A stretch of DNA of 63,414 bases, the filler included. It is 4 parts of 4 records of this genome, joined end to end, with 100 filler letters (N's around TTAATTAATTAA, not from the genome) between each part and the next. Parts side by side here need not be neighbours in the genome. Positions count along the whole stretch, not along the records: positions 39,829 to 58,055 come from DRR723986_8701; 3 more parts are not named here. One strand, given 5' to 3'. Positions 1 through 63,414 of the stretch are shown one piece after another. Position 1 is the stretch's first letter. Each line of letters starts with the position of its first letter. The notes beneath the pieces are model-generated. The model saw only the letters and a list, made by a program, of their open reading frames with translations. It made no database searches and was not told the DNA's origin. The translations under genes and the position numbers were made by a program.

Positions 1-384
1 GAATCTTTGGGCCCACCCTGGTTTCCCGCCACCACCGCCAAATTGTTTAACCACTCACCACACCACCAGGCACGGGCTGGCCGTCTGCATTTTTCGCAGA
101 TTCATGACCCGGCCAATTCAAATTCCTCCCACTGTTGTTTTTGGGGTTCTGACGTGAACTATGAGCCGCGGGCAGCGCGCGCTGCCATGCTCTCCTACAA
201 GCCTACGCATCTTTATGCTTGCGACAATGTGCGAAAAATCAAACGGCCACTAATTCGGTGTAAAGTGCCTCAGAACGAGTTTTTACGGACGCGTGGATGC
301 TGAATAGGGGCGTGAGATTGGCCTGGCAATATTACATCCGTGGCCGACAACAATCCCGGTGGATGCCGACCTGAAATTCAAGGC

Positions 385-439
385 CTAACAAAAAGAAAAA
401 GTAAGCCATTGAGCCGGAGGGGAAAGGGCGAAGCGCTCA
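385..439 (-). repeat. Dispersed repeat family, copy 1 (TGAGCGCTTCGCCC...GGCTTAC...CTTTTTGTTAG)
   Basis: Reverse complement reads TGAGCGCTTCGCCCTTTCCCCTCCGGCTCAATGGCTTACTTTTTCTTTTTGTTAG, matching the copies at 46129-46173 and 57917-57957. Its first TGA is the stop codon of the LytTR gene. Confidence 0.8.
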
Positions 440-1180
440 CCCACCCTCAAAATATTCCATAACCTCACGCATGCGGCGGCGGGCTATCGGCAGTTTTTTG
501 CCGTCCTGCGTAATCGCACAGTGGCGGCCGGTTTCACTTACATGCAATTCGCGAATATGCGTGGTGTTAACAATATGCGAGCGATGCAGTCTGATAAACT
601 GCGCACCATCCAAACGCTGCTCCAAAACGTCCAGCGTAAAATCGGTGGGATACATGCCCTCATCAATATGCACCAGCACCAGCTTTTCGCGCGACTCAAT
701 ATGTTTAATTTCACCCAGATGTAAAACGCGCAAACGCCGTCCCACGTGAATACTTAAGCGTTGCAGCGGTTTATCGTGCCGCTCGGCCTGCAGGGCACTT
801 AACTTTTTGGCTTGCTCAGCCGTGGAATGCAAATTGTTAAGCCTTTCAAGACATTGGCGCAGACGTTCCAGGCGCACGGGTTTGGTGATATAATCGAGAG
901 CGTGAACTTCAAAAGCACGAATCGCATATTCGTCAAATGCAGTGACAAACACAATCGTTGGACGCGGTTCGGCGAGCAGATCAAGCACGTCAAAACCGTC
1001 GAGGACCGGCATCTGAATATCCAGAAATACGACGTCCGGCGCATGTGCATGTATCAGTGGCACCGCAGCTTTTCCGCCATTTGCTTCGGCTACAACTTCT
1101 ACTCCACCGGCATTTGTTAACAGCATTTTCAGCCGCTCACGTGCCAGCTCTTCATCGTCCACAACCACACAACGCAGCAT
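437..1180 (-). CDS. LytTR-family DNA-binding response regulator
   Basis: Receiver domain (VVVDDE, FLDIQMP, FVTAFDEYA, LDYITKP) and C-terminal LytTR domain (FIRLHRSHIVN). ATG at 1180; an alternative GTG lies at 1186. Confidence 0.95.
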   Translation of the reverse strand: MLRCVVVDDEELARERLKMLLTNAGGVEVVAEANGGKAAVPLIHAHAPDVVFLDIQMPVLDGFDVLDLLAEPRPTIVFVTAFDEYAIRAFEVHALDYITKPVRLERLRQCLERLNNLHSTAEQAKKLSALQAERHDKPLQRLSIHVGRRLRVLHLGEIKHIESREKLVLVHIDEGMYPTDFTLDVLEQRLDGAQFIRLHRSHIVNTTHIRELHVSETGRHCAITQDGKKLPIARRRMREVMEYFEGG

Positions 1181-1188
1181 AAACACCC

Positions 1189-1231
1189 TTGAACGCTTCG
1201 CCCCTTTCTCAAGTGGCTTACTTCTTTTCTA
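1189..1231 (+). repeat. Dispersed repeat family, copy 2 (degenerate), between the kinase and regulator genes
   Basis: TTGAACGCTTCGCCCCTTTCTCAAGTGGCTTACTTCTTTTCTA shares the CGCTTCGCCCC and TGGCTTAC blocks and a T-rich tail with the other copies. Confidence 0.65.
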
Positions 1232-2428
1232 CATGTTTTCCCCGGCCCCGGAAGCCGGATTGTTTAACTGCACACCACTGAGCCCCAGGCCTTGGGGCCT
1301 GACAGATTTACGGCCAGCAATCTCCACGTACGGGAAATGTAATTCAACCTGGTTCCGCTCAACCAGCAACTCAGCCTCCGCGCCAAACTCCAGCTGCAGC
1401 CGCCTGTGTACATTCGAAAGTCCAGTGCCCTGGGAAAACACCTGCTCCAGATCAACAGAATTAAAACCTGGCCCCGTGTCCGCCACTACAATGCTGACCA
1501 TGTCTTCTTTGCGTTCGGCGCTGACAGAAATCACGCAGGCATCTTCACTCTTGTTTAACCCGTGTTTAATTGAGTTCTCAACCAGCGGCTGCAAACTAAG
1601 GCTCGGCAATGAGGCCCGGCGGATATGATCGGGAACCTTCCACTCAACCGTAAGGCGGTCGCGGAAACGCGTTTCTTCAATTTCCAGATAGAGCTCGGCG
1701 GCATAAAGTTCATCGGCCAGGCTAACGACGGAATGATCTGAGGCACGCAGACTGTAACGGAAGAGGTCGGCTAATTGCTCCGTGACTTCCTCGGCTTCGT
1801 TGGGCCGTAAACGAATCAGTGAAGCAATCGAGTTAAGTGCGTTAAACAGAAAATGCGGATTGATCTGCGCACGCAGTGCGCGTAGCTCAGAGTCCAGAGC
1901 CGTCTGGCGTGCCTGCCCCAATTCGTAATTAATCCGAACCATATACATGTAGCTGCTGAACAGCAGACTAAACATGAGAGTGATCAGGCCAATAACAGAA
2001 GTTTTGTACACATCTAAATCACAGTCACGCAGCCACATTTCAAACTGCATCGCAGCGCCAAGCACTACAAATGCAACAACTAACTGAACCATCGAAAACA
2101 CAAATGCAGTTTTGGCCGAACGCGCACGCATCCGTCCTAGCAGCCAGCTTCCACTAAACAACTGCGTGGAAAGTACAATCGTGCAATAACTCACAGTAAA
2201 CAGAAAGGCCTGGGGTGGCCCATCCGAAAAGTCCAGATTTGGGGATTGAAGCCACGCAAACGTAAGGTCCGGTTTAAACGCCAGGCTCGTCCAGATTGTG
2301 CCGAGGAAAGTCATCACCGCCAGAGCCACCAGAAATGTAGCGACCTGACCTGTGCGCGTACTGTGCAGCACAAAACCGTTGGGCGAACGGCCCGTGCGTT
2401 GATGATGTTTCTTTATGTATTCACGCAT
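1229..2428 (-). CDS. LytS/YehU-family sensor histidine kinase
   Basis: N-terminal transmembrane helices, ELRALRAQINPHFLFNALNSI H-box, LQPLVENSIKHG N-box, DTGPG and GTGLSNV G-boxes. Start uncertain (ORF is open to 2452). Confidence 0.95.
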   Translation of the reverse strand: MREYIKKHHQRTGRSPNGFVLHSTRTGQVATFLVALAVMTFLGTIWTSLAFKPDLTFAWLQSPNLDFSDGPPQAFLFTVSYCTIVLSTQLFSGSWLLGRMRARSAKTAFVFSMVQLVVAFVVLGAAMQFEMWLRDCDLDVYKTSVIGLITLMFSLLFSSYMYMVRINYELGQARQTALDSELRALRAQINPHFLFNALNSIASLIRLRPNEAEEVTEQLADLFRYSLRASDHSVVSLADELYAAELYLEIEETRFRDRLTVEWKVPDHIRRASLPSLSLQPLVENSIKHGLNKSEDACVISVSAERKEDMVSIVVADTGPGFNSVDLEQVFSQGTGLSNVHRRLQLEFGAEAELLVERNQVELHFPYVEIAGRKSVRPQGLGLSGVQLNNPASGAGENM

Positions 2429-2503
2429 GTTATCTCTCCAATTTGAATACACCCAACTTACAACATGCAGCGACGGCGGTCAAGAGGCTTGTACCGGCGC
2501 CTT

Positions 2504-2554
2504 ACCGTTCGTCCTCCGCTCAGAACCGTTCGTCGGAATTTTCTGCCGTCCATC
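2504..2554 (+). promoter_or_regulatory. LytTR-type operator: direct repeats ACCGTTCGTC (2504-2513, 2525-2534) and degenerate GCCGTCCATC (2545-2554)
   Basis: Two perfect 10-mers 21 bp apart and a third 20 bp further, lying in the divergent gap between the LytS/LytTR pair and the TBDR genes. The 10-mer equals the P. aeruginosa AlgR (LytTR) consensus. Confidence 0.8.
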
Positions 2555-2644
2555 GTTTCCGATTCGCTCCACAGGCGCTCTGAGCCACAAGTTGCATCCA
2601 AACATTCGATGATAATCCAATGACTTTTTCAAACGGAGCAGCAA

Positions 2645-4954
2645 GTGCATACGATCCTCTCATCCAACGTAGTAATCATAGCGTTTATCTTGGTAGCATG
2701 TTTTTATCCTGAAGCTTTGATGTCGCAGTCAGAGACCGGATCACTCAAGGGCCAAATTTTCAACGCGCAAACACAACAGAGTCTGGCAGGCGCAACGGTA
2801 GTGATTGCCGGAACCAAACGCGGTACTTTCAGCGATTCCAAAGGTGAATTTAGCCTGGAAGACCTGGCTCCCGGAGCCTATACACTTAACGTCAGTCTTC
2901 TGGGATATGCGCCATTTGCAGAAACAGATGTGATCATCAGGCCCGACCGCAGGACACGCCTGGAAATTGGCCTGACGGAGAGTTATGTAGAATCGGAAGG
3001 TGTCGAAATCAGTGCCGGCGCCTTTTCGAACGTCAGCGGCGAACGCATCAGTCGCACCTCGTTTAATGCAGAAGAGGCCAGACGCACACCCGGAACCGGC
3101 GGAGATGTTGGCCGCGTATTGACCACACTCCCCAGCGTGGCACAAACCGATAACCGCGAGGCAGGCCTGGCGGTGCGTGGCGGCAGCCCGGCTGAGAATG
3201 CCTACTTCATAGATCACATTCCCGTACCGAACATCAATCACTTTCCGAGCCTGGGCAATGCCAGTGGCGCAATTAGTTTGTTAAACATGGACTTTGTAGA
3301 TGACATCTCACTGCAGGCCGGTGGTTTTAACGCACAATATTCCGACAGACTTTCTTCCGTTGTCGGGATAGAGTTCCGCGAAGGCAATCGCGAAAGTTAC
3401 GACATGCAGCTCGACATCAACGCCACGGGATTTGGCGGCGGCATAGAGGGGCCAATTCCAGGAGTTGACGGTTCGTTCATGATATCGGCCAAACGCAGTT
3501 TCCTGGATCTGTTGGTAGAAGGCCTGGGCACGGGAATTGCTCCACGTTTTGCGAATGTACAGGGCAAAGCGCTTGTGGACCTCAACGAGTCAAATCGTCT
3601 GACGCTGTTGGAGATTTATGGCGAAGATGATTTCATCATGGATAAAGAGGATGCGATTGACAATGAGGACCGTGAGTATGGCCAGACAAATTCAATGCAG
3701 AATACCTTTGGTTTAACATGGCGTGCCCTCTGGGATGGCCCGGGATACTCCAAGACGTCGCTTTCATACTCTCTGATTGACAGAGATGAGAACTGGCAAA
3801 ATGTTAAAGATGACATCTTGCAAGTACGCTCAGACGTGCAGGAGAATTTGTTTAACTTGCGCAATACAAATTACTACGAGTTAAGTAGTGCACATCGCGT
3901 GGAGTTTGGTGTAGATGCTGCGGTTACGACCGGCGACTATCTGTTTGACTTTGGCGCAACTGTTAATCCTTCCAACAGCGAAGCAATTCCGGCATTCAGC
4001 ATCGAGCGCGATGCTGACAATTTCCGCGGTGGGGCTTTTGGCTCATGGACCTGGGCTCTTATTCCACAAATTGAGTTAACAGGTGGACTGCGTGCCGATT
4101 ATTACGACTGGAACGAAGACTTCACGCTGGCGCCGCGGCTCTCGGCTTCGTGGCTGGCAACGCAGCGTTTAACAATTAACGCCGCCTGGGGACAGTACTT
4201 CCAGACGCTGCCGATGAGCATGCTGGCCCAGTCGACCTTAAGCGCAGACCTGGCAACACCACGGGCGGACCACGCCGTTCTTGGTGCCGACTACATGTTA
4301 ACAAGTGACACCAAGTTAAGCCTGGAAGGCTACTACAAAACCTATACAGACATGCCGCTGGATCCGAATGATCCACTGCACTTTCCAGTCGACCGCATTG
4401 GCCTGGAGAACAGCATTGACAACTCCGCAGACTTCATTGGCGGCGGTGAAGCGCGCTCCTACGGTCTTGAGCTGATGATGCAGAAGAAACTGGCCGAGGA
4501 CTTTTATGGAATTGTCAGCGGCTCTTGGTTTCGCAGTGAGTACAAGGACTTAACGGGCACCTGGCGCGACCGTAGTTACGACAATCAATTTATGATCAAT
4601 GTTATCGGTGGGTTTAAGCCCAGTCATCTCTGGGAATTTTCTGCGCGCTGGACGGTTGCCGGCGGACGCCCGTTCACGCCAATTGACCTTGCGGCCTCAA
4701 ATGCTGTCGGTTTTCAGGTTAATGATGCTACACAGCCAATGGGCGAACGTTTCCCCGTGTATCACAACCTGAACGTCCGCGTTGACCGCCGTTTTAACTT
4801 TTCCAGCTCCAGCTTGATTGTGTACCTGGATGTGTGGAATGCCTACAACCAGGAGAATGTAGCGTTTTATCGGTGGGATAAAGAAGAAGGTGACATCGAC
4901 ACTGAACTCCAGTGGTCGCTGTTGCCTGTACTCGGAATGGAATTTGAGTTTTAG
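2645..4954 (+). CDS. TonB-dependent receptor with N-terminal CarboxypepD_reg-like domain
   Basis: Signal peptide, GSLKGQI..GATVVI..GTFSDSKGEF Ig-like domain, plug motif LAVRGGSPAEN, GGFNAQYSDRLSSV, C-terminal beta-signal GMEFEF. Confidence 0.92.
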   Translation: MHTILSSNVVIIAFILVACFYPEALMSQSETGSLKGQIFNAQTQQSLAGATVVIAGTKRGTFSDSKGEFSLEDLAPGAYTLNVSLLGYAPFAETDVIIRPDRRTRLEIGLTESYVESEGVEISAGAFSNVSGERISRTSFNAEEARRTPGTGGDVGRVLTTLPSVAQTDNREAGLAVRGGSPAENAYFIDHIPVPNINHFPSLGNASGAISLLNMDFVDDISLQAGGFNAQYSDRLSSVVGIEFREGNRESYDMQLDINATGFGGGIEGPIPGVDGSFMISAKRSFLDLLVEGLGTGIAPRFANVQGKALVDLNESNRLTLLEIYGEDDFIMDKEDAIDNEDREYGQTNSMQNTFGLTWRALWDGPGYSKTSLSYSLIDRDENWQNVKDDILQVRSDVQENLFNLRNTNYYELSSAHRVEFGVDAAVTTGDYLFDFGATVNPSNSEAIPAFSIERDADNFRGGAFGSWTWALIPQIELTGGLRADYYDWNEDFTLAPRLSASWLATQRLTINAAWGQYFQTLPMSMLAQSTLSADLATPRADHAVLGADYMLTSDTKLSLEGYYKTYTDMPLDPNDPLHFPVDRIGLENSIDNSADFIGGGEARSYGLELMMQKKLAEDFYGIVSGSWFRSEYKDLTGTWRDRSYDNQFMINVIGGFKPSHLWEFSARWTVAGGRPFTPIDLAASNAVGFQVNDATQPMGERFPVYHNLNVRVDRRFNFSSSSLIVYLDVWNAYNQENVAFYRWDKEEGDIDTELQWSLLPVLGMEFEF

Positions 4955-5009
4955 GTTGGCAAGTTAGAGATGAGCGGATATTAACATCGCAAGATGCAGA
5001 CATCCGTCC

Positions 5010-5054
5010 ACACCCGCTTCGAGAGAGAGGACTCGGAGCGGGTGTTGTTGTTTT
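5010..5054 (+). terminator. Intrinsic terminator after TBDR 1
   Basis: Stem ACACCCGCTTCGAG / CTCGGAGCGGGTGT followed by TGTTGTTTT. Confidence 0.75.
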
Positions 5055-5085
5055 AAACTTCCCTGAAACCTTTTCTGCACAGGCG

Positions 5086-5093
5086 TATCTTTG
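5086..5093 (+). promoter_or_regulatory. Bacteroidota-type -7 promoter element TATCTTTG upstream of TBDR 2
   Basis: Matches TAnnTTTG; about 50 nt before the start at 5145 and directly after a terminator. Confidence 0.55.
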
Positions 5094-5144
5094 TAACCCT
5101 GTACGCTCTTTTCATTCCTCTCACACAGTCTCAAAGCTCAACTG

Positions 5145-7445
5145 ATGTTAATCCAACTTATTCGGCTTCCCCGACTTTCACCTTGCCTGATCTCTTGTTT
5201 GTCCCTGCTGCTGCTCTCCAGCCTGGTGGCCCCAGCCATACATGCCCAAACCGGCAGCATCCGTGGCAAGGTTGTCGATGCCGATTCGCAGCGGCCACTG
5301 GCTGGTGTGACTGTGCGACTGCTGAACACCAAACGCGGTGCCTCCAGCCGCATAGACGGGAGCTTTAAGATTGACAGCATTCCAGCCGGAAGTTACGTCG
5401 TTGGGTTTTCAATGATCGGTTATGCGGGCTTCAACCAAAGTGATGTGATTGTGCGGCCGGGCCGCGTGGCACTCGTTGATGCCGTCCTGAACAGCCAGGC
5501 CTTTGAGAGTGAAGGAGTCACGGTATCCTCGGGATTTTTCCGCGAAAACTCGCAGATGGAAATCAGTGCGGCCCGTTTTAACTCTGAAGAGATTCGGCGT
5601 ATGCCCGGAACGGCAGGTGACGTCAGCCGCATAGTCTCGGCGCTACCTTCAGTTGTGCAGATGAGTGATGAAGAGAACAACCTCCTGGTGCGCGGTGGAC
5701 TTTCGAACGAGAACGGCTTCTACATTGACAATATTTACATTCCGAATATCAATCACTTTCCTGAGGCTGGTACGGCGGGCGGTGGCATCAGCGTCTTGAA
5801 CATTGATTTCATTCGCGAGTTGCAGTTTTCGGCCGGCGGATTCTCTGCGGCTTTTGGCAATCGCCTCTCTTCAATCATGGATGTGAAGTTCCGCGAGGGC
5901 AACCGCGAAGATTTTGACGGTCAGATAGACCTCAATATCGCGGGCTTTGGTGGTACGGCCGAGGGCCCATGGCCGGATGGCAAAGGCTCATGGCTGATAT
6001 CATTAAAGCGCAGCTACATTGACTTGATTGCCGACGCGGTTGGCACGGAGGAAGCACCGACTTTTGGTGATGTACATGCAAAGTTGAGCTATGATCTCAA
6101 CGATGAACACTCACTGTATTTTCTGAATATCTATGGTGATAATGCCGTTTCACGAACTCCGGAGGAAGCACGCGAGAAGGGCCGCAGCACCTGGTTTGAA
6201 GAAGAGGCCTTCCAGAATACCAGCGGTGTGACCTGGCGTTGGCTGTGGGGTGATAACGCATATTCGCTCACATCACTCTCGTATTCGTTTTCGCAACTGC
6301 GCAACCTGGATCAGCGCCTGAGCGACGATCGCCCGTTTAATGAAGACGTCCTGGATGAAACGGCACTCGTCCTGCGCAGCAACTCCTGGATAAGCCTGAA
6401 CGACAAACACAAGCTTGAGACTGGATTTGAAGTACAGGTGGACGGTCTGGACTACGAACAGACCACGGAGTCCGGTCCAAACGGTGAAGTAACAACTAAC
6501 GCGTATGATTTGAGCGAACAGCGCATTGGGCTCTTTGCGAGCCATGCCTGGACACCACTAAGTTGGCTTAATGTTACAGCGGGACTGCGCGCTGACTACT
6601 ATTCAGTGACTGATGAGGTTTTGGTCGCGCCGCGCGGCTCCATGACACTTTCGCTACGTGATGACCTGCGCCTTAAGCTGGCAGGCGGTCTCTACCGGCA
6701 AACGCTGCCGTATTATTCGCTTGCGCAATTCCCATTCTTACAGGAATTGACCAATCCATCGGCAGTGCATATGATTGCCGGTTTGGAATATGATCTGAGC
6801 AACGCTACCCGTGTTTCGCTAGAAGTTTACAACAAGGCCTACAGCGACTTCCCAATGAGTGCCAACGCTCCATATTTATTCCTGATTGACAGGGTCAACC
6901 CCTTTAGGGAGCAGCTTTCTGAAATTGACGACAGCGGAACGGCATGGTCACGTGGCGTGGAGTTGTTTATCCAGAAAAAGTTGGCGGAAAATTTCCATGG
7001 TCTTGTTAGTGTTACAGTTTTCCGCAGCCGTTACGAAGACTTGAATGGTGTAACGCGCAACCGCCTTTTTGACAATCGCTATGCTATGAGCCTGATTGGT
7101 GGATATAAGGTAGGCCGCGCCTGGGAATTCAGTGTGCGCTTCAATCTCTCCGGAGGACGGGCCGATACTCCATTTGATCTTGAGCAATCCAGCAGGCAAG
7201 GTTTCGGTATCTACGACCGCGCAAGATTTAACGACGATTATCTGCCCGATTATCAATCTCTCAACCTGCGCGCAGATCACCGCTTTTTCTTTGAGAGTAC
7301 GACACTGACAATGTATATCAGCGTCTGGAATGTCTACAACCGCGAAAATGTGATGGAATACGATTGGGATTTTGAGACTCAGGCCCCGCGTGCCGAAAAA
7401 CAGTTCGGATTATTACCTCTGGCGGGCTTCGAATTTGAGTTTTGA
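5145..7445 (+). CDS. TonB-dependent receptor, tandem paralog of 2645-4954
   Basis: Same architecture and shared motifs (VRGG, PNINHFP, FREGNRE, QKKLAE, C-terminal GFEFEF). Confidence 0.92.
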   Translation: MLIQLIRLPRLSPCLISCLSLLLLSSLVAPAIHAQTGSIRGKVVDADSQRPLAGVTVRLLNTKRGASSRIDGSFKIDSIPAGSYVVGFSMIGYAGFNQSDVIVRPGRVALVDAVLNSQAFESEGVTVSSGFFRENSQMEISAARFNSEEIRRMPGTAGDVSRIVSALPSVVQMSDEENNLLVRGGLSNENGFYIDNIYIPNINHFPEAGTAGGGISVLNIDFIRELQFSAGGFSAAFGNRLSSIMDVKFREGNREDFDGQIDLNIAGFGGTAEGPWPDGKGSWLISLKRSYIDLIADAVGTEEAPTFGDVHAKLSYDLNDEHSLYFLNIYGDNAVSRTPEEAREKGRSTWFEEEAFQNTSGVTWRWLWGDNAYSLTSLSYSFSQLRNLDQRLSDDRPFNEDVLDETALVLRSNSWISLNDKHKLETGFEVQVDGLDYEQTTESGPNGEVTTNAYDLSEQRIGLFASHAWTPLSWLNVTAGLRADYYSVTDEVLVAPRGSMTLSLRDDLRLKLAGGLYRQTLPYYSLAQFPFLQELTNPSAVHMIAGLEYDLSNATRVSLEVYNKAYSDFPMSANAPYLFLIDRVNPFREQLSEIDDSGTAWSRGVELFIQKKLAENFHGLVSVTVFRSRYEDLNGVTRNRLFDNRYAMSLIGGYKVGRAWEFSVRFNLSGGRADTPFDLEQSSRQGFGIYDRARFNDDYLPDYQSLNLRADHRFFFESTTLTMYISVWNVYNRENVMEYDWDFETQAPRAEKQFGLLPLAGFEFEF

Positions 7446-7546
7446 CGTCCGCGGCGGTACGTCCGACAGAACTTTCATTTCGTTTTTAGATACGTTTAAC
7501 CGGAAAATCAGACCGTTCACACCGAATTGCAGCCCGGATAACTTTT

Positions 7547-7554
7547 TATATTTG
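7547..7554 (+). promoter_or_regulatory. Bacteroidota-type -7 element TATATTTG upstream of the GxxExxY gene
   Basis: TAnnTTTG match with a TTG about 20 nt upstream. Confidence 0.5.
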
Positions 7555-7619
7555 GTTTGTAGGTCTATTTGCAGGCATATTGCGTCAAGATTTTTTGCAG
7601 TAAAAATTTGACGAGTAAT

Positions 7620-8000
7620 ATGATGAAACAGGCTGAACTAGTACAAAATGTGGTCGATGCAGCCGTCGAAGTTCGCGAGGTCCTCGGCCCCGGGCTTAAG
7701 ATAGAGACGTATGCCGCCTGCCTATGCCACGAATTGGACGATCGAAGTATCGAATACCGCCAGAACATTTCCTTTCCGGTCATGTACAAAAATCGCGACA
7801 CTGAGGATTCAATCTGCGTTGACATTCTGATCGACGAACAAATTGTGGTTCACGTTATGCGTGATCAACAGTTGGGTTCGGAGAAGACCTCGGCGGTGCT
7901 TGCACAAATGCGCCACTCAAGTAAGGAAACCGGCCTGGTGCTGAACTTTGAGGCCGGCGGCTCGGTCAGCGGACTGCGTTATTTGATACTCAACCAGTGA
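7620..8000 (+). CDS. GxxExxY-family (PD-(D/E)XK-like) protein with degenerate motifs
   Basis: DAAVEVREVLGPGL..Y..CL.HEL, PVMYK, DILID and GLVLNF match the family pattern. ATG at 7620. Confidence 0.8.
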   Translation: MMKQAELVQNVVDAAVEVREVLGPGLKIETYAACLCHELDDRSIEYRQNISFPVMYKNRDTEDSICVDILIDEQIVVHVMRDQQLGSEKTSAVLAQMRHSSKETGLVLNFEAGGSVSGLRYLILNQ

Positions 8001-8267
8001 CTGCCACCCGCAGTTGATGATGCGCGATCACATATCTCAGAACGCAGTAAACCGCTGCAGTACTTTAGTTAGATGTTTAGACTTGACATCAAAAAAATCA
8101 GCTCTATTGAATCTGCGGATAGTGGAATGGACTGGTGAACTTACACTTGGGGAATGTGCTCTGACTCACCGAGTTCAAAGTGATACGACATAGCGCTCTT
8201 GAGACGCAGAAGTATTCCGACTAAACCTGCGAAGCAGGGAGACTACCAGACGCGCAAGCGGTACTAA

Positions 8268-8306
8268 CAAAAATGGGCTGCCACTCATAAAAGAGGGCAA
8301 CCCATT
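8268..8306 (-). terminator. Intrinsic terminator after the MBL-rhodanese gene (possibly bidirectional)
   Basis: AATGGGCTGCC-ACTC..GAG-GGCAACCCATT hairpin with a T-run on the minus strand. Confidence 0.7.
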
Positions 8307-8365
8307 GTGGTGTTATGCCATTGAGCCATACAAAACACTTTCTGATTGGCAAGCTGTGAACGACG

Positions 8366-9775
8366 CTACAGCATGGAAGTCGGCGCCTGATACTCACTTA
8401 CAGGCAATGAAGTCTGCTTGATAGCAGAAAAACCGCCCTTGATGTTTACGAGGTGCAGGAAACCACGCGCCTGCAGAATCGATGCTGCAATGACGGAGCG
8501 GTAACCGCCCGCACAGTGGATGAAATATTCGCCATGCCGACTGAGGCTGCTCAGGTAACGATCCAGATGCTCCAGCGGAACATTCTGTACGTCCTGCAAA
8601 TGCTCAGCCTCGTACTCGGACTTCTTGCGAACATCCAGAATCATGGGAGCCGACATTGTAACACGCTGCGCCAATTCCACTGCCGTGATTTCATCCAGAG
8701 TCGCAACATCACCACCGGAAGCCTTCCAGGCTGGGATTCCACCAAGAAGGTAACCGCGCGCATTATCGTAGCCCACGCGTGCCAGACGCGTAACAACTTC
8801 TTCTTCGCGGCCAGCGTCGGCCACAAAAATAATCCGCTGCTTAAGGTCTGAAATCAGCGCGCCAACCCAGGGTGCAAAACCACCGTCAATGCCGATGAAA
8901 ATGGCACCGGGGATGTGACCGGCCGCAAAGTCGTCCGCACTGCGCGTGTCGAGCAGCAAAACACCTTCGGCCTGTAATTCGGCCTTAAACTCTACAATGT
9001 CAAGGGCACGCTTACCGCGTTGCATCACTGCGTCAAAGGTGTCATAACCTTCGCGGTTGAGGCGCGCGTTGTGCGGAAAGTAGGCCGGCGGCTCGGTTAG
9101 CCCCGCGGTAACGGCTTCAATAAATTCCGTGCGCGTCATATCTGCGCGTAAAGCGTAATTGACTTTTTTCTGATGGCCCAGAGTATCACTTGTCTGGTCA
9201 CTCATCATCTTACCACAGGCCGAGCCGGCGCCGTGGCCGGGAAACACAATAACGCTGTCGTGTAGAGGCAGAATCTTGTCGTGCAGAGAATCGTATAAGC
9301 TGCCTGCCAAATCTTCCCGCGAGCATTCGCCGCTTACTGCTAAATCCGGGCGGCCAACATCACCGATAAACAGTGTGTCGCCAGTGAAAATGGCATAGTC
9401 CCTGCCATGTTCATCTATTAAAAGGTAGGTACTGGACTCCATAGTATGACCGGGTGTATGCAGCACTTTAATCTGCACTTTTCCGACCTGCAGAATTTGA
9501 TTGTCTGCGGCAATCAGGGCACTGAAGTTGGGCTGAGCGCCTGGGCCGTAGACTATCTGCGCGCCACTTTTTTTGGCCAGATCAAGGTGACCGGAGACAA
9601 AGTCAGCATGAAAATGCGTCTCCAGTACATACTTGATGGCAGCGCCGTCACGCTGCGCGCGTTCCAGATAGGGTTGCGGTTCGCGCAAAGGATCAATGAC
9701 GACAGCTTCACCGGCAGACTCTATATAGTATGCGGCTTCTGCCAGGCATCCGGTATAGATTTGTTCAATTTTCAT
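8366..9775 (-). CDS. MBL-fold metallo-hydrolase (persulfide dioxygenase-like) fused to two rhodanese domains
   Basis: ETHFHADFVSGH, HTPGHT, FTGDTLFIGDVGRPDL, PGHGAGSACG; rhodanese HIPGA and HCAGGYRS. ATG at 9775 after a GGAGG RBS. Confidence 0.93.
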   Translation of the reverse strand: MKIEQIYTGCLAEAAYYIESAGEAVVIDPLREPQPYLERAQRDGAAIKYVLETHFHADFVSGHLDLAKKSGAQIVYGPGAQPNFSALIAADNQILQVGKVQIKVLHTPGHTMESSTYLLIDEHGRDYAIFTGDTLFIGDVGRPDLAVSGECSREDLAGSLYDSLHDKILPLHDSVIVFPGHGAGSACGKMMSDQTSDTLGHQKKVNYALRADMTRTEFIEAVTAGLTEPPAYFPHNARLNREGYDTFDAVMQRGKRALDIVEFKAELQAEGVLLLDTRSADDFAAGHIPGAIFIGIDGGFAPWVGALISDLKQRIIFVADAGREEEVVTRLARVGYDNARGYLLGGIPAWKASGGDVATLDEITAVELAQRVTMSAPMILDVRKKSEYEAEHLQDVQNVPLEHLDRYLSSLSRHGEYFIHCAGGYRSVIAASILQARGFLHLVNIKGGFSAIKQTSLPVSEYQAPTSML

Positions 9776-10083
9776 GCGTTTTCCTCCTGCCGGGCGGCGG
9801 CTGCAAGCGAGCCAACAATTGCGCACTAAGTCATCTGATTAGCGGCAAGATAGCGCTGGATACCTGCTCCCACACTGACTGGAATCAGGCCAAAACATGA
9901 TTTCTTTCCGCCGAAACACGTAGCTGACATTTACAGTAGGAGATTTGGCAGCATTTTGGTAACATTTTTTACAAAAGGCAAAGGCCGGAACGTACAGAAA
10001 TTTGGCACCTTAGCACGTGTTACTCCGGCCAGTATTTTTCATGATATTGGCCGCACAAACAAACAAAACGGCGATACCGCTGA

Positions 10084-10112
10084 TTGACATTGTTTTACTT
10101 TTTGTATGTTTG
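10084..10112 (+). promoter_or_regulatory. Candidate promoter TTGACA...TATGTTTG for the envelope cluster
   Basis: TTGACA at 10084-10089 and a TAnnTTTG match at 10105-10112, about 320 nt upstream of the CDS at 10433. Confidence 0.5.
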
Positions 10113-10432
10113 TACTCCGGCCCTTTACCAAACGCGGGAATCGTGCATACTTGACTGGCAGAGTTCCAACAACTGTAAGAATGACGCTATAAGAACTCTT
10201 CATTGCCGACTGTAGAACACTAGCTAAAAATTGTAATTTTGTCAGAGCGTGAACAACCGTTCGCGCCGGAAATACCTTTAACTGCGTTTACCCTTGTAAC
10301 AGTCGGGTCGCACTTCTCATACTCTATTGATTTCGCCAACAGGCCGGGGCAATACTGTGCCTGGCGCAAGGCGGTGGGAACCCTCTCACCGAACCGGCAT
10401 TCCAGAAGTCTTACACACTCGGGATTTGATTT

Positions 10433-11464
10433 ATGCTTTTGCAAAAGTTTGTGCCGCATTGTCTGCGAGCCGCCGGCGTGCTAGTGCTGCTTGCAGTACT
10501 CAGTTCATGCGGCAGCAGTACAATCCAGACGCAGGGAAATATCAATGGCCCGCAGCGCTTTAACGTGGAGTTAAAGGAAGGCCGTGAAATTGTGGACCGC
10601 TGTGCGACCGACGGGCGCCGAATGCGCTCTATACGTACAGCGGTAGAGCCGGTCTACCTACCGCCCAGCGATACACGCGATGGACGCTACATCGTGTGGG
10701 CCCTGGGCAATTGTGAGAATCCCGAGGATGCGCGTTACGAAATTCCAGCCGGACATATTGAGCGCATTACGGAAATAGGCACGCCGGTAACGCCGCCCGC
10801 ACCACGCCAGCCCAACGTGGAAGAGTGCGAAGAGTGTAAGTGCTGCCGCAGGCGTAATGCCGACTTCCTGAGCTTTAACAAGATTGAAGTGCGCGGCATG
10901 CTCGCATACCGTGCTACCGACGAGCAAACATATATCCATCAGGGTGAATTTGGGCCAGAGGAATTCCCTTCGTCCTTCTTCAACTTTGACCGCGGCGGTT
11001 CAAACATGGTTCTGGGACTGGAAGCGGCGGCCCTCTGGAATCTGGATGATGACCAGCACTTTCAGCTGGGACCATTTTTTGGTTACTGGCCGATCGACGG
11101 CGCCAACTTCATTCCGGTGGCGGCACATGCGCGTTATACCTTCAACCCCAACCCGGACACGACGGCCTACCAGCAGGACTGCAAAACACCATATGTGTTT
11201 GCGCAGCTGGGTTTACCGCTTGACTTTGAGTCGGGAGCGCCCGTCATCGGCCCCGACTTTGACCGCCAGCGCTACTTCTACAGCCTGGGCATTGGTTATG
11301 AGTGGGATTACAATTGTGATATGGATATCGCAATTGATCTTGGTTTCAGGACAATGAATAATCCGCTGCCGGAGATTGATTGCTGTGACCAGGTACCCGA
11401 AAGCGAACGCAATCCCTACCGTAAATCCAGCATGCTCTTCCTGCGGCTGGGCGTGACGTGGTAA
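10433..11464 (+). CDS. Cys-rich putative lipoprotein with a C-terminal outer-membrane beta-barrel-like domain
   Basis: Lipobox LAVLSSC, Pro/Cys linker (EECEECKCC), amphipathic strands (FYSLGIGYEW, IAIDLGF), terminal LRLGVTW. Confidence 0.7.
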   Translation: MLLQKFVPHCLRAAGVLVLLAVLSSCGSSTIQTQGNINGPQRFNVELKEGREIVDRCATDGRRMRSIRTAVEPVYLPPSDTRDGRYIVWALGNCENPEDARYEIPAGHIERITEIGTPVTPPAPRQPNVEECEECKCCRRRNADFLSFNKIEVRGMLAYRATDEQTYIHQGEFGPEEFPSSFFNFDRGGSNMVLGLEAAALWNLDDDQHFQLGPFFGYWPIDGANFIPVAAHARYTFNPNPDTTAYQQDCKTPYVFAQLGLPLDFESGAPVIGPDFDRQRYFYSLGIGYEWDYNCDMDIAIDLGFRTMNNPLPEIDCCDQVPESERNPYRKSSMLFLRLGVTW

Positions 11465-11512
11465 TCCCGACAAAAAGACTCGACATCATCAATTCTAAGC
11501 CAAACCAGATAT

Positions 11513-13828
11513 ATGCATACACAAGAACAATTTGACCCCGGCCGGCAGAACTGTCAACAGAAAGAACAACAGTACTGTCAACAGAAGCGGGCAGGCCACT
11601 CTCAGGTTTTTGGGACTCTGCGCCTGCTGTTTTGGAGCGCCGCAGCTGTAATGCTGCTGCTTATGCCCTTTGGCTGCTCAGAAACCGTGACTCCAACCGA
11701 AGAAACCTTCAGCCCCGTTTTGCGGGTTGAGGTCTACGAACGTGTTCCGCCCGCCGGAACGCTGCGTTTTGTTGACAATGCTGAAGTCCAGCTCAACCGC
11801 ATTGCGCTGAGCAACGAGCAGCAGAGCGGACTTGTAGCTACGCGCCGCACGGAAGGCAACGATCCGGCGCTGTTCACGGATCTGGACGTGCTGCTCACGG
11901 GTGAACTCTACACCGTGCTGGTGGATGCCGCCGGCCGCGCCGGGTTTTCGCCTGAATTCCTGATGTGCGCCGATACAACGCTGCGCCTGGTAATTGAGCC
12001 GCCCAGCATTCTCAACTGCGGCAATCCGAATATCCGTGAAACGCTGCGCTTCTTTGACGATCAGCTGCCGCCCAGCCCGGAGCTTATCCAGAATACGCCT
12101 ATCGGAAGCGAACGCTACTGCATCTACGTGCCAATCACAGCGCCGGCCAACGAAGCGATCCGCGTTAACATTCCACCAAACTACGGCAACGTGGAACCGT
12201 TTACGCTCGTTGATATTCTGGTCAATAATGTAGAGGCGCGCCGCCCCAGTTTTGACCTGAACCCAGGCCAAACGGCCACTTTTCAGTTTTGCGTCAGCAC
12301 CGCTCAAGCCGGCGCCTTTGATGAACAGCTGCCACCGTTTGAAATTCAATGTATCAGTTCCGGACAGAGCGGCAGTGTGCGCCTGCGCCTGCAGGCCGAA
12401 GTTGTTCCGCCGGAATGCGACTGCGACCGCAACTTTGAGGCGAGCTTCGATTTTGAGCAGGTCCGTGTTGGCACCAGCGCCGAGCTGAGCGAAGTTGTGA
12501 TTGAAAACACCTTCCCCTGCGAGATTACCATTGAAGCCCCTACGCCATTCATTACGGCGCCATTCCAGCTGCTCAGCCCCACGCCTAATGACTTTCCTCT
12601 GACGCTGGCGCCGGGTGAATCCCTGGCCCTGCGCGTAGCATTTGAGCCGCAGCAGGCCGGAGAATTTGAGCTGGAAAGCAGCCTGGCAGTCATCGTGCCA
12701 AATGACGGTGACGACTGCCAGATTGATCTGGAAATCGAAGGAATCGGCTGCAACGATGCATGCCCACGCATTCGAATCAACAACGGCAACGAATTCACAT
12801 TGGACGGCCGCAGCAGCCTGGACACCATGTCCAATCGCCCTGACCGCCGCGTGTATTTCTACACCGATGCCTATGATCGCAACTCCGGCATTGCCGCTGA
12901 GCTGCAGCCGGTGGTGGAACGCACGCTGACGCTGATTGTACCGGATACGCTCTGCGAGGCTTCAGACTTTGAGCTGAATATCTTTGACGGTACGCCAAAT
13001 GACGGCGTTGATGATCTGCAATATTTTGAGGTAGACCCGCAAAGTTTCTCCCTCAGCCCCGGCGAAGAGCGCGAAGTCACAGTGCGTTTTACCGCACCGC
13101 GTGTAGATGACTTCAAAGCCAACGTCGAGCCCCGGCGCGCGCCGCAGGACCCGACCGACAGTCTCTTCTCCGTCGTCGTCACGTTGCGCTCACAAGGCTG
13201 CGAGCTGACGCAAACGCTGCACGCCATCGTCACCAACTGCCCGAACTTCGTGCCGCTGGTAGAACTGGTAGCGTACAATCAGAGAACACGCCGCCAGCCC
13301 AACAACGCCGATTATCAAGTCTACTACTTCTGCCAGCCGCGCAGCCAGGACATCGAGTCCGAATTCGCTGATCTGGCGCCTGCGGATCCTCCAATCTACG
13401 GTGACCTGTATGTAACGGTGCCGGATCCAAATCAGCCGGATCCGCCGCAGCTGCCGACGCTGCGCATCCGCACAGCCGGTCAGGATCCAAGGCTGGGTGA
13501 TGCCGATCCGCTCTTTGATGCATTTGCCGAAGTGCCGCTCAACGGCGTCTTTGCCGGCATCGACACACCCGAAGAGTTCAAAGATGTCTGCGGGCAAATC
13601 ATCCCCAGCTTCTGTTCGGTAGCCTCAAACCTGAACTACAATCTGACTGCCGTGGAGCTTGACTTCAACGATCTGGGCAAAATTTACGCCTTCCGGCCCG
13701 CGGCCGGCGGCGAGAGTGGTTTTGCCCTGATTTACGTCAATCGCGTCGATAACGGCCAGGCCAACAACGCGCTGATTTCCAACGTTGGTTTTTACGCTAT
13801 CGGTTGCATCGACTGCTCGTCGAATTAA
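11513..13828 (+). CDS. Large putative lipoprotein with repeated Ig-like (ASH/choice-of-anchor D-like) domains
   Basis: Lipobox LMPFGC; repeated (F/L)xLxPG(E/Q)xxxxxVxFxP motifs; many Cys. Start position uncertain. Confidence 0.7.
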   Translation: MHTQEQFDPGRQNCQQKEQQYCQQKRAGHSQVFGTLRLLFWSAAAVMLLLMPFGCSETVTPTEETFSPVLRVEVYERVPPAGTLRFVDNAEVQLNRIALSNEQQSGLVATRRTEGNDPALFTDLDVLLTGELYTVLVDAAGRAGFSPEFLMCADTTLRLVIEPPSILNCGNPNIRETLRFFDDQLPPSPELIQNTPIGSERYCIYVPITAPANEAIRVNIPPNYGNVEPFTLVDILVNNVEARRPSFDLNPGQTATFQFCVSTAQAGAFDEQLPPFEIQCISSGQSGSVRLRLQAEVVPPECDCDRNFEASFDFEQVRVGTSAELSEVVIENTFPCEITIEAPTPFITAPFQLLSPTPNDFPLTLAPGESLALRVAFEPQQAGEFELESSLAVIVPNDGDDCQIDLEIEGIGCNDACPRIRINNGNEFTLDGRSSLDTMSNRPDRRVYFYTDAYDRNSGIAAELQPVVERTLTLIVPDTLCEASDFELNIFDGTPNDGVDDLQYFEVDPQSFSLSPGEEREVTVRFTAPRVDDFKANVEPRRAPQDPTDSLFSVVVTLRSQGCELTQTLHAIVTNCPNFVPLVELVAYNQRTRRQPNNADYQVYYFCQPRSQDIESEFADLAPADPPIYGDLYVTVPDPNQPDPPQLPTLRIRTAGQDPRLGDADPLFDAFAEVPLNGVFAGIDTPEEFKDVCGQIIPSFCSVASNLNYNLTAVELDFNDLGKIYAFRPAAGGESGFALIYVNRVDNGQANNALISNVGFYAIGCIDCSSN

Positions 13829-13843
13829 GGCTGCCGAACCGCT

Positions 13844-13867
13844 GCGGCAGGACCAAAGTCCTGCCGC
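13844..13867. other. Perfect GC-rich hairpin without a U-tract inside the envelope cluster
   Basis: GCGGCAGGAC-CAAA-GTCCTGCCGC. Confidence 0.6.
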
Positions 13868-13972
13868 GCTCTGATGTCATCAACGTGATTCTGTCTACTT
13901 AACATCTGTCAATCATCTTGTCGGCGCCTGCAGCAACAGGCGCACCTGACTATAGAATTGGGAATCTGATCC

Positions 13973-16672
13973 ATGCAGAAAATCCTTCGTGCTCTACCGC
14001 TTGCCTGCTTTGTTCTCTGGCTCGGGCTTGGAGCTGTGGGCGCCGGTGACGCCCAGCTAATGGCACAGCCTGCCGGTGGTAAACTCAACATCCCCGTCAA
14101 CGATGCCATCAGCTCAGTCAATGACTACGCCGCATTTATCACTCAGGAAAACGGTGAAGATGTGCTCGTCTTTACGAGCGACCGCCTGCGCCTGAGCGAA
14201 GACGGCGAACGCATCGTCAAAGTCCGCGAAGCCGAACTCTACCGTTCAAAGCGGCCGCTCTCAGCGCGCGACGGCGCAGCGGTCAATCAGGGCTGGGGTG
14301 ACCCCACGCGCATCTCCGCCGGCGATAAACTGGCCAACCGCCAATACAATCGCGGCGCCTTTGCACGCCATGGTGACGTCATTGTCTTTGCCGCCGAACA
14401 GCAGCTGAGCACCGACGGCAACTCCAGCAGCCACCTCTTCAGCTTGTGGATGACAACTGACAATTTTGCGAGTTTTACCGAACTGAGCGATATCTGTGAG
14501 GATGACGCCTGGGACACACAACCGGCCTTCAGCCGCGATGGTAAAATCCTGTTCTTTGTCTCCAACCGGCTTGAAGACCGCAAGGACAGCGTCCGCGACA
14601 ACAATATCTGGTACAGCCGCCGCATGGGATCGGACTGGTCTGCCCCCGAACTGGTGCCCGATATCAATACGCCGGGTGAGGACTACACACCTTCAGTCGG
14701 GCCGGACGGATACTTCTATCTGGCATCCAACTGGAAAGGTAGCGCCGCCGGTGACTTTGATATTTTCCGCTGCAAAATGCGCATGAACGGCATGCCGCTC
14801 GGCCCGCCACGCAAACTGGAAGAATCGTTTGCCGATGACTACGCCCGCCGGCCATTGCTCCCCGACGGCCTGGAATACAACACCGGCGCCGACGAACTTT
14901 TCCCGCATGTGGCACAGTGGGGCGATGAGTTCCTCATGTTCCTGACTTCAAATCGCGGCAACGTACGCGACGATCAAAATTCCGACGCCGAACTTGTTGG
15001 TGGACTCGACCTGTATGCTTTTGACTTTCCATGGCCCAAAATCTGTGTGCAGGTGCACGTGCGCCGCAAAGTTGTGACTGCCGGTGGCAATCCCGACAAC
15101 TTCCCATGGCAAACCTATAAAAGCAATCTTATCATCGAAGAAGTTGGCGGCGAACGCCGCACCATCAGCTCCGACACCGAATTCGATCTGCAGGGCCACA
15201 AAGAGTATTCACTCAGCCTGGCAGATGCAAATGTCGATTGTGGTGACTGCATGGTCTACTATCCCGACATGCCCGGCAAACAGAGCAGCAACGCGCTGCA
15301 CATGTTTACAGGCGGCCAGGATTCCTGCCTGATACGCGATACCATCGAAGTTGTCTGCATGTTACGGCGCGACTCCGTCAGCCTGCAAACGCAGGACGCC
15401 GCCGGATTTTTCATCACGGGTTACTGGAAACCAACTACAAACGACAACTACAAAGAATTTGAGCAGCGCTGGGAAAATGGCGCACTTGCCAAAAGTGGTT
15501 TCGTGGATCCTTTTGACTTCAACTACGCCGCTACTGCCGCCAAAGTTGAAGACCACTTTGAGCAGCACGTCTACCAGCGAATTGACAACATCCTGCAGAA
15601 ATTTGAGAATACCTGCCTGGGAATCAAACCCGTTCTGCGCATCAGCGTGCACGGATATACGGACGATTGTGGCCTCACTGACGGCGTCTATACTGCCGAT
15701 GGTGACATTGTTGTTGGTGGCACCAAAATTGCCGCCGGCCAGCGCATGTGGGCTTCCAAGCTGCCGCGCGTCGATGGTGGCACAGAGTTTCTGCCCGGGC
15801 GTGGCCAGCGCGGCAACGTCATTCTCTCCAAGCTACGCGCGCACTTTACCGCACAAACAATCACAGAGACAATGCGCGAGCGCAGTAAACTCTTCCGCCG
15901 TTTCTACGAGGATGGTCAAATCATTATCGACGCCGACGGCTTTGGCGTTTTTGGACGCGCACAATGCGACGATAATCAGCGGATTGACAATCTTGGTCTG
16001 GTCAACCAGCCGGTAAAATTTGTGCCGGGAGGACTCACGGAAGACAAAGAGAAAACTGGCCGCTACAAGTTCAAGACGGGACCAGGTGGCGCCGAAATTC
16101 TGGACGAACCCTGTAATAATCCGCTCAACCGGCGCATGACCGTCTATTTTGACGTGGTCGATGGCTCCGTACAGCAGAACTACACCGTCGGCCGTTGTGG
16201 TTTTGAATCTCCCGAGTACCTGCGCTGGGAACTCAAGAGTCAGGGTCAGCTTATCGCACGCCAGCGCTCTGCGGAAGAAGAACGCGCCAAACGCGCTTTG
16301 CAGGGCAAGGAAGTCGAACTCAATGCTTCGGTTGAAACCTTGGACGACCCGACTGTAAGTGAATCCGCCGGACCGGTCTATGTTTTGCAGCTGGCCAATG
16401 CTGGCTCCCAGGAAGAGGCACTCATGGTCCAGACGATTCTGCGCCTGCTTAACTACAAACAGGTCGAAACCTATCAGGCCGGTGATAGTGACTTCCGTTT
16501 TGTGGATAGCCGCCGTTTTGAATTTGAGAGTGATGCCACCAGTGCGCGTAAGCTCTACGAGCAGCGCGTCGCCGAATTTTATCGCGGTCTGGCGGAAGAT
16601 GTTGTCCAGACAAATAATCTGGAGCAGCTTTTGCAGTCTACTATTTCTACAGCAGTCGAGGATAGCGAATAA
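13973..16672 (+). CDS. Secreted protein with PD40/TolB-like beta-propeller, divergent OmpA-like domain and C-terminal SPOR-like domain
   Basis: PD40 repeats (DTQPAFSRDGKILFFVSNR, INTPGEDYTPSVGPDG); OmpA-like ISVHGYTD, NVILSKLRA, DGFG, NRR; YVLQLA near the C-terminus. Confidence 0.75.
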   Translation: MQKILRALPLACFVLWLGLGAVGAGDAQLMAQPAGGKLNIPVNDAISSVNDYAAFITQENGEDVLVFTSDRLRLSEDGERIVKVREAELYRSKRPLSARDGAAVNQGWGDPTRISAGDKLANRQYNRGAFARHGDVIVFAAEQQLSTDGNSSSHLFSLWMTTDNFASFTELSDICEDDAWDTQPAFSRDGKILFFVSNRLEDRKDSVRDNNIWYSRRMGSDWSAPELVPDINTPGEDYTPSVGPDGYFYLASNWKGSAAGDFDIFRCKMRMNGMPLGPPRKLEESFADDYARRPLLPDGLEYNTGADELFPHVAQWGDEFLMFLTSNRGNVRDDQNSDAELVGGLDLYAFDFPWPKICVQVHVRRKVVTAGGNPDNFPWQTYKSNLIIEEVGGERRTISSDTEFDLQGHKEYSLSLADANVDCGDCMVYYPDMPGKQSSNALHMFTGGQDSCLIRDTIEVVCMLRRDSVSLQTQDAAGFFITGYWKPTTNDNYKEFEQRWENGALAKSGFVDPFDFNYAATAAKVEDHFEQHVYQRIDNILQKFENTCLGIKPVLRISVHGYTDDCGLTDGVYTADGDIVVGGTKIAAGQRMWASKLPRVDGGTEFLPGRGQRGNVILSKLRAHFTAQTITETMRERSKLFRRFYEDGQIIIDADGFGVFGRAQCDDNQRIDNLGLVNQPVKFVPGGLTEDKEKTGRYKFKTGPGGAEILDEPCNNPLNRRMTVYFDVVDGSVQQNYTVGRCGFESPEYLRWELKSQGQLIARQRSAEEERAKRALQGKEVELNASVETLDDPTVSESAGPVYVLQLANAGSQEEALMVQTILRLLNYKQVETYQAGDSDFRFVDSRRFEFESDATSARKLYEQRVAEFYRGLAEDVVQTNNLEQLLQSTISTAVEDSE

Positions 16673-16908
16673 ACGCGCGGCTTGTTAGGGAAAAGCGGTC
16701 ACACCCACCTGCGGTTGTGCCCTTTTCTGCATGAGCTTCTTGTTTGTCTCCGCACTGGAAACGGCGAGCATTTGTTGCCGCCGTTTGTGACCTAATGCGC
16801 CCCAAGCTGTTAATCTCTCAAACGAATCGTCTGCTACAGGTATCTGGCTAATTAGCTTGGCACGGTCTGGGCGATGTTGCATCAACTACTAAACCTTAAA
16901 ACAGGTCT

Positions 16909-17733
16909 ATGCTCCTCGTCTGGATATTAATTGGAATCACTGTCGGCTTCAGCTACCAGGCATTTAACAAGCCCGGTTTGTTTGAGCGCATGAGTTTTAA
17001 CATTAGCGCCGTTGTGGGGAATCGCGAATACCAGCGCATCTTCACATCCGCATTTGTCCACCTGGATTGGATGCACTTGCTGTTTAACATGCTCGTGCTT
17101 TTCTTTTTTGGCGAAGCCGCCGTGCTCTTGTTTGGACTTGTCGGATTCTTCGTCATATACTTTGGCGCCAACGGCATAGGCAAGCTGTTAACACTTTATC
17201 TGCATCGCAACAACTGGGCTTATACATCTGCAGGCGCATCTGCGGCAATTAACGGAATCATTTTTGCGCTGGTTGTTGCCGCGCCATCTATGGGGATTGG
17301 GATTCTCTTCCTGCCGATTTCCATTCCGGCCTGGCTGTTTGGCCTGCTCTATGTTGCCTTTTCGATTTACGGATTTAAGAAGAGCAATGACAATATCAAC
17401 CACGCGGCTCACCTTGGCGGCGCGTTGGGTGGTGTGTTAATTGCCACTTTTATGAACCCGGAATTGCTCTATGAGAACTGGTGGGTTGTCCTACTTGTTC
17501 TGGTACCCGTCGGCGGTTTTCTGGCTCTCGCCGCTTTCCGTCCTGAGTTCCTTTTGATCGACAAACAATTCAGCTCGCGGATCCGCGAAAAACGCAGCGA
17601 TATGCGCCGCAAGTCGCAGTTAAACCAGACCGAAGAGCTTAACATCCTGCTGGAAAAAGTCAATCAAAGCGGCCTCAAGAGCCTCTCACCACACGAACGC
17701 AAACGCCTGGAAGACCTCTCGCGCAATCTCTAA
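16909..17733 (+). CDS. Rhomboid-family intramembrane serine protease with C-terminal DUF6576-like tail
   Basis: TSAFVHLDWMHLLFNM, GASAA, HAAHLGG; tail LNILLEKVNQSGLKSLSPHERKRL. Confidence 0.92.
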   Translation: MLLVWILIGITVGFSYQAFNKPGLFERMSFNISAVVGNREYQRIFTSAFVHLDWMHLLFNMLVLFFFGEAAVLLFGLVGFFVIYFGANGIGKLLTLYLHRNNWAYTSAGASAAINGIIFALVVAAPSMGIGILFLPISIPAWLFGLLYVAFSIYGFKKSNDNINHAAHLGGALGGVLIATFMNPELLYENWWVVLLVLVPVGGFLALAAFRPEFLLIDKQFSSRIREKRSDMRRKSQLNQTEELNILLEKVNQSGLKSLSPHERKRLEDLSRNL

Positions 17734-18538
17734 ATTTCTGTCGCATCGCTTGGAGCTTGGCTCTGCACAAACTTTTAACCGATGCGACAAGAACAAACTT
17801 GGTTACAGTTGAGCTAACAACAATTCAGCATTGATTGATTCAGGTGTGTAGACCGCCGCACGGCACCGCAGAACTTAATGTTTACAGAATTGCAATGTTA
17901 TCCGGAATCAAGTATTTTTATTTCCGCTTTGATTTGGATTTAAACAAAACTTCCTCCATATTCACATCTGTGAATCAGCATTTCAGTGTTTAATCCCTGC
18001 TGACAGGGTCAAACCTCCTGAATGCAATTCCTTGCCCCACAACTCTACTAAACATGTATTCAGAACAGCTCGGTCGTCGTCTTTGGTGTGGGCTCACCCC
18101 CAGTTCACTCAATAGATCACTCTGCAGGTCATTCTGTTTTTCAGTGCGCCGCCGAGAAGATTAAAGGATTACAGTTCCGCCGCCTTAGCAAGAGGTAACC
18201 TACTCCACTCCCCCCCGGATTTGACTATTAGTGGCACGTAATATCACAGACCACCTCTACGCATTCAAAACCTGATAAATCTTAACCGGCCGGTATCGGC
18301 GCGGGGCCTGGACTATTCCTGCGGCATTCAATTGTCGCGTCAGGAGTATCTGCGCCCGGGCATTCCGAGCACCCAAATGTTAAGTATTTAACTTTCACCA
18401 GCGCCATTTGACGTCACTGTTAAACAGGCGAAGGGTGGAGGCTGCTGGAATTCGTCCTGAACTTTCCAAAACACTGAATGCGGCATGTTTAGAAGACTGC
18501 ACCAATTACTACTTTATTTAACCTGAATGGAGTTTTCC

Positions 18539-20281
18539 ATGTCTTCAAAAACAGTCAAGTTATGCATGCTACTTTTTGTTGTAGTATTCAGCGCCTCAAA
18601 CATGTCGGCGCAGTCCTGGATAATCGAAGAAACCTTTGGGGGTGACGCAGAAGACCGTGCGTACAATTTGGTTTCACATGCCAATGGCAACGTCACACAT
18701 ATCGGCTATACCAACAGCTTCGGCGATCCGGCATTTTATCCCAATGTCCACATTGTACAGAGTGACCCGGTTGGCGCCACCATTCGCGAACTGGTCTACG
18801 ATGTGCGCGTCGCCGTGCCGATCAACTCAAGTGTGTATGAAACCGAGCTCTCAATATTTGAGTGCGCCAACGGAGACTTCGTCTGGACTACCGGCGTCGT
18901 ACCTACCCCTGGCAGCCAGGCCGATATTCTGGTGGTACGCACCAACGCAGCCGGCGGTGTCATCTGGTCAACCTATGTTGGCGCCAACAACGGTGGCGAT
19001 GATTTCTCAACCTCAATCATTGAAACACAGCCTTCCGGTGACCTTCTGATAACGGGATATACCGACGCGCAGCCAACTGCGGGCAACTACGACATTATCG
19101 CCGCCAGACTTAACAGTGCCGGTGCACTTCTTTGGGGCTCCAAGTATGGTTCCGGCAACGGTGATTATGGCCGCTGTATCCGCGAGCTGACCAACGGCAA
19201 TTTTGTAATCGTTGGTGAGACTGTCAGCTTCACCTTGCCATCCGATGGTATTCAGCTGGCGATTGATGGTGGTGGTGCGCTGCTCTGGTCCTGGAGCCAC
19301 GGCACAAACACTAATCCGCAGGGTTTCTCCTGCACTGTCCAGCACCCCGGCAATGGTTTTATTTATACAACCGGAGTCTACTGGCACACCCTGACGGCCT
19401 CCGACGTTTGGATTGCCGTTACAGATCCACTCAGTGGTGCACTGCTTACCTCTGCGCGTTATAGCGCTACCTCTACAGGGCTCGAAGGCGGTTGGTTTAT
19501 AGATAATGTTCCCGGACCGGCGGGCGACCTGGTTATTGGTGGTGTCCGCCCAGGGAATAGTGCCCCAACAACTGATGGGTTCTTCATGCTTGTTTCCTCA
19601 TTCCTGGGCGTTCCCTCACAGTACCGCATATACGGCACAAACAACACCAATGAGGAGATTCGTTGTGTTGCGCACACTGCCGGAAATGCCGGTGTTCCAT
19701 TTACACAGGGCGGCTTCTGGTCCGTTGGTTTCACCAATGCGGCGGGTTCCGGCAACTACGATCACTATCTACTGCGCTCCAACCTGGTTGGTAAAACCGG
19801 CTGTGACATGCAGGATGGAATGACAGTTCATTATCCGCAAGATTCTGAATTCATTCAGTTAACATCCAGCGGATTTGACGATACTGAAGATGCAAGTGTC
19901 ATCGACCGCTCCGTGCTCTCCCTGCTGCCGTTCTGTGCCGGCCAATATGTCTCGCCGATGGCCTTAAAGTCAGGCGCCAGTCCACTGCATCCTACGGAAG
20001 CACCGCTTGTCCTGAATGTTACGGTGTACCCACAGCCGGTCCAGGTCGGCAGCGACGTCTCAATCGAAGTTGAAATCGATCGCGCCGCGCAGCTGTCCGT
20101 TGTATTACGCGACGTGACGGGCCGCACAGTCTTTAGCACAAGCCAACAAGCTGAGGCGGGCAGCAGTATCCTGCGCCTTAAACTCAGTGAGTTGGGTGAC
20201 AACTTGAGTAGCGGAGTGTACACCCTGCAGATAAACGGCATGGGCCAGACATATGCAACTTCACTGATGGTTGTTAACTAA
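18539..20281 (+). CDS. Secreted beta-propeller-like protein with T9SS type A sorting domain (paralog 1)
   Basis: Signal peptide ending AQ, Gly-rich blade repeats (LLWGSKYG..DYG), CTD VYPQP...DVTGR...LSSGVYTLQI. GGAG RBS before ATG 18539. Confidence 0.85.
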   Translation: MSSKTVKLCMLLFVVVFSASNMSAQSWIIEETFGGDAEDRAYNLVSHANGNVTHIGYTNSFGDPAFYPNVHIVQSDPVGATIRELVYDVRVAVPINSSVYETELSIFECANGDFVWTTGVVPTPGSQADILVVRTNAAGGVIWSTYVGANNGGDDFSTSIIETQPSGDLLITGYTDAQPTAGNYDIIAARLNSAGALLWGSKYGSGNGDYGRCIRELTNGNFVIVGETVSFTLPSDGIQLAIDGGGALLWSWSHGTNTNPQGFSCTVQHPGNGFIYTTGVYWHTLTASDVWIAVTDPLSGALLTSARYSATSTGLEGGWFIDNVPGPAGDLVIGGVRPGNSAPTTDGFFMLVSSFLGVPSQYRIYGTNNTNEEIRCVAHTAGNAGVPFTQGGFWSVGFTNAAGSGNYDHYLLRSNLVGKTGCDMQDGMTVHYPQDSEFIQLTSSGFDDTEDASVIDRSVLSLLPFCAGQYVSPMALKSGASPLHPTEAPLVLNVTVYPQPVQVGSDVSIEVEIDRAAQLSVVLRDVTGRTVFSTSQQAEAGSSILRLKLSELGDNLSSGVYTLQINGMGQTYATSLMVVN

Positions 20282-20371
20282 CTGCTTTTGGCATCCCAGG
20301 ACTTAACAAACATACTGCGTGACTGGGCTTAAGGTATTTGTGATATTATACTTTAAACTTCAGCGCGCTCG

Positions 20372-20407
20372 CAGTCTCCGGTCCTTAGGGCTGGAGACTG
20401 TGTCTTG
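20372..20407 (+). terminator. Terminator-like hairpin after paralog 1
   Basis: CAGTCTCCGG..CTGGAGACTG stem followed by TGTCTTG. Confidence 0.6.
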
Positions 20408-21008
20408 CAAAATCTTCCAGACTGAATCACGTGTTGTTTCCGCAACAGTGCCAAACAAAACCGCCTTAAAGGCCACGTAGTGAGCCGCTTTTAAGCCAAG
20501 GGTAGCAGAAAACACCAAAACGTAAACTCGCAAGAAAAGACAACTCCATTTTAAACTTTTATTTGGAATTGACTTGATCTTAACACATATTCCTCATAGT
20601 CGTAATACCCGCCCCAAAGATCATACACTGCCAACGTTGAATTGGGACGGAGTTAGCCTTCATTGCTCTATGTAGTCGTACATGGCAAAAAAACGCCATG
20701 CAGTTATTTCGTGCACAAATATTGCTTACGTCCACTTGAGTCGGGACGTGGCTTAACACTTCTGGTCCACATCGATGCCGCTATACGAAAGGGTAGGCAT
20801 TGACGGTGGGAACATGCACAATCATGAACTCTCACGCGTGTACGGGGTTGACGTCCCTCGTATGCTGATGCTGTGCGTGCTGCTAAACGGCCAAAAATGT
20901 TAAGACTCCAGTGGTCAACACTTTAAAGTGTTAACCCGGCACCTCCATGCCTTTTCGACTTCACAGAGCCACTTGTACAAATACCCTATTCACTTTTTGG
21001 AGCATCTA

Positions 21009-22724
21009 ATGTTAACGAAGCTCAGACTACTTACTGCTTTATTGACCATTTTTATATTTGCTGGAACACCACTGTTTGCACAGTCGTGGATTATTGAAGA
21101 GACCTACGGTGGAGTTGGTGATGACCGCGCCTTCAACCTGGTGAGCCAGGCCAACGGCAACGTAACGCATATTGGTTATACAACAAGTTTTGGCACACCT
21201 TTTACCATGCCGAATGTACACATTGTTCAGAGTGACCCGCTCGGTGCTCCGCTCTGGGAAAATGTTTACAACGTCATGGTTGCAACGTCGTTTAACTCCG
21301 GCGCTGTAGAAACTGAGATGTCAATCTTTGAATGCGCCAACGGTGATTTTGTGTGGACCAGCGGGATTGTACCTGGACCCGGCATGCCGACGGATATTAT
21401 TGTTCAGCGTATTTCACCTGTGGGTGTGCCGATTTGGACATCATTCCTGGGTGGCGGTAATGGTGGCAATGATTATTCTACATCAATAATCGAATCACCG
21501 GGAACCTTAGATTTGTTAATCACAGGTTATACGGATGCGCCGCCAACCGCTGGTGGAGTTGATATGATTGCAGCTCGTTTCACTGGCGCCGGCGCTCTGT
21601 TATGGTCGGGTAAATTTGGTGGAACTGGTGGTGAAATTGCACGCTGCATCCGCGAAATGGCAAATGGTAACTTTGTAATTGCGGGTGAGACCAATGGCTT
21701 CTCCGCTTCTAATGACGGCATCCAGTTTGCGATTACAGGTGCCGGTGCTGTTGTCTGGGCCACACGCCACGGCTCGTCCGTAACGGGTGAAGGTTTCTCA
21801 ACAGTTGTAGAAAACACAAATGGTGACATCTACACGTGCGGGATTGCCACGGATGCGTTTGGCAATGGCAACACCTATATCGTGCGCAGTAATGCGGCGA
21901 CGGGTGCGCAGATAGCCGGTGCAACATATGACGGCTTTACGGGTGGACAGGAAGGTGCCTGGTTTATTAACACTTCAGTCACGCCCGGCAACCTTGTGTT
22001 GGCAGGTGAATACCCTGGCATAATTGGCGGGCCGCGCGATGGCTTTTTCCTGGAGGTGGGCCCTGCATTTGGCGCGGCAGTTAACTTCCGAGCCATCGGC
22101 ACGGTTGGTGATGAGCGCCTTAAAACTATTGCGTATTCACCTGGTGCAGCCGCTCCGTTTACGCTGGACGGCTATTGGATTGTAGGTTCAACAGATCAGC
22201 CTGGGGCGGGAATGTACGACCACTATTTGATTCGCACGAATCTGGTGGGCAAGACCGGATGTGATATGATAACTACTGCAACAGTTGCCACACTGACGAC
22301 GTCGGCAAATATCACCTTAACACTTAACATGTACTCGCCGGCATTTTTTGGCGGCACGCCGTATATGCCCGTCGCCTCAGGTTTGCCGCTGTGCCCCGGC
22401 CAATATGTGTTACCGTACGCTCCCAAGTCCAGTCGTGAGCCACTGTTTAATGAGGCCAAACTTGTGCATGCATTGCAGGTCTACCCGCAGCCGGTTCGCG
22501 CCGGACAGCAAGCCATGTTAAGTCTGCAGCTGGATCGAGATGCCGACCTTGAGATAACGCTAAACGACATGCAGGGTCGCGAGGTACTGTCAATGCTGCA
22601 TCCAGGCGTAAAAGGTGACAATGCAATCACGCTTGAACCCGGAAGTATCAGTAGCGGGTCATACATACTGCACGTCAAAGGGCAGGGGCAGGCGTTTTCG
22701 ACAAAGGTGATGCTGCTCGATTAA
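21009..22724 (+). CDS. Secreted beta-propeller-like protein with T9SS type A sorting domain (paralog 2)
   Basis: AQSWIIEET, ANGNVTHIGYT and NLVGKTGCD shared with paralog 1; CTD VYPQP..DMQGR..SSGSYILHV. GGAG before ATG 21009. Confidence 0.85.
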   Translation: MLTKLRLLTALLTIFIFAGTPLFAQSWIIEETYGGVGDDRAFNLVSQANGNVTHIGYTTSFGTPFTMPNVHIVQSDPLGAPLWENVYNVMVATSFNSGAVETEMSIFECANGDFVWTSGIVPGPGMPTDIIVQRISPVGVPIWTSFLGGGNGGNDYSTSIIESPGTLDLLITGYTDAPPTAGGVDMIAARFTGAGALLWSGKFGGTGGEIARCIREMANGNFVIAGETNGFSASNDGIQFAITGAGAVVWATRHGSSVTGEGFSTVVENTNGDIYTCGIATDAFGNGNTYIVRSNAATGAQIAGATYDGFTGGQEGAWFINTSVTPGNLVLAGEYPGIIGGPRDGFFLEVGPAFGAAVNFRAIGTVGDERLKTIAYSPGAAAPFTLDGYWIVGSTDQPGAGMYDHYLIRTNLVGKTGCDMITTATVATLTTSANITLTLNMYSPAFFGGTPYMPVASGLPLCPGQYVLPYAPKSSREPLFNEAKLVHALQVYPQPVRAGQQAMLSLQLDRDADLEITLNDMQGREVLSMLHPGVKGDNAITLEPGSISSGSYILHVKGQGQAFSTKVMLLD

Positions 22725-22780
22725 TCATTGCGCGCGCAACTACAGATTGATCAACTGCACGCTCTTTGTGATCAGACTGT

Positions 22781-22816
22781 AGAATGCAAGGAAGAATGCA
22801 AGGAAGAATGCAAAGA
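22781..22816 (+). repeat. 12-bp tandem repeat x3 (AGAATGCAAGGA)
   Basis: AGAATGCAAGGA AGAATGCAAGGA AGAATGCAAAGA. Confidence 0.85.
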
Positions 22817-22836
22817 TTCATGTTGTATCAGTTATT

Positions 22837-22880
22837 AACACTGCGGTGGGGCGTTTCTGCCTGCCGCAGTGTTCCTTGTT
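22837..22880 (+). terminator. Terminator after paralog 2
   Basis: AACACTGCGG..CCGCAGTGTT stem followed by CCTTGTT. Confidence 0.7.
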
Positions 22881-23461
22881 AACATTATCAACTTCGGGCA
22901 AGCACATTGGTAAAGACACACCAGGTAGCACTTTTGTAACCACCGCACTTATAGTTTACAGCTTGCAGTTTTCTGTTTGGAAATCACAATAGCATTTCTC
23001 AAAAAAAACACGGAAAAACATTTGCATTGTTGAGGCAGTTTTTGCATTATTGTGCTTGAATTGAGTACACGACAAGCAATTTCATTCTTAGGATCTGGCA
23101 ACCAAGACTATTTTTACACCGGGAATATGCTCCCGAGATTTGCCCCTCAGTTTTTGCCTGGTCGAGCTTGTTATACAAGCCTGCAGTCGTTCAATCGTTT
23201 TTTTACCCTTCTTGCCCGTCATGCAACTTGCCCGCACTCTTGTTGCATGATAATAGACAACCCTTTTCATATTTTTTTCTCTGGCACATATCACTTACAG
23301 CCTTAACGGACCGCAGAGGAATAGTTAAGTATTATTCTATTTGTAACATTTGATCAATGTTGCCGGAATGTGCCGTCTGCAGACAGCACACACCACCCTG
23401 CTTGCCAAAAATCTGCGAGTCCACTACTACTAAATTTACTGTGGTATTGTGGAGTATTAAC

Positions 23462-24873
23462 ATGCTATCCTATATGCAAAAACTATGTCTGTTTTGTTTA
23501 ATCATTGCCTTTAGTACGGCAAGTCTTAACGCACAAAGCTGGGTTGTAGAAAATCTGTATGGCAGCACCAGCGCCGACGAACAGGCGTTTGAACTGGTCA
23601 GCCACGCTAATGGCAATGTCACACATATTGCTTACACGTATTCGCTCGGGAACCCTGGTACCTATCCCAATATCCACGTAGTCCACAGCGATCCGCTCGG
23701 AAACCCAATTTGGGAACAAACCTATGAGATGCCCGTGGCCACCCCCGCGTCGGCCGGGATTGCATTTACCGGAATGGCAATCATCGAGACGGTTTCCGGA
23801 GAGTTCGTCTGGACTGCCGGTGTACACACTACAGATCCATTAAAATCAGACATCATGGTCTGCCGGACCAATTCTGTCGGTAATGTCATCTGGACAACAA
23901 CCTTCGGGCAGGGTAACACGAAGAATGACGTCTCGACTGATATCATTGAAGATCCAAATACTGGCACGCTTTACCTGACGGGTTATTCCGATGATGCGCT
24001 TGGCCAAGGTCAGGACGATATTTTTGTCGGAGCGCTGACGGGCGCAGGGACCACGATGTGGCAAAGATTGTATGGTCGCCCGGATATCGAACGTGCACAT
24101 GGCATCGGACTGCTGAGCAACGGTAATTTGGCGATGGTTGGCGAGACCAACAGCTCGACTGTTCCCTTTTTTGAGGGATTCATGTTTGCAATCGATCCGA
24201 GCACTCTGATTGTCCAGTGGGGACGACACTATGGTACGAACACCTTAGATGAAAGACTCTATTCCTTTCTGGAACACCCCAACGGCAATCTTTATGCATG
24301 TGGCACACGCTTCCAGGGTGGAAATGAAAGTGTCTACGTTGTTGAAGCGCAACTGTCGAATGGAAATGAACTTAACTCAGCATACTATGACGTCACATCC
24401 GGCAATCGTGAACGCGCCTGGCATATCACACGTATTCCTAAAGCGGAAGAAATGATTATGGTAGGTGAAGCTCCGGGAATAATTGGCGGTTCTACCGACG
24501 GTTTCCAGATGGAAATTAAAACCAACCTTGCGGTTACAAACTACCGGCTATACGGCACACCTTATAATGACGTACTACGCTGTATTGAGTACACTCCGGG
24601 CAACATGACTAATGGTCCAACCGCAGCTGGGTGCTGGATGGTTGGATATACTGACGGTAATTCAACTGATGACGAACACTTGCTGCGCTCTAACCTTGTT
24701 GGAAAAACTGGCTGTGACGAGATAGAGAATGTTTCGGCAACACTTATTTCCAACATTATTGGCACGTACATTTTGTTTGCGACGGTTCTACCCTCCCCCA
24801 TCCAGTTCGGCGTCAATGACATTCCTGTGGGTAGTTACATGCCTTGGTGCTCCGGTCAATACGTTGGCACCTA
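23462..24873 (+). CDS. Secreted beta-propeller-like protein (paralog 3), truncated by the contig end
   Basis: AQSWVVE, HANGNVTHIAYT, LLRSNLVGKTGCD, CSGQYV; runs into the N spacer before any CTD. Confidence 0.85.
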
Positions 24874-24973
24874 NNNNNNNNNNNNNNNNNNNNNNNNNNN
24901 NNNNNNNNNNNNNNNNNTTAATTAATTAANNNNNNNNNNNNNNNNNNNNNNNNNNNNNNNNNNNNNNNNNNNN
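24874..24973. other. Artificial contig spacer
   Basis: 44 N + TTAATTAATTAA (stops in all six frames) + 44 N; base composition changes across it. Confidence 0.98.
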
Positions 24974-24993
24974 TAAAGATTTGTAATCTTTAA

Positions 24994-25024
24994 TTTTCCA
25001 TGGTTTCAACCAAACCATGGAAAA
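24994..25024 (-). terminator. Terminator hairpin after the DUF5996 gene
   Basis: TTTTCCATGGTTT-CAACC-AAACCATGGAAAA. Confidence 0.75.
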
Positions 25025-25036
25025 CCGGCTTTGCCT

Positions 25037-25993
25037 TCACTTCTTTCCCATATGCGAGAAATCACAATCAAGATCTTCACGGTTCCAATTCCCACATTTA
25101 GCCGCAGCTTCGTAAGTACTCTGCAGAAATTCAAGAAGCATCTTAGTCGGGTCTACAGACTTCTGCACATCTTCGTAGGTCAGCATAAACTCACCCATGT
25201 CGTTGTTCCAATACGCTTTCTCTGGAGATATTTTAGCATCCTTGAAGTCATCATAATTTGGATAACTGTAGGCGTAGAAAACCGGAGTTTTGAAGGCTTC
25301 GCTACCTGGCCAAAATCCAACGCTAAACACTTCATGTGAATACGCTTCCTGCATGACGGAAGCAGGAATATTTGGAACCTGACCTTTAAATTCCGGTGCT
25401 TTATTTCCAGAAAAACGTGTATAGGCTAAATCAAAAGATCCCCAGAAGAAATGAATTGGGCTATTTTTTCCTGTGAATTTCGTTCTAAAAAAGCCAAAAA
25501 CGTTTTGAATATGTACCAACACTTTCCAAAGACTTTGGGCTGTATTTGCTTGGTACATGATTCTTTTCTTGTTTTTGAGAAATGGAATTGGATCCGGAAT
25601 TTCATTGGGACTTTCATGTATTTTTACATCAATCCCCAAAAACTTCAATTTTTCCATCAGCTGCTCATAAAAACTTGCAACAGTCTGTCCTCCAAGCGCA
25701 AAGCGATCACGGGTACCATTACTGGTTTTCAACCTCAACTCATGATGAATGAAATCAAACTTAATCTCAAACACCCCACCCTCATAAGGAATATTCCCCG
25801 TTGTCAATCCCTGAGCATCAACATATAAAGAAACATGCCAGGAATGATTTTGCCAGGGAGATTTTTTCAGTCTAACCTTACCTACTATCTGCGTCCACTG
25901 ATGCAACAGGTAAATGGTATCTTTATTTTCTTCAAATTGAAATACTGGCCAAGAATTCTTTTTAGGTGCCATAGGTAAAAGTTTATTCTTCAA
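25037..25993 (-). CDS. DUF5996-family protein
   Basis: WTQIVGKVRL, NHSWHV, PIHFFWGSFDLAYTRFSG, EAYSHE, GFWPG, FLQSTYEAAA. Confidence 0.85.
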   Translation of the reverse strand: MKNKLLPMAPKKNSWPVFQFEENKDTIYLLHQWTQIVGKVRLKKSPWQNHSWHVSLYVDAQGLTTGNIPYEGGVFEIKFDFIHHELRLKTSNGTRDRFALGGQTVASFYEQLMEKLKFLGIDVKIHESPNEIPDPIPFLKNKKRIMYQANTAQSLWKVLVHIQNVFGFFRTKFTGKNSPIHFFWGSFDLAYTRFSGNKAPEFKGQVPNIPASVMQEAYSHEVFSVGFWPGSEAFKTPVFYAYSYPNYDDFKDAKISPEKAYWNNDMGEFMLTYEDVQKSVDPTKMLLEFLQSTYEAAAKCGNWNREDLDCDFSHMGKK

Positions 25994-26021
25994 TTTATAG
26001 GTTTTCCTTCCTGAACAAAAA

Positions 26022-26720
26022 TTAAATTTCAGACTTTAGCATATTTTCAAGGGTAATTATGCCGGAAGTCGCATTTTCCAAGATATAAACAACTTTTTTA
26101 TCCAGGCGAACCCCCGGATTAGTGGTGTCGATCAAAAACACCTTGCTGTGTGAAGGAACAAAATCATCCAGTCCTGCAGCTGGATAGACTTGTAGTGAAG
26201 TTCCTATCACCACGAAAATATCTGCACTGGAAGCAATTCTCATCGCCTCCTCCATCAAAGGTACTTGCTCCCCAAACCAGACTATAAATGGCCTCAATTG
26301 ACTTCCACGCTCGCATTTATCCCCTTCTTTGATCTCCCAGTGATCCAAGTCATAAACCAATCTTGGATCCACAGTACTCTGAGCTTTCTTCAACTCCCCA
26401 TGAAGATGAACAACCTTGGTGGATCCAGCGCGCTCATGCAGGTCATCCACATTCTGAGTGATGATCGATACATCATACTCCTGTTCTAATTTTGCTAGGG
26501 TGAAATGAGCTAGGTTCGGTTCACATTCCAAAAGCTGTTTTCTGCGTTGGTTGTAAAAATCTTGTACAAGCATACGATTTCTTCTCCACCCCTCAGGTGA
26601 AGCCACCTCCATCACGTCATGACCCTCCCAAAGTCCACCAGAATCCCGAAAAGTCTTGATGCCACTCTCTGCAGAAATCCCTGCACCACTCAGTACTACC
26701 AAATGCTTCTTTTTGCTCAT
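26022..26720 (-). CDS. cobB: NAD-dependent protein deacylase (Sir2 family)
   Basis: GAGISAESGIKTFR, TQNVDDLHERAG, HLHGEL, RPFIVWFGE, GTSLQVYPAAG. Confidence 0.95.
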   Translation of the reverse strand: MSKKKHLVVLSGAGISAESGIKTFRDSGGLWEGHDVMEVASPEGWRRNRMLVQDFYNQRRKQLLECEPNLAHFTLAKLEQEYDVSIITQNVDDLHERAGSTKVVHLHGELKKAQSTVDPRLVYDLDHWEIKEGDKCERGSQLRPFIVWFGEQVPLMEEAMRIASSADIFVVIGTSLQVYPAAGLDDFVPSHSKVFLIDTTNPGVRLDKKVVYILENATSGIITLENMLKSEI

Positions 26721-26857
26721 AAGTTATTGTGAAAAATTGAAACATTAGACGGATAACGCTCATCTCTTCATACAGATCAACGCTGAAAAAGGTAGCTGAT
26801 TATCCCTTTTCTAATCCAAGAAATTTGCCTGCGCAAATCTGAGAAAACTATTCAATC

Positions 26858-27517
26858 TCAAATAAACCTACACTTTAGATATTTGATTTTTTCTCCTTTG
26901 TCAGAAAACATTTTTTCGTAGCGGGTCTGAATTCCAAAGTGATCGTCCTTCCACTCTGATTGATAGAAATCATGCGTAAAACCAATTACTTCTATATCTT
27001 CTCTGGACTGGAATAGCTCCAATGAGTAATTAAATAGATTCGTATTGTCAGTTTTGAAGTGCAAAAAGCCATCATTCTTTAACATAGGCTTATACATATC
27101 CAAAAAACGCGGAGATGTCAATCTACGCTTTTCATCCCCATCCCGAGGAAATGGATCTGGGAAAGTAATCCAAAGCTCAGAAATCTCATCTGCAGCGAAG
27201 TACTTTTCGAGAAGTTCAATCTGGGTTCTTAGAAATGCCACATTGTGAATCCCCTCTTTGGTAGCTGTCGAACTGCCCTTCCAGATTCTACTTCCTTTGA
27301 TATCTACACCAATAAAATTTTGATTAGGGAAATTACGGGCTAATCCTACGGTAAACTCACCCCTACCACAGGCAAGTTCAACTACAATAGGATTCGGATT
27401 TTGAAACTGTACTTCATTCCAGCTTCCTTTGATCGATTCAAAAATTGGCTTACCAGCCTGGATTACATTTGGGTTCTCCTCGTTTTCTTGGAAGCGAACC
27501 AGTTTTTTTCTACTCAT
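26858..27517 (-). CDS. trmB: tRNA (guanine-N7)-methyltransferase
   Basis: VELACGRGE, GVDIK, WITFPDP, KRRLTS, HFKTD, TRYE. Confidence 0.95.
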   Translation of the reverse strand: MSRKKLVRFQENEENPNVIQAGKPIFESIKGSWNEVQFQNPNPIVVELACGRGEFTVGLARNFPNQNFIGVDIKGSRIWKGSSTATKEGIHNVAFLRTQIELLEKYFAADEISELWITFPDPFPRDGDEKRRLTSPRFLDMYKPMLKNDGFLHFKTDNTNLFNYSLELFQSREDIEVIGFTHDFYQSEWKDDHFGIQTRYEKMFSDKGEKIKYLKCRFI

Positions 27518-28858
27518 CTAAAGCTCTTCGATTTCTGCAACCACAAAAGTACTCCCTCCTACAAAAATCAAGTCATCTTCCGCTGCATTTTTTCTCGCAA
27601 ATGCTAAAGCTTCATTTATATCAGGAATAGTTTCACCTGTCAAGCCCAAAGGAGCTGCCATTTCAGCTAATTGATCGGCAGGTAACGCTCTTGGGAGTTT
27701 AGCTTCGCAAAAGACATAGTTTGCCGATTTTGGAAGCATGGACAGCACTTTGGAAATATCTTTATCCTGAACCATCCCAATGACAAACCATAACTGTTCA
27801 AAAGTGTAAGTTTCTAATTGGGAAAGAATTTCTCGAAATCCTGCTTCATTGTGTCCAGTATCACAAATCACTGTTGGATTGGAGGACAACGTCTGCCATC
27901 TGCCCTTCAAGCCAGTTAATTGTGTGACATTTTTCAAGCCTTCCAAAACTGCCTCAATTGGCAAATTCCAGCCCATTTGCCTCATTTGAGCTACGGATTC
28001 AAGAATTCCCGGCAGATTGTACTTCTGATAATTCCCATTAAGCCCAAAAAACAGATCAATCGTTTCTTCTCCCTGTGCCGTGGTCTGTGTCTTCACAGAC
28101 CACTTTAATTCCTCTGATTGATTGAATGATTGGATACTGAAAATCGCCTTGCCGTCTTCTTCCGACGCTTTACTAGCTTTCCAATTTTGATCCGCAAAAG
28201 TGATGAGCGCGTTCATCGTCTTGGCTTTTTCCAAAAAAACGGTTTTCGTCTCTTCATGTGTTTCGCTGATCACCACAGGAACGTCCTTCTTAATAATTCC
28301 AGCTTTCTCTCCTGCAATTAAAGGCAAGGTATCTCCGAGGAACTGCACATGATCATAACCTATATTGGTGATCAAAGAAAGTTCTGGAGTGATAATATTC
28401 GTACTATCGTAATTCCCGCCCATACCGACCTCTATGATTGCAATATCTACTTCCTGCTCTGCAAAATGCCAGAATGCCATTCCAACTGTCATTTCGAAAA
28501 AGCTTGGTTTGAGTTCATCTAGAAAGCTCTTGTTTTCTTCCACAAACCGAACAACTAGCTCAGGGCTTATTTCCTGTCCATTAATTCTGATTCGCTCAGT
28601 GAAAGTTTTGAGATGCGGTGAGGTGTAAAGTCCGGTTTTATAACCAGCGCTTTGAAAAATTGCTGCTAAACTATGGGAGGAACTTCCTTTCCCATTTGTA
28701 CCTGCTACGTGAATTGATTTGAATTTCTTTTCGGGATTTCCGAGGTGATCGCAAAGTGCAATTGTACTCCTTAGATCCTTTCTGAAAGCAGATGCTCCCA
28801 CTCTCTGAAACATAGGAAGGGAGTTAAACAAGTAATCCAGCGTCTCCTGGTAATTCAT
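27518..28858 (-). CDS. folC: Bifunctional folylpolyglutamate synthase/dihydrofolate synthase
   Basis: HVAGTNGKGS, YTSPHL, FFE, EVGMGG, DH, EKAGIIK, GRWQ, DTGHN. Confidence 0.95.
   Translation of the reverse strand: MNYQETLDYLFNSLPMFQRVGASAFRKDLRSTIALCDHLGNPEKKFKSIHVAGTNGKGSSSHSLAAIFQSAGYKTGLYTSPHLKTFTERIRINGQEISPELVVRFVEENKSFLDELKPSFFEMTVGMAFWHFAEQEVDIAIIEVGMGGNYDSTNIITPELSLITNIGYDHVQFLGDTLPLIAGEKAGIIKKDVPVVISETHEETKTVFLEKAKTMNALITFADQNWKASKASEEDGKAIFSIQSFNQSEELKWSVKTQTTAQGEETIDLFFGLNGNYQKYNLPGILESVAQMRQMGWNLPIEAVLEGLKNVTQLTGLKGRWQTLSSNPTVICDTGHNEAGFREILSQLETYTFEQLWFVIGMVQDKDISKVLSMLPKSANYVFCEAKLPRALPADQLAEMAAPLGLTGETIPDINEALAFARKNAAEDDLIFVGGSTFVVAEIEEL
28080..28103. repeat. Perfect REP-like palindrome inside folC
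   Basis: GTGGTCTGTG-TCTT-CACAGACCAC. Confidence 0.7.
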
Positions 28859-28861
28859 TGC

Positions 28862-29818
28862 TTAATCAACCTTAATAACAAACGTGATTTTCCCAGTGGA
28901 AAATTCAGCTGCAGCTCCACCTTGCTTTTTGAAAGAGATCTGGTTGACTACCTGACGGTAATAAGCAAGTACATCATTGGAAACATTGTATTCCAAGGGA
29001 ACTGCCTGCACTACTCTACCCAAATCGTCAATGGTAATTTTAAAAACAATTCTACCATTTCGTGTAGATACTCTATCATTAATATTAGGTCGCTGCGCGA
29101 AATCCCATCCTGCAAGATCTAAGCTGTAACCATCACCAGAGTTAGCTCCTTTTCCAGACCCAACACCCATGATTGCTCTTCCGTCAACCGTTCCTTTCGG
29201 ATCCCCCTCATCACCTTTTTCCTTAGATGTTCCTTGAGCTCCACCAGAAGCTGGAGTAGTTCCTTTACCTGAAGTCCCACCTGCACCAAAGATTGCTCTT
29301 TGATCGATTTTTGGTTTTTCAGGAGCTTTTTGCACAGTCTCTTTTTCTTCAGCTTTTGCTGGAGTTTCCACCGGTTTAGCCACTTCTTTCTTAACTGGCT
29401 CAGGTTTTTTAGTTTGTTCTGTAGCTTTCTCCTCTCCTCTGATCGGAGAAGGCTTCGTAGTGACAGCCTTATTCACAGAAGGTTTTGGCTGAGCTGTAGG
29501 CTTAGCCGTTTCAGTTTTTGGACTTGGGGGAGGTGTAGCTGGTTGAGTTACCACTTCAGCGACTTGGCCTGGAGCAGCATCTTCTACTACTGGTGTTGGA
29601 GTTTCAGATGGAGGTGCAGGACTATTTCTTTCACCTGAACCGGTCGGTGTAAATCCTAGGTTCAATTCCAAACCAAAAGTTGGCAAGGGTGGAACGGGCT
29701 GCTTCCAGACCACAATAAAATAGAGCGCAATCAAAAGCAACACGTTGAAGATAATAGTGATTATCCACGATTTCTTTTTGCTTTCACTCTCTATTTTATC
29801 TGCATTCCAGTATTCCAT
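28862..29818 (-). CDS. Energy transducer TonB-like protein
   Basis: N-terminal TM helix, long Pro/Lys/Glu-rich spacer, C-terminal TonB-like domain; directly downstream of exbB-exbD. Confidence 0.85.
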   Translation of the reverse strand: MEYWNADKIESESKKKSWIITIIFNVLLLIALYFIVVWKQPVPPLPTFGLELNLGFTPTGSGERNSPAPPSETPTPVVEDAAPGQVAEVVTQPATPPPSPKTETAKPTAQPKPSVNKAVTTKPSPIRGEEKATEQTKKPEPVKKEVAKPVETPAKAEEKETVQKAPEKPKIDQRAIFGAGGTSGKGTTPASGGAQGTSKEKGDEGDPKGTVDGRAIMGVGSGKGANSGDGYSLDLAGWDFAQRPNINDRVSTRNGRIVFKITIDDLGRVVQAVPLEYNVSNDVLAYYRQVVNQISFKKQGGAAAEFSTGKITFVIKVD

Positions 29819-29822
29819 TGCT

Positions 29823-30212
29823 TTAGAATGGTTTTGTTGCTATTGAAACATTTGCTTCTAATCCTGCTGCAATTCCTCCGATCTCCACAAGGTACTCAAC
29901 TGGTACATCTTTGTCTATGTGCAACACGACCTGACCTTTCTTATCCTTAAGTAAAGAAGTCAATTCTCCCTTAATTTGTTCCCTCGGTACGATTCGATCG
30001 TTAACTGAATATTTAAGATCCTTAGTAACTGTAACGGTAACTTCCTGCATTACGATGTCTGAAGTCTCGCTAGAAGGCAAATTGACAGGTAAGCCAGAAG
30101 GCGTGATGAAGGAGGATGTAAGCATAAAGAAGATCAACAACAGGAAAATAATGTCTGTCATTGATGACATGCTAAATGCTGGATCTACTTTATTTTTAGC
30201 TTGAAGTCCCAT
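29823..30212 (-). CDS. exbD: ExbD/TolR-family biopolymer transporter
   Basis: SMTDIIFLLLIFFML, VNLP. Confidence 0.93.
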   Translation of the reverse strand: MGLQAKNKVDPAFSMSSMTDIIFLLLIFFMLTSSFITPSGLPVNLPSSETSDIVMQEVTVTVTKDLKYSVNDRIVPREQIKGELTSLLKDKKGQVVLHIDKDVPVEYLVEIGGIAAGLEANVSIATKPF

Positions 30213-30217
30213 AGTAA

Positions 30218-30904
30218 TTAGTCTTGAAGCAAATCAATAAATTCTATTGAAGAATATTCCATGTTATGGACAAGCTTCGACACTTTCGATACTAGAAAAT
30301 TATAACCTAAGTAAGCAACAATACCTACCACCAAACCTGCAGCAGTAGTGATCATAGCTTCATAGATACCTTCTGAAAGAAGCTTAGGAGAAACCATTCC
30401 TTCTTCCTGTGCTATCGCTATAAATGCTTGAATCATACCAGCAACCGTCCCTAAAAATCCAATCATAGGAGCTGCACCTGATACAGTGGCTAAGAGATTC
30501 AAATTTTTCTCCAATTTATAAATCTCGATTTTACCCACATTTTCAATAGCTACTTCGATATTTTTCAATGGAGAACCAATTCTCTCCACTCCTTTTGCTA
30601 TCATATTTGCTACCGGAGTATGTTCACCAGCACAAAGAATTTTGGCTTTTTCAGTTTGGCCACTTTGCACGAGCACTCGCACCTGATCCATCAAATGAGT
30701 AGACGTTTTGGATGCTTTATTGAGGGTGATTAATCGCTCGACAAAAATGAAAATCGCAAGAATGAACAATAAGTAAAGCGGAACCATCATGTAACCGCCT
30801 TTGATTAAAAGGTCAAGAAGTCCTATATCAGTATTGGTGGCACCCATCGCCAGGCTATCTGCTGCAGAAAGTGTATCTGTAGAGAGCGTTTGAAGTAGAA
30901 TCAT
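30218..30904 (-). CDS. exbB: MotA/TolQ/ExbB proton channel protein
   Basis: APMIGFLGTVAGMI, GIYEAMITTAAGL. Confidence 0.93.
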   Translation of the reverse strand: MILLQTLSTDTLSAADSLAMGATNTDIGLLDLLIKGGYMMVPLYLLFILAIFIFVERLITLNKASKTSTHLMDQVRVLVQSGQTEKAKILCAGEHTPVANMIAKGVERIGSPLKNIEVAIENVGKIEIYKLEKNLNLLATVSGAAPMIGFLGTVAGMIQAFIAIAQEEGMVSPKLLSEGIYEAMITTAAGLVVGIVAYLGYNFLVSKVSKLVHNMEYSSIEFIDLLQD

Positions 30905-30905
30905 A

Positions 30906-31700
30906 TTAATATTTCAAAATCCATAAATCCTCTGTGTACTGATCTTTAACTCGAGCTAACTCCTCATTAATGGCTGTCCAGCCTCTTGAAGTTCCTATAG
31001 CCAAACGATAGTTTGTGACATCTTCGTATGGCGTAATCAGATAAACTGTCTCTGCTCTGCTCTTATATTTCTCTGCTTCTTCCAAAGCTAAAGCCTCATT
31101 TGGGAGGCTTCCTACGATAATATAGAATTGAGGTCGATCAGCTTTTTCTTCAACTCGAACCAAAGTTCCTGATACCTCTGACGCAATAGTTGTACCAGTT
31201 TGGACTGATTCTGCGACAGGCGAAACAGAAGTTATAGAATCTGAAATAGTTTGTTGATTATCAATTATTTGTAATTCCTCAGTTGGGGTAGAATTGATGG
31301 CAACTTCATCTTTTTCTTCCCCTGCAGCAGCTTCCCTTGATTGAGCCACTACCTCTTTAGATTCTGAAACTGGCATTACAGATTTATTCATTTGCCAGAT
31401 AATAACTACAACTACTGCCAAAGCTAAAAGAGCTGCGATCCAAACCCAGGAATTATTGGATTTCTTTTGCTCTACTTTTTGTGCTTTTTGCTCAGGTTTA
31501 GAGACTTTTTCTGCTTCGACAAATGAAGGTTTTACAGATTGTATTGTTCTCTTTTTAACTTCACTTACATCAACTGGAGCTATAACTTCTTCCTCTTTCT
31601 TAGCTGCCTCAGTTTGAGTCAAAGGCACAACTTCTACATAAGGAAGCCCATAGTCTTTTGGATCTGTCCAATGCTTATTACCTGTAGTTTTATCAGTCAT
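30906..31700 (-). CDS. Membrane-anchored SPOR-like domain protein
   Basis: Single TM helix, low-complexity linker, C-terminal FYIIVGS...YRLAIG...WILKY. Confidence 0.75.
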   Translation of the reverse strand: MTDKTTGNKHWTDPKDYGLPYVEVVPLTQTEAAKKEEEVIAPVDVSEVKKRTIQSVKPSFVEAEKVSKPEQKAQKVEQKKSNNSWVWIAALLALAVVVVIIWQMNKSVMPVSESKEVVAQSREAAAGEEKDEVAINSTPTEELQIIDNQQTISDSITSVSPVAESVQTGTTIASEVSGTLVRVEEKADRPQFYIIVGSLPNEALALEEAEKYKSRAETVYLITPYEDVTNYRLAIGTSRGWTAINEELARVKDQYTEDLWILKY

Positions 31701-31769
31701 CTCTATCGGGGAATGTTACGAAACTAAACGAAATGAGCCTAAACCCCAACCCAAAGCCTTAAACAAATC

Positions 31770-33488
31770 TTAGAATTTAAAAGAAGCTCCACCAATAAAC
31801 TGAATTCCTCTTGTAGGATAGTTTAACCACCGCATATTTTTACCATTAAGTAGGTTGTTTCCTTCGGCAAAAATTGAAATTCTATCAGTAATTCCGTAAT
31901 CTGCTTTTAGTTGCAGATCAGCGATGGTCTTCAATTTCACTACTTCGAAAGGTCCACTTTCTCCAAAAATATCACTCATATCATGACCACGAGCTTTGAT
32001 CCCGCCCATTAAATTCAAATTCGCCTGAACTATTAACCGCTGAATCGGAGTGAATTGATTATTAACTCTTAATTCCCAAACAGGTCTACTCCAAGCTTCA
32101 GCCTGTGTACTTAAATCGTATTGATAGAGATCCAATCTACTATTCAGAGAATACATGTCTGAGAATTTATAACCCAATTCTGCATTGATATTGAAAACTG
32201 TAGTCTTGTCATCATACACCAGACTGAACCTTGCTGAATCAGTTGTCACAAGGTTGTTAGTATAGTTATTCACAAAGAAGTGCATCTGATTGTAACGACT
32301 CATATTGATCGCGCCACGATAGCTAAATGCTCCGCCAAACTGACCTTCTATTCCTCCTTCTACCTTGTAATTCTGGATGGTATTAAGCAATTGATCACTT
32401 GGTCCCAAATAAGGGTTTTCACTTACAAAACTGTAGTAAGTATTTCTCTGAACATCTCCAGAGAATTCCGCAAAAAAGCCAAATTCCTCAGCAAACTGGT
32501 AATTCGCTTTCAATACAGGAAACACATGAAAATCACTTGATTTATCTTCCATAGAATCATTTTCTGAAACTAGATTCAATCCTGCTGTAAAGTTAAATGC
32601 TTCGTATTTATAGGAAATGGTAGGTCGAACAGCAAAATAGGTTCTTTTCAAAGAATAGTTTACATCTTCAGGACTCGTAGAAAAATAGGATAATCCCACT
32701 TTCCCAGCCCAATCTTCCGTAGGTCTAAAGGTCAAACTTCCCTCTGCACCAAACTGGTTTTCCTTCACCATATAGCTATCAGTAAAGTTTCTAAAACTCA
32801 ATTGGGCTTCATATGAAATCGGGCCAACTTTTTCTAATTCCCTGATACCTGCTTTCGCTTCAACTGCATGCAGGACATTTCCATCAAAGCCTTTAAATTG
32901 CCCAGTCTCATCCGTCAAATAATTTGGGTCTAATCCATAAAATTGATAGCTATCCTGATTCCAGCTCAGCCCTCCAAAAACCTCAAAAAAATCGGTGAAA
33001 TAGCTACCATCAAAACCCAAATTGGTATGTGCCTCTTTAGACTCCTCAGCCAAAACCGGCCCTTTCCCAAAACTCTGGTGGTTGAGCTGTAATGAATAAT
33101 TGAAGTCAGTAATGTCAGTTCCCATATACCTTGCCTCCAAAAGTGGAGAAGCAAAATTACCATACCCGGCTTTAATGTATCCTTGATACAAGTCCAGTCT
33201 CTCTGGCGTATACACTTTTTGTGAAGGTTCGGCCTTCAATTCCAAAGGTTTCAGATTTAAAGGGTAGCTGGTCACCAAATAATTATACTCGCTTAAACCT
33301 GTTGGCTTAGGCAAGACTGGAAGCTTTTCATACATCCTAGGCTGCACTGGCACTGTGAGTACACGGTCTTTTCTAATCACAAATTCCTGGTCAGTTACAG
33401 CTCCACGTTGCTGTGTTTGAGCCATAGCCCATCCGGATGTCAAACCGATAATCCCTGTCAAAAGGATAGTTTTCGCTAACTTTTTCAT
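31770..33488 (-). CDS. Outer-membrane beta-barrel protein (TonB-dependent-receptor-like)
   Basis: Signal peptide, GYGN motif, amphipathic strands, C-terminal GGASFKF; downstream of the large TPR gene as is typical in Bacteroidota. Confidence 0.8.
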   Translation of the reverse strand: MKKLAKTILLTGIIGLTSGWAMAQTQQRGAVTDQEFVIRKDRVLTVPVQPRMYEKLPVLPKPTGLSEYNYLVTSYPLNLKPLELKAEPSQKVYTPERLDLYQGYIKAGYGNFASPLLEARYMGTDITDFNYSLQLNHQSFGKGPVLAEESKEAHTNLGFDGSYFTDFFEVFGGLSWNQDSYQFYGLDPNYLTDETGQFKGFDGNVLHAVEAKAGIRELEKVGPISYEAQLSFRNFTDSYMVKENQFGAEGSLTFRPTEDWAGKVGLSYFSTSPEDVNYSLKRTYFAVRPTISYKYEAFNFTAGLNLVSENDSMEDKSSDFHVFPVLKANYQFAEEFGFFAEFSGDVQRNTYYSFVSENPYLGPSDQLLNTIQNYKVEGGIEGQFGGAFSYRGAINMSRYNQMHFFVNNYTNNLVTTDSARFSLVYDDKTTVFNINAELGYKFSDMYSLNSRLDLYQYDLSTQAEAWSRPVWELRVNNQFTPIQRLIVQANLNLMGGIKARGHDMSDIFGESGPFEVVKLKTIADLQLKADYGITDRISIFAEGNNLLNGKNMRWLNYPTRGIQFIGGASFKF

Positions 33489-33491
33489 GGT

Positions 33492-36482
33492 TTACTTAAG
33501 AGTTTGAAGTTTGGATTGAGCCATTTCTTTAATTTCTGCATTGGTAGAATTCTCTACGATTGATTCCAGAGTTGCTTTCGCTTGGAACTCCTCCCCGCTT
33601 TTCACATAGTTATCTGCCAAGAGCAGGAAGATCCTCCCATACCAGTAATCGTAATTGACAAATGGCCCAGACTGATCAAATATCAACTCATTCGACTGCG
33701 TTATTTCACCTTTTTCCTGTGAAGCTAATGCCAGCAAATAAAGCCCTTCAGCACCTTGCTCGGTTTTATAATCAGCTACCAAAGCAGTCAGCGTTAACTC
33801 AGCTTGAGGTTTCTGATTCAATGCATTCTGCGATTTCGCTTTGATCAGCAATGCCTTAGGTGAAGATTCTGGAATCACTCCATCTAAAGTCGCCAATCGC
33901 TCAGCTTGTGTGATTGCCTGTTGATATTTCCTAGTTTCAAAATTCGCAATCATCAAACCTTGAACCGCTTCTGCTTCTTCTGGTTTGCTGCGGGCATTTT
34001 GAACTGAAGTTTCGAGGTAAGGAATCGCTTGCGCAAAGTTTCCTCTTTCCAATTCTATCACACCTATCTTTTGCATAGCTCGAAGTCTCTGTGGCGAAGC
34101 TGGCTCATTTTCCAAGGTTTTAAATTGAACAAGAGCCTTCTCTGTATCTCCTACTTGCATATAACTATCTCCTAAGAAATAAAGCGCATCTGCACGCTGA
34201 GCTGACTGCGGATAGCTTTTCAGGTAATTTTCAAATCCTCGAATAGCCTGAGAATAGTTTTTATCGAAATAAGTACCTTTCGCAGCTTCGAACTCTAAAG
34301 ACTGAACACTTCCATTACTTGGATTTGCACCTTTATACTTTGTCAAATAATCTGAAAATTCACCAGATCTACCTTGAAGTGCTAGGGTTTCCTGAAGGCC
34401 TTTTAAAGCAGTTTCTGCATTTTCTGAATTTGGATGGTTATTCAGGATCGTACTGTAATCCTTAATCGTCTGATCGTAATTCTGAAGCGAGAAATTTGCT
34501 ACAGCTCTGCCTTCCAAAGCAAAAGGTACAAATGGACTATTCGGCTTGGAACTTAATAAATCAGAGAATGACACAGAAGCAGCTTGGTAGCTCGTCTCTT
34601 CCATGTAAATCTGCCCTCTCTGGAATAATGCATCTTCGTAGTAAAGACTATTTGGATAGCGAGAAATCAAGACATCCAATTGTCCTAACGCATCCTGATT
34701 TCTGGATTGAAAATTCTGAACAACTGCCAATCTGTAATAAGCATAATCCACACCTGAATTCCCCTCATTAATGGCCCGTTGGAAAGTAGAGGCGGCTTCA
34801 CCAAACCTCTTCTGTACGTAATAGCAATCCCCCAATCTCAAAAGTGCATCATCGTATTGCTGTTTATTAGCAATGATCTGTCTGTTCTCTGTAAATCTCC
34901 TGAATTGATCTTCCGCCTTTGAATATTGCTGGGTGTTGAAATAAGCGTAACCAAGTCCATAATAGGTTTTAGCGACAGTGCCATTATTTCCAGAAGGACG
35001 ATTGCTAAGCACCTGCTCGTAGGACTTGATAGCCTGCGGTAAATTATCAGCTGCAGAACTGATTTCCCCTTTCCAGAAGTAAGAGTCCAACACTAGGTTT
35101 TTATCAACTGGAAACTTCAATGACTTATCTAAATATGCCAACGCTGGGTTCCATTTCTGATCACGGTAGTAAACCATTGCCTGATAAAAAGCCACTTTCT
35201 GATAAGCCTCCTGTATTCTTGGAGACTTATTGGTAATTCTGTCCATCTGATCAATGGCACGTAAGTAATCGTTAGTATTTACAAGTGCTTCAGATAGTAA
35301 ATTCTCAGCTTCTGCCCTGTATTTTCCCGAAGGGTAATTGTCTATATATTCATCTAATGCTGTAATTGCATCCTGGAAACTTCCTTTCTGCAAGTTCACT
35401 TTAGCATAGTTAAAAATTGACTCTTCTTTGATAGTAGAATTAAAATCAGACTTCGCAGCTGACTGAAAACTAGTAGAGGCAAATTGATAATTCTCCAACT
35501 TCAAATAGGAATGAGCCAAGTAATAACTTGATGCTTGGCCAATCTCATCTGTAGAAGACGCGGACACTTTCAGATAATCCGTCGCACGTTGATAGTTTTT
35601 GATTTCAAACTGCGAAATTCCAGCTTTATAAATTTCATTTCTTCCTAGTTCCTCGCTAGGACGAGAATTAATGAAAGCGTCATAGTTTTCGGCAGCCTTT
35701 GGGAAATTTTTCTTTGCATAATACGCTTCAGCTAGATATAAATAGATCAAATCCTTTTTCTCCAAATTCTGACCATTCGTCAACTTAGGCTCTGCATAAC
35801 TGATCAACTGATCATAGCTGCCTTGCTTATAATACAGTGCTGCCAGTAGATAGGGAGCCTTATTGGCGTAATATGGGGACTGTGAAGCTGTTTGAAGGTC
35901 AGCAATTGCTTTTCCAGTATTCCCATTTTCCATTGCGATAAAACCACTGTAATAGTAGGAGTCAAAACTCGCCTGTTGATTTAATGCTTTTCCTTTATCA
36001 AAATATGGAGCAGCTTCTGCGTATTGATTCAACTGAAAATGAGAATATCCCTGCTTAAATAGTACTTCCGCTTGTTGCTCCAATGGTAACTTTTCTACAT
36101 CAACCAGTTTGTAGCTATCGATAGCCTCCGCGAAATTCCTTTTAAAGAAAAAATGATCTCCCAAATATAATCCCGCAGTAGTCACCGAGGGGTCGTTTCC
36201 GTGATCGTAAATGTAGCTTTTCATTAAACCAGGACCGTCAGGACTTTCTATTTGAAGTGCCGACATGGCTCGATTTAGTTCTGCAGCTTTTGCTTGCCCA
36301 GAGTTTACTGGTTTTTCAAGCAGTCTGGTATTATCATAAATACTTGCAGAAAAAAGCTGCTTATCAAAAAGGGCTAGATTGTGATCTAGCTTCTGCTGAG
36401 GACTGGTCTGATAGAGGCTAGACTGGGAATACGCCTCCATACTAAGTCCAAGGCTCGCAAGGAGCACAAGGTGATATTTCAT
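33492..36482 (-). CDS. Large tetratricopeptide-repeat protein
   Basis: Signal peptide and many TPR repeats (YYGLGYAYF, DALLRLGDCYY). Confidence 0.92.
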   Translation of the reverse strand: MKYHLVLLASLGLSMEAYSQSSLYQTSPQQKLDHNLALFDKQLFSASIYDNTRLLEKPVNSGQAKAAELNRAMSALQIESPDGPGLMKSYIYDHGNDPSVTTAGLYLGDHFFFKRNFAEAIDSYKLVDVEKLPLEQQAEVLFKQGYSHFQLNQYAEAAPYFDKGKALNQQASFDSYYYSGFIAMENGNTGKAIADLQTASQSPYYANKAPYLLAALYYKQGSYDQLISYAEPKLTNGQNLEKKDLIYLYLAEAYYAKKNFPKAAENYDAFINSRPSEELGRNEIYKAGISQFEIKNYQRATDYLKVSASSTDEIGQASSYYLAHSYLKLENYQFASTSFQSAAKSDFNSTIKEESIFNYAKVNLQKGSFQDAITALDEYIDNYPSGKYRAEAENLLSEALVNTNDYLRAIDQMDRITNKSPRIQEAYQKVAFYQAMVYYRDQKWNPALAYLDKSLKFPVDKNLVLDSYFWKGEISSAADNLPQAIKSYEQVLSNRPSGNNGTVAKTYYGLGYAYFNTQQYSKAEDQFRRFTENRQIIANKQQYDDALLRLGDCYYVQKRFGEAASTFQRAINEGNSGVDYAYYRLAVVQNFQSRNQDALGQLDVLISRYPNSLYYEDALFQRGQIYMEETSYQAASVSFSDLLSSKPNSPFVPFALEGRAVANFSLQNYDQTIKDYSTILNNHPNSENAETALKGLQETLALQGRSGEFSDYLTKYKGANPSNGSVQSLEFEAAKGTYFDKNYSQAIRGFENYLKSYPQSAQRADALYFLGDSYMQVGDTEKALVQFKTLENEPASPQRLRAMQKIGVIELERGNFAQAIPYLETSVQNARSKPEEAEAVQGLMIANFETRKYQQAITQAERLATLDGVIPESSPKALLIKAKSQNALNQKPQAELTLTALVADYKTEQGAEGLYLLALASQEKGEITQSNELIFDQSGPFVNYDYWYGRIFLLLADNYVKSGEEFQAKATLESIVENSTNAEIKEMAQSKLQTLK

Positions 36483-36588
36483 CTGTTTGTATTTTATTTA
36501 GTAGAGCCAGACGAAATCTCGAAAAGTGAAAATCATGTCATTCCGTGACATCCACGAGATACTCGATTTCATAGTGTGGCTTAGATAA

Positions 36589-37617
36589 TCAATGCAAAAT
36601 CTTGTAAACAAGCTCGCGGAGGTTTTCGGCTTCGCTCATACTTCCGGAGTCAACTCCTTTAAAACGAAGATCAGCCTCTTTGATGTATGCGAACACATCA
36701 ATTACCTTGCCCAAATTGTAGTTTCTGGACGCTACTAAATATTCTTTAACCACAAATGGAGGAAGCCCTAAAAGGCTGGCTAATTGCTGCTCACCTGCGC
36801 CATTTCTCTTGGCTTGGTGAATCAAAGCAATTCTGGTGAAGTAGTTAAACAACAGTGAAAACATAGGAATCACTGGATTTGCTTTAGGGTTTTGGATGAA
36901 GTAGTGTATGATTTTATTTGCTTTCACCACATCTTTAAACCCAATTGCATTTAAAAATTCAAAGTTATTGTAGTCTTTATTTATACCGATATACTTGGAA
37001 ATGTGCTCGTTAGTGATTTTTGTGGGTTCGCGAAAATTAATCAGCATCTTCCCTATTTCATTGGAAAGCACTTCCAGGTTATTCCCAATAGAATCAGATA
37101 AAAGTTGAGCTGAACGTTTATCTATTGAATGTTTAGTCTCTTTGATATAGCCTTCAATCCAATCAGTCAATTTATAATCTTTGACCTTTTCTGACCGCAC
37201 ATATACCGCTTTCTTATCAAGTTCTTTGTATAAGGCAGATCTGCCATCCAACTTTTTATACTTGTGAGCAAATACCAGAATCGTACTTGGTAGTGGATTT
37301 TGTACGTAGCTAATCAGCAGTTTTTGTGATTCCTCTTTGGTCAGGTCTGACAAGCTTTGAGCCTCCTTGATTATCACGACTTGCCGATCTGCCATCATCG
37401 GGAATTTCCGCGCATTATTGAGGATCAAACCCACATTTGAATCTTTTCCGTAGAGCACCACTTGATTAAAACCACGCTCATGCTCAGCAATTGCATTCTT
37501 TTCAATGTAGTCGGTAATCTGATCAATAAAGAACGGTTCCTCACCATCCAAAAAGTAAATTGGAGCAAACTTTTTCGCTTTCAGTTCTTTAAGTACAGCT
37601 TGTGGTTGTTGGGGCAT
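36589..37617 (-). CDS. holA: DNA polymerase III delta subunit
   Basis: PIYFLDGEEPFFID, FNQVVLYGKD, FPMMA, IKEAQ, GINKDYNNFE, DLRFKGV. Confidence 0.93.
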   Translation of the reverse strand: MPQQPQAVLKELKAKKFAPIYFLDGEEPFFIDQITDYIEKNAIAEHERGFNQVVLYGKDSNVGLILNNARKFPMMADRQVVIIKEAQSLSDLTKEESQKLLISYVQNPLPSTILVFAHKYKKLDGRSALYKELDKKAVYVRSEKVKDYKLTDWIEGYIKETKHSIDKRSAQLLSDSIGNNLEVLSNEIGKMLINFREPTKITNEHISKYIGINKDYNNFEFLNAIGFKDVVKANKIIHYFIQNPKANPVIPMFSLLFNYFTRIALIHQAKRNGAGEQQLASLLGLPPFVVKEYLVASRNYNLGKVIDVFAYIKEADLRFKGVDSGSMSEAENLRELVYKILH

Positions 37618-37737
37618 AAATCAGAAGTAATCTCAAGCCTTAAAGATAACAGGCCTATCCATTTGCGTGCAAAAACCTAAGAAAGATTCTTTGGTAAACT
37701 ATTCAGGCGTTAACTTTGTATTTAAAGGTGTAGATAG

Positions 37738-37884
37738 TTGGAAAGTGGAAAGGGTGGAAGTTTGAAAGGTGTTAAAGTTTTAAGTTATAAGATATAAGGG
37801 AAAATTGATTGATCGTAAGAAGTTTGATCATTAATAACAATTTGCACCCTCTGCGAAACCTCCGCGCACTCTGCAGTTAAATAA
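37738..37884 (+). repeat. Short degenerate intergenic repeats (GTTGGAAA-like units and CTCTGCG-type units)
   Basis: GTTGGAAAGTGGAAAGGGTGGAAGTTTGAAAGG and CTCTGCGAAACCTCCGCGCACTCTGCAG between holA and the TPR gene. Confidence 0.5.
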
Positions 37885-37890
37885 GAAATC

Positions 37891-38616
37891 ATGAGCTTCG
37901 AAAAAGGAATAGAATTATATAAATCAGGAAAGTTTGAGGAAGCATTGTCCATTTTCAATGGATTGGTCAAGGAAACGCCTAATCATCCACAGCTTCATTT
38001 GAACAGAGGAAGAATCCTCTCCCGAATGGGAAAAATTGAAGAAGCCTTGGTTGAATTTGATTTGATAACATCATTGGAGCCTTACAACACCGATTTCATC
38101 TCAGATAGGGCCGTAGTTTTGCATTTACTCAAACGAAATAAAGAAGCACTATCCGAACTTGACAGGGCTGCTAATCTTGATCCTAAAAATCCCTATCGAT
38201 ACAGTAGTCGTGCCTATTTAAAAGACAGAATCGGCGATTTGGAAGGAGCAATAGCAGATTATGAAAAAGCTATAGAACTAGATCCTGAAGATGCTGTTTC
38301 TCACAACAACAAAGGATTGGTAGAAGAGAAATTGGGATATCAAGCCAAGTCAAAGAAAAGCTTTGAAAAAGCCGATGATCTGATTGGCTACAAACCAACC
38401 GGAACTTCTATTCCAAATGCTAATCCGTCTAAAGAAAGCTCCGAACTTCCAAAAATAGGTTCTAAAACGAATGAAGAGCCGTTAGCACCAGCTCAAAAAA
38501 AGGAAATGACTTTTAACCATTTCTTTAACACCTTAGGTTCTGTTTTCAATAACGCACACACACGAAAAGAATTCGGCAACTATTTGAAAGGATTCTTCAG
38601 TGGCAAGAAAGGTTAA
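37891..38616 (+). CDS. Tetratricopeptide-repeat protein
   Basis: TPR repeats (GAIADYEKAIELDPEDA, HNNKGLVEEKLG). Confidence 0.9.
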   Translation: MSFEKGIELYKSGKFEEALSIFNGLVKETPNHPQLHLNRGRILSRMGKIEEALVEFDLITSLEPYNTDFISDRAVVLHLLKRNKEALSELDRAANLDPKNPYRYSSRAYLKDRIGDLEGAIADYEKAIELDPEDAVSHNNKGLVEEKLGYQAKSKKSFEKADDLIGYKPTGTSIPNANPSKESSELPKIGSKTNEEPLAPAQKKEMTFNHFFNTLGSVFNNAHTRKEFGNYLKGFFSGKKG

Positions 38617-38825
38617 CTGACTAATAGGTATATCCGCTATTGTCCCAGTATGGAGTCAAAATCAACAATGGATATGTTAAACTTAAGAATTGAGCCCGCT
38701 TAAGCCTGTCCCGCCAGTGCGGGAGTCATCGGCCTTCCTCCTAGATAGGCAAAGAATCCAAGGTGATTGGCATCTTTGCAGATAATAATAATGACTAACT
38801 CGCGAAATGTCCTAATTGGAAAGCA

Positions 38826-39668
38826 CTAAGCAGACTTTATCACCCAAAGTGGCTTATTGATAAAATAGGCCATTTTTTTTGAAAGACTTTTTGAAAAAAT
38901 CTGATCGAAAAATGACTTCTTTTCACTCAAAGTCACTAGCATGTCACCTTTAGCAGTTTGCAGGTAATTTTCCAATCCCAAGGCAATATCATCGCGGAAG
39001 GATTTTAAGACAAAATTGACTTTATCGTATTTAATGAATGGCTCAATCTCTTCCACCATTGTCTCGTGCAGTGACTTATCCAATGCTTTGTGCGTACCGC
39101 TGACATGGACTATATCTATCTCAGAATCAAAAAAACGTGCAAATTCAACAACCTTTTGAATTGCAATTTTATCCTCTTCTAGGTAATCACTAGCATAGAC
39201 AAGTTTTCTGGGCGCTTTGAAAAACACCTTCCTAGGGACCACTAGTATATCCCATTGTGACTGCTCCACTATCCTACTTGCTCGAGAACCTATAATATTT
39301 TCTCTAAAATCATTAACACCTTCCGTGCCTACCACAATTAAGCTCGTATTAATTTCTGAAGCATAATTGAGGGTTTCCTTGACGATGTTACCTTCCCTCA
39401 CGACAGAAGTACAGCTACGCAACCCCTTGTTTATTCCTTCCTTATTAACTGCTTTTTGCAAATTCTGAAGTTTTTCTAAAACAAAATCCATCTGATGTTT
39501 CCCATCAGTATCTGACGGTGACAGTTTTTGATAATCCTCCCGATTGAGCACATGAAATAGAATCAGATCCGCCTTGTACTTTTCTCCCAATCTCGTTGCA
39601 TATTCGATAGCATTCAAAGAGCATTCTGAAAAATCTGTAGGGCACAATATCTTAAAAGTCTGATCCAT
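38826..39668 (-). CDS. Universal stress protein (tandem USP domains)
   Basis: KILCPTDFSECS, LIVVGTEG, IIGSRAS, ILVVP. Confidence 0.92.
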   Translation of the reverse strand: MDQTFKILCPTDFSECSLNAIEYATRLGEKYKADLILFHVLNREDYQKLSPSDTDGKHQMDFVLEKLQNLQKAVNKEGINKGLRSCTSVVREGNIVKETLNYASEINTSLIVVGTEGVNDFRENIIGSRASRIVEQSQWDILVVPRKVFFKAPRKLVYASDYLEEDKIAIQKVVEFARFFDSEIDIVHVSGTHKALDKSLHETMVEEIEPFIKYDKVNFVLKSFRDDIALGLENYLQTAKGDMLVTLSEKKSFFDQIFSKSLSKKMAYFINKPLWVIKSA

Positions 39669-39728
39669 TTTATTTGTTTTTTATACTCTCTGATAAATTA
39701 ATATGTATATCCGCTTTTCTACCAGTAG

Positions 39729-39828
39729 NNNNNNNNNNNNNNNNNNNNNNNNNNNNNNNNNNNNNNNNNNNNTTAATTAATTAANNNNNNNNNNNNNNNN
39801 NNNNNNNNNNNNNNNNNNNNNNNNNNNN
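39729..39828. other. Artificial contig spacer
   Basis: 44 N + TTAATTAATTAA + 44 N. Confidence 0.98.
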
Positions 39829-39890
39829 CAAGGCTCTGATTCTCTTAGACTCAAGGCTAAATCTCTTAGTCTAATTCTAAATTCAATGAA

Positions 39891-39910
39891 CCCATGACTC
39901 AAGTCATGGG
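39891..39910. repeat. REP-like palindrome
   Basis: CCCATGACT-CA-AGTCATGGG. Confidence 0.65.
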
Positions 39911-40258
39911 GATCCCACCCACCCAATGACATCCAGCTCACAACCTTGTCTAATTACTTTAGCAGCGGGTACCAACTCACCGTCCACCATTTTGGCGGAT
40001 TTTGATTTGGATTGAGTTTCTTGATGAGCGCTCAGCAGGTGTCACAAAATTCTGTGCTGACAGAGTTTGGAACAGCCTGCAAACAAACATAATTATTTGC
40101 TCTGTGTCTTGTATGCGCTATCGCGCCCAACGAACCGAAATTTTAGTTTAAGTGACTGTAATTCGCTGTAAGTGTTGGAAATTGGCTGCTGCACAAAATG
40201 GTATTTTCCGGTCATTGTGCTCCCGCGGAATGCCGGATGAACGCATCCAGCGGATGAA

Positions 40259-40963
40259 TTAACAGATTCCGCCGCTTGACTTTTTCTTTCTCTCTTCCTG
40301 TTCATCTTCCTCATCTGCCCGACGGTCGGCAGACGCGCAGGTGCTGCGGCACGTTTCAAAATCCTGTTTGCTGAATTGCAGTTGCGGCTCCCCCTGCATT
40401 GTGTTGCGCCGAGAATCCATCTCGCTGATCCACGCAGCAAAATCGTCTACAAATGGATCATTGGAGTTGGACTTATGCCCGCGATTGACATCTGAAATTG
40501 GCAAGAGCCGATCAGGCAGCGGTACAGGCTTATCGCCAAAATACCAGAAGTGATCCGATACCAATGCATTTACTCCGCCCAAATCTGTTTCGCGATTGCC
40601 TTCATTGTGCACGCTGGGCCGCATAGCGGGAGGCTCGCCGGCCGAATAATCAAAAATGCAGTCGCCTACACGGCGCGCATAGTCATCGTGAGTCGGGTCT
40701 GGGAATTTGGCGGGAGCATGGGTGCCGCACCACGCTTCATACGCGTGCATTGGAATTGGCTTCTGAATCTTCATTGCGTAAACCACGCGATCCGAAATGT
40801 CGCCAATCGGTGAGTTAACCGAGCCAAAACCTACGACCCAGTCGCCTTCCTCGGCAACCCGGCGAATGACAGGCTTACAGATAACCAGGCTACACCAGCC
40901 TCCGTAGGGATTGGGCGCGGAACCATAATCTGATGCAACAACATATGAGAAGAGCCTTGCCAT
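40259..40963 (-). CDS. Nmad2 (nucleotide modification associated domain 2) family protein
   Basis: N-terminal signature LFSYVVASDYGSAPNPYGGWCSLVICKPVIRR..GDWVVG, then VYAM, GDCIF, H, D, LVSDHFWYFG. Confidence 0.8.
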   Translation of the reverse strand: MARLFSYVVASDYGSAPNPYGGWCSLVICKPVIRRVAEEGDWVVGFGSVNSPIGDISDRVVYAMKIQKPIPMHAYEAWCGTHAPAKFPDPTHDDYARRVGDCIFDYSAGEPPAMRPSVHNEGNRETDLGGVNALVSDHFWYFGDKPVPLPDRLLPISDVNRGHKSNSNDPFVDDFAAWISEMDSRRNTMQGEPQLQFSKQDFETCRSTCASADRRADEEDEQEERKKKSSGGIC

Positions 40964-41285
40964 TTCTTGTCTCCAATTGCTAAACTAGCTTGGTGAGCAC
41001 CGGCAATCTTGTGATATTCCGATGCTTATCATTATTTTTGTTATACTTTAAATAACACTTTTATTCTTACAGCACCAAACTTCAGACACAAAATCAAAAG
41101 ACCCAGGCAGCAGTCGGAGTCAATAATTTCAATCCATTTCGGCTGTTGCAGACTTTTATACAAGGTGATTCTGGCATGCCAGTGAGATGAGCATTGCTAA
41201 TATTCTACGATAATGAGACTTGTACAAAACTGGGCCGCTTTGAGAATTGAACATTTCTCGAGACTGGCTACTTGAGCCACAACTA

Positions 41286-41354
41286 TTAACAAAAGGAAAC
41301 AGCAAGCCCAACTGGACCGGCTTTGCGGGACAGGAGGCGAAGCGCTCAAGCCTT
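41286..41354 (-). repeat. Dispersed repeat family, copy 3
   Basis: Reverse complement AAGGCTTGAGCGCTTCGCC...GGCTTGCTGTTTCCTTTTGTTAA, with a longer central spacer than the other copies. Confidence 0.8.
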
Positions 41355-41380
41355 AAACACTAAAATTGAAAATGTAATTG

Positions 41381-41833
41381 TTAATCCTCTGCCAGATTTA
41401 AATACTTCTGATGTATCTCGGTTTGTTCATCAAATCGAATTGGCTGATCGTTAATATGTCGGTAAAAAGACAACAGAATAATGGACGACATTTCGTCTGG
41501 GAAAACAACACCGTACCCCTTAAACCATTCTGCCAGATGCGAATCGGACCACAATTTCCAGTTATTGCGAATCCACATACCCAGGCCAAAGTGCTGCCTG
41601 CCAATATCCTCTTCAGTTGCAGTTTTGAAGTACTCAATAACTTCGTGGGACAGTACTTTTTCGAGAGTTAACATGCAATCGTCCAGGTCCTTTGGAATGT
41701 ATCCTTCCATCTCTGCCAGGACGGCAGCCCGCTCGCGATCGGGCCCGGTAGAATCGGCACAGGTCAAAGCAAATACAAGCAGAGAAAGTATCCCAAGAGC
41801 GGCATACAGGAAGGTAAATTGAGGTCTGTACAT
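41381..41833 (-). CDS. DUF6794-domain exported protein
   Basis: Signal/lipoprotein-like N-terminus; YIPKDLDDC, HFGLGMWIRNNWKLW, PDEMSSIIL. Confidence 0.75.
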   Translation of the reverse strand: MYRPQFTFLYAALGILSLLVFALTCADSTGPDRERAAVLAEMEGYIPKDLDDCMLTLEKVLSHEVIEYFKTATEEDIGRQHFGLGMWIRNNWKLWSDSHLAEWFKGYGVVFPDEMSSIILLSFYRHINDQPIRFDEQTEIHQKYLNLAED

Positions 41834-41975
41834 GCGTGATTCTCCGGTATGTGAAACAGGAAAAGACTGTGTTCCACACTTGTAGACAATCCAGCGCTGA
41901 TTTTTCTACACCTTTACACAAAAAAACATCAAATTGCATGTGGCGACAAAACTTAACATTTAAACGGAGTGTGGA

Positions 41976-43322
41976 TCAGGCCAAGCCCGGCGCTCCCAAC
42001 ACATCCCTACCCAGCCGACGGGAAAGTAAGACGGCACGCGCTACCGTAAATGCGATCATCGAAAGCCATAAACCGTGATTTCCAATCAAGGGAACGCTAA
42101 TTGCGGCACAGGGCAAAAAGACAGCAAATGTCGCGACAATCATGGTCTGACGCATGGAAGAACCTGCCGTAGCTCCAATAAATGCGCCATCCCAAAGGTA
42201 AGCCGGCACACTTACGAGTGGAACAAAAACCATCCAAATAATGAACGTGTGCGCATAGTTAACAAGGTCGCTTTTGTCGCTGAACAGATACAAAAACTCG
42301 CGGCCAAAAACACCGATTCCAATCGCTAAAAATGCTGCGATGATCATCGACCAGATGAAGCCCGTGCGCAAATCCAGCTTCAGACGCGCAGCATCGCGTT
42401 TGCCGATAGCGTGCCCCACCAGCGATTCAATCGCAAATGCAAAACCGTCAATGCCATAAGCCACCAGCGTCCAGAACTGCATCAGCAGCTGATTGGCTGC
42501 CAGTGTTAACAGTCCCAGGCGCGGCGAAACCATGAAAAATGTGACGTACACAACTTCCAGGCAGAGCGTGCGCACAAAAATATCACCATGCAAACTAAAG
42601 AAGGCGCGTAGGCCACTACGTTCAATCACCGCCTGCCAGTTAAACGCTTTGGCAAACGGTTTATAGCGCATCCACAAAGCTGCCACGGCAACGAGTAAAC
42701 CGCTGTATTGCGCAACGACGCTGCCCCAGGCTACCCCTTCGTGTTCCAGTCCAAGCCCGTACACAAAAAACAAATTGCCCAGAATGTTAACAAGATTGAT
42801 GCCCACGGCCAGAATCATTACAATCCGAGCATTCTGCAAGCCCAGGAACCAACCGTTTAGTGCCAGCAATGCCAGAGCTGCCGGCGCAGCCAGAAATCGA
42901 ATCGTTAAGTATTCACGTGCAAAGAGGTCTGTCTGCGCCTGAACATCTGCAATTAACAGACTGACGTCTGCAATGATTGGCGCCAGTGCTATAATAATGA
43001 GCCCAAAAGGCAGCGCTACGGTTAATGCGCGATACAAAACTGTTGCGGTCGCAGCATCGTCACCACGTCCATATGCCTGCGCACCGGTTCCGGTGGCTCC
43101 CATACGCAGGAATCCAAACATCCAGTAAATGGTTGAAACAATTAAACCGCCAATGGCAATTGCTTCCAGATGTGCGATTGACGGCATACGCCCCATCATC
43201 GCCGTGTCCACTGCCGAAAGCATCGGAACGGTAATGTTGGAGATAATATTCGGAATTGCCAGCCGCAGAACGCGCCGGCGGGAAGCCGCACCCGTCAAAT
43301 CATCGCGCGACTTTTTTGCCAT
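41976..43322 (-). CDS. dinF: MATE-family efflux transporter (DinF-like)
   Basis: LAIPNIISNITVPMLSAVDTA, FGFLRMG, DGFAFA, DGAFIG; many TM helices. Confidence 0.88.
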   Translation of the reverse strand: MAKKSRDDLTGAASRRRVLRLAIPNIISNITVPMLSAVDTAMMGRMPSIAHLEAIAIGGLIVSTIYWMFGFLRMGATGTGAQAYGRGDDAATATVLYRALTVALPFGLIIIALAPIIADVSLLIADVQAQTDLFAREYLTIRFLAAPAALALLALNGWFLGLQNARIVMILAVGINLVNILGNLFFVYGLGLEHEGVAWGSVVAQYSGLLVAVAALWMRYKPFAKAFNWQAVIERSGLRAFFSLHGDIFVRTLCLEVVYVTFFMVSPRLGLLTLAANQLLMQFWTLVAYGIDGFAFAIESLVGHAIGKRDAARLKLDLRTGFIWSMIIAAFLAIGIGVFGREFLYLFSDKSDLVNYAHTFIIWMVFVPLVSVPAYLWDGAFIGATAGSSMRQTMIVATFAVFLPCAAISVPLIGNHGLWLSMIAFTVARAVLLSRRLGRDVLGAPGLA

Positions 43323-44166
43323 CCTGGTCGTACTTGTAGAATCCTTCGCCGGTTTTGCGGCCCCACAACTTGGCGTCTACATACTGCTGCTGCATCAGCG
43401 ACGGCTCAAAACGTGGCTCGTTAAAGTATTGTTGCCAAACGGATTTGGTTACTTCCAGGTTCGTGTCTACGCCAATCAGGTCCATCAACTCAAAAGGCCC
43501 CATGCGGAAGCCCGCGCCTTTCATGATCTTATCGACCTGCTCCACGCTCGCAGTCCGCTCAGTACAAACTCGCTGTGCTTCGTTGTAAAAATTGCGTGCC
43601 ACACGGTTAACAATAAAGCCTGGCACGTCGGCGGCTACGGCCGGCGATTTGCGTAGTGACTTAGCCAATTCCACAGTTTTGTCCACAACTGCCTGACTGG
43701 TTTTAACGCCGCGAATGACTTCCACCAGCTTCATGATATGCGCCGGGTTAAAGAAGTGCATACCAACAAAACGCTCAGGATGTTTAAACTCGGCCGCCAG
43801 TGACGTCACCGATATCGAACTGGTGTTGGTAGCGATGATAACATCTTTGCCCACCGTGTCTTCCAGAGTCGCAAAGAGCTTGTTTTTAATGTCACGGCGT
43901 TCAACAATCGCTTCAATCACAAAGTCGCATTTCTTAAACTCGGCCAAATCTTTGGTAAAACAGTATTCTTTGAGCGCCGCATCCGCCTTTTCCTGCGTCA
44001 TCAGCTTGCGCGCCACGGCTTTTTCAAGCTGCTTTTTAACAAATGCGTCACCGCGATCAATTGACTCCTGGTGGACATCAAAGAGGAGCGCCTGATGCCC
44101 GTTCTGGATGGCGGCCACGGCTATTCCGGCCCCCATTGTCCCTGCGCCACAAATTCCGATGAGCAT
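43300..44166 (-). CDS. 3-hydroxyacyl-CoA dehydrogenase (PaaH/Hbd-like)
   Basis: GAGTMGAGIA, EAIVE, TNTSSIS, GMHFFNP, PGFIVNR, MGPFELMDLIG, GRKTGEGFY. Confidence 0.93.
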   Translation of the reverse strand: MLIGICGAGTMGAGIAVAAIQNGHQALLFDVHQESIDRGDAFVKKQLEKAVARKLMTQEKADAALKEYCFTKDLAEFKKCDFVIEAIVERRDIKNKLFATLEDTVGKDVIIATNTSSISVTSLAAEFKHPERFVGMHFFNPAHIMKLVEVIRGVKTSQAVVDKTVELAKSLRKSPAVAADVPGFIVNRVARNFYNEAQRVCTERTASVEQVDKIMKGAGFRMGPFELMDLIGVDTNLEVTKSVWQQYFNEPRFEPSLMQQQYVDAKLWGRKTGEGFYKYDQDGKKVAR

Positions 44167-44310
44167 ACTATTACCACTTTATCTACAATGAATGAAATAC
44201 TTTTTCAGGAGCTTAACAGCTCAATGCTGCCGGCTATTCTCAGCCGGCGCGGCTTAACATTTGGATTTTCACAGTCAGAGTTTGACTGCCAAATCTTAAG
44301 CGCTTTGCAA

Positions 44311-45108
44311 TTACTTGCCCTCAAACTTGGGGCGACGTTTTTCAATAAAGGCCTGTACGCCTTCGCGGTAGTCATGGCTTTGGCCGGCGCGCTGCTGATA
44401 GTCAACTTCCATATCCAGGATCGAGTCGAGGGACTCGTTGGCACCGCGCTGCAGCATCTCTTTAACAAAACCGTAGCTCTGTGTTGGACCTTGGGCGTAG
44501 GTTTTGGCCAGGTTATGCAGGGCAGTCGGCAGCACGTCTGGCGCTACTACCTGATTAACCATTCCAAGGCGCAGCGCTTCTTCAGCTGTCATCGGCGCGT
44601 TAAGTGTTGCAAACTCAAATGCTTTGGCATAACCGAGCATGCGCGCATAGAAGTAACTTGCTCCTGAATCCGGCACAAGTGCAATTCCGATAAATGCTTC
44701 AACAAGTTTAGCGCGTTCGCTCATGATACGCACATCACAGGCCAAAGCCAGTGAGAGGCCCGCACCAGCCGCAGCACCGTTAATCCCAGCGATAATCGGT
44801 TTGGGGATCGAGCGCAGCTTGCGAATAATTGGATTGTAGCGGCGGCGCAGTGAGTCCGCAAGCGAACGTTTGCCGTCACCGCTGTCGTCAGCCGAAGGCG
44901 CTTCTTTTAGGTCCTGCCCCGAGCAAAATGCGCGGCCGGCACCTGTTAACACAATGCAGCGCACGGCGGCATCTTCTTCGGCGGCCTTCAATGCAGCTTG
45001 CAGGTCGGTTGTTAACTGTTCATTACAGGCGTTAAACGAATCCGGCCTGTTAAGTGTAATCGTCAGTACGCCGTCTTCCAGCGTGTAGAGCAAAGTTTCG
45101 AATGTCAT
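44311..45108 (-). CDS. paaG: Enoyl-CoA hydratase/isomerase, PaaG-like
   Basis: GAGRAFCSGQDL, YNP, NGAAAGAG, LVPDSG, DYREGVQAF. Confidence 0.78.
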   Translation of the reverse strand: MTFETLLYTLEDGVLTITLNRPDSFNACNEQLTTDLQAALKAAEEDAAVRCIVLTGAGRAFCSGQDLKEAPSADDSGDGKRSLADSLRRRYNPIIRKLRSIPKPIIAGINGAAAGAGLSLALACDVRIMSERAKLVEAFIGIALVPDSGASYFYARMLGYAKAFEFATLNAPMTAEEALRLGMVNQVVAPDVLPTALHNLAKTYAQGPTQSYGFVKEMLQRGANESLDSILDMEVDYQQRAGQSHDYREGVQAFIEKRRPKFEGK

Positions 45109-45163
45109 AGTATTTCTATCGTATTGTTAAGTGTAATTTGCCATTTGAAGGCGAGTGCCGGAT

Positions 45164-45943
45164 TTATTTGCCGGTCCATTTGGGGCGACGTTTTTCCATA
45201 AAGGCTTGCATGCCTTCGGTCGCATCTTCGCTGGCAAACAGCAGATAGAAGTTCTTGCGCTCAAATTCCAGGCCGTTTTCAATAGTCGTATCAAATGCTT
45301 TTAACACGGCTTCTTTACCCAGGCGCGCTGACAGCGGCGGCATGGCGGCAACGGATTTGGCAAGCGAAATTGTTTCTTCCAGATACACACTATCCGGGCA
45401 AACGCGGTTAACAAGTCCGGCAGTATGGGCTTCACGTGCGGAGATCATGCGGCCTGTTAACACCATTTCCATGGCCAGAGCTTTACCAACGGCACGTGTT
45501 AAACGTTGTGTTCCACCGGCACCGGGCATTACGCCAATTTTAATTTCGGGCTGGCCAAATCGCGCACCTTCGGCAGCCACGATCATATCGCAGATCATCA
45601 CGAGTTCACATCCGCCACCAAGCGCAAAACCACTGACTCCGGCTACGATGGGTTTCTTGATTTTTCGGATCCGATCCCAGCGCGAAAACTGGTCACGTCC
45701 AAGCATGTCGATCGCCGTGGCATCGGACATCTCGGAAATGTCGGCCCCGGCCGCAAACGCCTTTTTATCGCCGTGGATCACGATACAGCGCACGGCATCA
45801 TCAGCATCATAGGCTTCAAATGCATCGACCAGCTCACGCATGGTTTGCAGGCTCAGGGCATTGAGTTTATCGGGACGATTTATCTGGATCGCGCCAACGC
45901 CGTCGGCAGCCTGATAGGTTCGGATACATTCGAATTCACGCAT
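45164..45943 (-). CDS. paaF: Enoyl-CoA hydratase, PaaF-like
   Basis: AFAAGADI, GFALGGGCEL, FGQPEI, PGAGGTQRL, EGMQAF. ATG 45943 after GGAG. Confidence 0.78.
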   Translation of the reverse strand: MREFECIRTYQAADGVGAIQINRPDKLNALSLQTMRELVDAFEAYDADDAVRCIVIHGDKKAFAAGADISEMSDATAIDMLGRDQFSRWDRIRKIKKPIVAGVSGFALGGGCELVMICDMIVAAEGARFGQPEIKIGVMPGAGGTQRLTRAVGKALAMEMVLTGRMISAREAHTAGLVNRVCPDSVYLEETISLAKSVAAMPPLSARLGKEAVLKAFDTTIENGLEFERKNFYLLFASEDATEGMQAFMEKRRPKWTGK

Positions 45944-46122
45944 GAGCGCCGTCTCCAATCACTGATAATGGCGGAAGTTCGCCGTGGAACAGAAGCAGTT
46001 GCAAATTTACGAAAAGTGGCGTTAATAGCGGGGTTGGCCGTGCCATGGGCTCACAGTTTCTTGGCTTCCGGCCTAAGTTTTGTCTGCAATTTTTGCGGTT
46101 GGCGGCATTGCGTTTTTCTTGA

Positions 46123-46269
46123 AAGGCTTGAGCGCTTCGCCCCCTCCGGTGGCTTACTGGTTCTTTTTGTTAGTCATTGGGTGCGAAGTCGCGAGATTTT
46201 GAGTCTGAAATTCTGAGCTGTCATCGAGTCTTCAAGCCACAATCCCCACCAGCTGTGAGCCACAGGCTC
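46123..46269 (+). repeat. Long composite repeat (dispersed repeat copy 4 plus left arm of the REP-like palindrome), interrupted by IS110
   Basis: 46133-46269 aligns without gaps to 57917-58053 (constant offset 11784; about 108/137 identical by hand count). Confidence 0.9.
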
Positions 46270-46278
46270 GTAAGTTGT

Positions 46279-46513
46279 GATTGTAGTAACACAATCTTGG
46301 ACTCCTTCATCAATCCATTCAGTTTAGCCGCCTTGGCAGGGGGAAGGAAAAGCACATCTCAGGCTAGGTCTTCGAGACCGTCTGTGAGGACGAGCTTTCC
46401 TTCCCCTGGTGTATCTACAAGCTCGAAGAGTACCAGGGGTTTCGGTAGGCGCCGAACCCGATTACACGAGCAAGAGCATTGATCCACCTGCCAAGAGGCT
46501 TTTACGAGTCCAA
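46279..46513 (+). ncRNA. Predicted IS110 bridge RNA (target-binding and donor-binding loops)
   Basis: Target loop closed by GGGGAAGGAAAAGC/GCTTTCCTTCCCC with guides TCTCAGGCT (46357-46365) and CTGTGAG (46382-46388). Donor loop with guides AGAGTACCA (46427-46435) and ACGAG (46466-46470). Ends are approximate. Confidence 0.85.
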
Positions 46514-46535
46514 CAAATATACTTCGGAGGCTAGC

Positions 46536-47636
46536 GTGTCCAAACAACAGCGTTTTAACCATTGTGTGGGTATCGATGTCGGTAAAGAGTTCTTGGTCTG
46601 CCGCATCGGTCATCTTCAGGAAGACGGCAGTATCACGTATACCCGCGGGCAGGGGAAGTTTGCCAATGGCACGAAGGGTTTCACTGCGTTGCTGAGTTGG
46701 GCTACGGCGTGCATCCCCTCGGACGCGTCGCTCAGTTTTGTGCTGGAAGCCTCGGGCGTGTACCATGAGGAGGTGTCGTACTTTCTGCATCGTGCCGAGC
46801 AGTACGTCGTCGTTCTGGTGCCGCGCCGTGCGCGCCAGTTTGCTGAATCAATCGGTATTGACACGAAGAATGATAGTGTCGATGCCGCCGTACTTGCGCG
46901 TCTGGGCCTGCAGTTACACCCCAGGGCCTGGCAATGTCCGGATCCGCAGTTCCTGGCCCTCAAACGCATCATGCGGTACTACCACAGTCTGGTTGAGGAT
47001 CTTACCGCTGCCCGCAACCGCAGAGAGGCTCACAAGAGCAGTCATGCACCGGTGACTTCTCTCCTCAAAAGCCAGGACAGAATCATCGCCGCTTTGGTAC
47101 GTGAGCGTATTGCAACGATCAAATCCGCGCGCCAGCTCATCAAGTCCTTCCGTCCTGCGCTGCGCGCCAAACTCTCCTACCTGCGCTCGATTCCTGGTAT
47201 CGGTGAGATCATCGCCCTGACACTCGTGGCAGAAACCGACGGCTTTGCTCTGATGGAAAGTAAGCGCCAGATAGCCTCCTACGCCGGGCTCGACGTCCGT
47301 GAACACCAAAGTGGCAAGACAAGCGGACGATCGCGCATCTCCAAGCGGGGGAACAGCCGCATGCGTAAGGTGCTCTATATGGGAGCGCTCACAGCTGCCA
47401 ATCATAACAAGCCGCTCAAAACATGGTATGAAGTTCTAAAGGCAAAGAAAGCTACACCACAGATTGCCGTCGTCGGAGTGATGCGCAAGCTCCTTGTCCT
47501 GGCCTTTGTGATATGGAAGACCGAACGTCCCTTCGACCCAGAACACGAAGCAAACCGACGTGCCAACGCTGCGAACGATGAAGCAAGAACGAAGGACGCG
47601 ACTTCCGAAAAAGTCGCGATTTCTCTTGGTTCTTAA
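46536..47636 (+). CDS. IS110-family recombinase/transposase (366 aa)
   Basis: DEDD RuvC-like residues (VGIDVGK, VLEASG, KNDSVDA); Tnp domain SIPGIG, YAGL, HQSG with the conserved Ser, ISKRGN, MRKLL. GTG at 46536 after GGAGG (46526-46530). Confidence 0.96.
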   Translation: MSKQQRFNHCVGIDVGKEFLVCRIGHLQEDGSITYTRGQGKFANGTKGFTALLSWATACIPSDASLSFVLEASGVYHEEVSYFLHRAEQYVVVLVPRRARQFAESIGIDTKNDSVDAAVLARLGLQLHPRAWQCPDPQFLALKRIMRYYHSLVEDLTAARNRREAHKSSHAPVTSLLKSQDRIIAALVRERIATIKSARQLIKSFRPALRAKLSYLRSIPGIGEIIALTLVAETDGFALMESKRQIASYAGLDVREHQSGKTSGRSRISKRGNSRMRKVLYMGALTAANHNKPLKTWYEVLKAKKATPQIAVVGVMRKLLVLAFVIWKTERPFDPEHEANRRANAANDEARTKDATSEKVAISLGS

Positions 47637-47644
47637 CACAGTAC

Positions 47645-47660
47645 CTCACAGCTGGTGGGG
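47645..47660 (+). repeat. Right arm of the interrupted REP-like palindrome
   Basis: CTCACAGCTGGTGGGG is the exact reverse complement of CCCCACCAGCTGTGAG at 46244-46259. Confidence 0.92.
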
Positions 47661-47850
47661 AAAACTTTTGAGCTCAAAATTTGACCGCTCAACGCCTTCA
47701 GCCGCCCGCTGTCAGTCTTTCCGAGTGACGTAAGATTATATTCCTTGTGTATGTCAGCAGCGTGACATGCAGCCTTCAAGTAAACTGCCGCTACTGCTTC
47801 CGGCTATGAACTTAGGTTGTTGTTTCTTGGTTCATAACTTTAGCTTGATA

Positions 47851-47878
47851 GCTTTGGGTTGGTTGCTTTGGGTTGGTG
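47851..47878 (+). repeat. 14-bp tandem duplication
   Basis: GCTTTGGGTTGGTT GCTTTGGGTTGGTG. Confidence 0.7.
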
Positions 47879-48515
47879 CTGCAAGTTGAAAATCTTGAGC
47901 ATCGAATTGGGCGCGCTCAGCTGCTGTAACTTCCTGTACCCTGCACTGAATTGTCAGGCAGCACCGCTCAGATGAAGCGCTTATATCTCCTCAGTTTTGC
48001 AATCTCTCGCGAATTTTTTGCTACGAACTCACTTCAAGCCATAATAACCTGAACCGCTTAACAGCATATTCCGCCACGTTAGCATCAAGTCGCCGCCGTT
48101 GAACACGAAGCCGCAGTGAATTCAAGAACCTCGCTTGTATTCTTGTAGCGGAGAATGGCGGGAAACGTGCCGACAGCCTCTCGTGAGTGTCCACATAGCG
48201 GCCGCAGATACGCCGATCTGCCATAGACCATGGGCTGGAAAGGCTCTGGGAGGAGCGCCGCAAATGCGCCGGAATGGTGGAGGGCCTGACCGTGGCCCGA
48301 TGAATGAGACGAATGGTGGCACAATCTAAACAGGTTGGGGTAAACAGGTGGGGCAAGAATTAGATATGCAGTTCAATTACCGGCAGCCTCGCCGCCAGGG
48401 GTCGCTCCTGACGGACGAGACCTTGTGATCGCTTCTAAAAGCTCCCACAGCCGATGATTTGTCAATTTCGTTCCATGGAATATTTACCATAATTTGGCCC
48501 ATGCATTCCGTGAAA

Positions 48516-50339
48516 CTACGGGGCCAGGCTATCCAGCACCTCGCCACAGTGCAACATCGATGCACCAAAGTATGGATTAAGAACTTTGGACTCCGTACTC
48601 AACCAATTGCCGCCGGCATTCCCGAGAGCCATTGGACAGTATTGGACATAGAAAGTATTTTCATCTGGAGGAAATGCACGTGCCAGTGCAATCAGATTGT
48701 CTGAAACGGGTTTGAACTCTGTGCGTAATGTCGCCATTTCATCGGCCGATTCTAGCGCGTGCATTGACTTCCGCAGTGCTTCTCCATGCTGCAGCCACAC
48801 CGCCTTTGCCTCACCTACAAACACATGCACATCAATGCCCTCCAGCTTTTTCGAAAGTCTTCCTGCTACTGCACGAGCCTGCTTAAAATCATCATTAACA
48901 AGAGCATCTTTAAGCTCCAAATATGTACTAAATACGGGAGCGAGTTTTGCGCGTGCCTCAACACCAATAGAAACTGGTTTTACATTCTGGATAGTCGTGT
49001 GAGACGATGCATCACCAGGGCCGACCATTGTGTTCGATGCACGTATCGCCACCACACCGGGATTCATCATACTGGCATTGCCCGCCAGCTGTGCCGCAGC
49101 ATCTACACTGAACAAACCATTGGCAACCAGTTCATCGCCTGCTTCTACCCCATCAAGAACGACATAAGAATTTCCAAGAGCCGGCCCCAAGAGGACTTCG
49201 CGTAACTCAAAAACTCCAATCTCATCTCCAGCAGTCTTGGCGTAAACGATAGATCGCTCCCCCGTCCAAAGAATCGCAGACTTTGGAACCTGCAACTGAC
49301 CATCCGCCGCCTCGCTGCCTGATTGGCGGCTTGCTGTAATCCGGCCACGCACATACATTGAAGGTTTGAACCGATTGCCAATGTTTTTGAGTGTCGTTCG
49401 CACTTTCACTGTTCCTGTTTGCGAAGCACCCAGAGGCTCAATAAATTCGATGCGGCTGCGGAATATTTTGCCGGGGTAGGCGTTAACACTAAAACTTATA
49501 CTGTCTCCGCGTGATACTGATGCAATATCTGATTCGTAAACGTCAAACTCTACCCACAGGCTGTTAAAATTGACAGCTTCAAACAGGCGTTGACCGCGGA
49601 CGACATAATCACCTTCGCGTATGTTCAGACGGAGTATCTGACCAGCATTATCACTATACAGATCAACAATACCGCTGGCATCCTTGTCAGCAATAAGCTG
49701 ATCAATTTGCACAGTACTAAATTTCCAATTGGCAAGCTTGGAACGTACGGCTGCGTATAACTGCGGCTGTTGTTCTCTCTGCTGATAGGCACGTAACAGT
49801 TCTTGCTGCACCGTCATGACTTGTGGCGAGTAGATTTGGGCAAACACGACCCCCTTCTCAAATTGCTGCCCAAAATAGTTAAGTTTCAACGACTCGATTC
49901 GTCCTGCTACATGTGCAGTTTGCACAAAACGACTGCTCTCACTGGTTACTACTTCCCCATTAACATCAATAATGTGTTGTGCGCCAGTCTGTTTAACTTG
50001 TACTGTTGATACATTTGCCAATTGCATTGCACGTGGAGAAAGCTTCACCCGACGCATATTCGCATTGTCATCAGCAGTCTCCACCGGAATCAAGTCCATG
50101 CCGCATATTGGACAGTTCCCTGCCTCCGGCTGCCGAATCTGCGGATGCATGGAACATGTCCAAGTTGTGCCAACCTGCGCAGCGCTACTGCCGTCCGCTC
50201 TATGGTGTTCTTCTTGCTGTGGCTTTTCGCCACCAATGCCAAACAGCACCCAACTGAGCAATAACCCGGCAATGAATGTACCTAGTGGAAGCAGGAGCCT
50301 GCGCACTGTTCCCTGAGATAATCTCTGTTCTGTTATCAT
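48516..50339 (-). CDS. CusB-like RND periplasmic adaptor with heavy-metal-binding domain and C-terminal DUF3347-like domain
   Basis: WTCSMHPQI..GNCPICGMDL, membrane-fusion core, YLELKDALV, YCPMA, NPYFGASMLHCG. Confidence 0.92.
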   Translation of the reverse strand: MITEQRLSQGTVRRLLLPLGTFIAGLLLSWVLFGIGGEKPQQEEHHRADGSSAAQVGTTWTCSMHPQIRQPEAGNCPICGMDLIPVETADDNANMRRVKLSPRAMQLANVSTVQVKQTGAQHIIDVNGEVVTSESSRFVQTAHVAGRIESLKLNYFGQQFEKGVVFAQIYSPQVMTVQQELLRAYQQREQQPQLYAAVRSKLANWKFSTVQIDQLIADKDASGIVDLYSDNAGQILRLNIREGDYVVRGQRLFEAVNFNSLWVEFDVYESDIASVSRGDSISFSVNAYPGKIFRSRIEFIEPLGASQTGTVKVRTTLKNIGNRFKPSMYVRGRITASRQSGSEAADGQLQVPKSAILWTGERSIVYAKTAGDEIGVFELREVLLGPALGNSYVVLDGVEAGDELVANGLFSVDAAAQLAGNASMMNPGVVAIRASNTMVGPGDASSHTTIQNVKPVSIGVEARAKLAPVFSTYLELKDALVNDDFKQARAVAGRLSKKLEGIDVHVFVGEAKAVWLQHGEALRKSMHALESADEMATLRTEFKPVSDNLIALARAFPPDENTFYVQYCPMALGNAGGNWLSTESKVLNPYFGASMLHCGEVLDSLAP

Positions 50340-50540
50340 AGTATTTCCTTACCACTTAAATTCTGTCCGTGTGTTTTTTGAAGCTGTCGGGGAGACGAGC
50401 GTAGTCATGTTTTCCAGCAATGTTAATCAGTCGGTAGAAAAAACTGCGTTGCAACTGAATTGCAGTCACCCACTTTGTACAGAGCTTGACACATGAATAG
50501 ATTGATCCGAATGTTTAATTGCAGTATACTTCTGAACATT

Positions 50541-51857
50541 TCACTCAGACAACACTCCCACACCCACAGTCTCTGTTAAATAGTATATTTGTGCCAGAGC
50601 CGTAAAATACTGTCGCACCATTGCGGCTTGTTGTACCTGCAACTCCAGTGTGGCCGATTGAGTCGTAAGAAGATCGTCAAAATCGTTTCCAGAATTGCGA
50701 TACTCAGCAAGCAATAGGTCCAACAGTCGCTGATTACGAACTATTTGATGTGAATACAGCTTGAACTTGCGGCTTGCTTCCTGGTAGACATAACGTTCTT
50801 GTTCAAACATGGCAACCATTTTGTTTAACTCGTTGTCTACTGTCAGGGTATACATGTGACTCTGCAACTCAGCTTCATTAACTCCCGCTTCAAATTTGGA
50901 GCGGAATAGCGGCACGCTAAACTGCAGAGTCGGGATGATTGCATCGCGTCCATTGTTAAGCGGTGCGATGTCATCGCGCGCGCCGGTCAGCACATAGTCA
51001 ATTCCCAGACTAAGAGTCGGCATACCTTCTTTTGAGCGTTGGAGAGCTAAGGCATCAGACGCAGCCCGTCGCATTGCCAGTGATTGAATTCGAGGATGGT
51101 TGCGCAACAGACTGTCCAATTGCCTGGGGCCCTGTACAGTAATATCCGCCTCACCAATTGTATGATTCTGAGAAACTTCAATTCGTGACGTATCAGACCT
51201 GTTAAGCAAAACACGCATTTTCTGTTCGACGGCCACACGACGTTCCTGAATGAGCTCCAGTTGAACCTTAAGATCTTCAACCTCCATCTCAACGCGCAGT
51301 ACGTCAGCAAGGCTAGCCGTACCGGCGGCAATGGTATTTGTAAGCAATTGTGTATGTGTAGTTAAAATCTCCAGCTGCGCCATATACAACCGGTGATTTC
51401 CATCAAGTTCGTGGAGGTGATAATACACTTGACGTACGTCACGTCGGAGCGAACTTCTGAGAGCGCGATATTCCTCCTGCAAAGCCTGCGCGGTGCTCTC
51501 ACCAGTTGTCCGTCTTGCATCTAATAGGCCAAACCACGGGATGGGCTGCCGCAGATAGAGTCGTGCTTGCTGCGGCCCCAGTCTGCTTTCTACGGGCAAA
51601 ATCGCGATACCGATATTAACCGATGGATCAGGGTGGCCACTCAAATGTACGGATCGTGCCCGACTGGCCATATACCGCGCCTCTGCTGCTTTTAACCCAG
51701 GGTTGTGCAACTCTGATTCATGTAAATAGTCTGCAAGTGTTTGCGATTTGCCATCAACAACTAACAAAAATGTCAAGGGCAGAAGCACCAGAACCAAGAT
51801 AGTCAACGAACGCTCCAGAGATCGCGATATGACAAGTTTGCCTCTAAACATGATCAA
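50541..51857 (-). CDS. TolC-family outer-membrane factor
   Basis: NPGLKA, LPVESRLGPQ, QPIPWFG, coiled coils; between the cusA- and cusB-like genes. Start may be slightly downstream. Confidence 0.88.
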   Translation of the reverse strand: MIMFRGKLVISRSLERSLTILVLVLLPLTFLLVVDGKSQTLADYLHESELHNPGLKAAEARYMASRARSVHLSGHPDPSVNIGIAILPVESRLGPQQARLYLRQPIPWFGLLDARRTTGESTAQALQEEYRALRSSLRRDVRQVYYHLHELDGNHRLYMAQLEILTTHTQLLTNTIAAGTASLADVLRVEMEVEDLKVQLELIQERRVAVEQKMRVLLNRSDTSRIEVSQNHTIGEADITVQGPRQLDSLLRNHPRIQSLAMRRAASDALALQRSKEGMPTLSLGIDYVLTGARDDIAPLNNGRDAIIPTLQFSVPLFRSKFEAGVNEAELQSHMYTLTVDNELNKMVAMFEQERYVYQEASRKFKLYSHQIVRNQRLLDLLLAEYRNSGNDFDDLLTTQSATLELQVQQAAMVRQYFTALAQIYYLTETVGVGVLSE

Positions 51858-54800
51858 GCTCCTCCCTGTTTAAGCTTGCGCTCTTCACGCATACAATACA
51901 GAACGGGTGTGAAAAAATAGGCAATCACGGCAACCGACATGCCACCAACAGCGGGAATCGCCATCGGAATCATTATATCGGCACCGCGCCCATTGGAAGT
52001 CAGAATTGGCAGAAGAGCGATAATTGTTGTTGCGCTGGTCATGACAGCCGGCCGGATGCGCCGCTCTCCACCACGCACCACAGCTGCATGCAGCTCGGGA
52101 ACTGTTAACGGTCTTGAACGCCGCATACTTTGGTCCAGGTTAGTTGCAATCAACACTCCATCATCCGTGGCAATACCGAACAATGCAATGAATCCAACCC
52201 AGACAGCAACACTGAGGTTTACCTGAGAAACATTAAACAACGTGCGCAGTGAAATATCAGACACTGTTACATTTAGAAACCATTCCTGGCCGAACAACCA
52301 TATCAATACAAACCCGCCGCTAAATGCCAGTGCTACGCTTCCAAAAATTATCAGCGATGTTGTTCCTGAGCGGAACTGTAAATATAAGATCAAAAAAATG
52401 AGCGCCAGAACCAGTGGAATAATGATCCCCAAACGTTTCTCAGCTCGCACCTGGTTCTCATAATTGCCCGAAAATCGATAACTCACACCTTCAGGAACCT
52501 GTAGTTCACCCTCAGCGATCTTATGTTGAATAAAAGCCTGCGCGGCTTCGATGACATCGACTTCGGCAAGATTGTCCTGCCGGTCAAACAGGACATATGA
52601 AAGCAAGAAGGTATTTTCACTTTTTATTTGCTGTGGGCCACGCTCAAATTTGATTGACGCCAAGTCTTTTAATGGATATTGCCTGCCATTGGCAGCCGCA
52701 ACAAGTACATTCTCTATATCAGCAGGTGAGTCACGTAGCTCGCGCGGATAGCGAACGCGAACGGCGTAACGCTCGCGGCCTTCCACCGTATAGGTCACAG
52801 GTAAACCGCCTATCGCCAATTCAATTACCGTCTGCACATCTTCAATATTAATGCCACGCCGTGCAATGGCAGATCGATCAATCTCTATGTTAATATATGG
52901 TTTGCCGACAGTACGCTCGGCAAAAACCGTCTGTGGATTAATAGCTGAAACCTGTTTAAGTATGTCTTCGAGTTTAAGACCAAACGCCTGAATCGAGCTC
53001 AAGTTGGGGCCAAAGACTTTGATCCCCATTGGTGCGCGCATCCCCGTTTGCAGCATCACCAGTCGCGTTTCAATCGGTTGTAATTTCGGCGCTGAAGTCA
53101 CGCCGGGAAGTGCAGTGATTGCTACAATCTCACTCCAGATATCATCAGGTGAGTGAATGTGACTGCGCCAGTTGCGAAAGTACAGTCCACTGTCATCAGG
53201 AATCAACTGCGTCTTGTCAATGCCTGCCAACAGAAGCGAGTCGTTGGTCATGCTGCTGAGTCCGCCGCTATCGCGTAACACAAAGCGACCATCGGCATCA
53301 ACACGAAAACGCATGCGGCGGCCTCTGGCATCAACCGCATATTCAGGTGCGTAGTTAATCACATTTTCGTACATGGACGTTGGAGCCGGATCCAGGGCCG
53401 ATTCCACGCGACCAAGCTTCCCGACCACCATGGTAACTTCCGGAATGGTGCTGACCAGAATGTCAAGTTGTTGTAGCGTGAGAGTATTTTGTTGTACGCC
53501 GGCATGTGCCATGGAAGTCGGCATTAACAGGAAGCTGCCTTCATCCAAGGCCGGCATAAATTCCTTGCCAATGCCTGGAAAGGAATGTAATGCTTGTGAC
53601 CAGATCGTGCTAGTTCGAAGGTTCCATCCAATCATATCAGAGCTATGAGCTATCCAGCCAAATACGCTTGAGAAGCCGAGCCAAATGGTAATACCTACGA
53701 CTATCAGTCCACTCGGAAGAAGGAGAAAAATGCTTTTGTGCCTAAGGCACCAGCCTAAAATGCTTCCGTACCAATGTTGAATTCCCAGCATAATGCCGAG
53801 CACCGTAATCAAAATGCTTGCAACAAATATTGTGTTAACAAAGAGTGTGACGCTTGGCCCAAGCGGCATCCACATCTCCCCCAACAATATTGCAACCGTT
53901 AGCGCCGCCGCAATATTTATTGAGTTCTTTATAATCCAATGTGAACGCCAGCGACTGTGCATTAAGAGACGCGCAACCCCAAAGACAACCAGACTCATGC
54001 CGGCCCAGAGTGTACCCCACATTGCAATGAATAGCCCACCGAACAGTAAACAACATCCGAAAACAATCGACGTGCGGGCGCGGTTAAATCGCATGCGGAA
54101 TAAGGTGTGTGCCAGGGCGGGCAATACAAAGAGTGCCACCAACACCGCAGCAACGAGAGCAAAGGTTTTTGTAAACGCCAGTGGATGAAATAGCCTACCT
54201 TCGGCTGCCTCAAGCGCAAAGACTGGAATAAAACTAACGATCGTCGTTGCCACAGCGGTTAAAATTGCCGAGCGTACTTCAAGGGTGGCATCAAATATTA
54301 CGTCGATCAGCTTTTTACCCGAGCCGGCTTCCGCTAAATGTTTAAGCACGTTTTCGGAGACAATAATTCCCAAATCTACCATAGTTCCGATTGCAATTGC
54401 GATGCCCGACAGCGCCACAATATTCGCATCGACGCCGAATTGCTGCATGGCGATAAAGACCATCAAAATCGCCACCGGCAAAATTCCTGCGATCAGTATT
54501 GATGCACGCAGATTTAACACCAGAACAATTACAACCAAAATTGTTATTAACAATTCAAGAGTCAGAGCATCTTCCAGCGTCGCGATAGTTTCGTCAATTA
54601 GTCCGCTGCGATCGTAAAACGGGACAACTGTTAACTTGCTCGTGCGGCCGTCTGCCAAAATTTTTGTGGGCATGCCTGCCGAGGACTCTGCGATTGCTGC
54701 TTTTACGCCTTCTATCACAGCTTTGGGGTTCGCGCCATACCGGGCCACAACCACTCCGCCAACCACCTCGGCTCCCTCCTTGTCCAATACTCCGCGACGC

Positions 54801-55660
54801 TGTGCCGGGCCCAGGTTAACACGTGCCAGATCGCGCACCAGTATCGGTACCCCGTTGCGTTCCACAACTACTGTCTGTTCAATATCGTGGACCGAGGTAA
54901 TGTAACCCAGCCCGCGGACAAAATATTCGACCTGATTTATCTCGATGGTCTTGGCGCCGATGTCCCGATTGGACTTGCGCACGGCGGCAGCAACCTGACT
55001 GATCGAAATCTTATATGTCTGTAGCGCAGCGGGGTCCACATCCACCTGATATTCCTTCACGAACCCACCAATTGATGCGACTTCCGCTACTCCTTCCACC
55101 GCGGCCAAGGAAAACTTCACGGTAAAATCTTGCAATGAACGCAGTTCATGTAATCCCCATCCACCAGTCGGGTTTCCGAGTGAATCCCGGCCTTCCAGCG
55201 TATACCAAAACACCTGACCAAGGGCCGTCGCATCTGGGCCAAGGGCAGGCTGCACACCCTCGGGTAGCAGACCTGAAGGCAAAGAGTTGAGTTTCTCGAG
55301 AATTCGCGAGCGCGACCAGTAGAAATCTACGTCGTCTTCAAATATGAGGTAGATGCTGGAAAAGCCAAACACGGAAGAACTGCGAATTGTTTTAACACCG
55401 GGAATCCCCAACAAAACAGAGTTCAGCGGAAAAGTGATTTGATCCTCTACGTCACGCGGTGAACTCCCCCGCCAGGGAGTGTAAATTATTTGCTGATTTT
55501 CACCAATGTCCGGAATGGCGTCCACGGCCACCGGAGACCCCAACTCAAGCCCGTGATTCCAATCAAACGGCGCGCTGATTATTCCCCATCCCACTACAAT
55601 CAGTAGCAGAATTGAAGTAACTAACTTGTTTTCAAGAAAAAAGCGAATTGCTGTGTCCAT
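51854..55660 (-). CDS. cusA: CusA/CzcA-family heavy-metal efflux RND permease
   Basis: VDAIPDIGENQQI, GPDATALGQVFWY, GIAIAIGTMVD, FMPALDEGS, GIATDDG, RIRPAVMT. Confidence 0.93.
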   Translation of the reverse strand: MDTAIRFFLENKLVTSILLLIVVGWGIISAPFDWNHGLELGSPVAVDAIPDIGENQQIIYTPWRGSSPRDVEDQITFPLNSVLLGIPGVKTIRSSSVFGFSSIYLIFEDDVDFYWSRSRILEKLNSLPSGLLPEGVQPALGPDATALGQVFWYTLEGRDSLGNPTGGWGLHELRSLQDFTVKFSLAAVEGVAEVASIGGFVKEYQVDVDPAALQTYKISISQVAAAVRKSNRDIGAKTIEINQVEYFVRGLGYITSVHDIEQTVVVERNGVPILVRDLARVNLGPAQRRGVLDKEGAEVVGGVVVARYGANPKAVIEGVKAAIAESSAGMPTKILADGRTSKLTVVPFYDRSGLIDETIATLEDALTLELLITILVVIVLVLNLRASILIAGILPVAILMVFIAMQQFGVDANIVALSGIAIAIGTMVDLGIIVSENVLKHLAEAGSGKKLIDVIFDATLEVRSAILTAVATTIVSFIPVFALEAAEGRLFHPLAFTKTFALVAAVLVALFVLPALAHTLFRMRFNRARTSIVFGCCLLFGGLFIAMWGTLWAGMSLVVFGVARLLMHSRWRSHWIIKNSINIAAALTVAILLGEMWMPLGPSVTLFVNTIFVASILITVLGIMLGIQHWYGSILGWCLRHKSIFLLLPSGLIVVGITIWLGFSSVFGWIAHSSDMIGWNLRTSTIWSQALHSFPGIGKEFMPALDEGSFLLMPTSMAHAGVQQNTLTLQQLDILVSTIPEVTMVVGKLGRVESALDPAPTSMYENVINYAPEYAVDARGRRMRFRVDADGRFVLRDSGGLSSMTNDSLLLAGIDKTQLIPDDSGLYFRNWRSHIHSPDDIWSEIVAITALPGVTSAPKLQPIETRLVMLQTGMRAPMGIKVFGPNLSSIQAFGLKLEDILKQVSAINPQTVFAERTVGKPYINIEIDRSAIARRGINIEDVQTVIELAIGGLPVTYTVEGRERYAVRVRYPRELRDSPADIENVLVAAANGRQYPLKDLASIKFERGPQQIKSENTFLLSYVLFDRQDNLAEVDVIEAAQAFIQHKIAEGELQVPEGVSYRFSGNYENQVRAEKRLGIIIPLVLALIFLILYLQFRSGTTSLIIFGSVALAFSGGFVLIWLFGQEWFLNVTVSDISLRTLFNVSQVNLSVAVWVGFIALFGIATDDGVLIATNLDQSMRRSRPLTVPELHAAVVRGGERRIRPAVMTSATTIIALLPILTSNGRGADIMIPMAIPAVGGMSVAVIAYFFTPVLYCMREERKLKQGGA

Positions 55661-55810
55661 TTGGTAATACCATTGCATGCGATTATTGGCCCGGTCAGGA
55701 ACTCCCGGAAAAACCAGAGTCTTTGGTCAGAATCAAGTCGAGTGAAAAGTCTGCTACAGACAGGCAGGTCTATGTAGGCGTGCCAAGGTGATGGCTACGC
55801 ACTATCTATC

Positions 55811-56236
55811 TCATAATCGCATAGTACAAATCAGAATCGACAAACTCTCAGAGCTTAATGGCGGCGCATTCTCACGCATGGAAACACATTGAGCAGTTGG
55901 ATGCCAGGGAATGTGGTTAAGTTCCGCTTGGCGTAGTGACAAATGCAACACGTGTTTTGCAGACGGTACTCCAACCGTTGGCCCACCCAGGGCTTTACCC
56001 ACTGAAATAGCACGCTGATCGTTCGCACAACAGTTAGTGTGTAGTTCTGCCCCTTTTTGCGCCGATGTCACATGATTGGCGCAGGCACCGTTGCCGGCAC
56101 AAGGTTCTGGCTCCACGGATGGTAAAATCAATACCGTGTCCACTGTCCTGCCGGAGCAAAAGTGTGTATTAATTGCCAAGCCAACATTTGTTAGCAACAA
56201 CAGTATACATAGCGATATGGCGAGTGCACGCTTCAT
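55811..56236 (-). CDS. HYC_CC_PP-family protein (HFC variant)
   Basis: Signal-like N-terminus, THFCSG, NCC, APP, C-terminal LICTMRL; typical position upstream of a metal RND gene. Confidence 0.8.
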   Translation of the reverse strand: MKRALAISLCILLLLTNVGLAINTHFCSGRTVDTVLILPSVEPEPCAGNGACANHVTSAQKGAELHTNCCANDQRAISVGKALGGPTVGVPSAKHVLHLSLRQAELNHIPWHPTAQCVSMRENAPPLSSESLSILICTMRL

Positions 56237-56270
56237 GTCATGTAATTTACACGCCTGCTGGAATCTGCCA

Positions 56271-56301
56271 TTATAGAATTGTGCATTTATGTTGCATAGT
56301 T
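56271..56301 (-). promoter_or_regulatory. Candidate AraC-type operator (direct repeat, 21-bp period) upstream of the HYC_CC_PP-cusA operon
   Basis: TTATAGAATT-N11-TTGCATAGTT, similar to 57169-57199. Confidence 0.5.
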
Positions 56302-56325
56302 TTGTAAACGTCTGATGATGAGCGT

Positions 56326-57069
56326 CTACCACACAAACAACATAAATATTGCCATTGCGATCATGGTCATGTTTTCGATGATTGTGACGGTACTCATCGG
56401 TAAATCAAAGACATCACCCAGGCAAGCACATTGAATTTGGCGCTTAGTCAGTGTGCTCTTAATGACGCCGACGCTGCCAATTCCCAAGATCAAAATCGTT
56501 AGACAACTTGTAATTACCGGAAAAATGTTAATCAAAAACGCCAGGCCCAGACCCAACTCAATAAAGGGATATACCTTGGCGTAGACACGCGATCGGGCGG
56601 CCACAATATCGTACATGCTAAATGCATCTGCGAACCCTTGAAGATTCAGGAGCTTAAAAAAAGCAAACACAATAAAAAAACCAGCCATAAAATGACGCAT
56701 CCAGATCATGACATCAAAAGCATCAAATGGATACTGCACCAGCAGCGTCGTTCCGGCAATGAAACAGCCAATCATAATCAAAGGCTTGTAACGGGCGACG
56801 GAAAAACCACCGGACGGTGTGCCGGCTTCCGTTGACTCCACATCCGATGGCCCAGAGGGTTCAACAATAAGTTTATACTTGCCGGTCGCTTCTACGCGGC
56901 GTTTAAAGTCATCGGTACTGAAGTGTTCAGCAACGGTTAATCGCGCCTGGGGAAACTCCTGTTGAATTGACAGTTCGTGTACGCCGGGCACCGACCGTGT
57001 TAAATCAATCAATGATTGCACACAAGACCCGCAGGTCATACCTTCTATTCCGAATGTGATTTTTCGCAT
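56326..57069 (-). CDS. HMA domain fused to a MauE/DoxX-like membrane domain
   Basis: GMTCGSC; FMAGFF, FFKLLNLQGFA, YD, YPFIEL, CACLG, PMSTVTIIE. Confidence 0.88.
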   Translation of the reverse strand: MRKITFGIEGMTCGSCVQSLIDLTRSVPGVHELSIQQEFPQARLTVAEHFSTDDFKRRVEATGKYKLIVEPSGPSDVESTEAGTPSGGFSVARYKPLIMIGCFIAGTTLLVQYPFDAFDVMIWMRHFMAGFFIVFAFFKLLNLQGFADAFSMYDIVAARSRVYAKVYPFIELGLGLAFLINIFPVITSCLTILILGIGSVGVIKSTLTKRQIQCACLGDVFDLPMSTVTIIENMTMIAMAIFMLFVW

Positions 57070-57168
57070 ACATCCAATTCAATTCACTATTCACACATAC
57101 GATTTCCACCTGCAAAGCGGAAACTCTGATTTCGGAGGCAAATATCGAACAATTATCTACTTCCGGCC

Positions 57169-57199
57169 TTACACGATTGTGAAGTAATTTTATATCGTT
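57169..57199 (-). promoter_or_regulatory. Candidate AraC-type operator upstream of the HMA-MauE gene
   Basis: TTACACGATT-N11-TTATATCGTT. Confidence 0.5.
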
Positions 57200-57203
57200 C
57201 GGA

Positions 57204-57773
57204 TTAAATTTCGTCCAGTGATCGACGTTGAGACGGTGAATCTGCTCGAAACTGAGTGGGTGTCATACCTGTTTCTTTCTTAAACTGCGCCGATAAATGC
57301 GCCACACTGCTGTATCCGAGTTTGTATCCGATTTCGGTCAGTGAGTCTTCTTCATAAGACAGCAATTCCTTAACTTTTTCGATCTTCTGCCGGATGATAA
57401 ACTTCTCTATCGTCATCCCTTCAACGGATGAAAACAGACGGCTGATTGTTGAATAATCGCGATGCAGTGATTCAGCGATTATGCTCGAAAACTGCCTTGA
57501 AGGTGCTGCGTTTGCGTGATGAATATGTTTAATGACAACAGCTTTAACCTGACTGATCATTTTCGATGCACTATCCTGCAATAATTCAAAACCGGCCGTA
57601 TCCAGGCGATCGTGGAGCTCCCGTAATTGTTCCGACGATGGTGAATGTTCAACTACGACTTCCCCCAAAGCAATGGAGACGATTTTAATGTGGCAATCCT
57701 CAAATATTTTGCGAACAGCTTGTACACAACGTGGGCATACCATGTGTTTTACCCTAATCGTACTGGTATTCAC
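57204..57773 (-). CDS. AraC-family regulator with N-terminal HMA-like CxxC domain
   Basis: KHMVCPRC; SRLFSSVEGMTIE, LGYSSVAHLSAQFKKETGMTP. Confidence 0.92.
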   Translation of the reverse strand: MNTSTIRVKHMVCPRCVQAVRKIFEDCHIKIVSIALGEVVVEHSPSSEQLRELHDRLDTAGFELLQDSASKMISQVKAVVIKHIHHANAAPSRQFSSIIAESLHRDYSTISRLFSSVEGMTIEKFIIRQKIEKVKELLSYEEDSLTEIGYKLGYSSVAHLSAQFKKETGMTPTQFRADSPSQRRSLDEI

Positions 57774-57916
57774 GGCGCACCTTTATAGAATGTTTCGATG
57801 TTGGATTAATGTTTTTCCGCAGTTTTTTCAGCACAAACTTCAAAACAACGATAGCAAGATAAACATAGCACAGCAGGAATATAGAGTTTCTTTTCACAAC
57901 CAGGCCGATTCAAAAA

Positions 57917-58055
57917 CGCTTCGCCCCCTCCGGTGGCTTGCTGTTTATTTTTGTTAGTATTTGGGTGGGGATTGTGAAGAATTTGGGTGTGGAATTCTGA
58001 GGAGGTTTTGAGTCTTGGGGCTAAAATCCCCACCAGCTGTTAGCCACAGGCTAAC
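57917..58055 (+). repeat. Second, unoccupied copy of the composite repeat (IS110 target), cut by the contig end
   Basis: Ends in CCCCACCAGCTGTTAGCC-ACA-GGCTAAC; the bases after CT are AAC, not the IS left end CGTAAG. Confidence 0.9.
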
Positions 58056-58155
58056 NNNNNNNNNNNNNNNNNNNNNNNNNNNNNNNNNNNNNNNNNNNNT
58101 TAATTAATTAANNNNNNNNNNNNNNNNNNNNNNNNNNNNNNNNNNNNNNNNNNNN
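58056..58155. other. Artificial contig spacer
   Basis: 44 N + TTAATTAATTAA + 44 N. Confidence 0.98.
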
Positions 58156-58920
58156 GCGCAGCGGCGTGTTGGGGTTCACGAAGGACGATCCCGGCAGATG
58201 AAGCCCCATGAATTCCATCAGCATCTGGTTGCTGTTGGCAGTTCCGTAGAAGGTACAGGTGCCGGGGCCGTGATACGAGGCCATCTCGGCCTCCATCAGC
58301 TTGTCGCGGCCCACTTCGCCGGTGGCAAACTGTTGCCGGACCCTGGCTTTTTCATCATTTGGAAGGCCGCTTGTCATCGGCCCCGCAGGCACGAAGATCG
58401 CCGGGATATGGCCAAAGGTGGCGGCGGCAATGATCAGTCCGGGCACGATCTTGTCGCAGACCCCCAGATACATGGCCGCGTCAAAGCAGTTGTGGGAAAG
58501 GGCAACACCAGCCGCCAAGGCAATCACGTCGCGGGAAAACAGGCTCAGTTCCATCCCGGGCTGGCCTTGGGTCACGCCGTCGCACATGGCGGGGACACCA
58601 CCAGCCACTTGCGCGGTGGCCCCACGGGCGCGGGCGGCGTCTTTAATCAGCGCCGGAAACCGCTCGAACGGCTGATGGGCCGACAGCATGTCGTTATAGG
58701 CGGTGACGATCCCGATATTGGGGGCGCGGCCTGTTGCGAGCGCCCCCTGATCGGCCCCCATGGCCGCATAGGCATGGGCCTGGTTGCCACAGGTCAGATG
58801 GGCGCGCGCCGGGCCTTGATCTGTGGCGCGGCGCATCCGGTCAAGATAGGTGCTGCGGCTGTCGGTCGATCGGGCGATGATCCGGTCCGTGACCTCTGCA
58901 ATCCGGGCGTTGAGCGACAT
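58156..58920 (-). CDS. edd: Phosphogluconate dehydratase (partial, 3' end missing)
   Basis: [47 protein letters not shown]. Confidence 0.96.
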
Positions 58921-58960
58921 CGAAGACTCCTTGGCTGCGTGTTACCGCATCCTATAATCC

Positions 58961-58972
58961 GTTAGCGCTAAC
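58961..58972. promoter_or_regulatory. LacI-family operator palindrome upstream of edd
   Basis: GTTAGCGCTAAC, a perfect palindrome with central CG, 40 nt upstream of the edd start. Confidence 0.7.
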
Positions 58973-59004
58973 ATTACCAGTCAAGAATTGTGGCCCCGGC
59001 GTCG

Positions 59005-59718
59005 TTACAGAGTTGTCCCCACTAGCGCACCGATGGCGGATGTGGCGGCCATGGCCAGAACACCCCAGACCACGACACGCATGGCGGCCCGCATCTTGGG
59101 CGCCCCACCGGCCTGAGCGCCAAGCGCCCCGAGCGCGGCAAGCGCAAGGACGGTGGCAAGCCCCACCCACCAGATCAGCCCGGTCAATGGCGCGAACATG
59201 GCCACCAGCAGCGGTGCGGCGGCCCCCACGGCGAAGGTCAAGGCCGACACAACGGCCGCCTGTACGGGCGCGGGCGGTGACAGGTCGGTTATTCCAATCT
59301 CGTCGCGCAAATGGGCGGCGAGCGCGTCTTTCTCGGTCAGTTCCACCGCGACCTTGCGGGCCAGATCCGGCGACAATCCACGGAACTCATAGATCGCGAC
59401 CAGCTCTTCCAGCTCCGATTCCGGGTTGTGTTCCAACTCATATTTCTCGCGTTCCGTATCAGCGGCCTCGGTGTCGGCCTGGCTGGACACCGAGACATAT
59501 TCCCCTGCCGCCATGCTCATCGCGCCGGCCATCAGCCCGGCGGTCCCGGCCAACACAATGGCCACCCGGTCGCCGCCGCCTGCGGCCACACCCGCAATCA
59601 GCGAGGCGGTGGACAGAATCCCGTCATTGGCCCCCATCACGGCGGCGCGCAGCCAGCCGGTACGGAAGGACAAATGTGGTTCTTCGTGCGAGGAGGGCTG
59701 GTTCGAGAGATCAGACAT
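59005..59718 (-). CDS. VIT1/CCC1-family Fe/Mn transporter
   Basis: WLRAAVMGANDGILS, AGAMSMAAGEYVSVSSQAD. Confidence 0.95.
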   Translation of the reverse strand: MSDLSNQPSSHEEPHLSFRTGWLRAAVMGANDGILSTASLIAGVAAGGGDRVAIVLAGTAGLMAGAMSMAAGEYVSVSSQADTEAADTEREKYELEHNPESELEELVAIYEFRGLSPDLARKVAVELTEKDALAAHLRDEIGITDLSPPAPVQAAVVSALTFAVGAAAPLLVAMFAPLTGLIWWVGLATVLALAALGALGAQAGGAPKMRAAMRVVVWGVLAMAATSAIGALVGTTL

Positions 59719-61123
59719 CGGACAAAAGGATCTTTCCGGGGTTGAAAATGTTGAACGGGTCGACGCCGCGTTTGACCGCCGCCATCATGGTCAGGGCGCC
59801 TTCGCCCAATTCGTCCATCAGGTATTTCGCCTTGCCCTGCCCGATCCCGTGTTCGCCGGTGCAGGTGCCGTCCATGGAAATGGCCAGATCGTTCAGCCAG
59901 CTGACAAAGGTCTTGGCGCGCGCCACTTCGTCGGGATCATCCATCATGATCAGCGGCAAGGTGTGGAAATTTCCGTCGCCCACATGGCCCACGACAGGCG
60001 CGATCAGCCCCAGTTCCTCGGCCTTGGCCTGCGCGGCGGTCACGCATTCTGCAAGGCGCGACACGGGCACACAGCAATCGGTGGAAATGCCCTTGGCCCC
60101 CGGCCGCAGCCCGAGGCTGGCCCAATACGCATCGTGGCGCGCCTGCCAGAGCTTGTTGCGGTCCTCGGGTTTCGTGGTGAAGGCAAAGCCCTGACTTTCG
60201 AACTCTTCTGCAATGTCTCCAAAGGTTTGCGCCTGTTCCTTTACGCTGCTGTCGGACCCGTGAAATTCCAGCAACAGCAGCGGTTGTTCCGGCAGGTCGA
60301 GCTTGGAATATGCGTTCACGCCCTTGACGGACAGCGCGTCCAACAGCTCGATCCGTGCCACCGGCAGGCCCATCTGAATGGTCATGATCACCGCATTGCA
60401 GGCAGCCTCGACCGTCGGAAAGGAACAGGTGGCCGCAGAAATCGCCTCGGGGATGCCCTGCAATTTCAAGGTCAGCTCAGTGATCAGCCCAAGCGTGCCT
60501 TCCGAGCCCACGATCAGCCGTGTCAGGTCATATCCGGCGCTGCTTTTGCGGGCGCGGTTGCCGGTCTTGACCATCTCACCCGACGGCAGCACCGCTTTCA
60601 AGGCCAACACATTGTCTTTCATCGTGCCATAGCGCACCGCGTTGGTGCCGGACGCGCGTGTCGCGGCCATGCCGCCAAGCGAGGCATTGGCACCGGGATC
60701 AACGGGGAAAAACAGGCCCGTGTCGCGCAAATAGGTGTTCAGCGCCTCGCGGGTCACGCCCGGCTGGATGACCACGTCCATGTCCTCTGGATGTACCGCC
60801 AGGATCTTGTCCATGCGGCTGAAATCCACGCTGACACCGCCAGCGGGGGCGTTGACGTGACCCTCCAGCGAGGTTCCGGTGCCGAACGGGATGATTGGCA
60901 CGCGGTGATCGGCGCAGATGCGCACCACCTCCTGAACCTCTTCGGCGCTTTCCACAAAGACGACAGCATCGGGCGGCTGGTTGTCGATCCAGGTCGTGGT
61001 GTGGCCATGCTGTTCGCGAATGGACTGCCCGGCTTCCAGCCGCTCTCCGAACCGTTGCTTCAGCAGGGCGACCGCCAGTCCGATTCCGTCTTCATTGCGT
61101 GGCAATTCCATCAACTCGGCCAT
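59711..61123 (-). CDS. FAD-linked oxidase (D-lactate dehydrogenase/GlcD-like)
   Basis: PFGTGTSLEG, FPVDPGA, GSEGTLG, GHVGDGNFH, GEHGIGQGK, NPGK. Likely start ATG 61123 (or 61132), not 61414. Confidence 0.93.
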   Translation of the reverse strand: MAELMELPRNEDGIGLAVALLKQRFGERLEAGQSIREQHGHTTTWIDNQPPDAVVFVESAEEVQEVVRICADHRVPIIPFGTGTSLEGHVNAPAGGVSVDFSRMDKILAVHPEDMDVVIQPGVTREALNTYLRDTGLFFPVDPGANASLGGMAATRASGTNAVRYGTMKDNVLALKAVLPSGEMVKTGNRARKSSAGYDLTRLIVGSEGTLGLITELTLKLQGIPEAISAATCSFPTVEAACNAVIMTIQMGLPVARIELLDALSVKGVNAYSKLDLPEQPLLLLEFHGSDSSVKEQAQTFGDIAEEFESQGFAFTTKPEDRNKLWQARHDAYWASLGLRPGAKGISTDCCVPVSRLAECVTAAQAKAEELGLIAPVVGHVGDGNFHTLPLIMMDDPDEVARAKTFVSWLNDLAISMDGTCTGEHGIGQGKAKYLMDELGEGALTMMAAVKRGVDPFNIFNPGKILLSDV

Positions 61124-61310
61124 TGCGACCATCCCTTCCAGCTGCACCCACTTGCAAGACCCTAGGCGCGCCCGAACGCCGGTGCAATTGCCGCTATGGT
61201 CGCGTTCGGCCGTATTTCTCCCATTAACCAACAATTTCCGGTTTGCTGTCATCGGGGCGATACAGATCGCGCGTATTCCAACCGAAAACATGGGCTGAGC
61301 GGTCTTCACA

Positions 61311-62345
61311 ATGTCTTTGCACCTTCCCCCTCTGCGCCTGACGGGCGCCCGCGTTCTGCGTAACGGCCAATTGCAACGGCGGTCGCTGTGTATTGCGCGG
61401 GGGAAGATCACCAAAGGCCCCCTGCCCGAAGTGGACCTGTCCGACTATCTGGTGCTGCCCGGCATCGTGGATCTTCACTTTGACGCTCTCGGACTCCTCA
61501 GAACTCAGGAACTTCCGGCGATCAAGACGCGCCTGGCGTCAGAAGGCGTCACCACGGCGTGGCTCAGCGTTCCTTCTGACCCTGTGCCGCTGATCGGGCA
61601 AGTCTTGAGCGCACTGGCATCGGTTCGTGGGGGAATAGACCTGCGCGCCAAACTGATGCTGGCCCCGGATGCGCGCCTGACCCCCGATCACCTGAGCAGC
61701 CTTGAAGAGCAGCGCCTGGACTTCGCAAGCTTCCAGTCCATTGCGCAAAAATCTTCTGACAGGTCCAGCGCACCGGACTTTCCGCGCGAAATGTGCCGAA
61801 TGGCGGAATGTTTCGACTCGCTCGGGATTGTCTATGGCAGCTTCGGCGATGCCGATGCTGAGACGAGAGAGTATTACAGGATGCTGGGGGCGCGGATCGC
61901 CGAGCGGCCCCGCAGCAGAGCCGCCGCTGCAACGGCGCGCGCCATGGGCGACCCGGTCATCGCCGCCGCCTCCGACCTTGGGGTAACAGCCCCCATCGGT
62001 GACGCGATCAGCACCACCCGCCTGACATCGGAGGGGTTGTGCGATTGCCTGATGTCAAATGGGACTGCAGGCGCAATGGCCGAGGCCGCCTTGATTCTGG
62101 CCAACGGACAAGCGGACAATCTCGCCACGACCTGGGATCTGATCTCTCGTCGCCCGGCCGAGATCATAGGGCTGTCGGATCGCGGGGTGCTTGATTACGG
62201 CAAACGCGCGGATCTGGTGATTGTTCACGCAGGAACGCGGAAAGTCGCGGCAACAATTGCCAAGGGACGTCTGTGCTTTGCCGTGAAGGATGTGGCTGCC
62301 AGATTTGGCCATAGCGGCCACGAATTGCCTATGGCGGCAGAGTGA
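61311..62345 (+). CDS. PhnM-like amidohydrolase-fold protein, degenerate
   Basis: YLVLPGIVDLH, EGVTTAW, PAEIIGLSDRG.L..GKRADLV. Confidence 0.75.
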   Translation: MSLHLPPLRLTGARVLRNGQLQRRSLCIARGKITKGPLPEVDLSDYLVLPGIVDLHFDALGLLRTQELPAIKTRLASEGVTTAWLSVPSDPVPLIGQVLSALASVRGGIDLRAKLMLAPDARLTPDHLSSLEEQRLDFASFQSIAQKSSDRSSAPDFPREMCRMAECFDSLGIVYGSFGDADAETREYYRMLGARIAERPRSRAAAATARAMGDPVIAAASDLGVTAPIGDAISTTRLTSEGLCDCLMSNGTAGAMAEAALILANGQADNLATTWDLISRRPAEIIGLSDRGVLDYGKRADLVIVHAGTRKVAATIAKGRLCFAVKDVAARFGHSGHELPMAAE

Positions 62346-62455
62346 CACGGCATAATCCTTAAAGACACGGAACGCTTGTTAACCCTTTCGTAAGAAATCC
62401 TTCCATATCCTTTGAATGTGTCCAAGGTATCCGACTGCCAAAGACGCTGAAGGTA

Positions 62456-62495
62456 GGCCCCTGTCACACTGCACCCAAACACCGTGGCAGGGGCC
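62456..62495. terminator. Strong hairpin between the convergent phnM-like gene and ispG
   Basis: GGCCCCTGTCAC / GTGGCAGGGGCC stem; no clear U-tract. Confidence 0.55.
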
Positions 62496-62549
62496 GACCG
62501 GATATCCGGCACAATGGCAGCAATGGACGAAGAAAGCGTTAAGGGCCGG

Positions 62550-63414
62550 TCATTCCGCTGCGTCGGGGCGCGCGTCTTCAATCTCGGCGGCCTTGCGTTC
62601 CACCTGCTCGACGATGTGATCGACCATGCCCGCATTGGCCAGTTTGTGGGCCTGCTTGCCATCGAGATAGACCATCCCCGACCCGGCGCCGCCGCCGGTA
62701 AAGCCGACATCGGTCAGCAGCGCCTCGCCCGGCCCGTTCACCACGCAGCCGATGACAGACAGGCTCATCGGGGTCTTGATATGGGCCAGCCGGTCTTCCA
62801 GCAGTTCCACCGTCTTGATCACATCAAACCCCTGCCGCGCACAGGATGGGCAAGAGATGATGTTGACCCCCCGATGCCGCAACCCGAGCGCCTTGAGGAT
62901 CTCATAGCCAACCTTGACCTCTTCGACCGGATCCGCCGACAGGCTGACGCGCAGCGTGTCGCCGATGCCCATCCACAAGAGGTTCCCAAGCCCGATGGCG
63001 GATTTCACCGTACCGGTCGTCAGCCCGCCCGCTTCGGTGATGCCAAGGTGAATGGGCGCGTCCGTGGCCTCGGCCAGACCCTGATAGGCGGCGGCGGCCA
63101 TAAAGACGTCGGACGCCTTCACGCTGATCTTGAATTCGTGGAAGTCATGGTCTTGCAGAATACGGATATGATCCAGCCCGCTTTCGATCATCGCGTCGGG
63201 GCACGGCTCGCCATATTTGTCCAGCAGGTGCTTTTCCAGTGACCCGGCATTCACCCCGATGCGGATCGAACAGCCATGATCGCGCGCCGCCCTGACCACC
63301 TCAGCCACGCGGGTTGCATCGCCGATATTGCCGGGATTGATGCGCAAACAGGCGGCGCCTGCCTCGGCGGCCTCGATCCCGCGTTTGTAGTGGAAATGGA
63401 TGTCCGCCACGATC
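62550..63414 (-). CDS. ispG: 4-hydroxy-3-methylbut-2-en-1-yl diphosphate synthase (partial, 5' end outside the window)
   Basis: [54 protein letters not shown]. Confidence 0.97.

Follow-up and report, generated by a model that had tools for sequence, protein, structure and literature searches.

Does the IS110-like locus at 46267 to 47646 of our window (63,414 nucleotides, comprising parts of four records of one genome joined end to end with filler between them) encode a recombinase together with an RNA whose guides can be read against the element's own target and ends? A first-pass annotation, made from the letters alone, had proposed just this, and every feature that it described was found where it had been placed. 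We find a structurally intact IS110-group insertion sequence that very probably works as an IS621-type bridge-RNA-guided recombinase system. Its anatomy, its catalytic residues, the conservation and covariation of its RNA structure, and the covariation of guides with flanks among its orthologs are all directly observed. Bridge RNAs have been predicted in 85.7% of IS110-group elements, and thousands of guide-target pairs have been analysed (Durrant et al., PMC11208160, cited here and below from part of its text).

The recombinase gene occupies 46536 to 47636 on the + strand and encodes 366 amino acids from a GTG start, with a GGAGG ribosome-binding site (46526 to 46530, + strand) 5 nt ahead of it. 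The protein contains the Pfam domains PF01548 (E = 1.4e-21, 77.4 bits, cut-off 29) and PF02371 (E = 2.5e-27, 95.5 bits, cut-off 21.3), and aligns to the IS621 chain 8wt6_A (E = 2.3e-35). In this alignment, residues D14, E71, D113, D116, S259, and G260 correspond to IS621 D11, E60, D102, D105, S241, and G242, whose catalytic roles are taken from PMC11208158. The catalytic serine sits in an "HQSG" motif. The domains and the alignment thus bear out the annotation of an intact recombinase of the DEDD/Ser type. Across 33 relatives, the catalytic columns show no variation or at least 90% conservation, and the open reading frame retains all of these residues along with the near-invariant columns. ISCro4 (PDB 9t56), a distant Enterobacteria ortholog compared by its PDB protein sequence alone, belongs to the same fold family by sequence (E = 6e-35).

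The recombinase is nonetheless divergent, with at most 40% identity to any full-length protein found. Its nearest relatives are from Bacteroidota (34 to 39% identity), its identity to the recombinase of the IS621 copy H37 is about 33% (tblastn), and no relative above 55% identity was present in a collection of 5.8 billion proteins. A search of genome contigs with the single protein returned 49 pattern matches, none of them a relative, and was repeated with an alignment (A1). The orthologs used below are 80 loci (L001-L080), unnamed Bacteroidota IS110-group elements from Hymenobacter, Kaistella, Chryseobacterium, and others.

The element is 1,378 bp long (one CT counted), running from the CT at 46267-8 to the CT at 47645-6, and both junctions with host DNA read CTC. 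It has the end layout of the IS110 group: a long non-coding left end (269 nt, 46267-46535), a short right end reaching 10 bp past the stop codon, a CT core at both junctions, and no terminal inverted repeats. Membership of the IS1111 group, in which a bridge or seek RNA lies in a long right end and sub-terminal inverted repeats span 7 to 17 bp (PMC11208160), was rejected, as the right end here is 10 bp and the RNA is in the left end.

The two flanks are perfect inverted repeats of each other over 17 nt (46243-46259 / 47645-47661), and therefore the site before insertion was a hairpin with the loop CCACAGG; the element is inserted into the loop and 3' arm of this perfect 17-bp hairpin. The 5' arm (TCCCCACCAGCTGTGAG, 46243 to 46259, + strand) is host DNA, the left target comprises the loop and the left CT core (46260 to 46268, + strand), and the right target corresponds to the 3' arm (CTCACAGCTGGTGGGGA, 47645 to 47661, + strand), again host DNA. 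The arm motif recurs at 58026, where a second, unoccupied copy of the hairpin (58026 to 58055, + strand) ends in ...CCACCAGCTGTTAGCCACAGGCTAAC. This copy, cut by the contig end, reads CCACAGG-CT-AAC, with an identical left target and a right target of CTAAC... It carries a single CT, which supports the CT boundaries and agrees with the earlier proposal that both junctions share this dinucleotide. The target can thus be reconstructed as CCACAGG-CT-CACAG, and the circle junction, or donor, as ACAGTAC-CT-CGTAA. The left donor with the right CT core (47638 to 47646, + strand) fits the terminus conserved among orthologs, TTGG.TTTTAACACAGTA(C/T)CT; the ortholog termini shared with the window read TTGG.TTTTAACACAGTA(C/T)-CT-CGTATG.TTG across both ends. 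The natural target appears to be part of a REP-like 17-bp hairpin, namely its loop and 3' arm.

All RNA features lie on the + strand of the left end, which folds into two modules, each a stem with an internal loop. A 5' stem-loop (GATTGT / ACAATC, loop AGTAAC, 46279 to 46296), present in both MFE and centroid structures, comes ahead of them. The target-binding module (46340 to 46406), delimited by covariance models R1 and R2, has an outer stem (46340-53 / 46394-406) containing a bulged A (within 46348-51), followed in order by a 3-nt linker (ACA), the guide LTG, an inner hairpin (46367-79), a GT linker, the guide RTG, and a handshake G. The donor-binding module (46418 to 46481), which forms helices 4 to 6 of the covariance model, has an outer stem (46418-24 / 46474-81), a GA linker, the guide LDG, a further linker, an inner hairpin (46437-59), a second GA linker, the guide RDG, a handshake C, and a linker A. 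Around both loops runs a long-range closing helix, with its 5' strand at 46326 to 46340 and its 3' strand (CCTGCCAAG..GGCT) at 46487 to 46500 (46487 to 46503 with the TTTT after it), identified from sequence and duplex pairing (-20.1 kcal/mol, z = -4.47). The TTTT that follows this helix is a possible RNA 3' end.

The guides match their proposed partners closely. LTG (TCTCAGGCT, 46357 to 46365) has the same sense as the left target CCACAGGCT and would pair with the bottom strand: seven of nine positions are Watson-Crick, position 1 is a G-U pair, and position 3 is a mismatch. RTG (CTGTGAG, 46382 to 46388) is complementary to CTCACAG at 7/7 positions, and the handshake base after it (G46389) is complementary to donor position 7 (C47644). 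LDG (AGAGTACC, 46427 to 46434, followed by A46435) matches the right-end terminus ACAGTAC+C at 7/8 positions, with a mismatch at position 2 that is also seen in 8 of 62 ortholog rows. For the donor guides, the LDG string and ACGAG stand as first described, while RDG is refined to the 9-nt TT|AC|ACGAG (46462 to 46470), placed in the discontiguous register of IS621 RDG 157-165 (A157-U158/C162-G165; PMC11208158). In this register, RDG pairs 7/7 with CTCGTAA (46267-73), with 2 nt looped out, and the handshake base C46471 complements target position 7 (G46266). Outside the core, 21 of the 24 guide positions match when set in the IS621 register (LTG 5/7, RTG 5/5, LDG 6/7, RDG 5/5). The mismatches in LTG and LDG tell against the bridge-RNA reading in that the mismatch tolerance of IS621 is low, but zero to two mismatches are usual in natural elements (Durrant et al., PMC11208160).

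Could the left end instead be no more than a 5' leader that regulates the transposase mRNA in cis, with the guide matches a product of a palindromic target and short ends? An exact copy of CTGTGAG is also present in the host 5' arm (46253-59), and the target palindrome thus makes one guide match less surprising. Furthermore, the MFE fold of the free RNA (46340-46481, -56.3 kcal/mol, vs -43.3 kcal/mol for the model structure) pairs the guide regions with each other; such pairing, open to guides that read a palindromic target, accounts for part of the difference between the two folds. Chance seldom yields such guides: when the left end was shuffled by mononucleotides 20,000 times, a left-target copy of at least 7/9 with an exact right-target complement within 45 nt downstream arose 13 times, and an analogous donor-guide pair 24 times. 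The orthologs, considered next, make the leader explanation scarcely credible, since the same columns track the flanks in relatives with unrelated, non-identical targets.

The structure is conserved well beyond the reach of sequence similarity. An nhmmer search of the left end against the 80 ortholog loci gave no match at E ≤ 10, and the similarity is thus visible only with a structure-aware model. A single-sequence covariance model (R1) matched 22 loci, all on the + strand and directly upstream of the recombinase CDS, and one iteration (R2) matched 73 of the 80. In the alignment behind the structure covariation (A4), which is fitted to the model, 89.8% of cells are paired vs 64.9% in shuffles, compensatory double changes occur in all 32 modelled pairs, and the covariation score is 0.63 vs at most 0.16 in slid controls, a value reached by none of 500 shuffles. 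Helices 1 to 3, the target module, are 87 to 99% paired with compensatory changes. The closing helix reaches z ≤ -2 in 33 of 74 loci, with differing sequences. A search of Rfam 15 at E ≤ 10 gave three chance-level matches and no bridge-RNA family.

Guides and flanks also change together. Among the orthologs, LTG matches its cognate left target at 4.33 of 7 positions (2.04 for non-cognate targets), and RTG its cognate right target at 4.15 of 5 (1.39 for non-cognate). The observed match was reached by 0 of 10,000 permutations, which are not independent events because the orthologs are related to one another, and the signal peaks at register shift 0. Thus, both the covariance model and the guide-target covariation that the first-pass annotation had put forward as a check came out in its favour. 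The window's own guides match their flanks at 10 of 12 positions, and at no more than 7 of 12 for any of 49 foreign flank pairs. These comparisons rest on automated end-finding in 74 rows, which yielded 59 left and 55 right flanks; a few ends appear misplaced (e.g., L019, L057, L048, and L042) and were kept in the counts.

The donor guides behave in the same way. The last 4 nt of RDG covary with the start of the left end (CGAG/CTCG in 40 loci, GGAG/CTCC in 4, and CAAG/CTTG and AAAG/CTTT in others). In about 12 loci whose left end starts with CTTG, RDG is displaced by 4 columns in the model alignment, and "TGTA/TGTG" consequently shows where CAAG follows. The window has a compensatory change of its own, UUA with TAA, where orthologs have AUA with TAT. 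Handshake complementarity holds in 34 of 46 non-redundant orthologs. That donor guides track element ends also argues against a mere leader, although the comparison of LDG with right ends is partly circular because LDG was used to locate those ends.

A further argument for the bridge-RNA reading over a leader is that the architecture appears to correspond, column by column, to the RNA of E. coli IS621, which has been characterised by experiment; with a weak R2 match, the two RNAs are putative homologues. The best R2 match in the IS621 copy lies at 542-680, just ahead of the CDS and on the right strand (12.8 bits, E = 0.038); at this weak score, IS621 LTG, RTG, and LDG fall in the same R2 columns. 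A match on a Pantoea copy was similarly weak (E = 0.019). The two systems (PMC11208160, PMC11208158, PDB 8wt6) share PF01548 and PF02371, the DEDD residues, and the Ser-Gly pair. They also share an RNA encoded in the left end, in which a 5' stem-loop is followed by the target loop and, beyond it, the donor loop (PMC11208160); a bulged A three pairs ahead of a 3-nt linker and a 9-nt LTG; and a GU linker past the inner hairpin. Further common features are an 8-nt LDG followed by A, a discontiguous RDG of 9 nt pairing with 7 bp, a single handshake base behind each of RTG and RDG, the CT core, and near-identical donor termini, ACAGTA(C/T)-CT-(C/T)GTA. The guide-hairpin-guide layout first attributed to this locus is thus upheld, with all four guides in IS621 register and both handshake positions complementary.

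There are also differences from IS621. RTG has 7 nt rather than the 4 nt of IS621, the ACA linker ahead of LTG lacks a counterpart to the conserved G48, both loops are surrounded by a closing helix, the donor loop is 54 nt from the start codon (6 nt in the IS621 copy), and the right end spans just 10 bp. The Bacteroidota orthologs are closer, sharing the RNA model, the termini, the geometry of the junction promoter, and, in many loci, the closing helix; the element here differs from them in its target, its -7 box, and its GGAGG ribosome-binding site.

The predicted junction promoter is a further departure from IS621, being of the TTG-N20-TAnnTTTG type rather than sigma-70. A -7-type box, TAAGTTGT, lies at the start of the left end (46271 to 46278, + strand), where orthologs have TATGTTTG or TATGATTG, and the -33-type half, CTTG, lies within the last codons of the recombinase gene (47625 to 47628, + strand), 20 nt away across the junction. 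Together they would make a full promoter only in the excised circle. The promoter consensus of Bacteroidota is TTTG/TAnnTTTG. Of the 43 loci with the pattern, 40 have the TTG-N20-box geometry, including the one studied here. A sigma-70 scan of the linear element gave no match on the + strand of the left end; a junction promoter would be invisible in the linear form.

The off-consensus box raises the question of whether this is the same design in a stranded, immobile copy, a relic with a still-open reading frame. Consistent with this, the box is unique among the 43 loci, the window holds a single copy of the element in 63 kb, LTG and LDG are mismatched at positions 3 and 2, respectively, and the protein collection lacked any relative above 55% identity. 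We nevertheless consider a relic improbable. The reading frame is intact with all catalytic residues and near-invariant columns kept, every stem is intact, the RDG change is compensated by the left end, and the LDG mismatch is common in the family. In addition, diverged relatives of the element occur in one marine-metagenome study: two DNA runs, each with a small share (0.05), contained short contigs of about 85 to 97% identity to it. These short contigs included none spanning an empty site and no circle junction.

If the element is instead a working bridge-RNA system, as we favour, we infer from its sequence that transcription, RNA-protein binding, and recombination take place and that it is active today. 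Excision would join the right end to the left end, bringing CTTG (47625-28) and TAAGTTGT (46271-78) to 20 nt apart as a promoter, from which the left end would be transcribed into an RNA of ~200 nt. The first internal loop would bind the target, where LTG would pair with the CCACAGG-CT bottom strand and RTG with the CT-CACAG top strand. The second would bind the circle junction, LDG with ACAGTAC-C and RDG discontiguously with CT-CGTAA. A tetramer of the DEDD/Ser recombinase would then exchange strands at the CT core. On the same footing, the earlier terms "complete" system and "candidate programmable recombinase" should be read as predictions.

It is possible, though on balance unlikely, that a variant architecture is in use in this lineage and in many related Bacteroidota elements: a three-way junction formed by the closing helix, a Bacteroidota-type promoter present only in the circle, and target capture that depends on the state of the hairpin. 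If so, the U-run after the closing helix could set the RNA 3' end and part the guide RNA from the recombinase mRNA, and hairpin-dependent capture would be a structure-gated variant of the "dual-match" logic of ISPpu10 (10.64898/2026.03.19.712850, cited from part of its text throughout). ISPpu10 and ISPpu9 of Pseudomonas putida likewise insert into a repeated extragenic palindrome, where a conserved stem-loop adjoins or overlaps the target bases that the guides pair with, and a 5' extension in ISPpu10 pairs with the left-target region (10.64898/2026.03.19.712850). Here, in contrast, the hairpin loop serves as left target and its 3' arm as right target, and RTG therefore has the sequence of the 5' arm.

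The element appears to be a new, divergent example of a known design and may already stand in published ortholog lists; the bridge-RNA concept is unchanged, its mechanism having been established for IS621. It does provide a readable natural bridge RNA from a poorly sampled lineage, and divergent orthologs (at most 40% identity) are raw material for orthogonal programmable recombinases. Across the 73-locus set, the rules of IS621 (four-guide register, discontiguous RDG, handshake bases, and CT core) also apply to the Bacteroidota branch. In many of its members, both loops are additionally enclosed by a closing helix, and the predicted junction promoter of this branch appears adapted to the promoter type of its hosts.

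The host is a marine, Kapabacteria/Ignavibacteria-like organism. Among named proteins, those of Kapabacteria, Ignavibacteria, and Chlorobi are closest to a neighbouring gene of housekeeping type, and this, together with the Bacteroidota relatives of the recombinase, fits the FCB-group assignment first given to the element.

The element extends from the CT at 46267-46268 to the CT at 47645-47646. Its recombinase ORF (GTG 46536 to 47636; 366 aa) is preceded by a GGAGG 5 nt upstream of the start and contains both PF01548 and PF02371. The closest solved structures are IS621 (8wt6, E 2.3e-35) and ISCro4 (9t56, E 6e-35). Residues D14, E71, D113, D116, S259, and G260 align with D11, E60, D102, D105, S241, and G242 of IS621, which form its composite active site (Hiraizumi et al., PMC11208158), and across 33 aligned relatives these columns vary little or not at all. 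The first-pass annotation had described an intact IS110 recombinase; this holds, with all IS621 catalytic residues matched. Within a collection of 5.8 billion proteins, the best full-length relatives are at most 40% identical, and a 207-aa fragment shares 55% identity over 56% of the query. The closest genomic relatives (34-39% identical) are almost all from Bacteroidota, and a neighboring gene has its closest named relatives (~70%) in Kapabacteria, Ignavibacteria, and Chlorobi; both findings fit the FCB-group origin proposed earlier. Two DNA runs, both from a single marine-metagenome study, contain only short contigs that are 85-97% alike.

Module for module, the left end corresponds to the IS621 bridge RNA as mapped by nucleotide in PMC11208158 (map checked on L081, a copy of IS621 on an E. 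coli plasmid). The outer stem of the target module (46340-46353/46394-46406) carries a bulged A, three pairs short of the stem end and the counterpart of A43 in IS621. A 3-nt linker leads to the 9-nt left target guide (LTG), TCTCAGGCT, which forms seven Watson-Crick pairs, one G-U pair, and one mismatch with the left target, CCACAGGCT. One A, a hairpin (46367-46379), and a GU linker (IS621 G72-U73) then precede the right target guide (RTG), CTGTGAG, complementary to CTCACAG at 7/7 positions. In the donor module (stem 46418-46424/46474-46481), a GA linker (IS621 G121-G122) precedes the 8-nt left donor guide (LDG), AGAGTACC, which matches ACAGTACC at 7/8 positions and is followed by an A (IS621 A131), an inner hairpin (46437-46459), and a second GA linker. 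In the right donor guide (RDG), UU/AC/ACGAG, all pairs with CTCGTAA form (7/7) around two looped-out bases; IS621 A157-U158/U159-U160/G161-G165 is arranged alike (2 + 2 looped + 5). The handshake bases are also in place: G46389 in the target module is complementary to donor position 7, and C46471 in the donor module to target position 7. Guides for both target and donor are thus readable, as originally claimed, and the discontiguous RDG pairing is stronger than the ACGAG match first noted. When the left end was shuffled 20,000 times, chance produced 13 comparable target pairs and 24 comparable donor pairs.

We found no sequence similarity between the left end and 80 ortholog loci using nhmmer. 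A covariance model with the window as its sole input sequence nevertheless gave 22 matches in these loci, all on the plus strand and directly upstream of the recombinase CDS. A second model, built from the best eight matches, matched 73 of the 80 loci, plus three overlapping minus-strand matches on palindromic stems. In the resulting alignment, which is fitted to the model and hence biased in its favor, 89.8% of cells are paired (vs 64.9% in shuffles), changes on both sides occur in 32/32 pairs, and the covariation score is 0.63 (vs ≤0.16 for slid partners).

The guides also track the flanks, as a bridge RNA check proposed in the first-pass annotation had called for. Element ends were located at each locus without the target guides (left via the conserved CT(C/T)NTA start, right via the LDG 7-mer plus CT). 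At non-core positions, LTG columns agree with 4.33 of the 7 upstream flank bases in cognate pairs and 2.04 in non-cognate pairs (52 non-redundant pairs), and RTG columns with 4.15 of the 5 downstream bases and 1.39, respectively (48 non-redundant pairs); these loci are akin to one another, so the counts are of non-independent events. Neither cognate value was reached in 10,000 shuffles. Agreement peaks at shift 0 (4.41 for LTG and 4.11 for RTG, vs at best 3.33 and 1.80 at shifts 1-3). The window's guides match their own flanks at 10/12 non-core positions, vs ≤7/12 when set against 49 foreign flank pairs; conversely, agreement of the window's flanks with 72 foreign guide sets is ≤6/12. The RDG and the opening bases of the left end covary (CGAG/CTCG at 40 loci, GGAG/CTCC at 4, CAAG/CTTG and AAAG/CTTT at others), and the window has a compensatory pair of its own, UUA with TAA, in place of the orthologs' AUA with TAT. 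Complementarity at the handshake positions holds in 34/46 and 31/48 non-redundant loci. The comparison of LDG and right end is partly circular, since right ends were found with one LDG mismatch allowed; the window's position-2 LDG mismatch recurs in 8/62 rows and therefore gives no sign of decay.

With filters off, the best matches of the second model are weak but lie at the expected position in the IS621 copy L081 (542-680, CDS at 686; 12.8 bits, E 0.038) and in a Pantoea IS110 (523-662, CDS at 692; E 0.019). The IS621 guides AUCGGGCCU, UGCGUAG, and ACAGUAUC align with the LTG, RTG, and LDG columns of the window, and the donor termini of IS621 (ACAGTAT-CT-TGTAT) and of the element here (ACAGTAC-CT-CGTAA) are nearly identical. 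The IS110 element with a predicted bridge RNA is confirmed as an observation, and ortholog covariation supports its interpretation as a predicted IS621-type bridge-RNA system. Bridge RNAs were already predicted for 85.7% of IS110-group elements by Durrant et al. (PMC11208160), whose analysis covered 5,511 target and 2,201 donor pairs; the element here is therefore a divergent addition to established systems, and its subfamily may already be among their supplementary lists. The L081 copy itself (475-500, 1760-1775) occupies ATCGGGT-CT-ACATC, and its own guides read ATCGGGC-CT-ACGCA; this natural insertion site thus has several mismatches to the guides.

Both modules of the window's RNA are enclosed by a long-range closing helix (46326-46340 with 46487-46500; -20.1 kcal/mol, z -4.47). 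Such a duplex is present at z ≤ -2 in 33/74 loci, with differing sequences; in contrast, the IS621 copy has no closing helix, and its CDS begins 6 nt after the donor module. The helix in the window is followed by TTTT, where the RNA would be predicted to end. Across the junction of element ends, the orthologs carry TTG-N20-TA..TTTG, which we take to be the Bacteroidota promoter consensus. The 20-nt spacing is seen in 40 of the 43 pattern-bearing loci among 60 loci with both ends, and the window junction reads CTTG-N20-TAAGTTGT. Only 10 bp make up the right end, and the final codons of the ORF contain the -33-type element. Just before this box, within the last 40 codons, is a terminator-like hairpin (47597-47618; CGCGACTT/AAGTCGCG, then ATTTCTCTT) that could insulate a junction promoter from read-through. 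In literature listings, nothing specific turned up on such a helix or on bridge RNAs from Bacteroidota.

The flanks of the element form a perfect 17-nt inverted repeat (TCCCCACCAGCTGTGAG/CTCACAGCTGGTGGGGA), so that before insertion the site was a hairpin with the 7-nt loop CCACAGG, entered at the CT opening its 3' arm. An unoccupied second copy of the hairpin (58026-58055; reading ...CCACCAGCTGTTAGCCACAGGCTAAC), cut by the contig end and bearing a compensatory arm change, independently supports the element boundaries and marks the target as a repeated, REP-like palindrome. That the contig bearing the element (39829-58055) ends inside this copy suggests that the repeat broke the assembly. For several orthologs (L025, L004, L073, L051, L030), the insertion site is the T-rich loop of a terminator-like hairpin (e.g., CCTTGAT...ATCAAGG), and hairpin-loop targeting may thus be general in the subfamily.

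No gene is interrupted by the insertion, which lies between minus-strand genes for a PaaF-like enoyl-CoA hydratase (45164-45958) and a CusB/CzcB-like protein (48516-50339). The former belongs to a phenylacetate-type beta-oxidation cluster (41976-45958, minus) with PaaF-, PaaG-, and PaaH-like genes and a MATE transporter; the latter to a CusCBA/CzcCBA-type heavy-metal efflux operon (48516-55678, minus). Because the window joins four contigs, genes across the N runs (24874-24973, 39729-39828, and 58056-58155; N around the TTAATTAATTAA spacer) are unlinked neighbors.

Three short contigs carry Bacteroidota-type subfamily members with RNA model matches under other labels: L077 (1,616 bp; Candidatus Woesearchaeota), and L042 and L074 (Clostridia/Acutalibacteraceae). 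These archaeal and Firmicutes labels could reflect either binning error or horizontal transfer. Two identical head-to-head copies (L066 and L067) lie ~1.4 kb apart on one Chitinophagaceae chromosome, in opposite orientation and with overlapping ranges; the right flank, CTCAGCGGTGAA, is common to both, and the left flanks are similar. The two targets may form a convergent pair, an arrangement described for the REP targets of ISPpu10 (preprint 10.64898/2026.03.19.712850).

Follow-up and report, generated by a model that had tools for sequence, protein, structure and literature searches.

Insertion of a divergent IS110-family element into a long intergenic palindrome, probably guided by the element's own bridge RNA

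The IS110-family element and its landing site

Judged from its sequence, the insert described here is an intact element of the IS110 family and IS110 group that represents a divergent lineage. It occupies an intergenic site 310 bp upstream of the nearest gene start, and no gene is broken by it (Table 1). The window, by which we mean the whole stretch of DNA analysed (63,414 bases), consists of four contigs joined by linkers of the form N44-TTAATTAATTAA-N44. Contigs 1 and 3 have a short repeat in common, and their gene products (CarboxypepD_reg TonB-dependent receptors, proteins with Por_Secre_tail domains and a DUF3347 CusB protein) are of kinds typical for Bacteroidota. From this content they seem to derive from the same organism, and the element is apparently borne by a member of the Bacteroidota. 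Contigs 2 and 4 may stem from other organisms, given their strongly different GC content. The whole window harboured no tRNA and gave no Rfam match at the gathering score.

Table 1. Positions of the contigs, the insertion sequence with its predicted RNA features, and the two copies of the palindrome and upstream repeat.
Feature	Position	Strand	Remarks
Contig 1	1-24873		GC 0.52
Contig 2	24974-39728		GC 0.40
Contig 3	39829-58055		GC 0.49; carries the IS110 element and both palindrome copies
Contig 4	58156-63414		GC 0.62
Upstream repeat, first copy	46133-46243	+	Conserved block 46133-46183 plus 60-nt spacer; aligns gap-free to 57917-58027
Palindrome left arm, 18 nt, CCCCACCAGCTGTGAGCC	46244-46261	+	Exact reverse complement of 46265-46268 joined to 47647-47660
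Palindrome loop ACA	46262-46264	+	Would be read by left-target-guide positions 3-5; sole asymmetric part of the palindrome
Right arm, first 4 nt (GGCT)	46265-46268	+	Ends in the left core dinucleotide copy (CT, 46267-46268)
IS110-family insertion sequence, 1,378 bp counting one core copy	46269-47646	+	Boundaries from palindrome restoration and guide matches to both ends
Predicted bridge RNA target-binding loop	46340-46406	+	Basal stem, internal loop and distal hairpin (46367-46379); from predicted fold and covariation
Putative left target guide TCTCAGGCT	46357-46365	+	Resembles the top-strand sequence of the left target CCACAGGCT (46260-46268)
Putative right target guide CTGTGAG, with G46389 as candidate handshake base	46382-46389	+	CTGTGAG (46382-46388) is complementary at 7/7 to CTCACAG, 47645-47651
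Putative donor-binding loop, layout drawn by hand	46406-46490	+	Distal hairpin 46437-46459
Putative left donor guide AGAGTACC	46427-46434	+	7/8 match to ACAGTACC (47638-47645) at the IS right end
Putative right donor guide TT/ACGAG	46462-46463 and 46466-46470	+	ACGAG is complementary at 5/5 to CTCGT, 46267-46271, at the left end
Candidate handshake base C46471	46471	+	Just 3' of the right donor guide
Recombinase gene, 366 aa	46536-47636	+	GTG start at 46536, GGAGG 6 nt upstream, stop 47634-47636; assigned by Pfam domains
Right arm, nt 5-18	47647-47660	+	Pairs with the left arm once the IS is removed
Upstream repeat, second copy	57917-58027	+	Aligns gap-free to 46133-46243
Second palindrome copy, no IS at core	58028-58055	+	T replaces G at left-arm position 14 and A replaces C at right-arm position 5; loop ACA; right arm truncated after 7 nt where the contig ends

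The gene of the element encodes a recombinase with the domains DEDD_Tnp_IS110 (PF01548, 1.6e-21) and Transposase_20 (PF02371, 2.7e-27). In an alignment of 12 sequences, the query and 11 database relatives, D14, E71, D113 and S259 were invariant and D116 nearly so, and these positions correspond by alignment to the DEDD and serine catalytic residues. A protein search returned 3,785 significant matches, the best full-length relatives being 36-40% identical and one fragment of 207 aa 55% identical. The best tblastn match over 72,556 plasmids was an IS110 element of Hymenobacter at 39.2%, and a second copy of this IS was found in none of the collections searched.

Once the 1,378 bp are removed, two 18-bp arms and a 3-nt loop form a perfect palindrome. 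When 46244-46268 is joined to 47647-47660, a sequence of 39 nt results in which the arms are exact reverse complements around ACA, with a DNA folding energy of -24 kcal/mol. The same relationship was recovered by an inverted-repeat search, in which 46243-46259 and 47645-47661 were 100% complementary; this target palindrome is the only inverted repeat bracketing the IS, which has no long terminal inverted repeats of its own. The dinucleotide CT is present at both IS junctions (46267-46268 and 47645-47646). A 13-mer from the left arm occurs three times in the window (46244 on the plus strand, 47660 on the minus strand and 58028 on the plus strand), where 0.12 occurrences are expected by chance. 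The inverted-repeat search found 56 hairpin-type pairs; nine of the 25 that were listed are linker artefacts, and the best real perfect hairpin among those 25 has arms of 13 nt and is located on a contig that differs in GC content; by comparison the restored palindrome is conspicuous. The split palindrome was not flagged in a terminator scan, which reported one site at the left junction (46254-46272) that pairs target with IS bases, and a T-run following the palindrome is absent on either strand. The view that the IS landed in a palindrome that was already there is supported.

A putative bridge RNA and its predicted reading of the target

The 267 nt between the left end of the IS and the start codon fold better than shuffled sequences (z -3.1). 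A predicted stem, at about 46340-46353 with 46394-46406, closes the internal loop that would bind the target, and 13 of the 17 predicted pairs of the target-loop stem have changed on both sides in one or more of five aligned sequences (the element and four Hymenobacteraceae relatives). Within this 5' non-coding region the guides match both the target and the element's own ends, which by sequence is the arrangement of a two-loop bridge RNA, and by analogy the RNA would be made and used as in IS621. An Rfam search around the IS at an E-value of 1 or less gave no family for the bridge RNA, only a chance snoRNA-like match.

For the donor-binding loop, we infer a basal stem of 46406-46415 with 46481-46490 (8 of 10 pairs) from a layout drawn by hand and by analogy to IS621; the minimum-energy fold closes the donor region differently. 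The relatives have kept the motif ACAGTA of the putative donor loop, and ACAGTA(T/C)CT is found at their right ends. On the other side of the loop, pairing can extend through U46462 and U46463 to two further donor bases once A46464 and C46465 are flipped out, and a second 7-nt complement to the right side of the donor (TTACGAG, 46502-46508) is located outside the donor loop. Candidate handshake pairs could form between G46389 and donor position 7 (C47644), and between C46471 and target position 7 (G46266).

The target so defined begins with the last two bases of the left arm (positions 1-2), continues through the loop (3-5) and takes in the first nine bases of the right arm (6-14). The core thereby falls on right-arm bases 3-4, inside the stem and 3-4 nt from the loop. 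The left target guide is identical to CCACAGGCT at 7/9 positions, six of them contiguous up to and including the core; position 1 could form a U-G wobble and position 3 is a U-T mismatch. It was because of this single mismatch that the original prediction expected variants of the palindrome with a TCA loop elsewhere in the genome. Its arithmetic is correct, since the real site scores 7/9 and a TCA-loop variant would score 8/9. By analogy, no such variant needs to exist, as IS621 itself mostly sits in sites one base off its guide (PMC11208160) and ISPpu10 is described as strict for the right guide and tolerant of mismatches in the distal left guide (bioRxiv 10.64898/2026.03.19.712850).

Since the two arms mirror each other, the strands of the palindrome can be distinguished only by the 3-nt loop. 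The opposite strand offers the same right target, and there the guide-specified 11-mer has two mismatches (46253-46263). The observed orientation of the insertion is thus, in sequence, the better guide match, and the choice of target by the guides is suggested from one insertion.

These observations may be assembled into a single explanation. The IS would have been inserted by its serine/DEDD recombinase into the 39-nt perfect palindrome, recombining at the CT core, with the site chosen by a bridge RNA transcribed from the element's own 267-nt 5' non-coding region. In the first internal loop, the left guide would read the last two left-arm bases, the loop and GGCT, and the right guide would pair with CTCACAG in the right arm, while the second internal loop would pair with the joined ends of the element. 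The palindrome itself closes, on the right-hand side, a dispersed intergenic repeat that measures at least about 147 nt and is present in at least two copies in the organism. In the second copy, the hairpin-preserving T/A variant mismatches the right guide beside the core, in keeping with the unoccupied state of that copy. We hold this account as a whole, RNA-guided IS110 insertion into a palindrome that ends a dispersed repeat, with considerable confidence.

The dispersed repeat and its second palindrome

The repetition extends beyond the palindrome. A gap-free alignment of the two sites covers 136-139 nt at 79% identity, with about 111 nt of further upstream sequence common to both. Identity between the copies is 46/51 in the conserved block, 38/60 in the spacer and 26/28 in the palindrome. 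Beyond the repeat the flanks are unrelated, with an enoyl-CoA hydratase operon at one copy and an AraC/HMA regulator at the other (the genes adjoining the palindromes encode an enoyl-CoA hydratase, a CusB-like protein and the AraC/HMA regulator), and the arrangement is therefore that of a dispersed repeat rather than a segmental duplication. The 51-nt block alone recurs three more times, at 41354-41280 and 439-379 on the minus strand and at 1188-1228 on the plus strand, and the palindrome is absent from all three of these copies. By this alignment the repeat unit is longer than a REP.

The length of the unit bears on a different reading, in which the palindrome is a true REP spread by a RAYT to dozens or hundreds of copies and used by the IS as a multicopy safe harbour. 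Two intergenic copies within 12 kb, the one compensatory pair in the stem and a contig break within the second copy, of the sort frequent at repeats in assemblies, all accord with such a REP, and IS110 elements are reported to use REPs commonly (PMC1525189, PMC11208160); that IS621 targets REP elements, as the original prediction stated, is confirmed by the latter report. However, both copies are equidistant from the same upstream block and so look like two copies of one longer unit, and they are single, in the same orientation and 11.8 kb apart, with no BIME-like alternating array. About 43 kb of sequence from the same organism contained these two copies, both on one 18-kb contig; the palindrome is absent from the 24.9-kb contig 1, which has another repeat in common with contig 3, and from all other contig ends. 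Nor are other long hairpins found in the window among the 25 listed pairs. No RAYT/Y1-type Pfam match, and hence no RAYT gene of the kind that the original prediction had proposed to look for, was obtained in 29 of the 30 ORFs of at least 90 aa on contigs 1 and 3, a small sample of 43 kb from which the ORF at 46177-46479, overlapping the bridge RNA, was left out.

Public collections were scanned for the left arm, loop and GGCT with 20 specified bases and exact matching, a query by which diverged copies are missed. In 185,579 species genomes there were three matches (Succinivibrionaceae, Thermoactinomyces and Actinoplanes), none of them with the right arm; metagenome contigs gave four, none a palindrome and two identical to each other; and viral contigs gave none. 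The idea of a multicopy host palindrome serving as a safe harbour is accordingly not borne out by the two copies in the window and the lack of any true copy in these three collections. The original prediction had itself taken confinement to the two sites as counting against it, and such confinement is what was found within the window and the three collections, a scope outside which the source genome lies, so that the result is not decisive. From the description of the target as a perfect REP-like palindrome, the perfection, the 39-nt length and the intergenic position stand, while REP-like copy number, arrays and a RAYT gene were not seen in the approximately 43 kb. On balance we consider a true REP unlikely.

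The second palindrome reads left arm, ACA and GGCTAAC at 58028-58055, with the linker starting at 58056; only 7 of the 18 right-arm bases are visible, since contig 3 ends there. Compared with the restored first copy it is identical at 26 of 28 positions, and the only differences, G>T and C>A, lie opposite one another in the stem. The probability that two random substitutions would give a compensated pair is about 0.006, for what is a single pair. At the divergence of the adjacent spacer (22/60), two or fewer differences in 28 nt would be expected with P = 0.0004; the palindrome is thus better conserved than the spacer rate predicts, and is either constrained or recently homogenised. The claim that an empty copy shows compensatory changes therefore holds in so far as the two changes are real and complementary, and is narrowed by there being one pair, in 7 of 18 arm bases, with the emptiness of the copy resting on its last three bases (AAC, as against CGT at the IS junction of the occupied copy).

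The base altered by the C>A change is target position 10, immediately past the core, and a G-A mismatch to the right guide would result. A mismatch at this place, together with the strictness of the right guide in ISPpu10, makes the second copy probably a poor target and not an equivalent free site, and a poor guide match is a simpler reason for its being empty. It could further be proposed that the T/A variant is a selected escape allele, which keeps the hairpin and breaks pairing with the right guide, leaving the copy immune to the IS. The mismatch itself, the partner change that keeps the stem and the finding that the right guide of ISPpu10 needs pairing at nearly every position (bioRxiv 10.64898/2026.03.19.712850) are compatible with this proposal. 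However, it concerns one pair in one copy, and nothing indicates the order of events. Template switching in quasi-palindromes can, in addition, yield paired changes without selection. We thus regard selected escape as improbable.

The same pair of changes may be given a broader and no more probable meaning, that of a small arms race fought on the hairpin between the host repeat and the IS. The stem would then have to be kept, for a host function or because cruciform extrusion exposes the core, and escape would be open only through paired changes such as T/A. If this doubtful reading were true, target structure and guide pairing would be read jointly, in a geometry unlike that of IS621 or ISPpu10.

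It is very unlikely that the last seven bases (58049-58055) are a fold-back assembly artefact, in which the compensatory base would exist by construction: they do lie at the very contig end, where fold-back chimeras occur, but the turning point and the loop ACA are the same as in the independent first copy, which an arbitrary fold-back would not reproduce. Least probable of all, and close to negligible, is that the complementary stretches of 17-18 nt are terminal inverted repeats of a mobile unit spanning 46244-47660 with no pre-existing palindrome, for although perfect inverted repeats do bracket the transposase gene, at the second site the left arm and an identical loop run straight into the beginning of the right arm and no IS sequence follows the core, the donor guides match ends at 46269 and 47646 and not at 46244 and 47660, and IS110 elements are described as being without long terminal inverted repeats.

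Relation to known IS110 systems

Guided insertion into a palindrome that was already present, our preferred explanation, has close counterparts. The RNA-guided mechanism of IS110 elements was published in 2024 (PMC11208160, PMC11208158). For IS621 of E. coli, the left guide is described as pairing with the bottom strand and the right guide with the top strand, with the core included in both (PMC11208160), and a split right donor guide with two flipped-out bases is described together with the handshake positions (PMC11208158, PMC11208160). In the features reported for it, IS621 agrees with the present element in having a DEDD/RuvC-like domain and a Tnp domain with the serine, a CT core at both ends and no long terminal inverted repeats; in a 5' non-coding RNA with a target and a donor loop, in which guide strands and loop sides agree; in the split right donor guide with two unpaired bases and fitting handshake bases; and in a natural target that is one base off the guide, with an intergenic palindrome as landing site. 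The present recombinase, in contrast, shares no more than about 40% identity with any full-length protein that was found. The right target guide of the present element would pair over 7 nt as compared with the 4 nt given for wild-type IS621, and its core is embedded in the stem at 3-4 nt from the loop, which itself belongs to the left target. The IS621 target is, in our reading of the REP query strings quoted in PMC11208160, at the 3' end of the REP.

A catalogue from 2006 (PMC1525189) lists IS621, ISPa11, ISPpu9, ISPpu10 and ISRm19 as elements that target REPs. ISPpu10 and ISPpu9 of Pseudomonas putida are likewise IS110 elements whose reported insertions are all in one palindromic intergenic repeat (PMC12288879, PMC1525189), with a target that includes a stem-loop and stem pairs that covary across targets. 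In a 2026 preprint on ISPpu10 the stem-loop is described as contributing to target choice, with covarying stems (bioRxiv 10.64898/2026.03.19.712850). These elements are distinguished by a stem-loop of about 5 bp positioned 5' of the core, the left target being its 3' arm, and by a high copy number, with 7/7 IS copies in REPs, whereas the locus described here combines 18-bp arms, a core within the stem, one IS copy and two palindromes. With REPs and BIMEs in general it has in common a short intergenic palindrome seen more than once. REPs are described as usually numbering more than 100 copies per genome, often in alternating arrays and with a RAYT gene (PMC2817692), none of which was seen here, and the present palindrome differs in being perfect and attached to about 111 nt of further repeated sequence.

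The relatives inspected on plasmids (about 35-39% identity; Hymenobacter, Rufibacter and Chondrinema) are not in obvious palindromes, a point that counts against the explanation preferred here. In the Hymenobacter and Rufibacter elements the donor guides and right ends (ACAGTA..CT) behave as expected, and the targets reconstructed for the copies of Hymenobacter BRD128 and Rufibacter are no obvious palindromes. The three Chondrinema copies were set aside as evidence on targets, being frameshifted and located among other IS elements, with flanks that lack a clean target. One Hymenobacter IS copy seems to be truncated at its 3' end.

Insertion of IS110 elements into palindromic repeats has been known since 2003-2006, and the present locus is an ordinary case of it, with a mechanism explained by a known system; no new question is opened by the finding. 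What is particular to it is the divergent recombinase, the right target guide of 7 nt, the perfect 18-bp stem with the core inside, and the unoccupied variant that keeps the hairpin and mismatches the guide. It adds to the family a divergent IS110 element with a fully readable putative bridge RNA and a long right target guide, and an unusual target in which the crossover point would be within an 18-bp stem. As such, it could be a further natural case for the issue, raised for ISPpu10, of whether bridge recombinases are aided by DNA hairpins in finding their sites.

The bridge-RNA region and plasmid relatives of the IS110 element

Within the region predicted to give rise to the guiding bridge RNA of the IS110-family element, 46297-46304 can pair with 46506-46513 in a perfect 8-bp long-range stem, which could be the closing helix around the entire bridge-RNA region. 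The 3' strand of this stem is overlapped by TTACGAG (46502-46508), a 7-nt complement to the core and left end of the element that lies outside the donor loop.

Relatives of the element are carried by three Chondrinema litorale plasmids (L012, L013 and L014), which have frameshifted IS110 copies, near-identical to one another, at about 914-2370 (n=3). The L014 copy has its left flank in common with L013 and its right flank in common with L012, as if recombination had taken place between the copies.

DNA and genes around the occupied palindrome

An AT-rich second palindrome lies 5 nt past the end of the 39-nt palindrome that holds the element, and has a perfect 14-nt core, TTTTGAGCTCAAAA, at 47666-47679. 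The DNA from the 39-nt palindrome to the end of the cusB-like gene (47661-48515, ~855 nt) contained no Pfam-recognisable ORF, Rfam match or tRNA, and is unusually long for non-coding DNA of contig 3. A heavy-metal efflux cluster is also found on this contig; the second repeat copy, whose palindrome has no element at its core, lies 144 nt upstream of its AraC/HMA regulator gene. Two enoyl-CoA hydratase paralogues stand in tandem, adjoined by a 3-hydroxyacyl-CoA dehydrogenase gene, and their 3' ends are 80% identical across 55 nt (repeat D3).

Features of contigs 1 and 3, in positions of the window
Feature	Position	Strand	Contig
Conserved motif copy	439-379	-	1
Conserved motif copy	1188-1228	+	1
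Conserved motif copy	41354-41280	-	3
Conserved motif copy	46129-46183	+	3
Conserved motif copy	57917-57967	+	3
Tandem enoyl-CoA hydratase paralogues	43300-45958	-	3
AT-rich palindrome	47663-47682		3
Heavy-metal efflux cluster	48516-57773	-	3
CusB-like protein with HMBD and DUF3347	within cluster	-	3
Outer-membrane factor	within cluster	-	3
CusA/CzcA-like pump, 1,274 aa	within cluster	-	3
MauE/HMA protein	within cluster	-	3
AraC regulator with HMA domain	within cluster	-	3

Make-up of the window and a conserved intergenic motif

The contigs are separated by linkers of the six-frame-stop type (24874-24973, 39729-39828 and 58056-58155). Since GC content differs among contigs 1 to 4 (0.52, 0.40, 0.49 and 0.62, respectively), the source 'genome' may be a mixed bin. 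Among the four, only contigs 1 and 3 have repeats in common. A conserved motif of ~50-60 nt, whose approximate sequence is GAGCGCTTCGCC ... GGCTTACTGTTTCTTTTTGTTAG and whose middle carries a variable insert, occurs five times in the ~43 kb of these two contigs, in both orientations and in every case between genes. It may be terminator-like, a MITE end or a binding site, and it seems a better candidate for the organism's high-copy repeat than the 39-nt palindrome.
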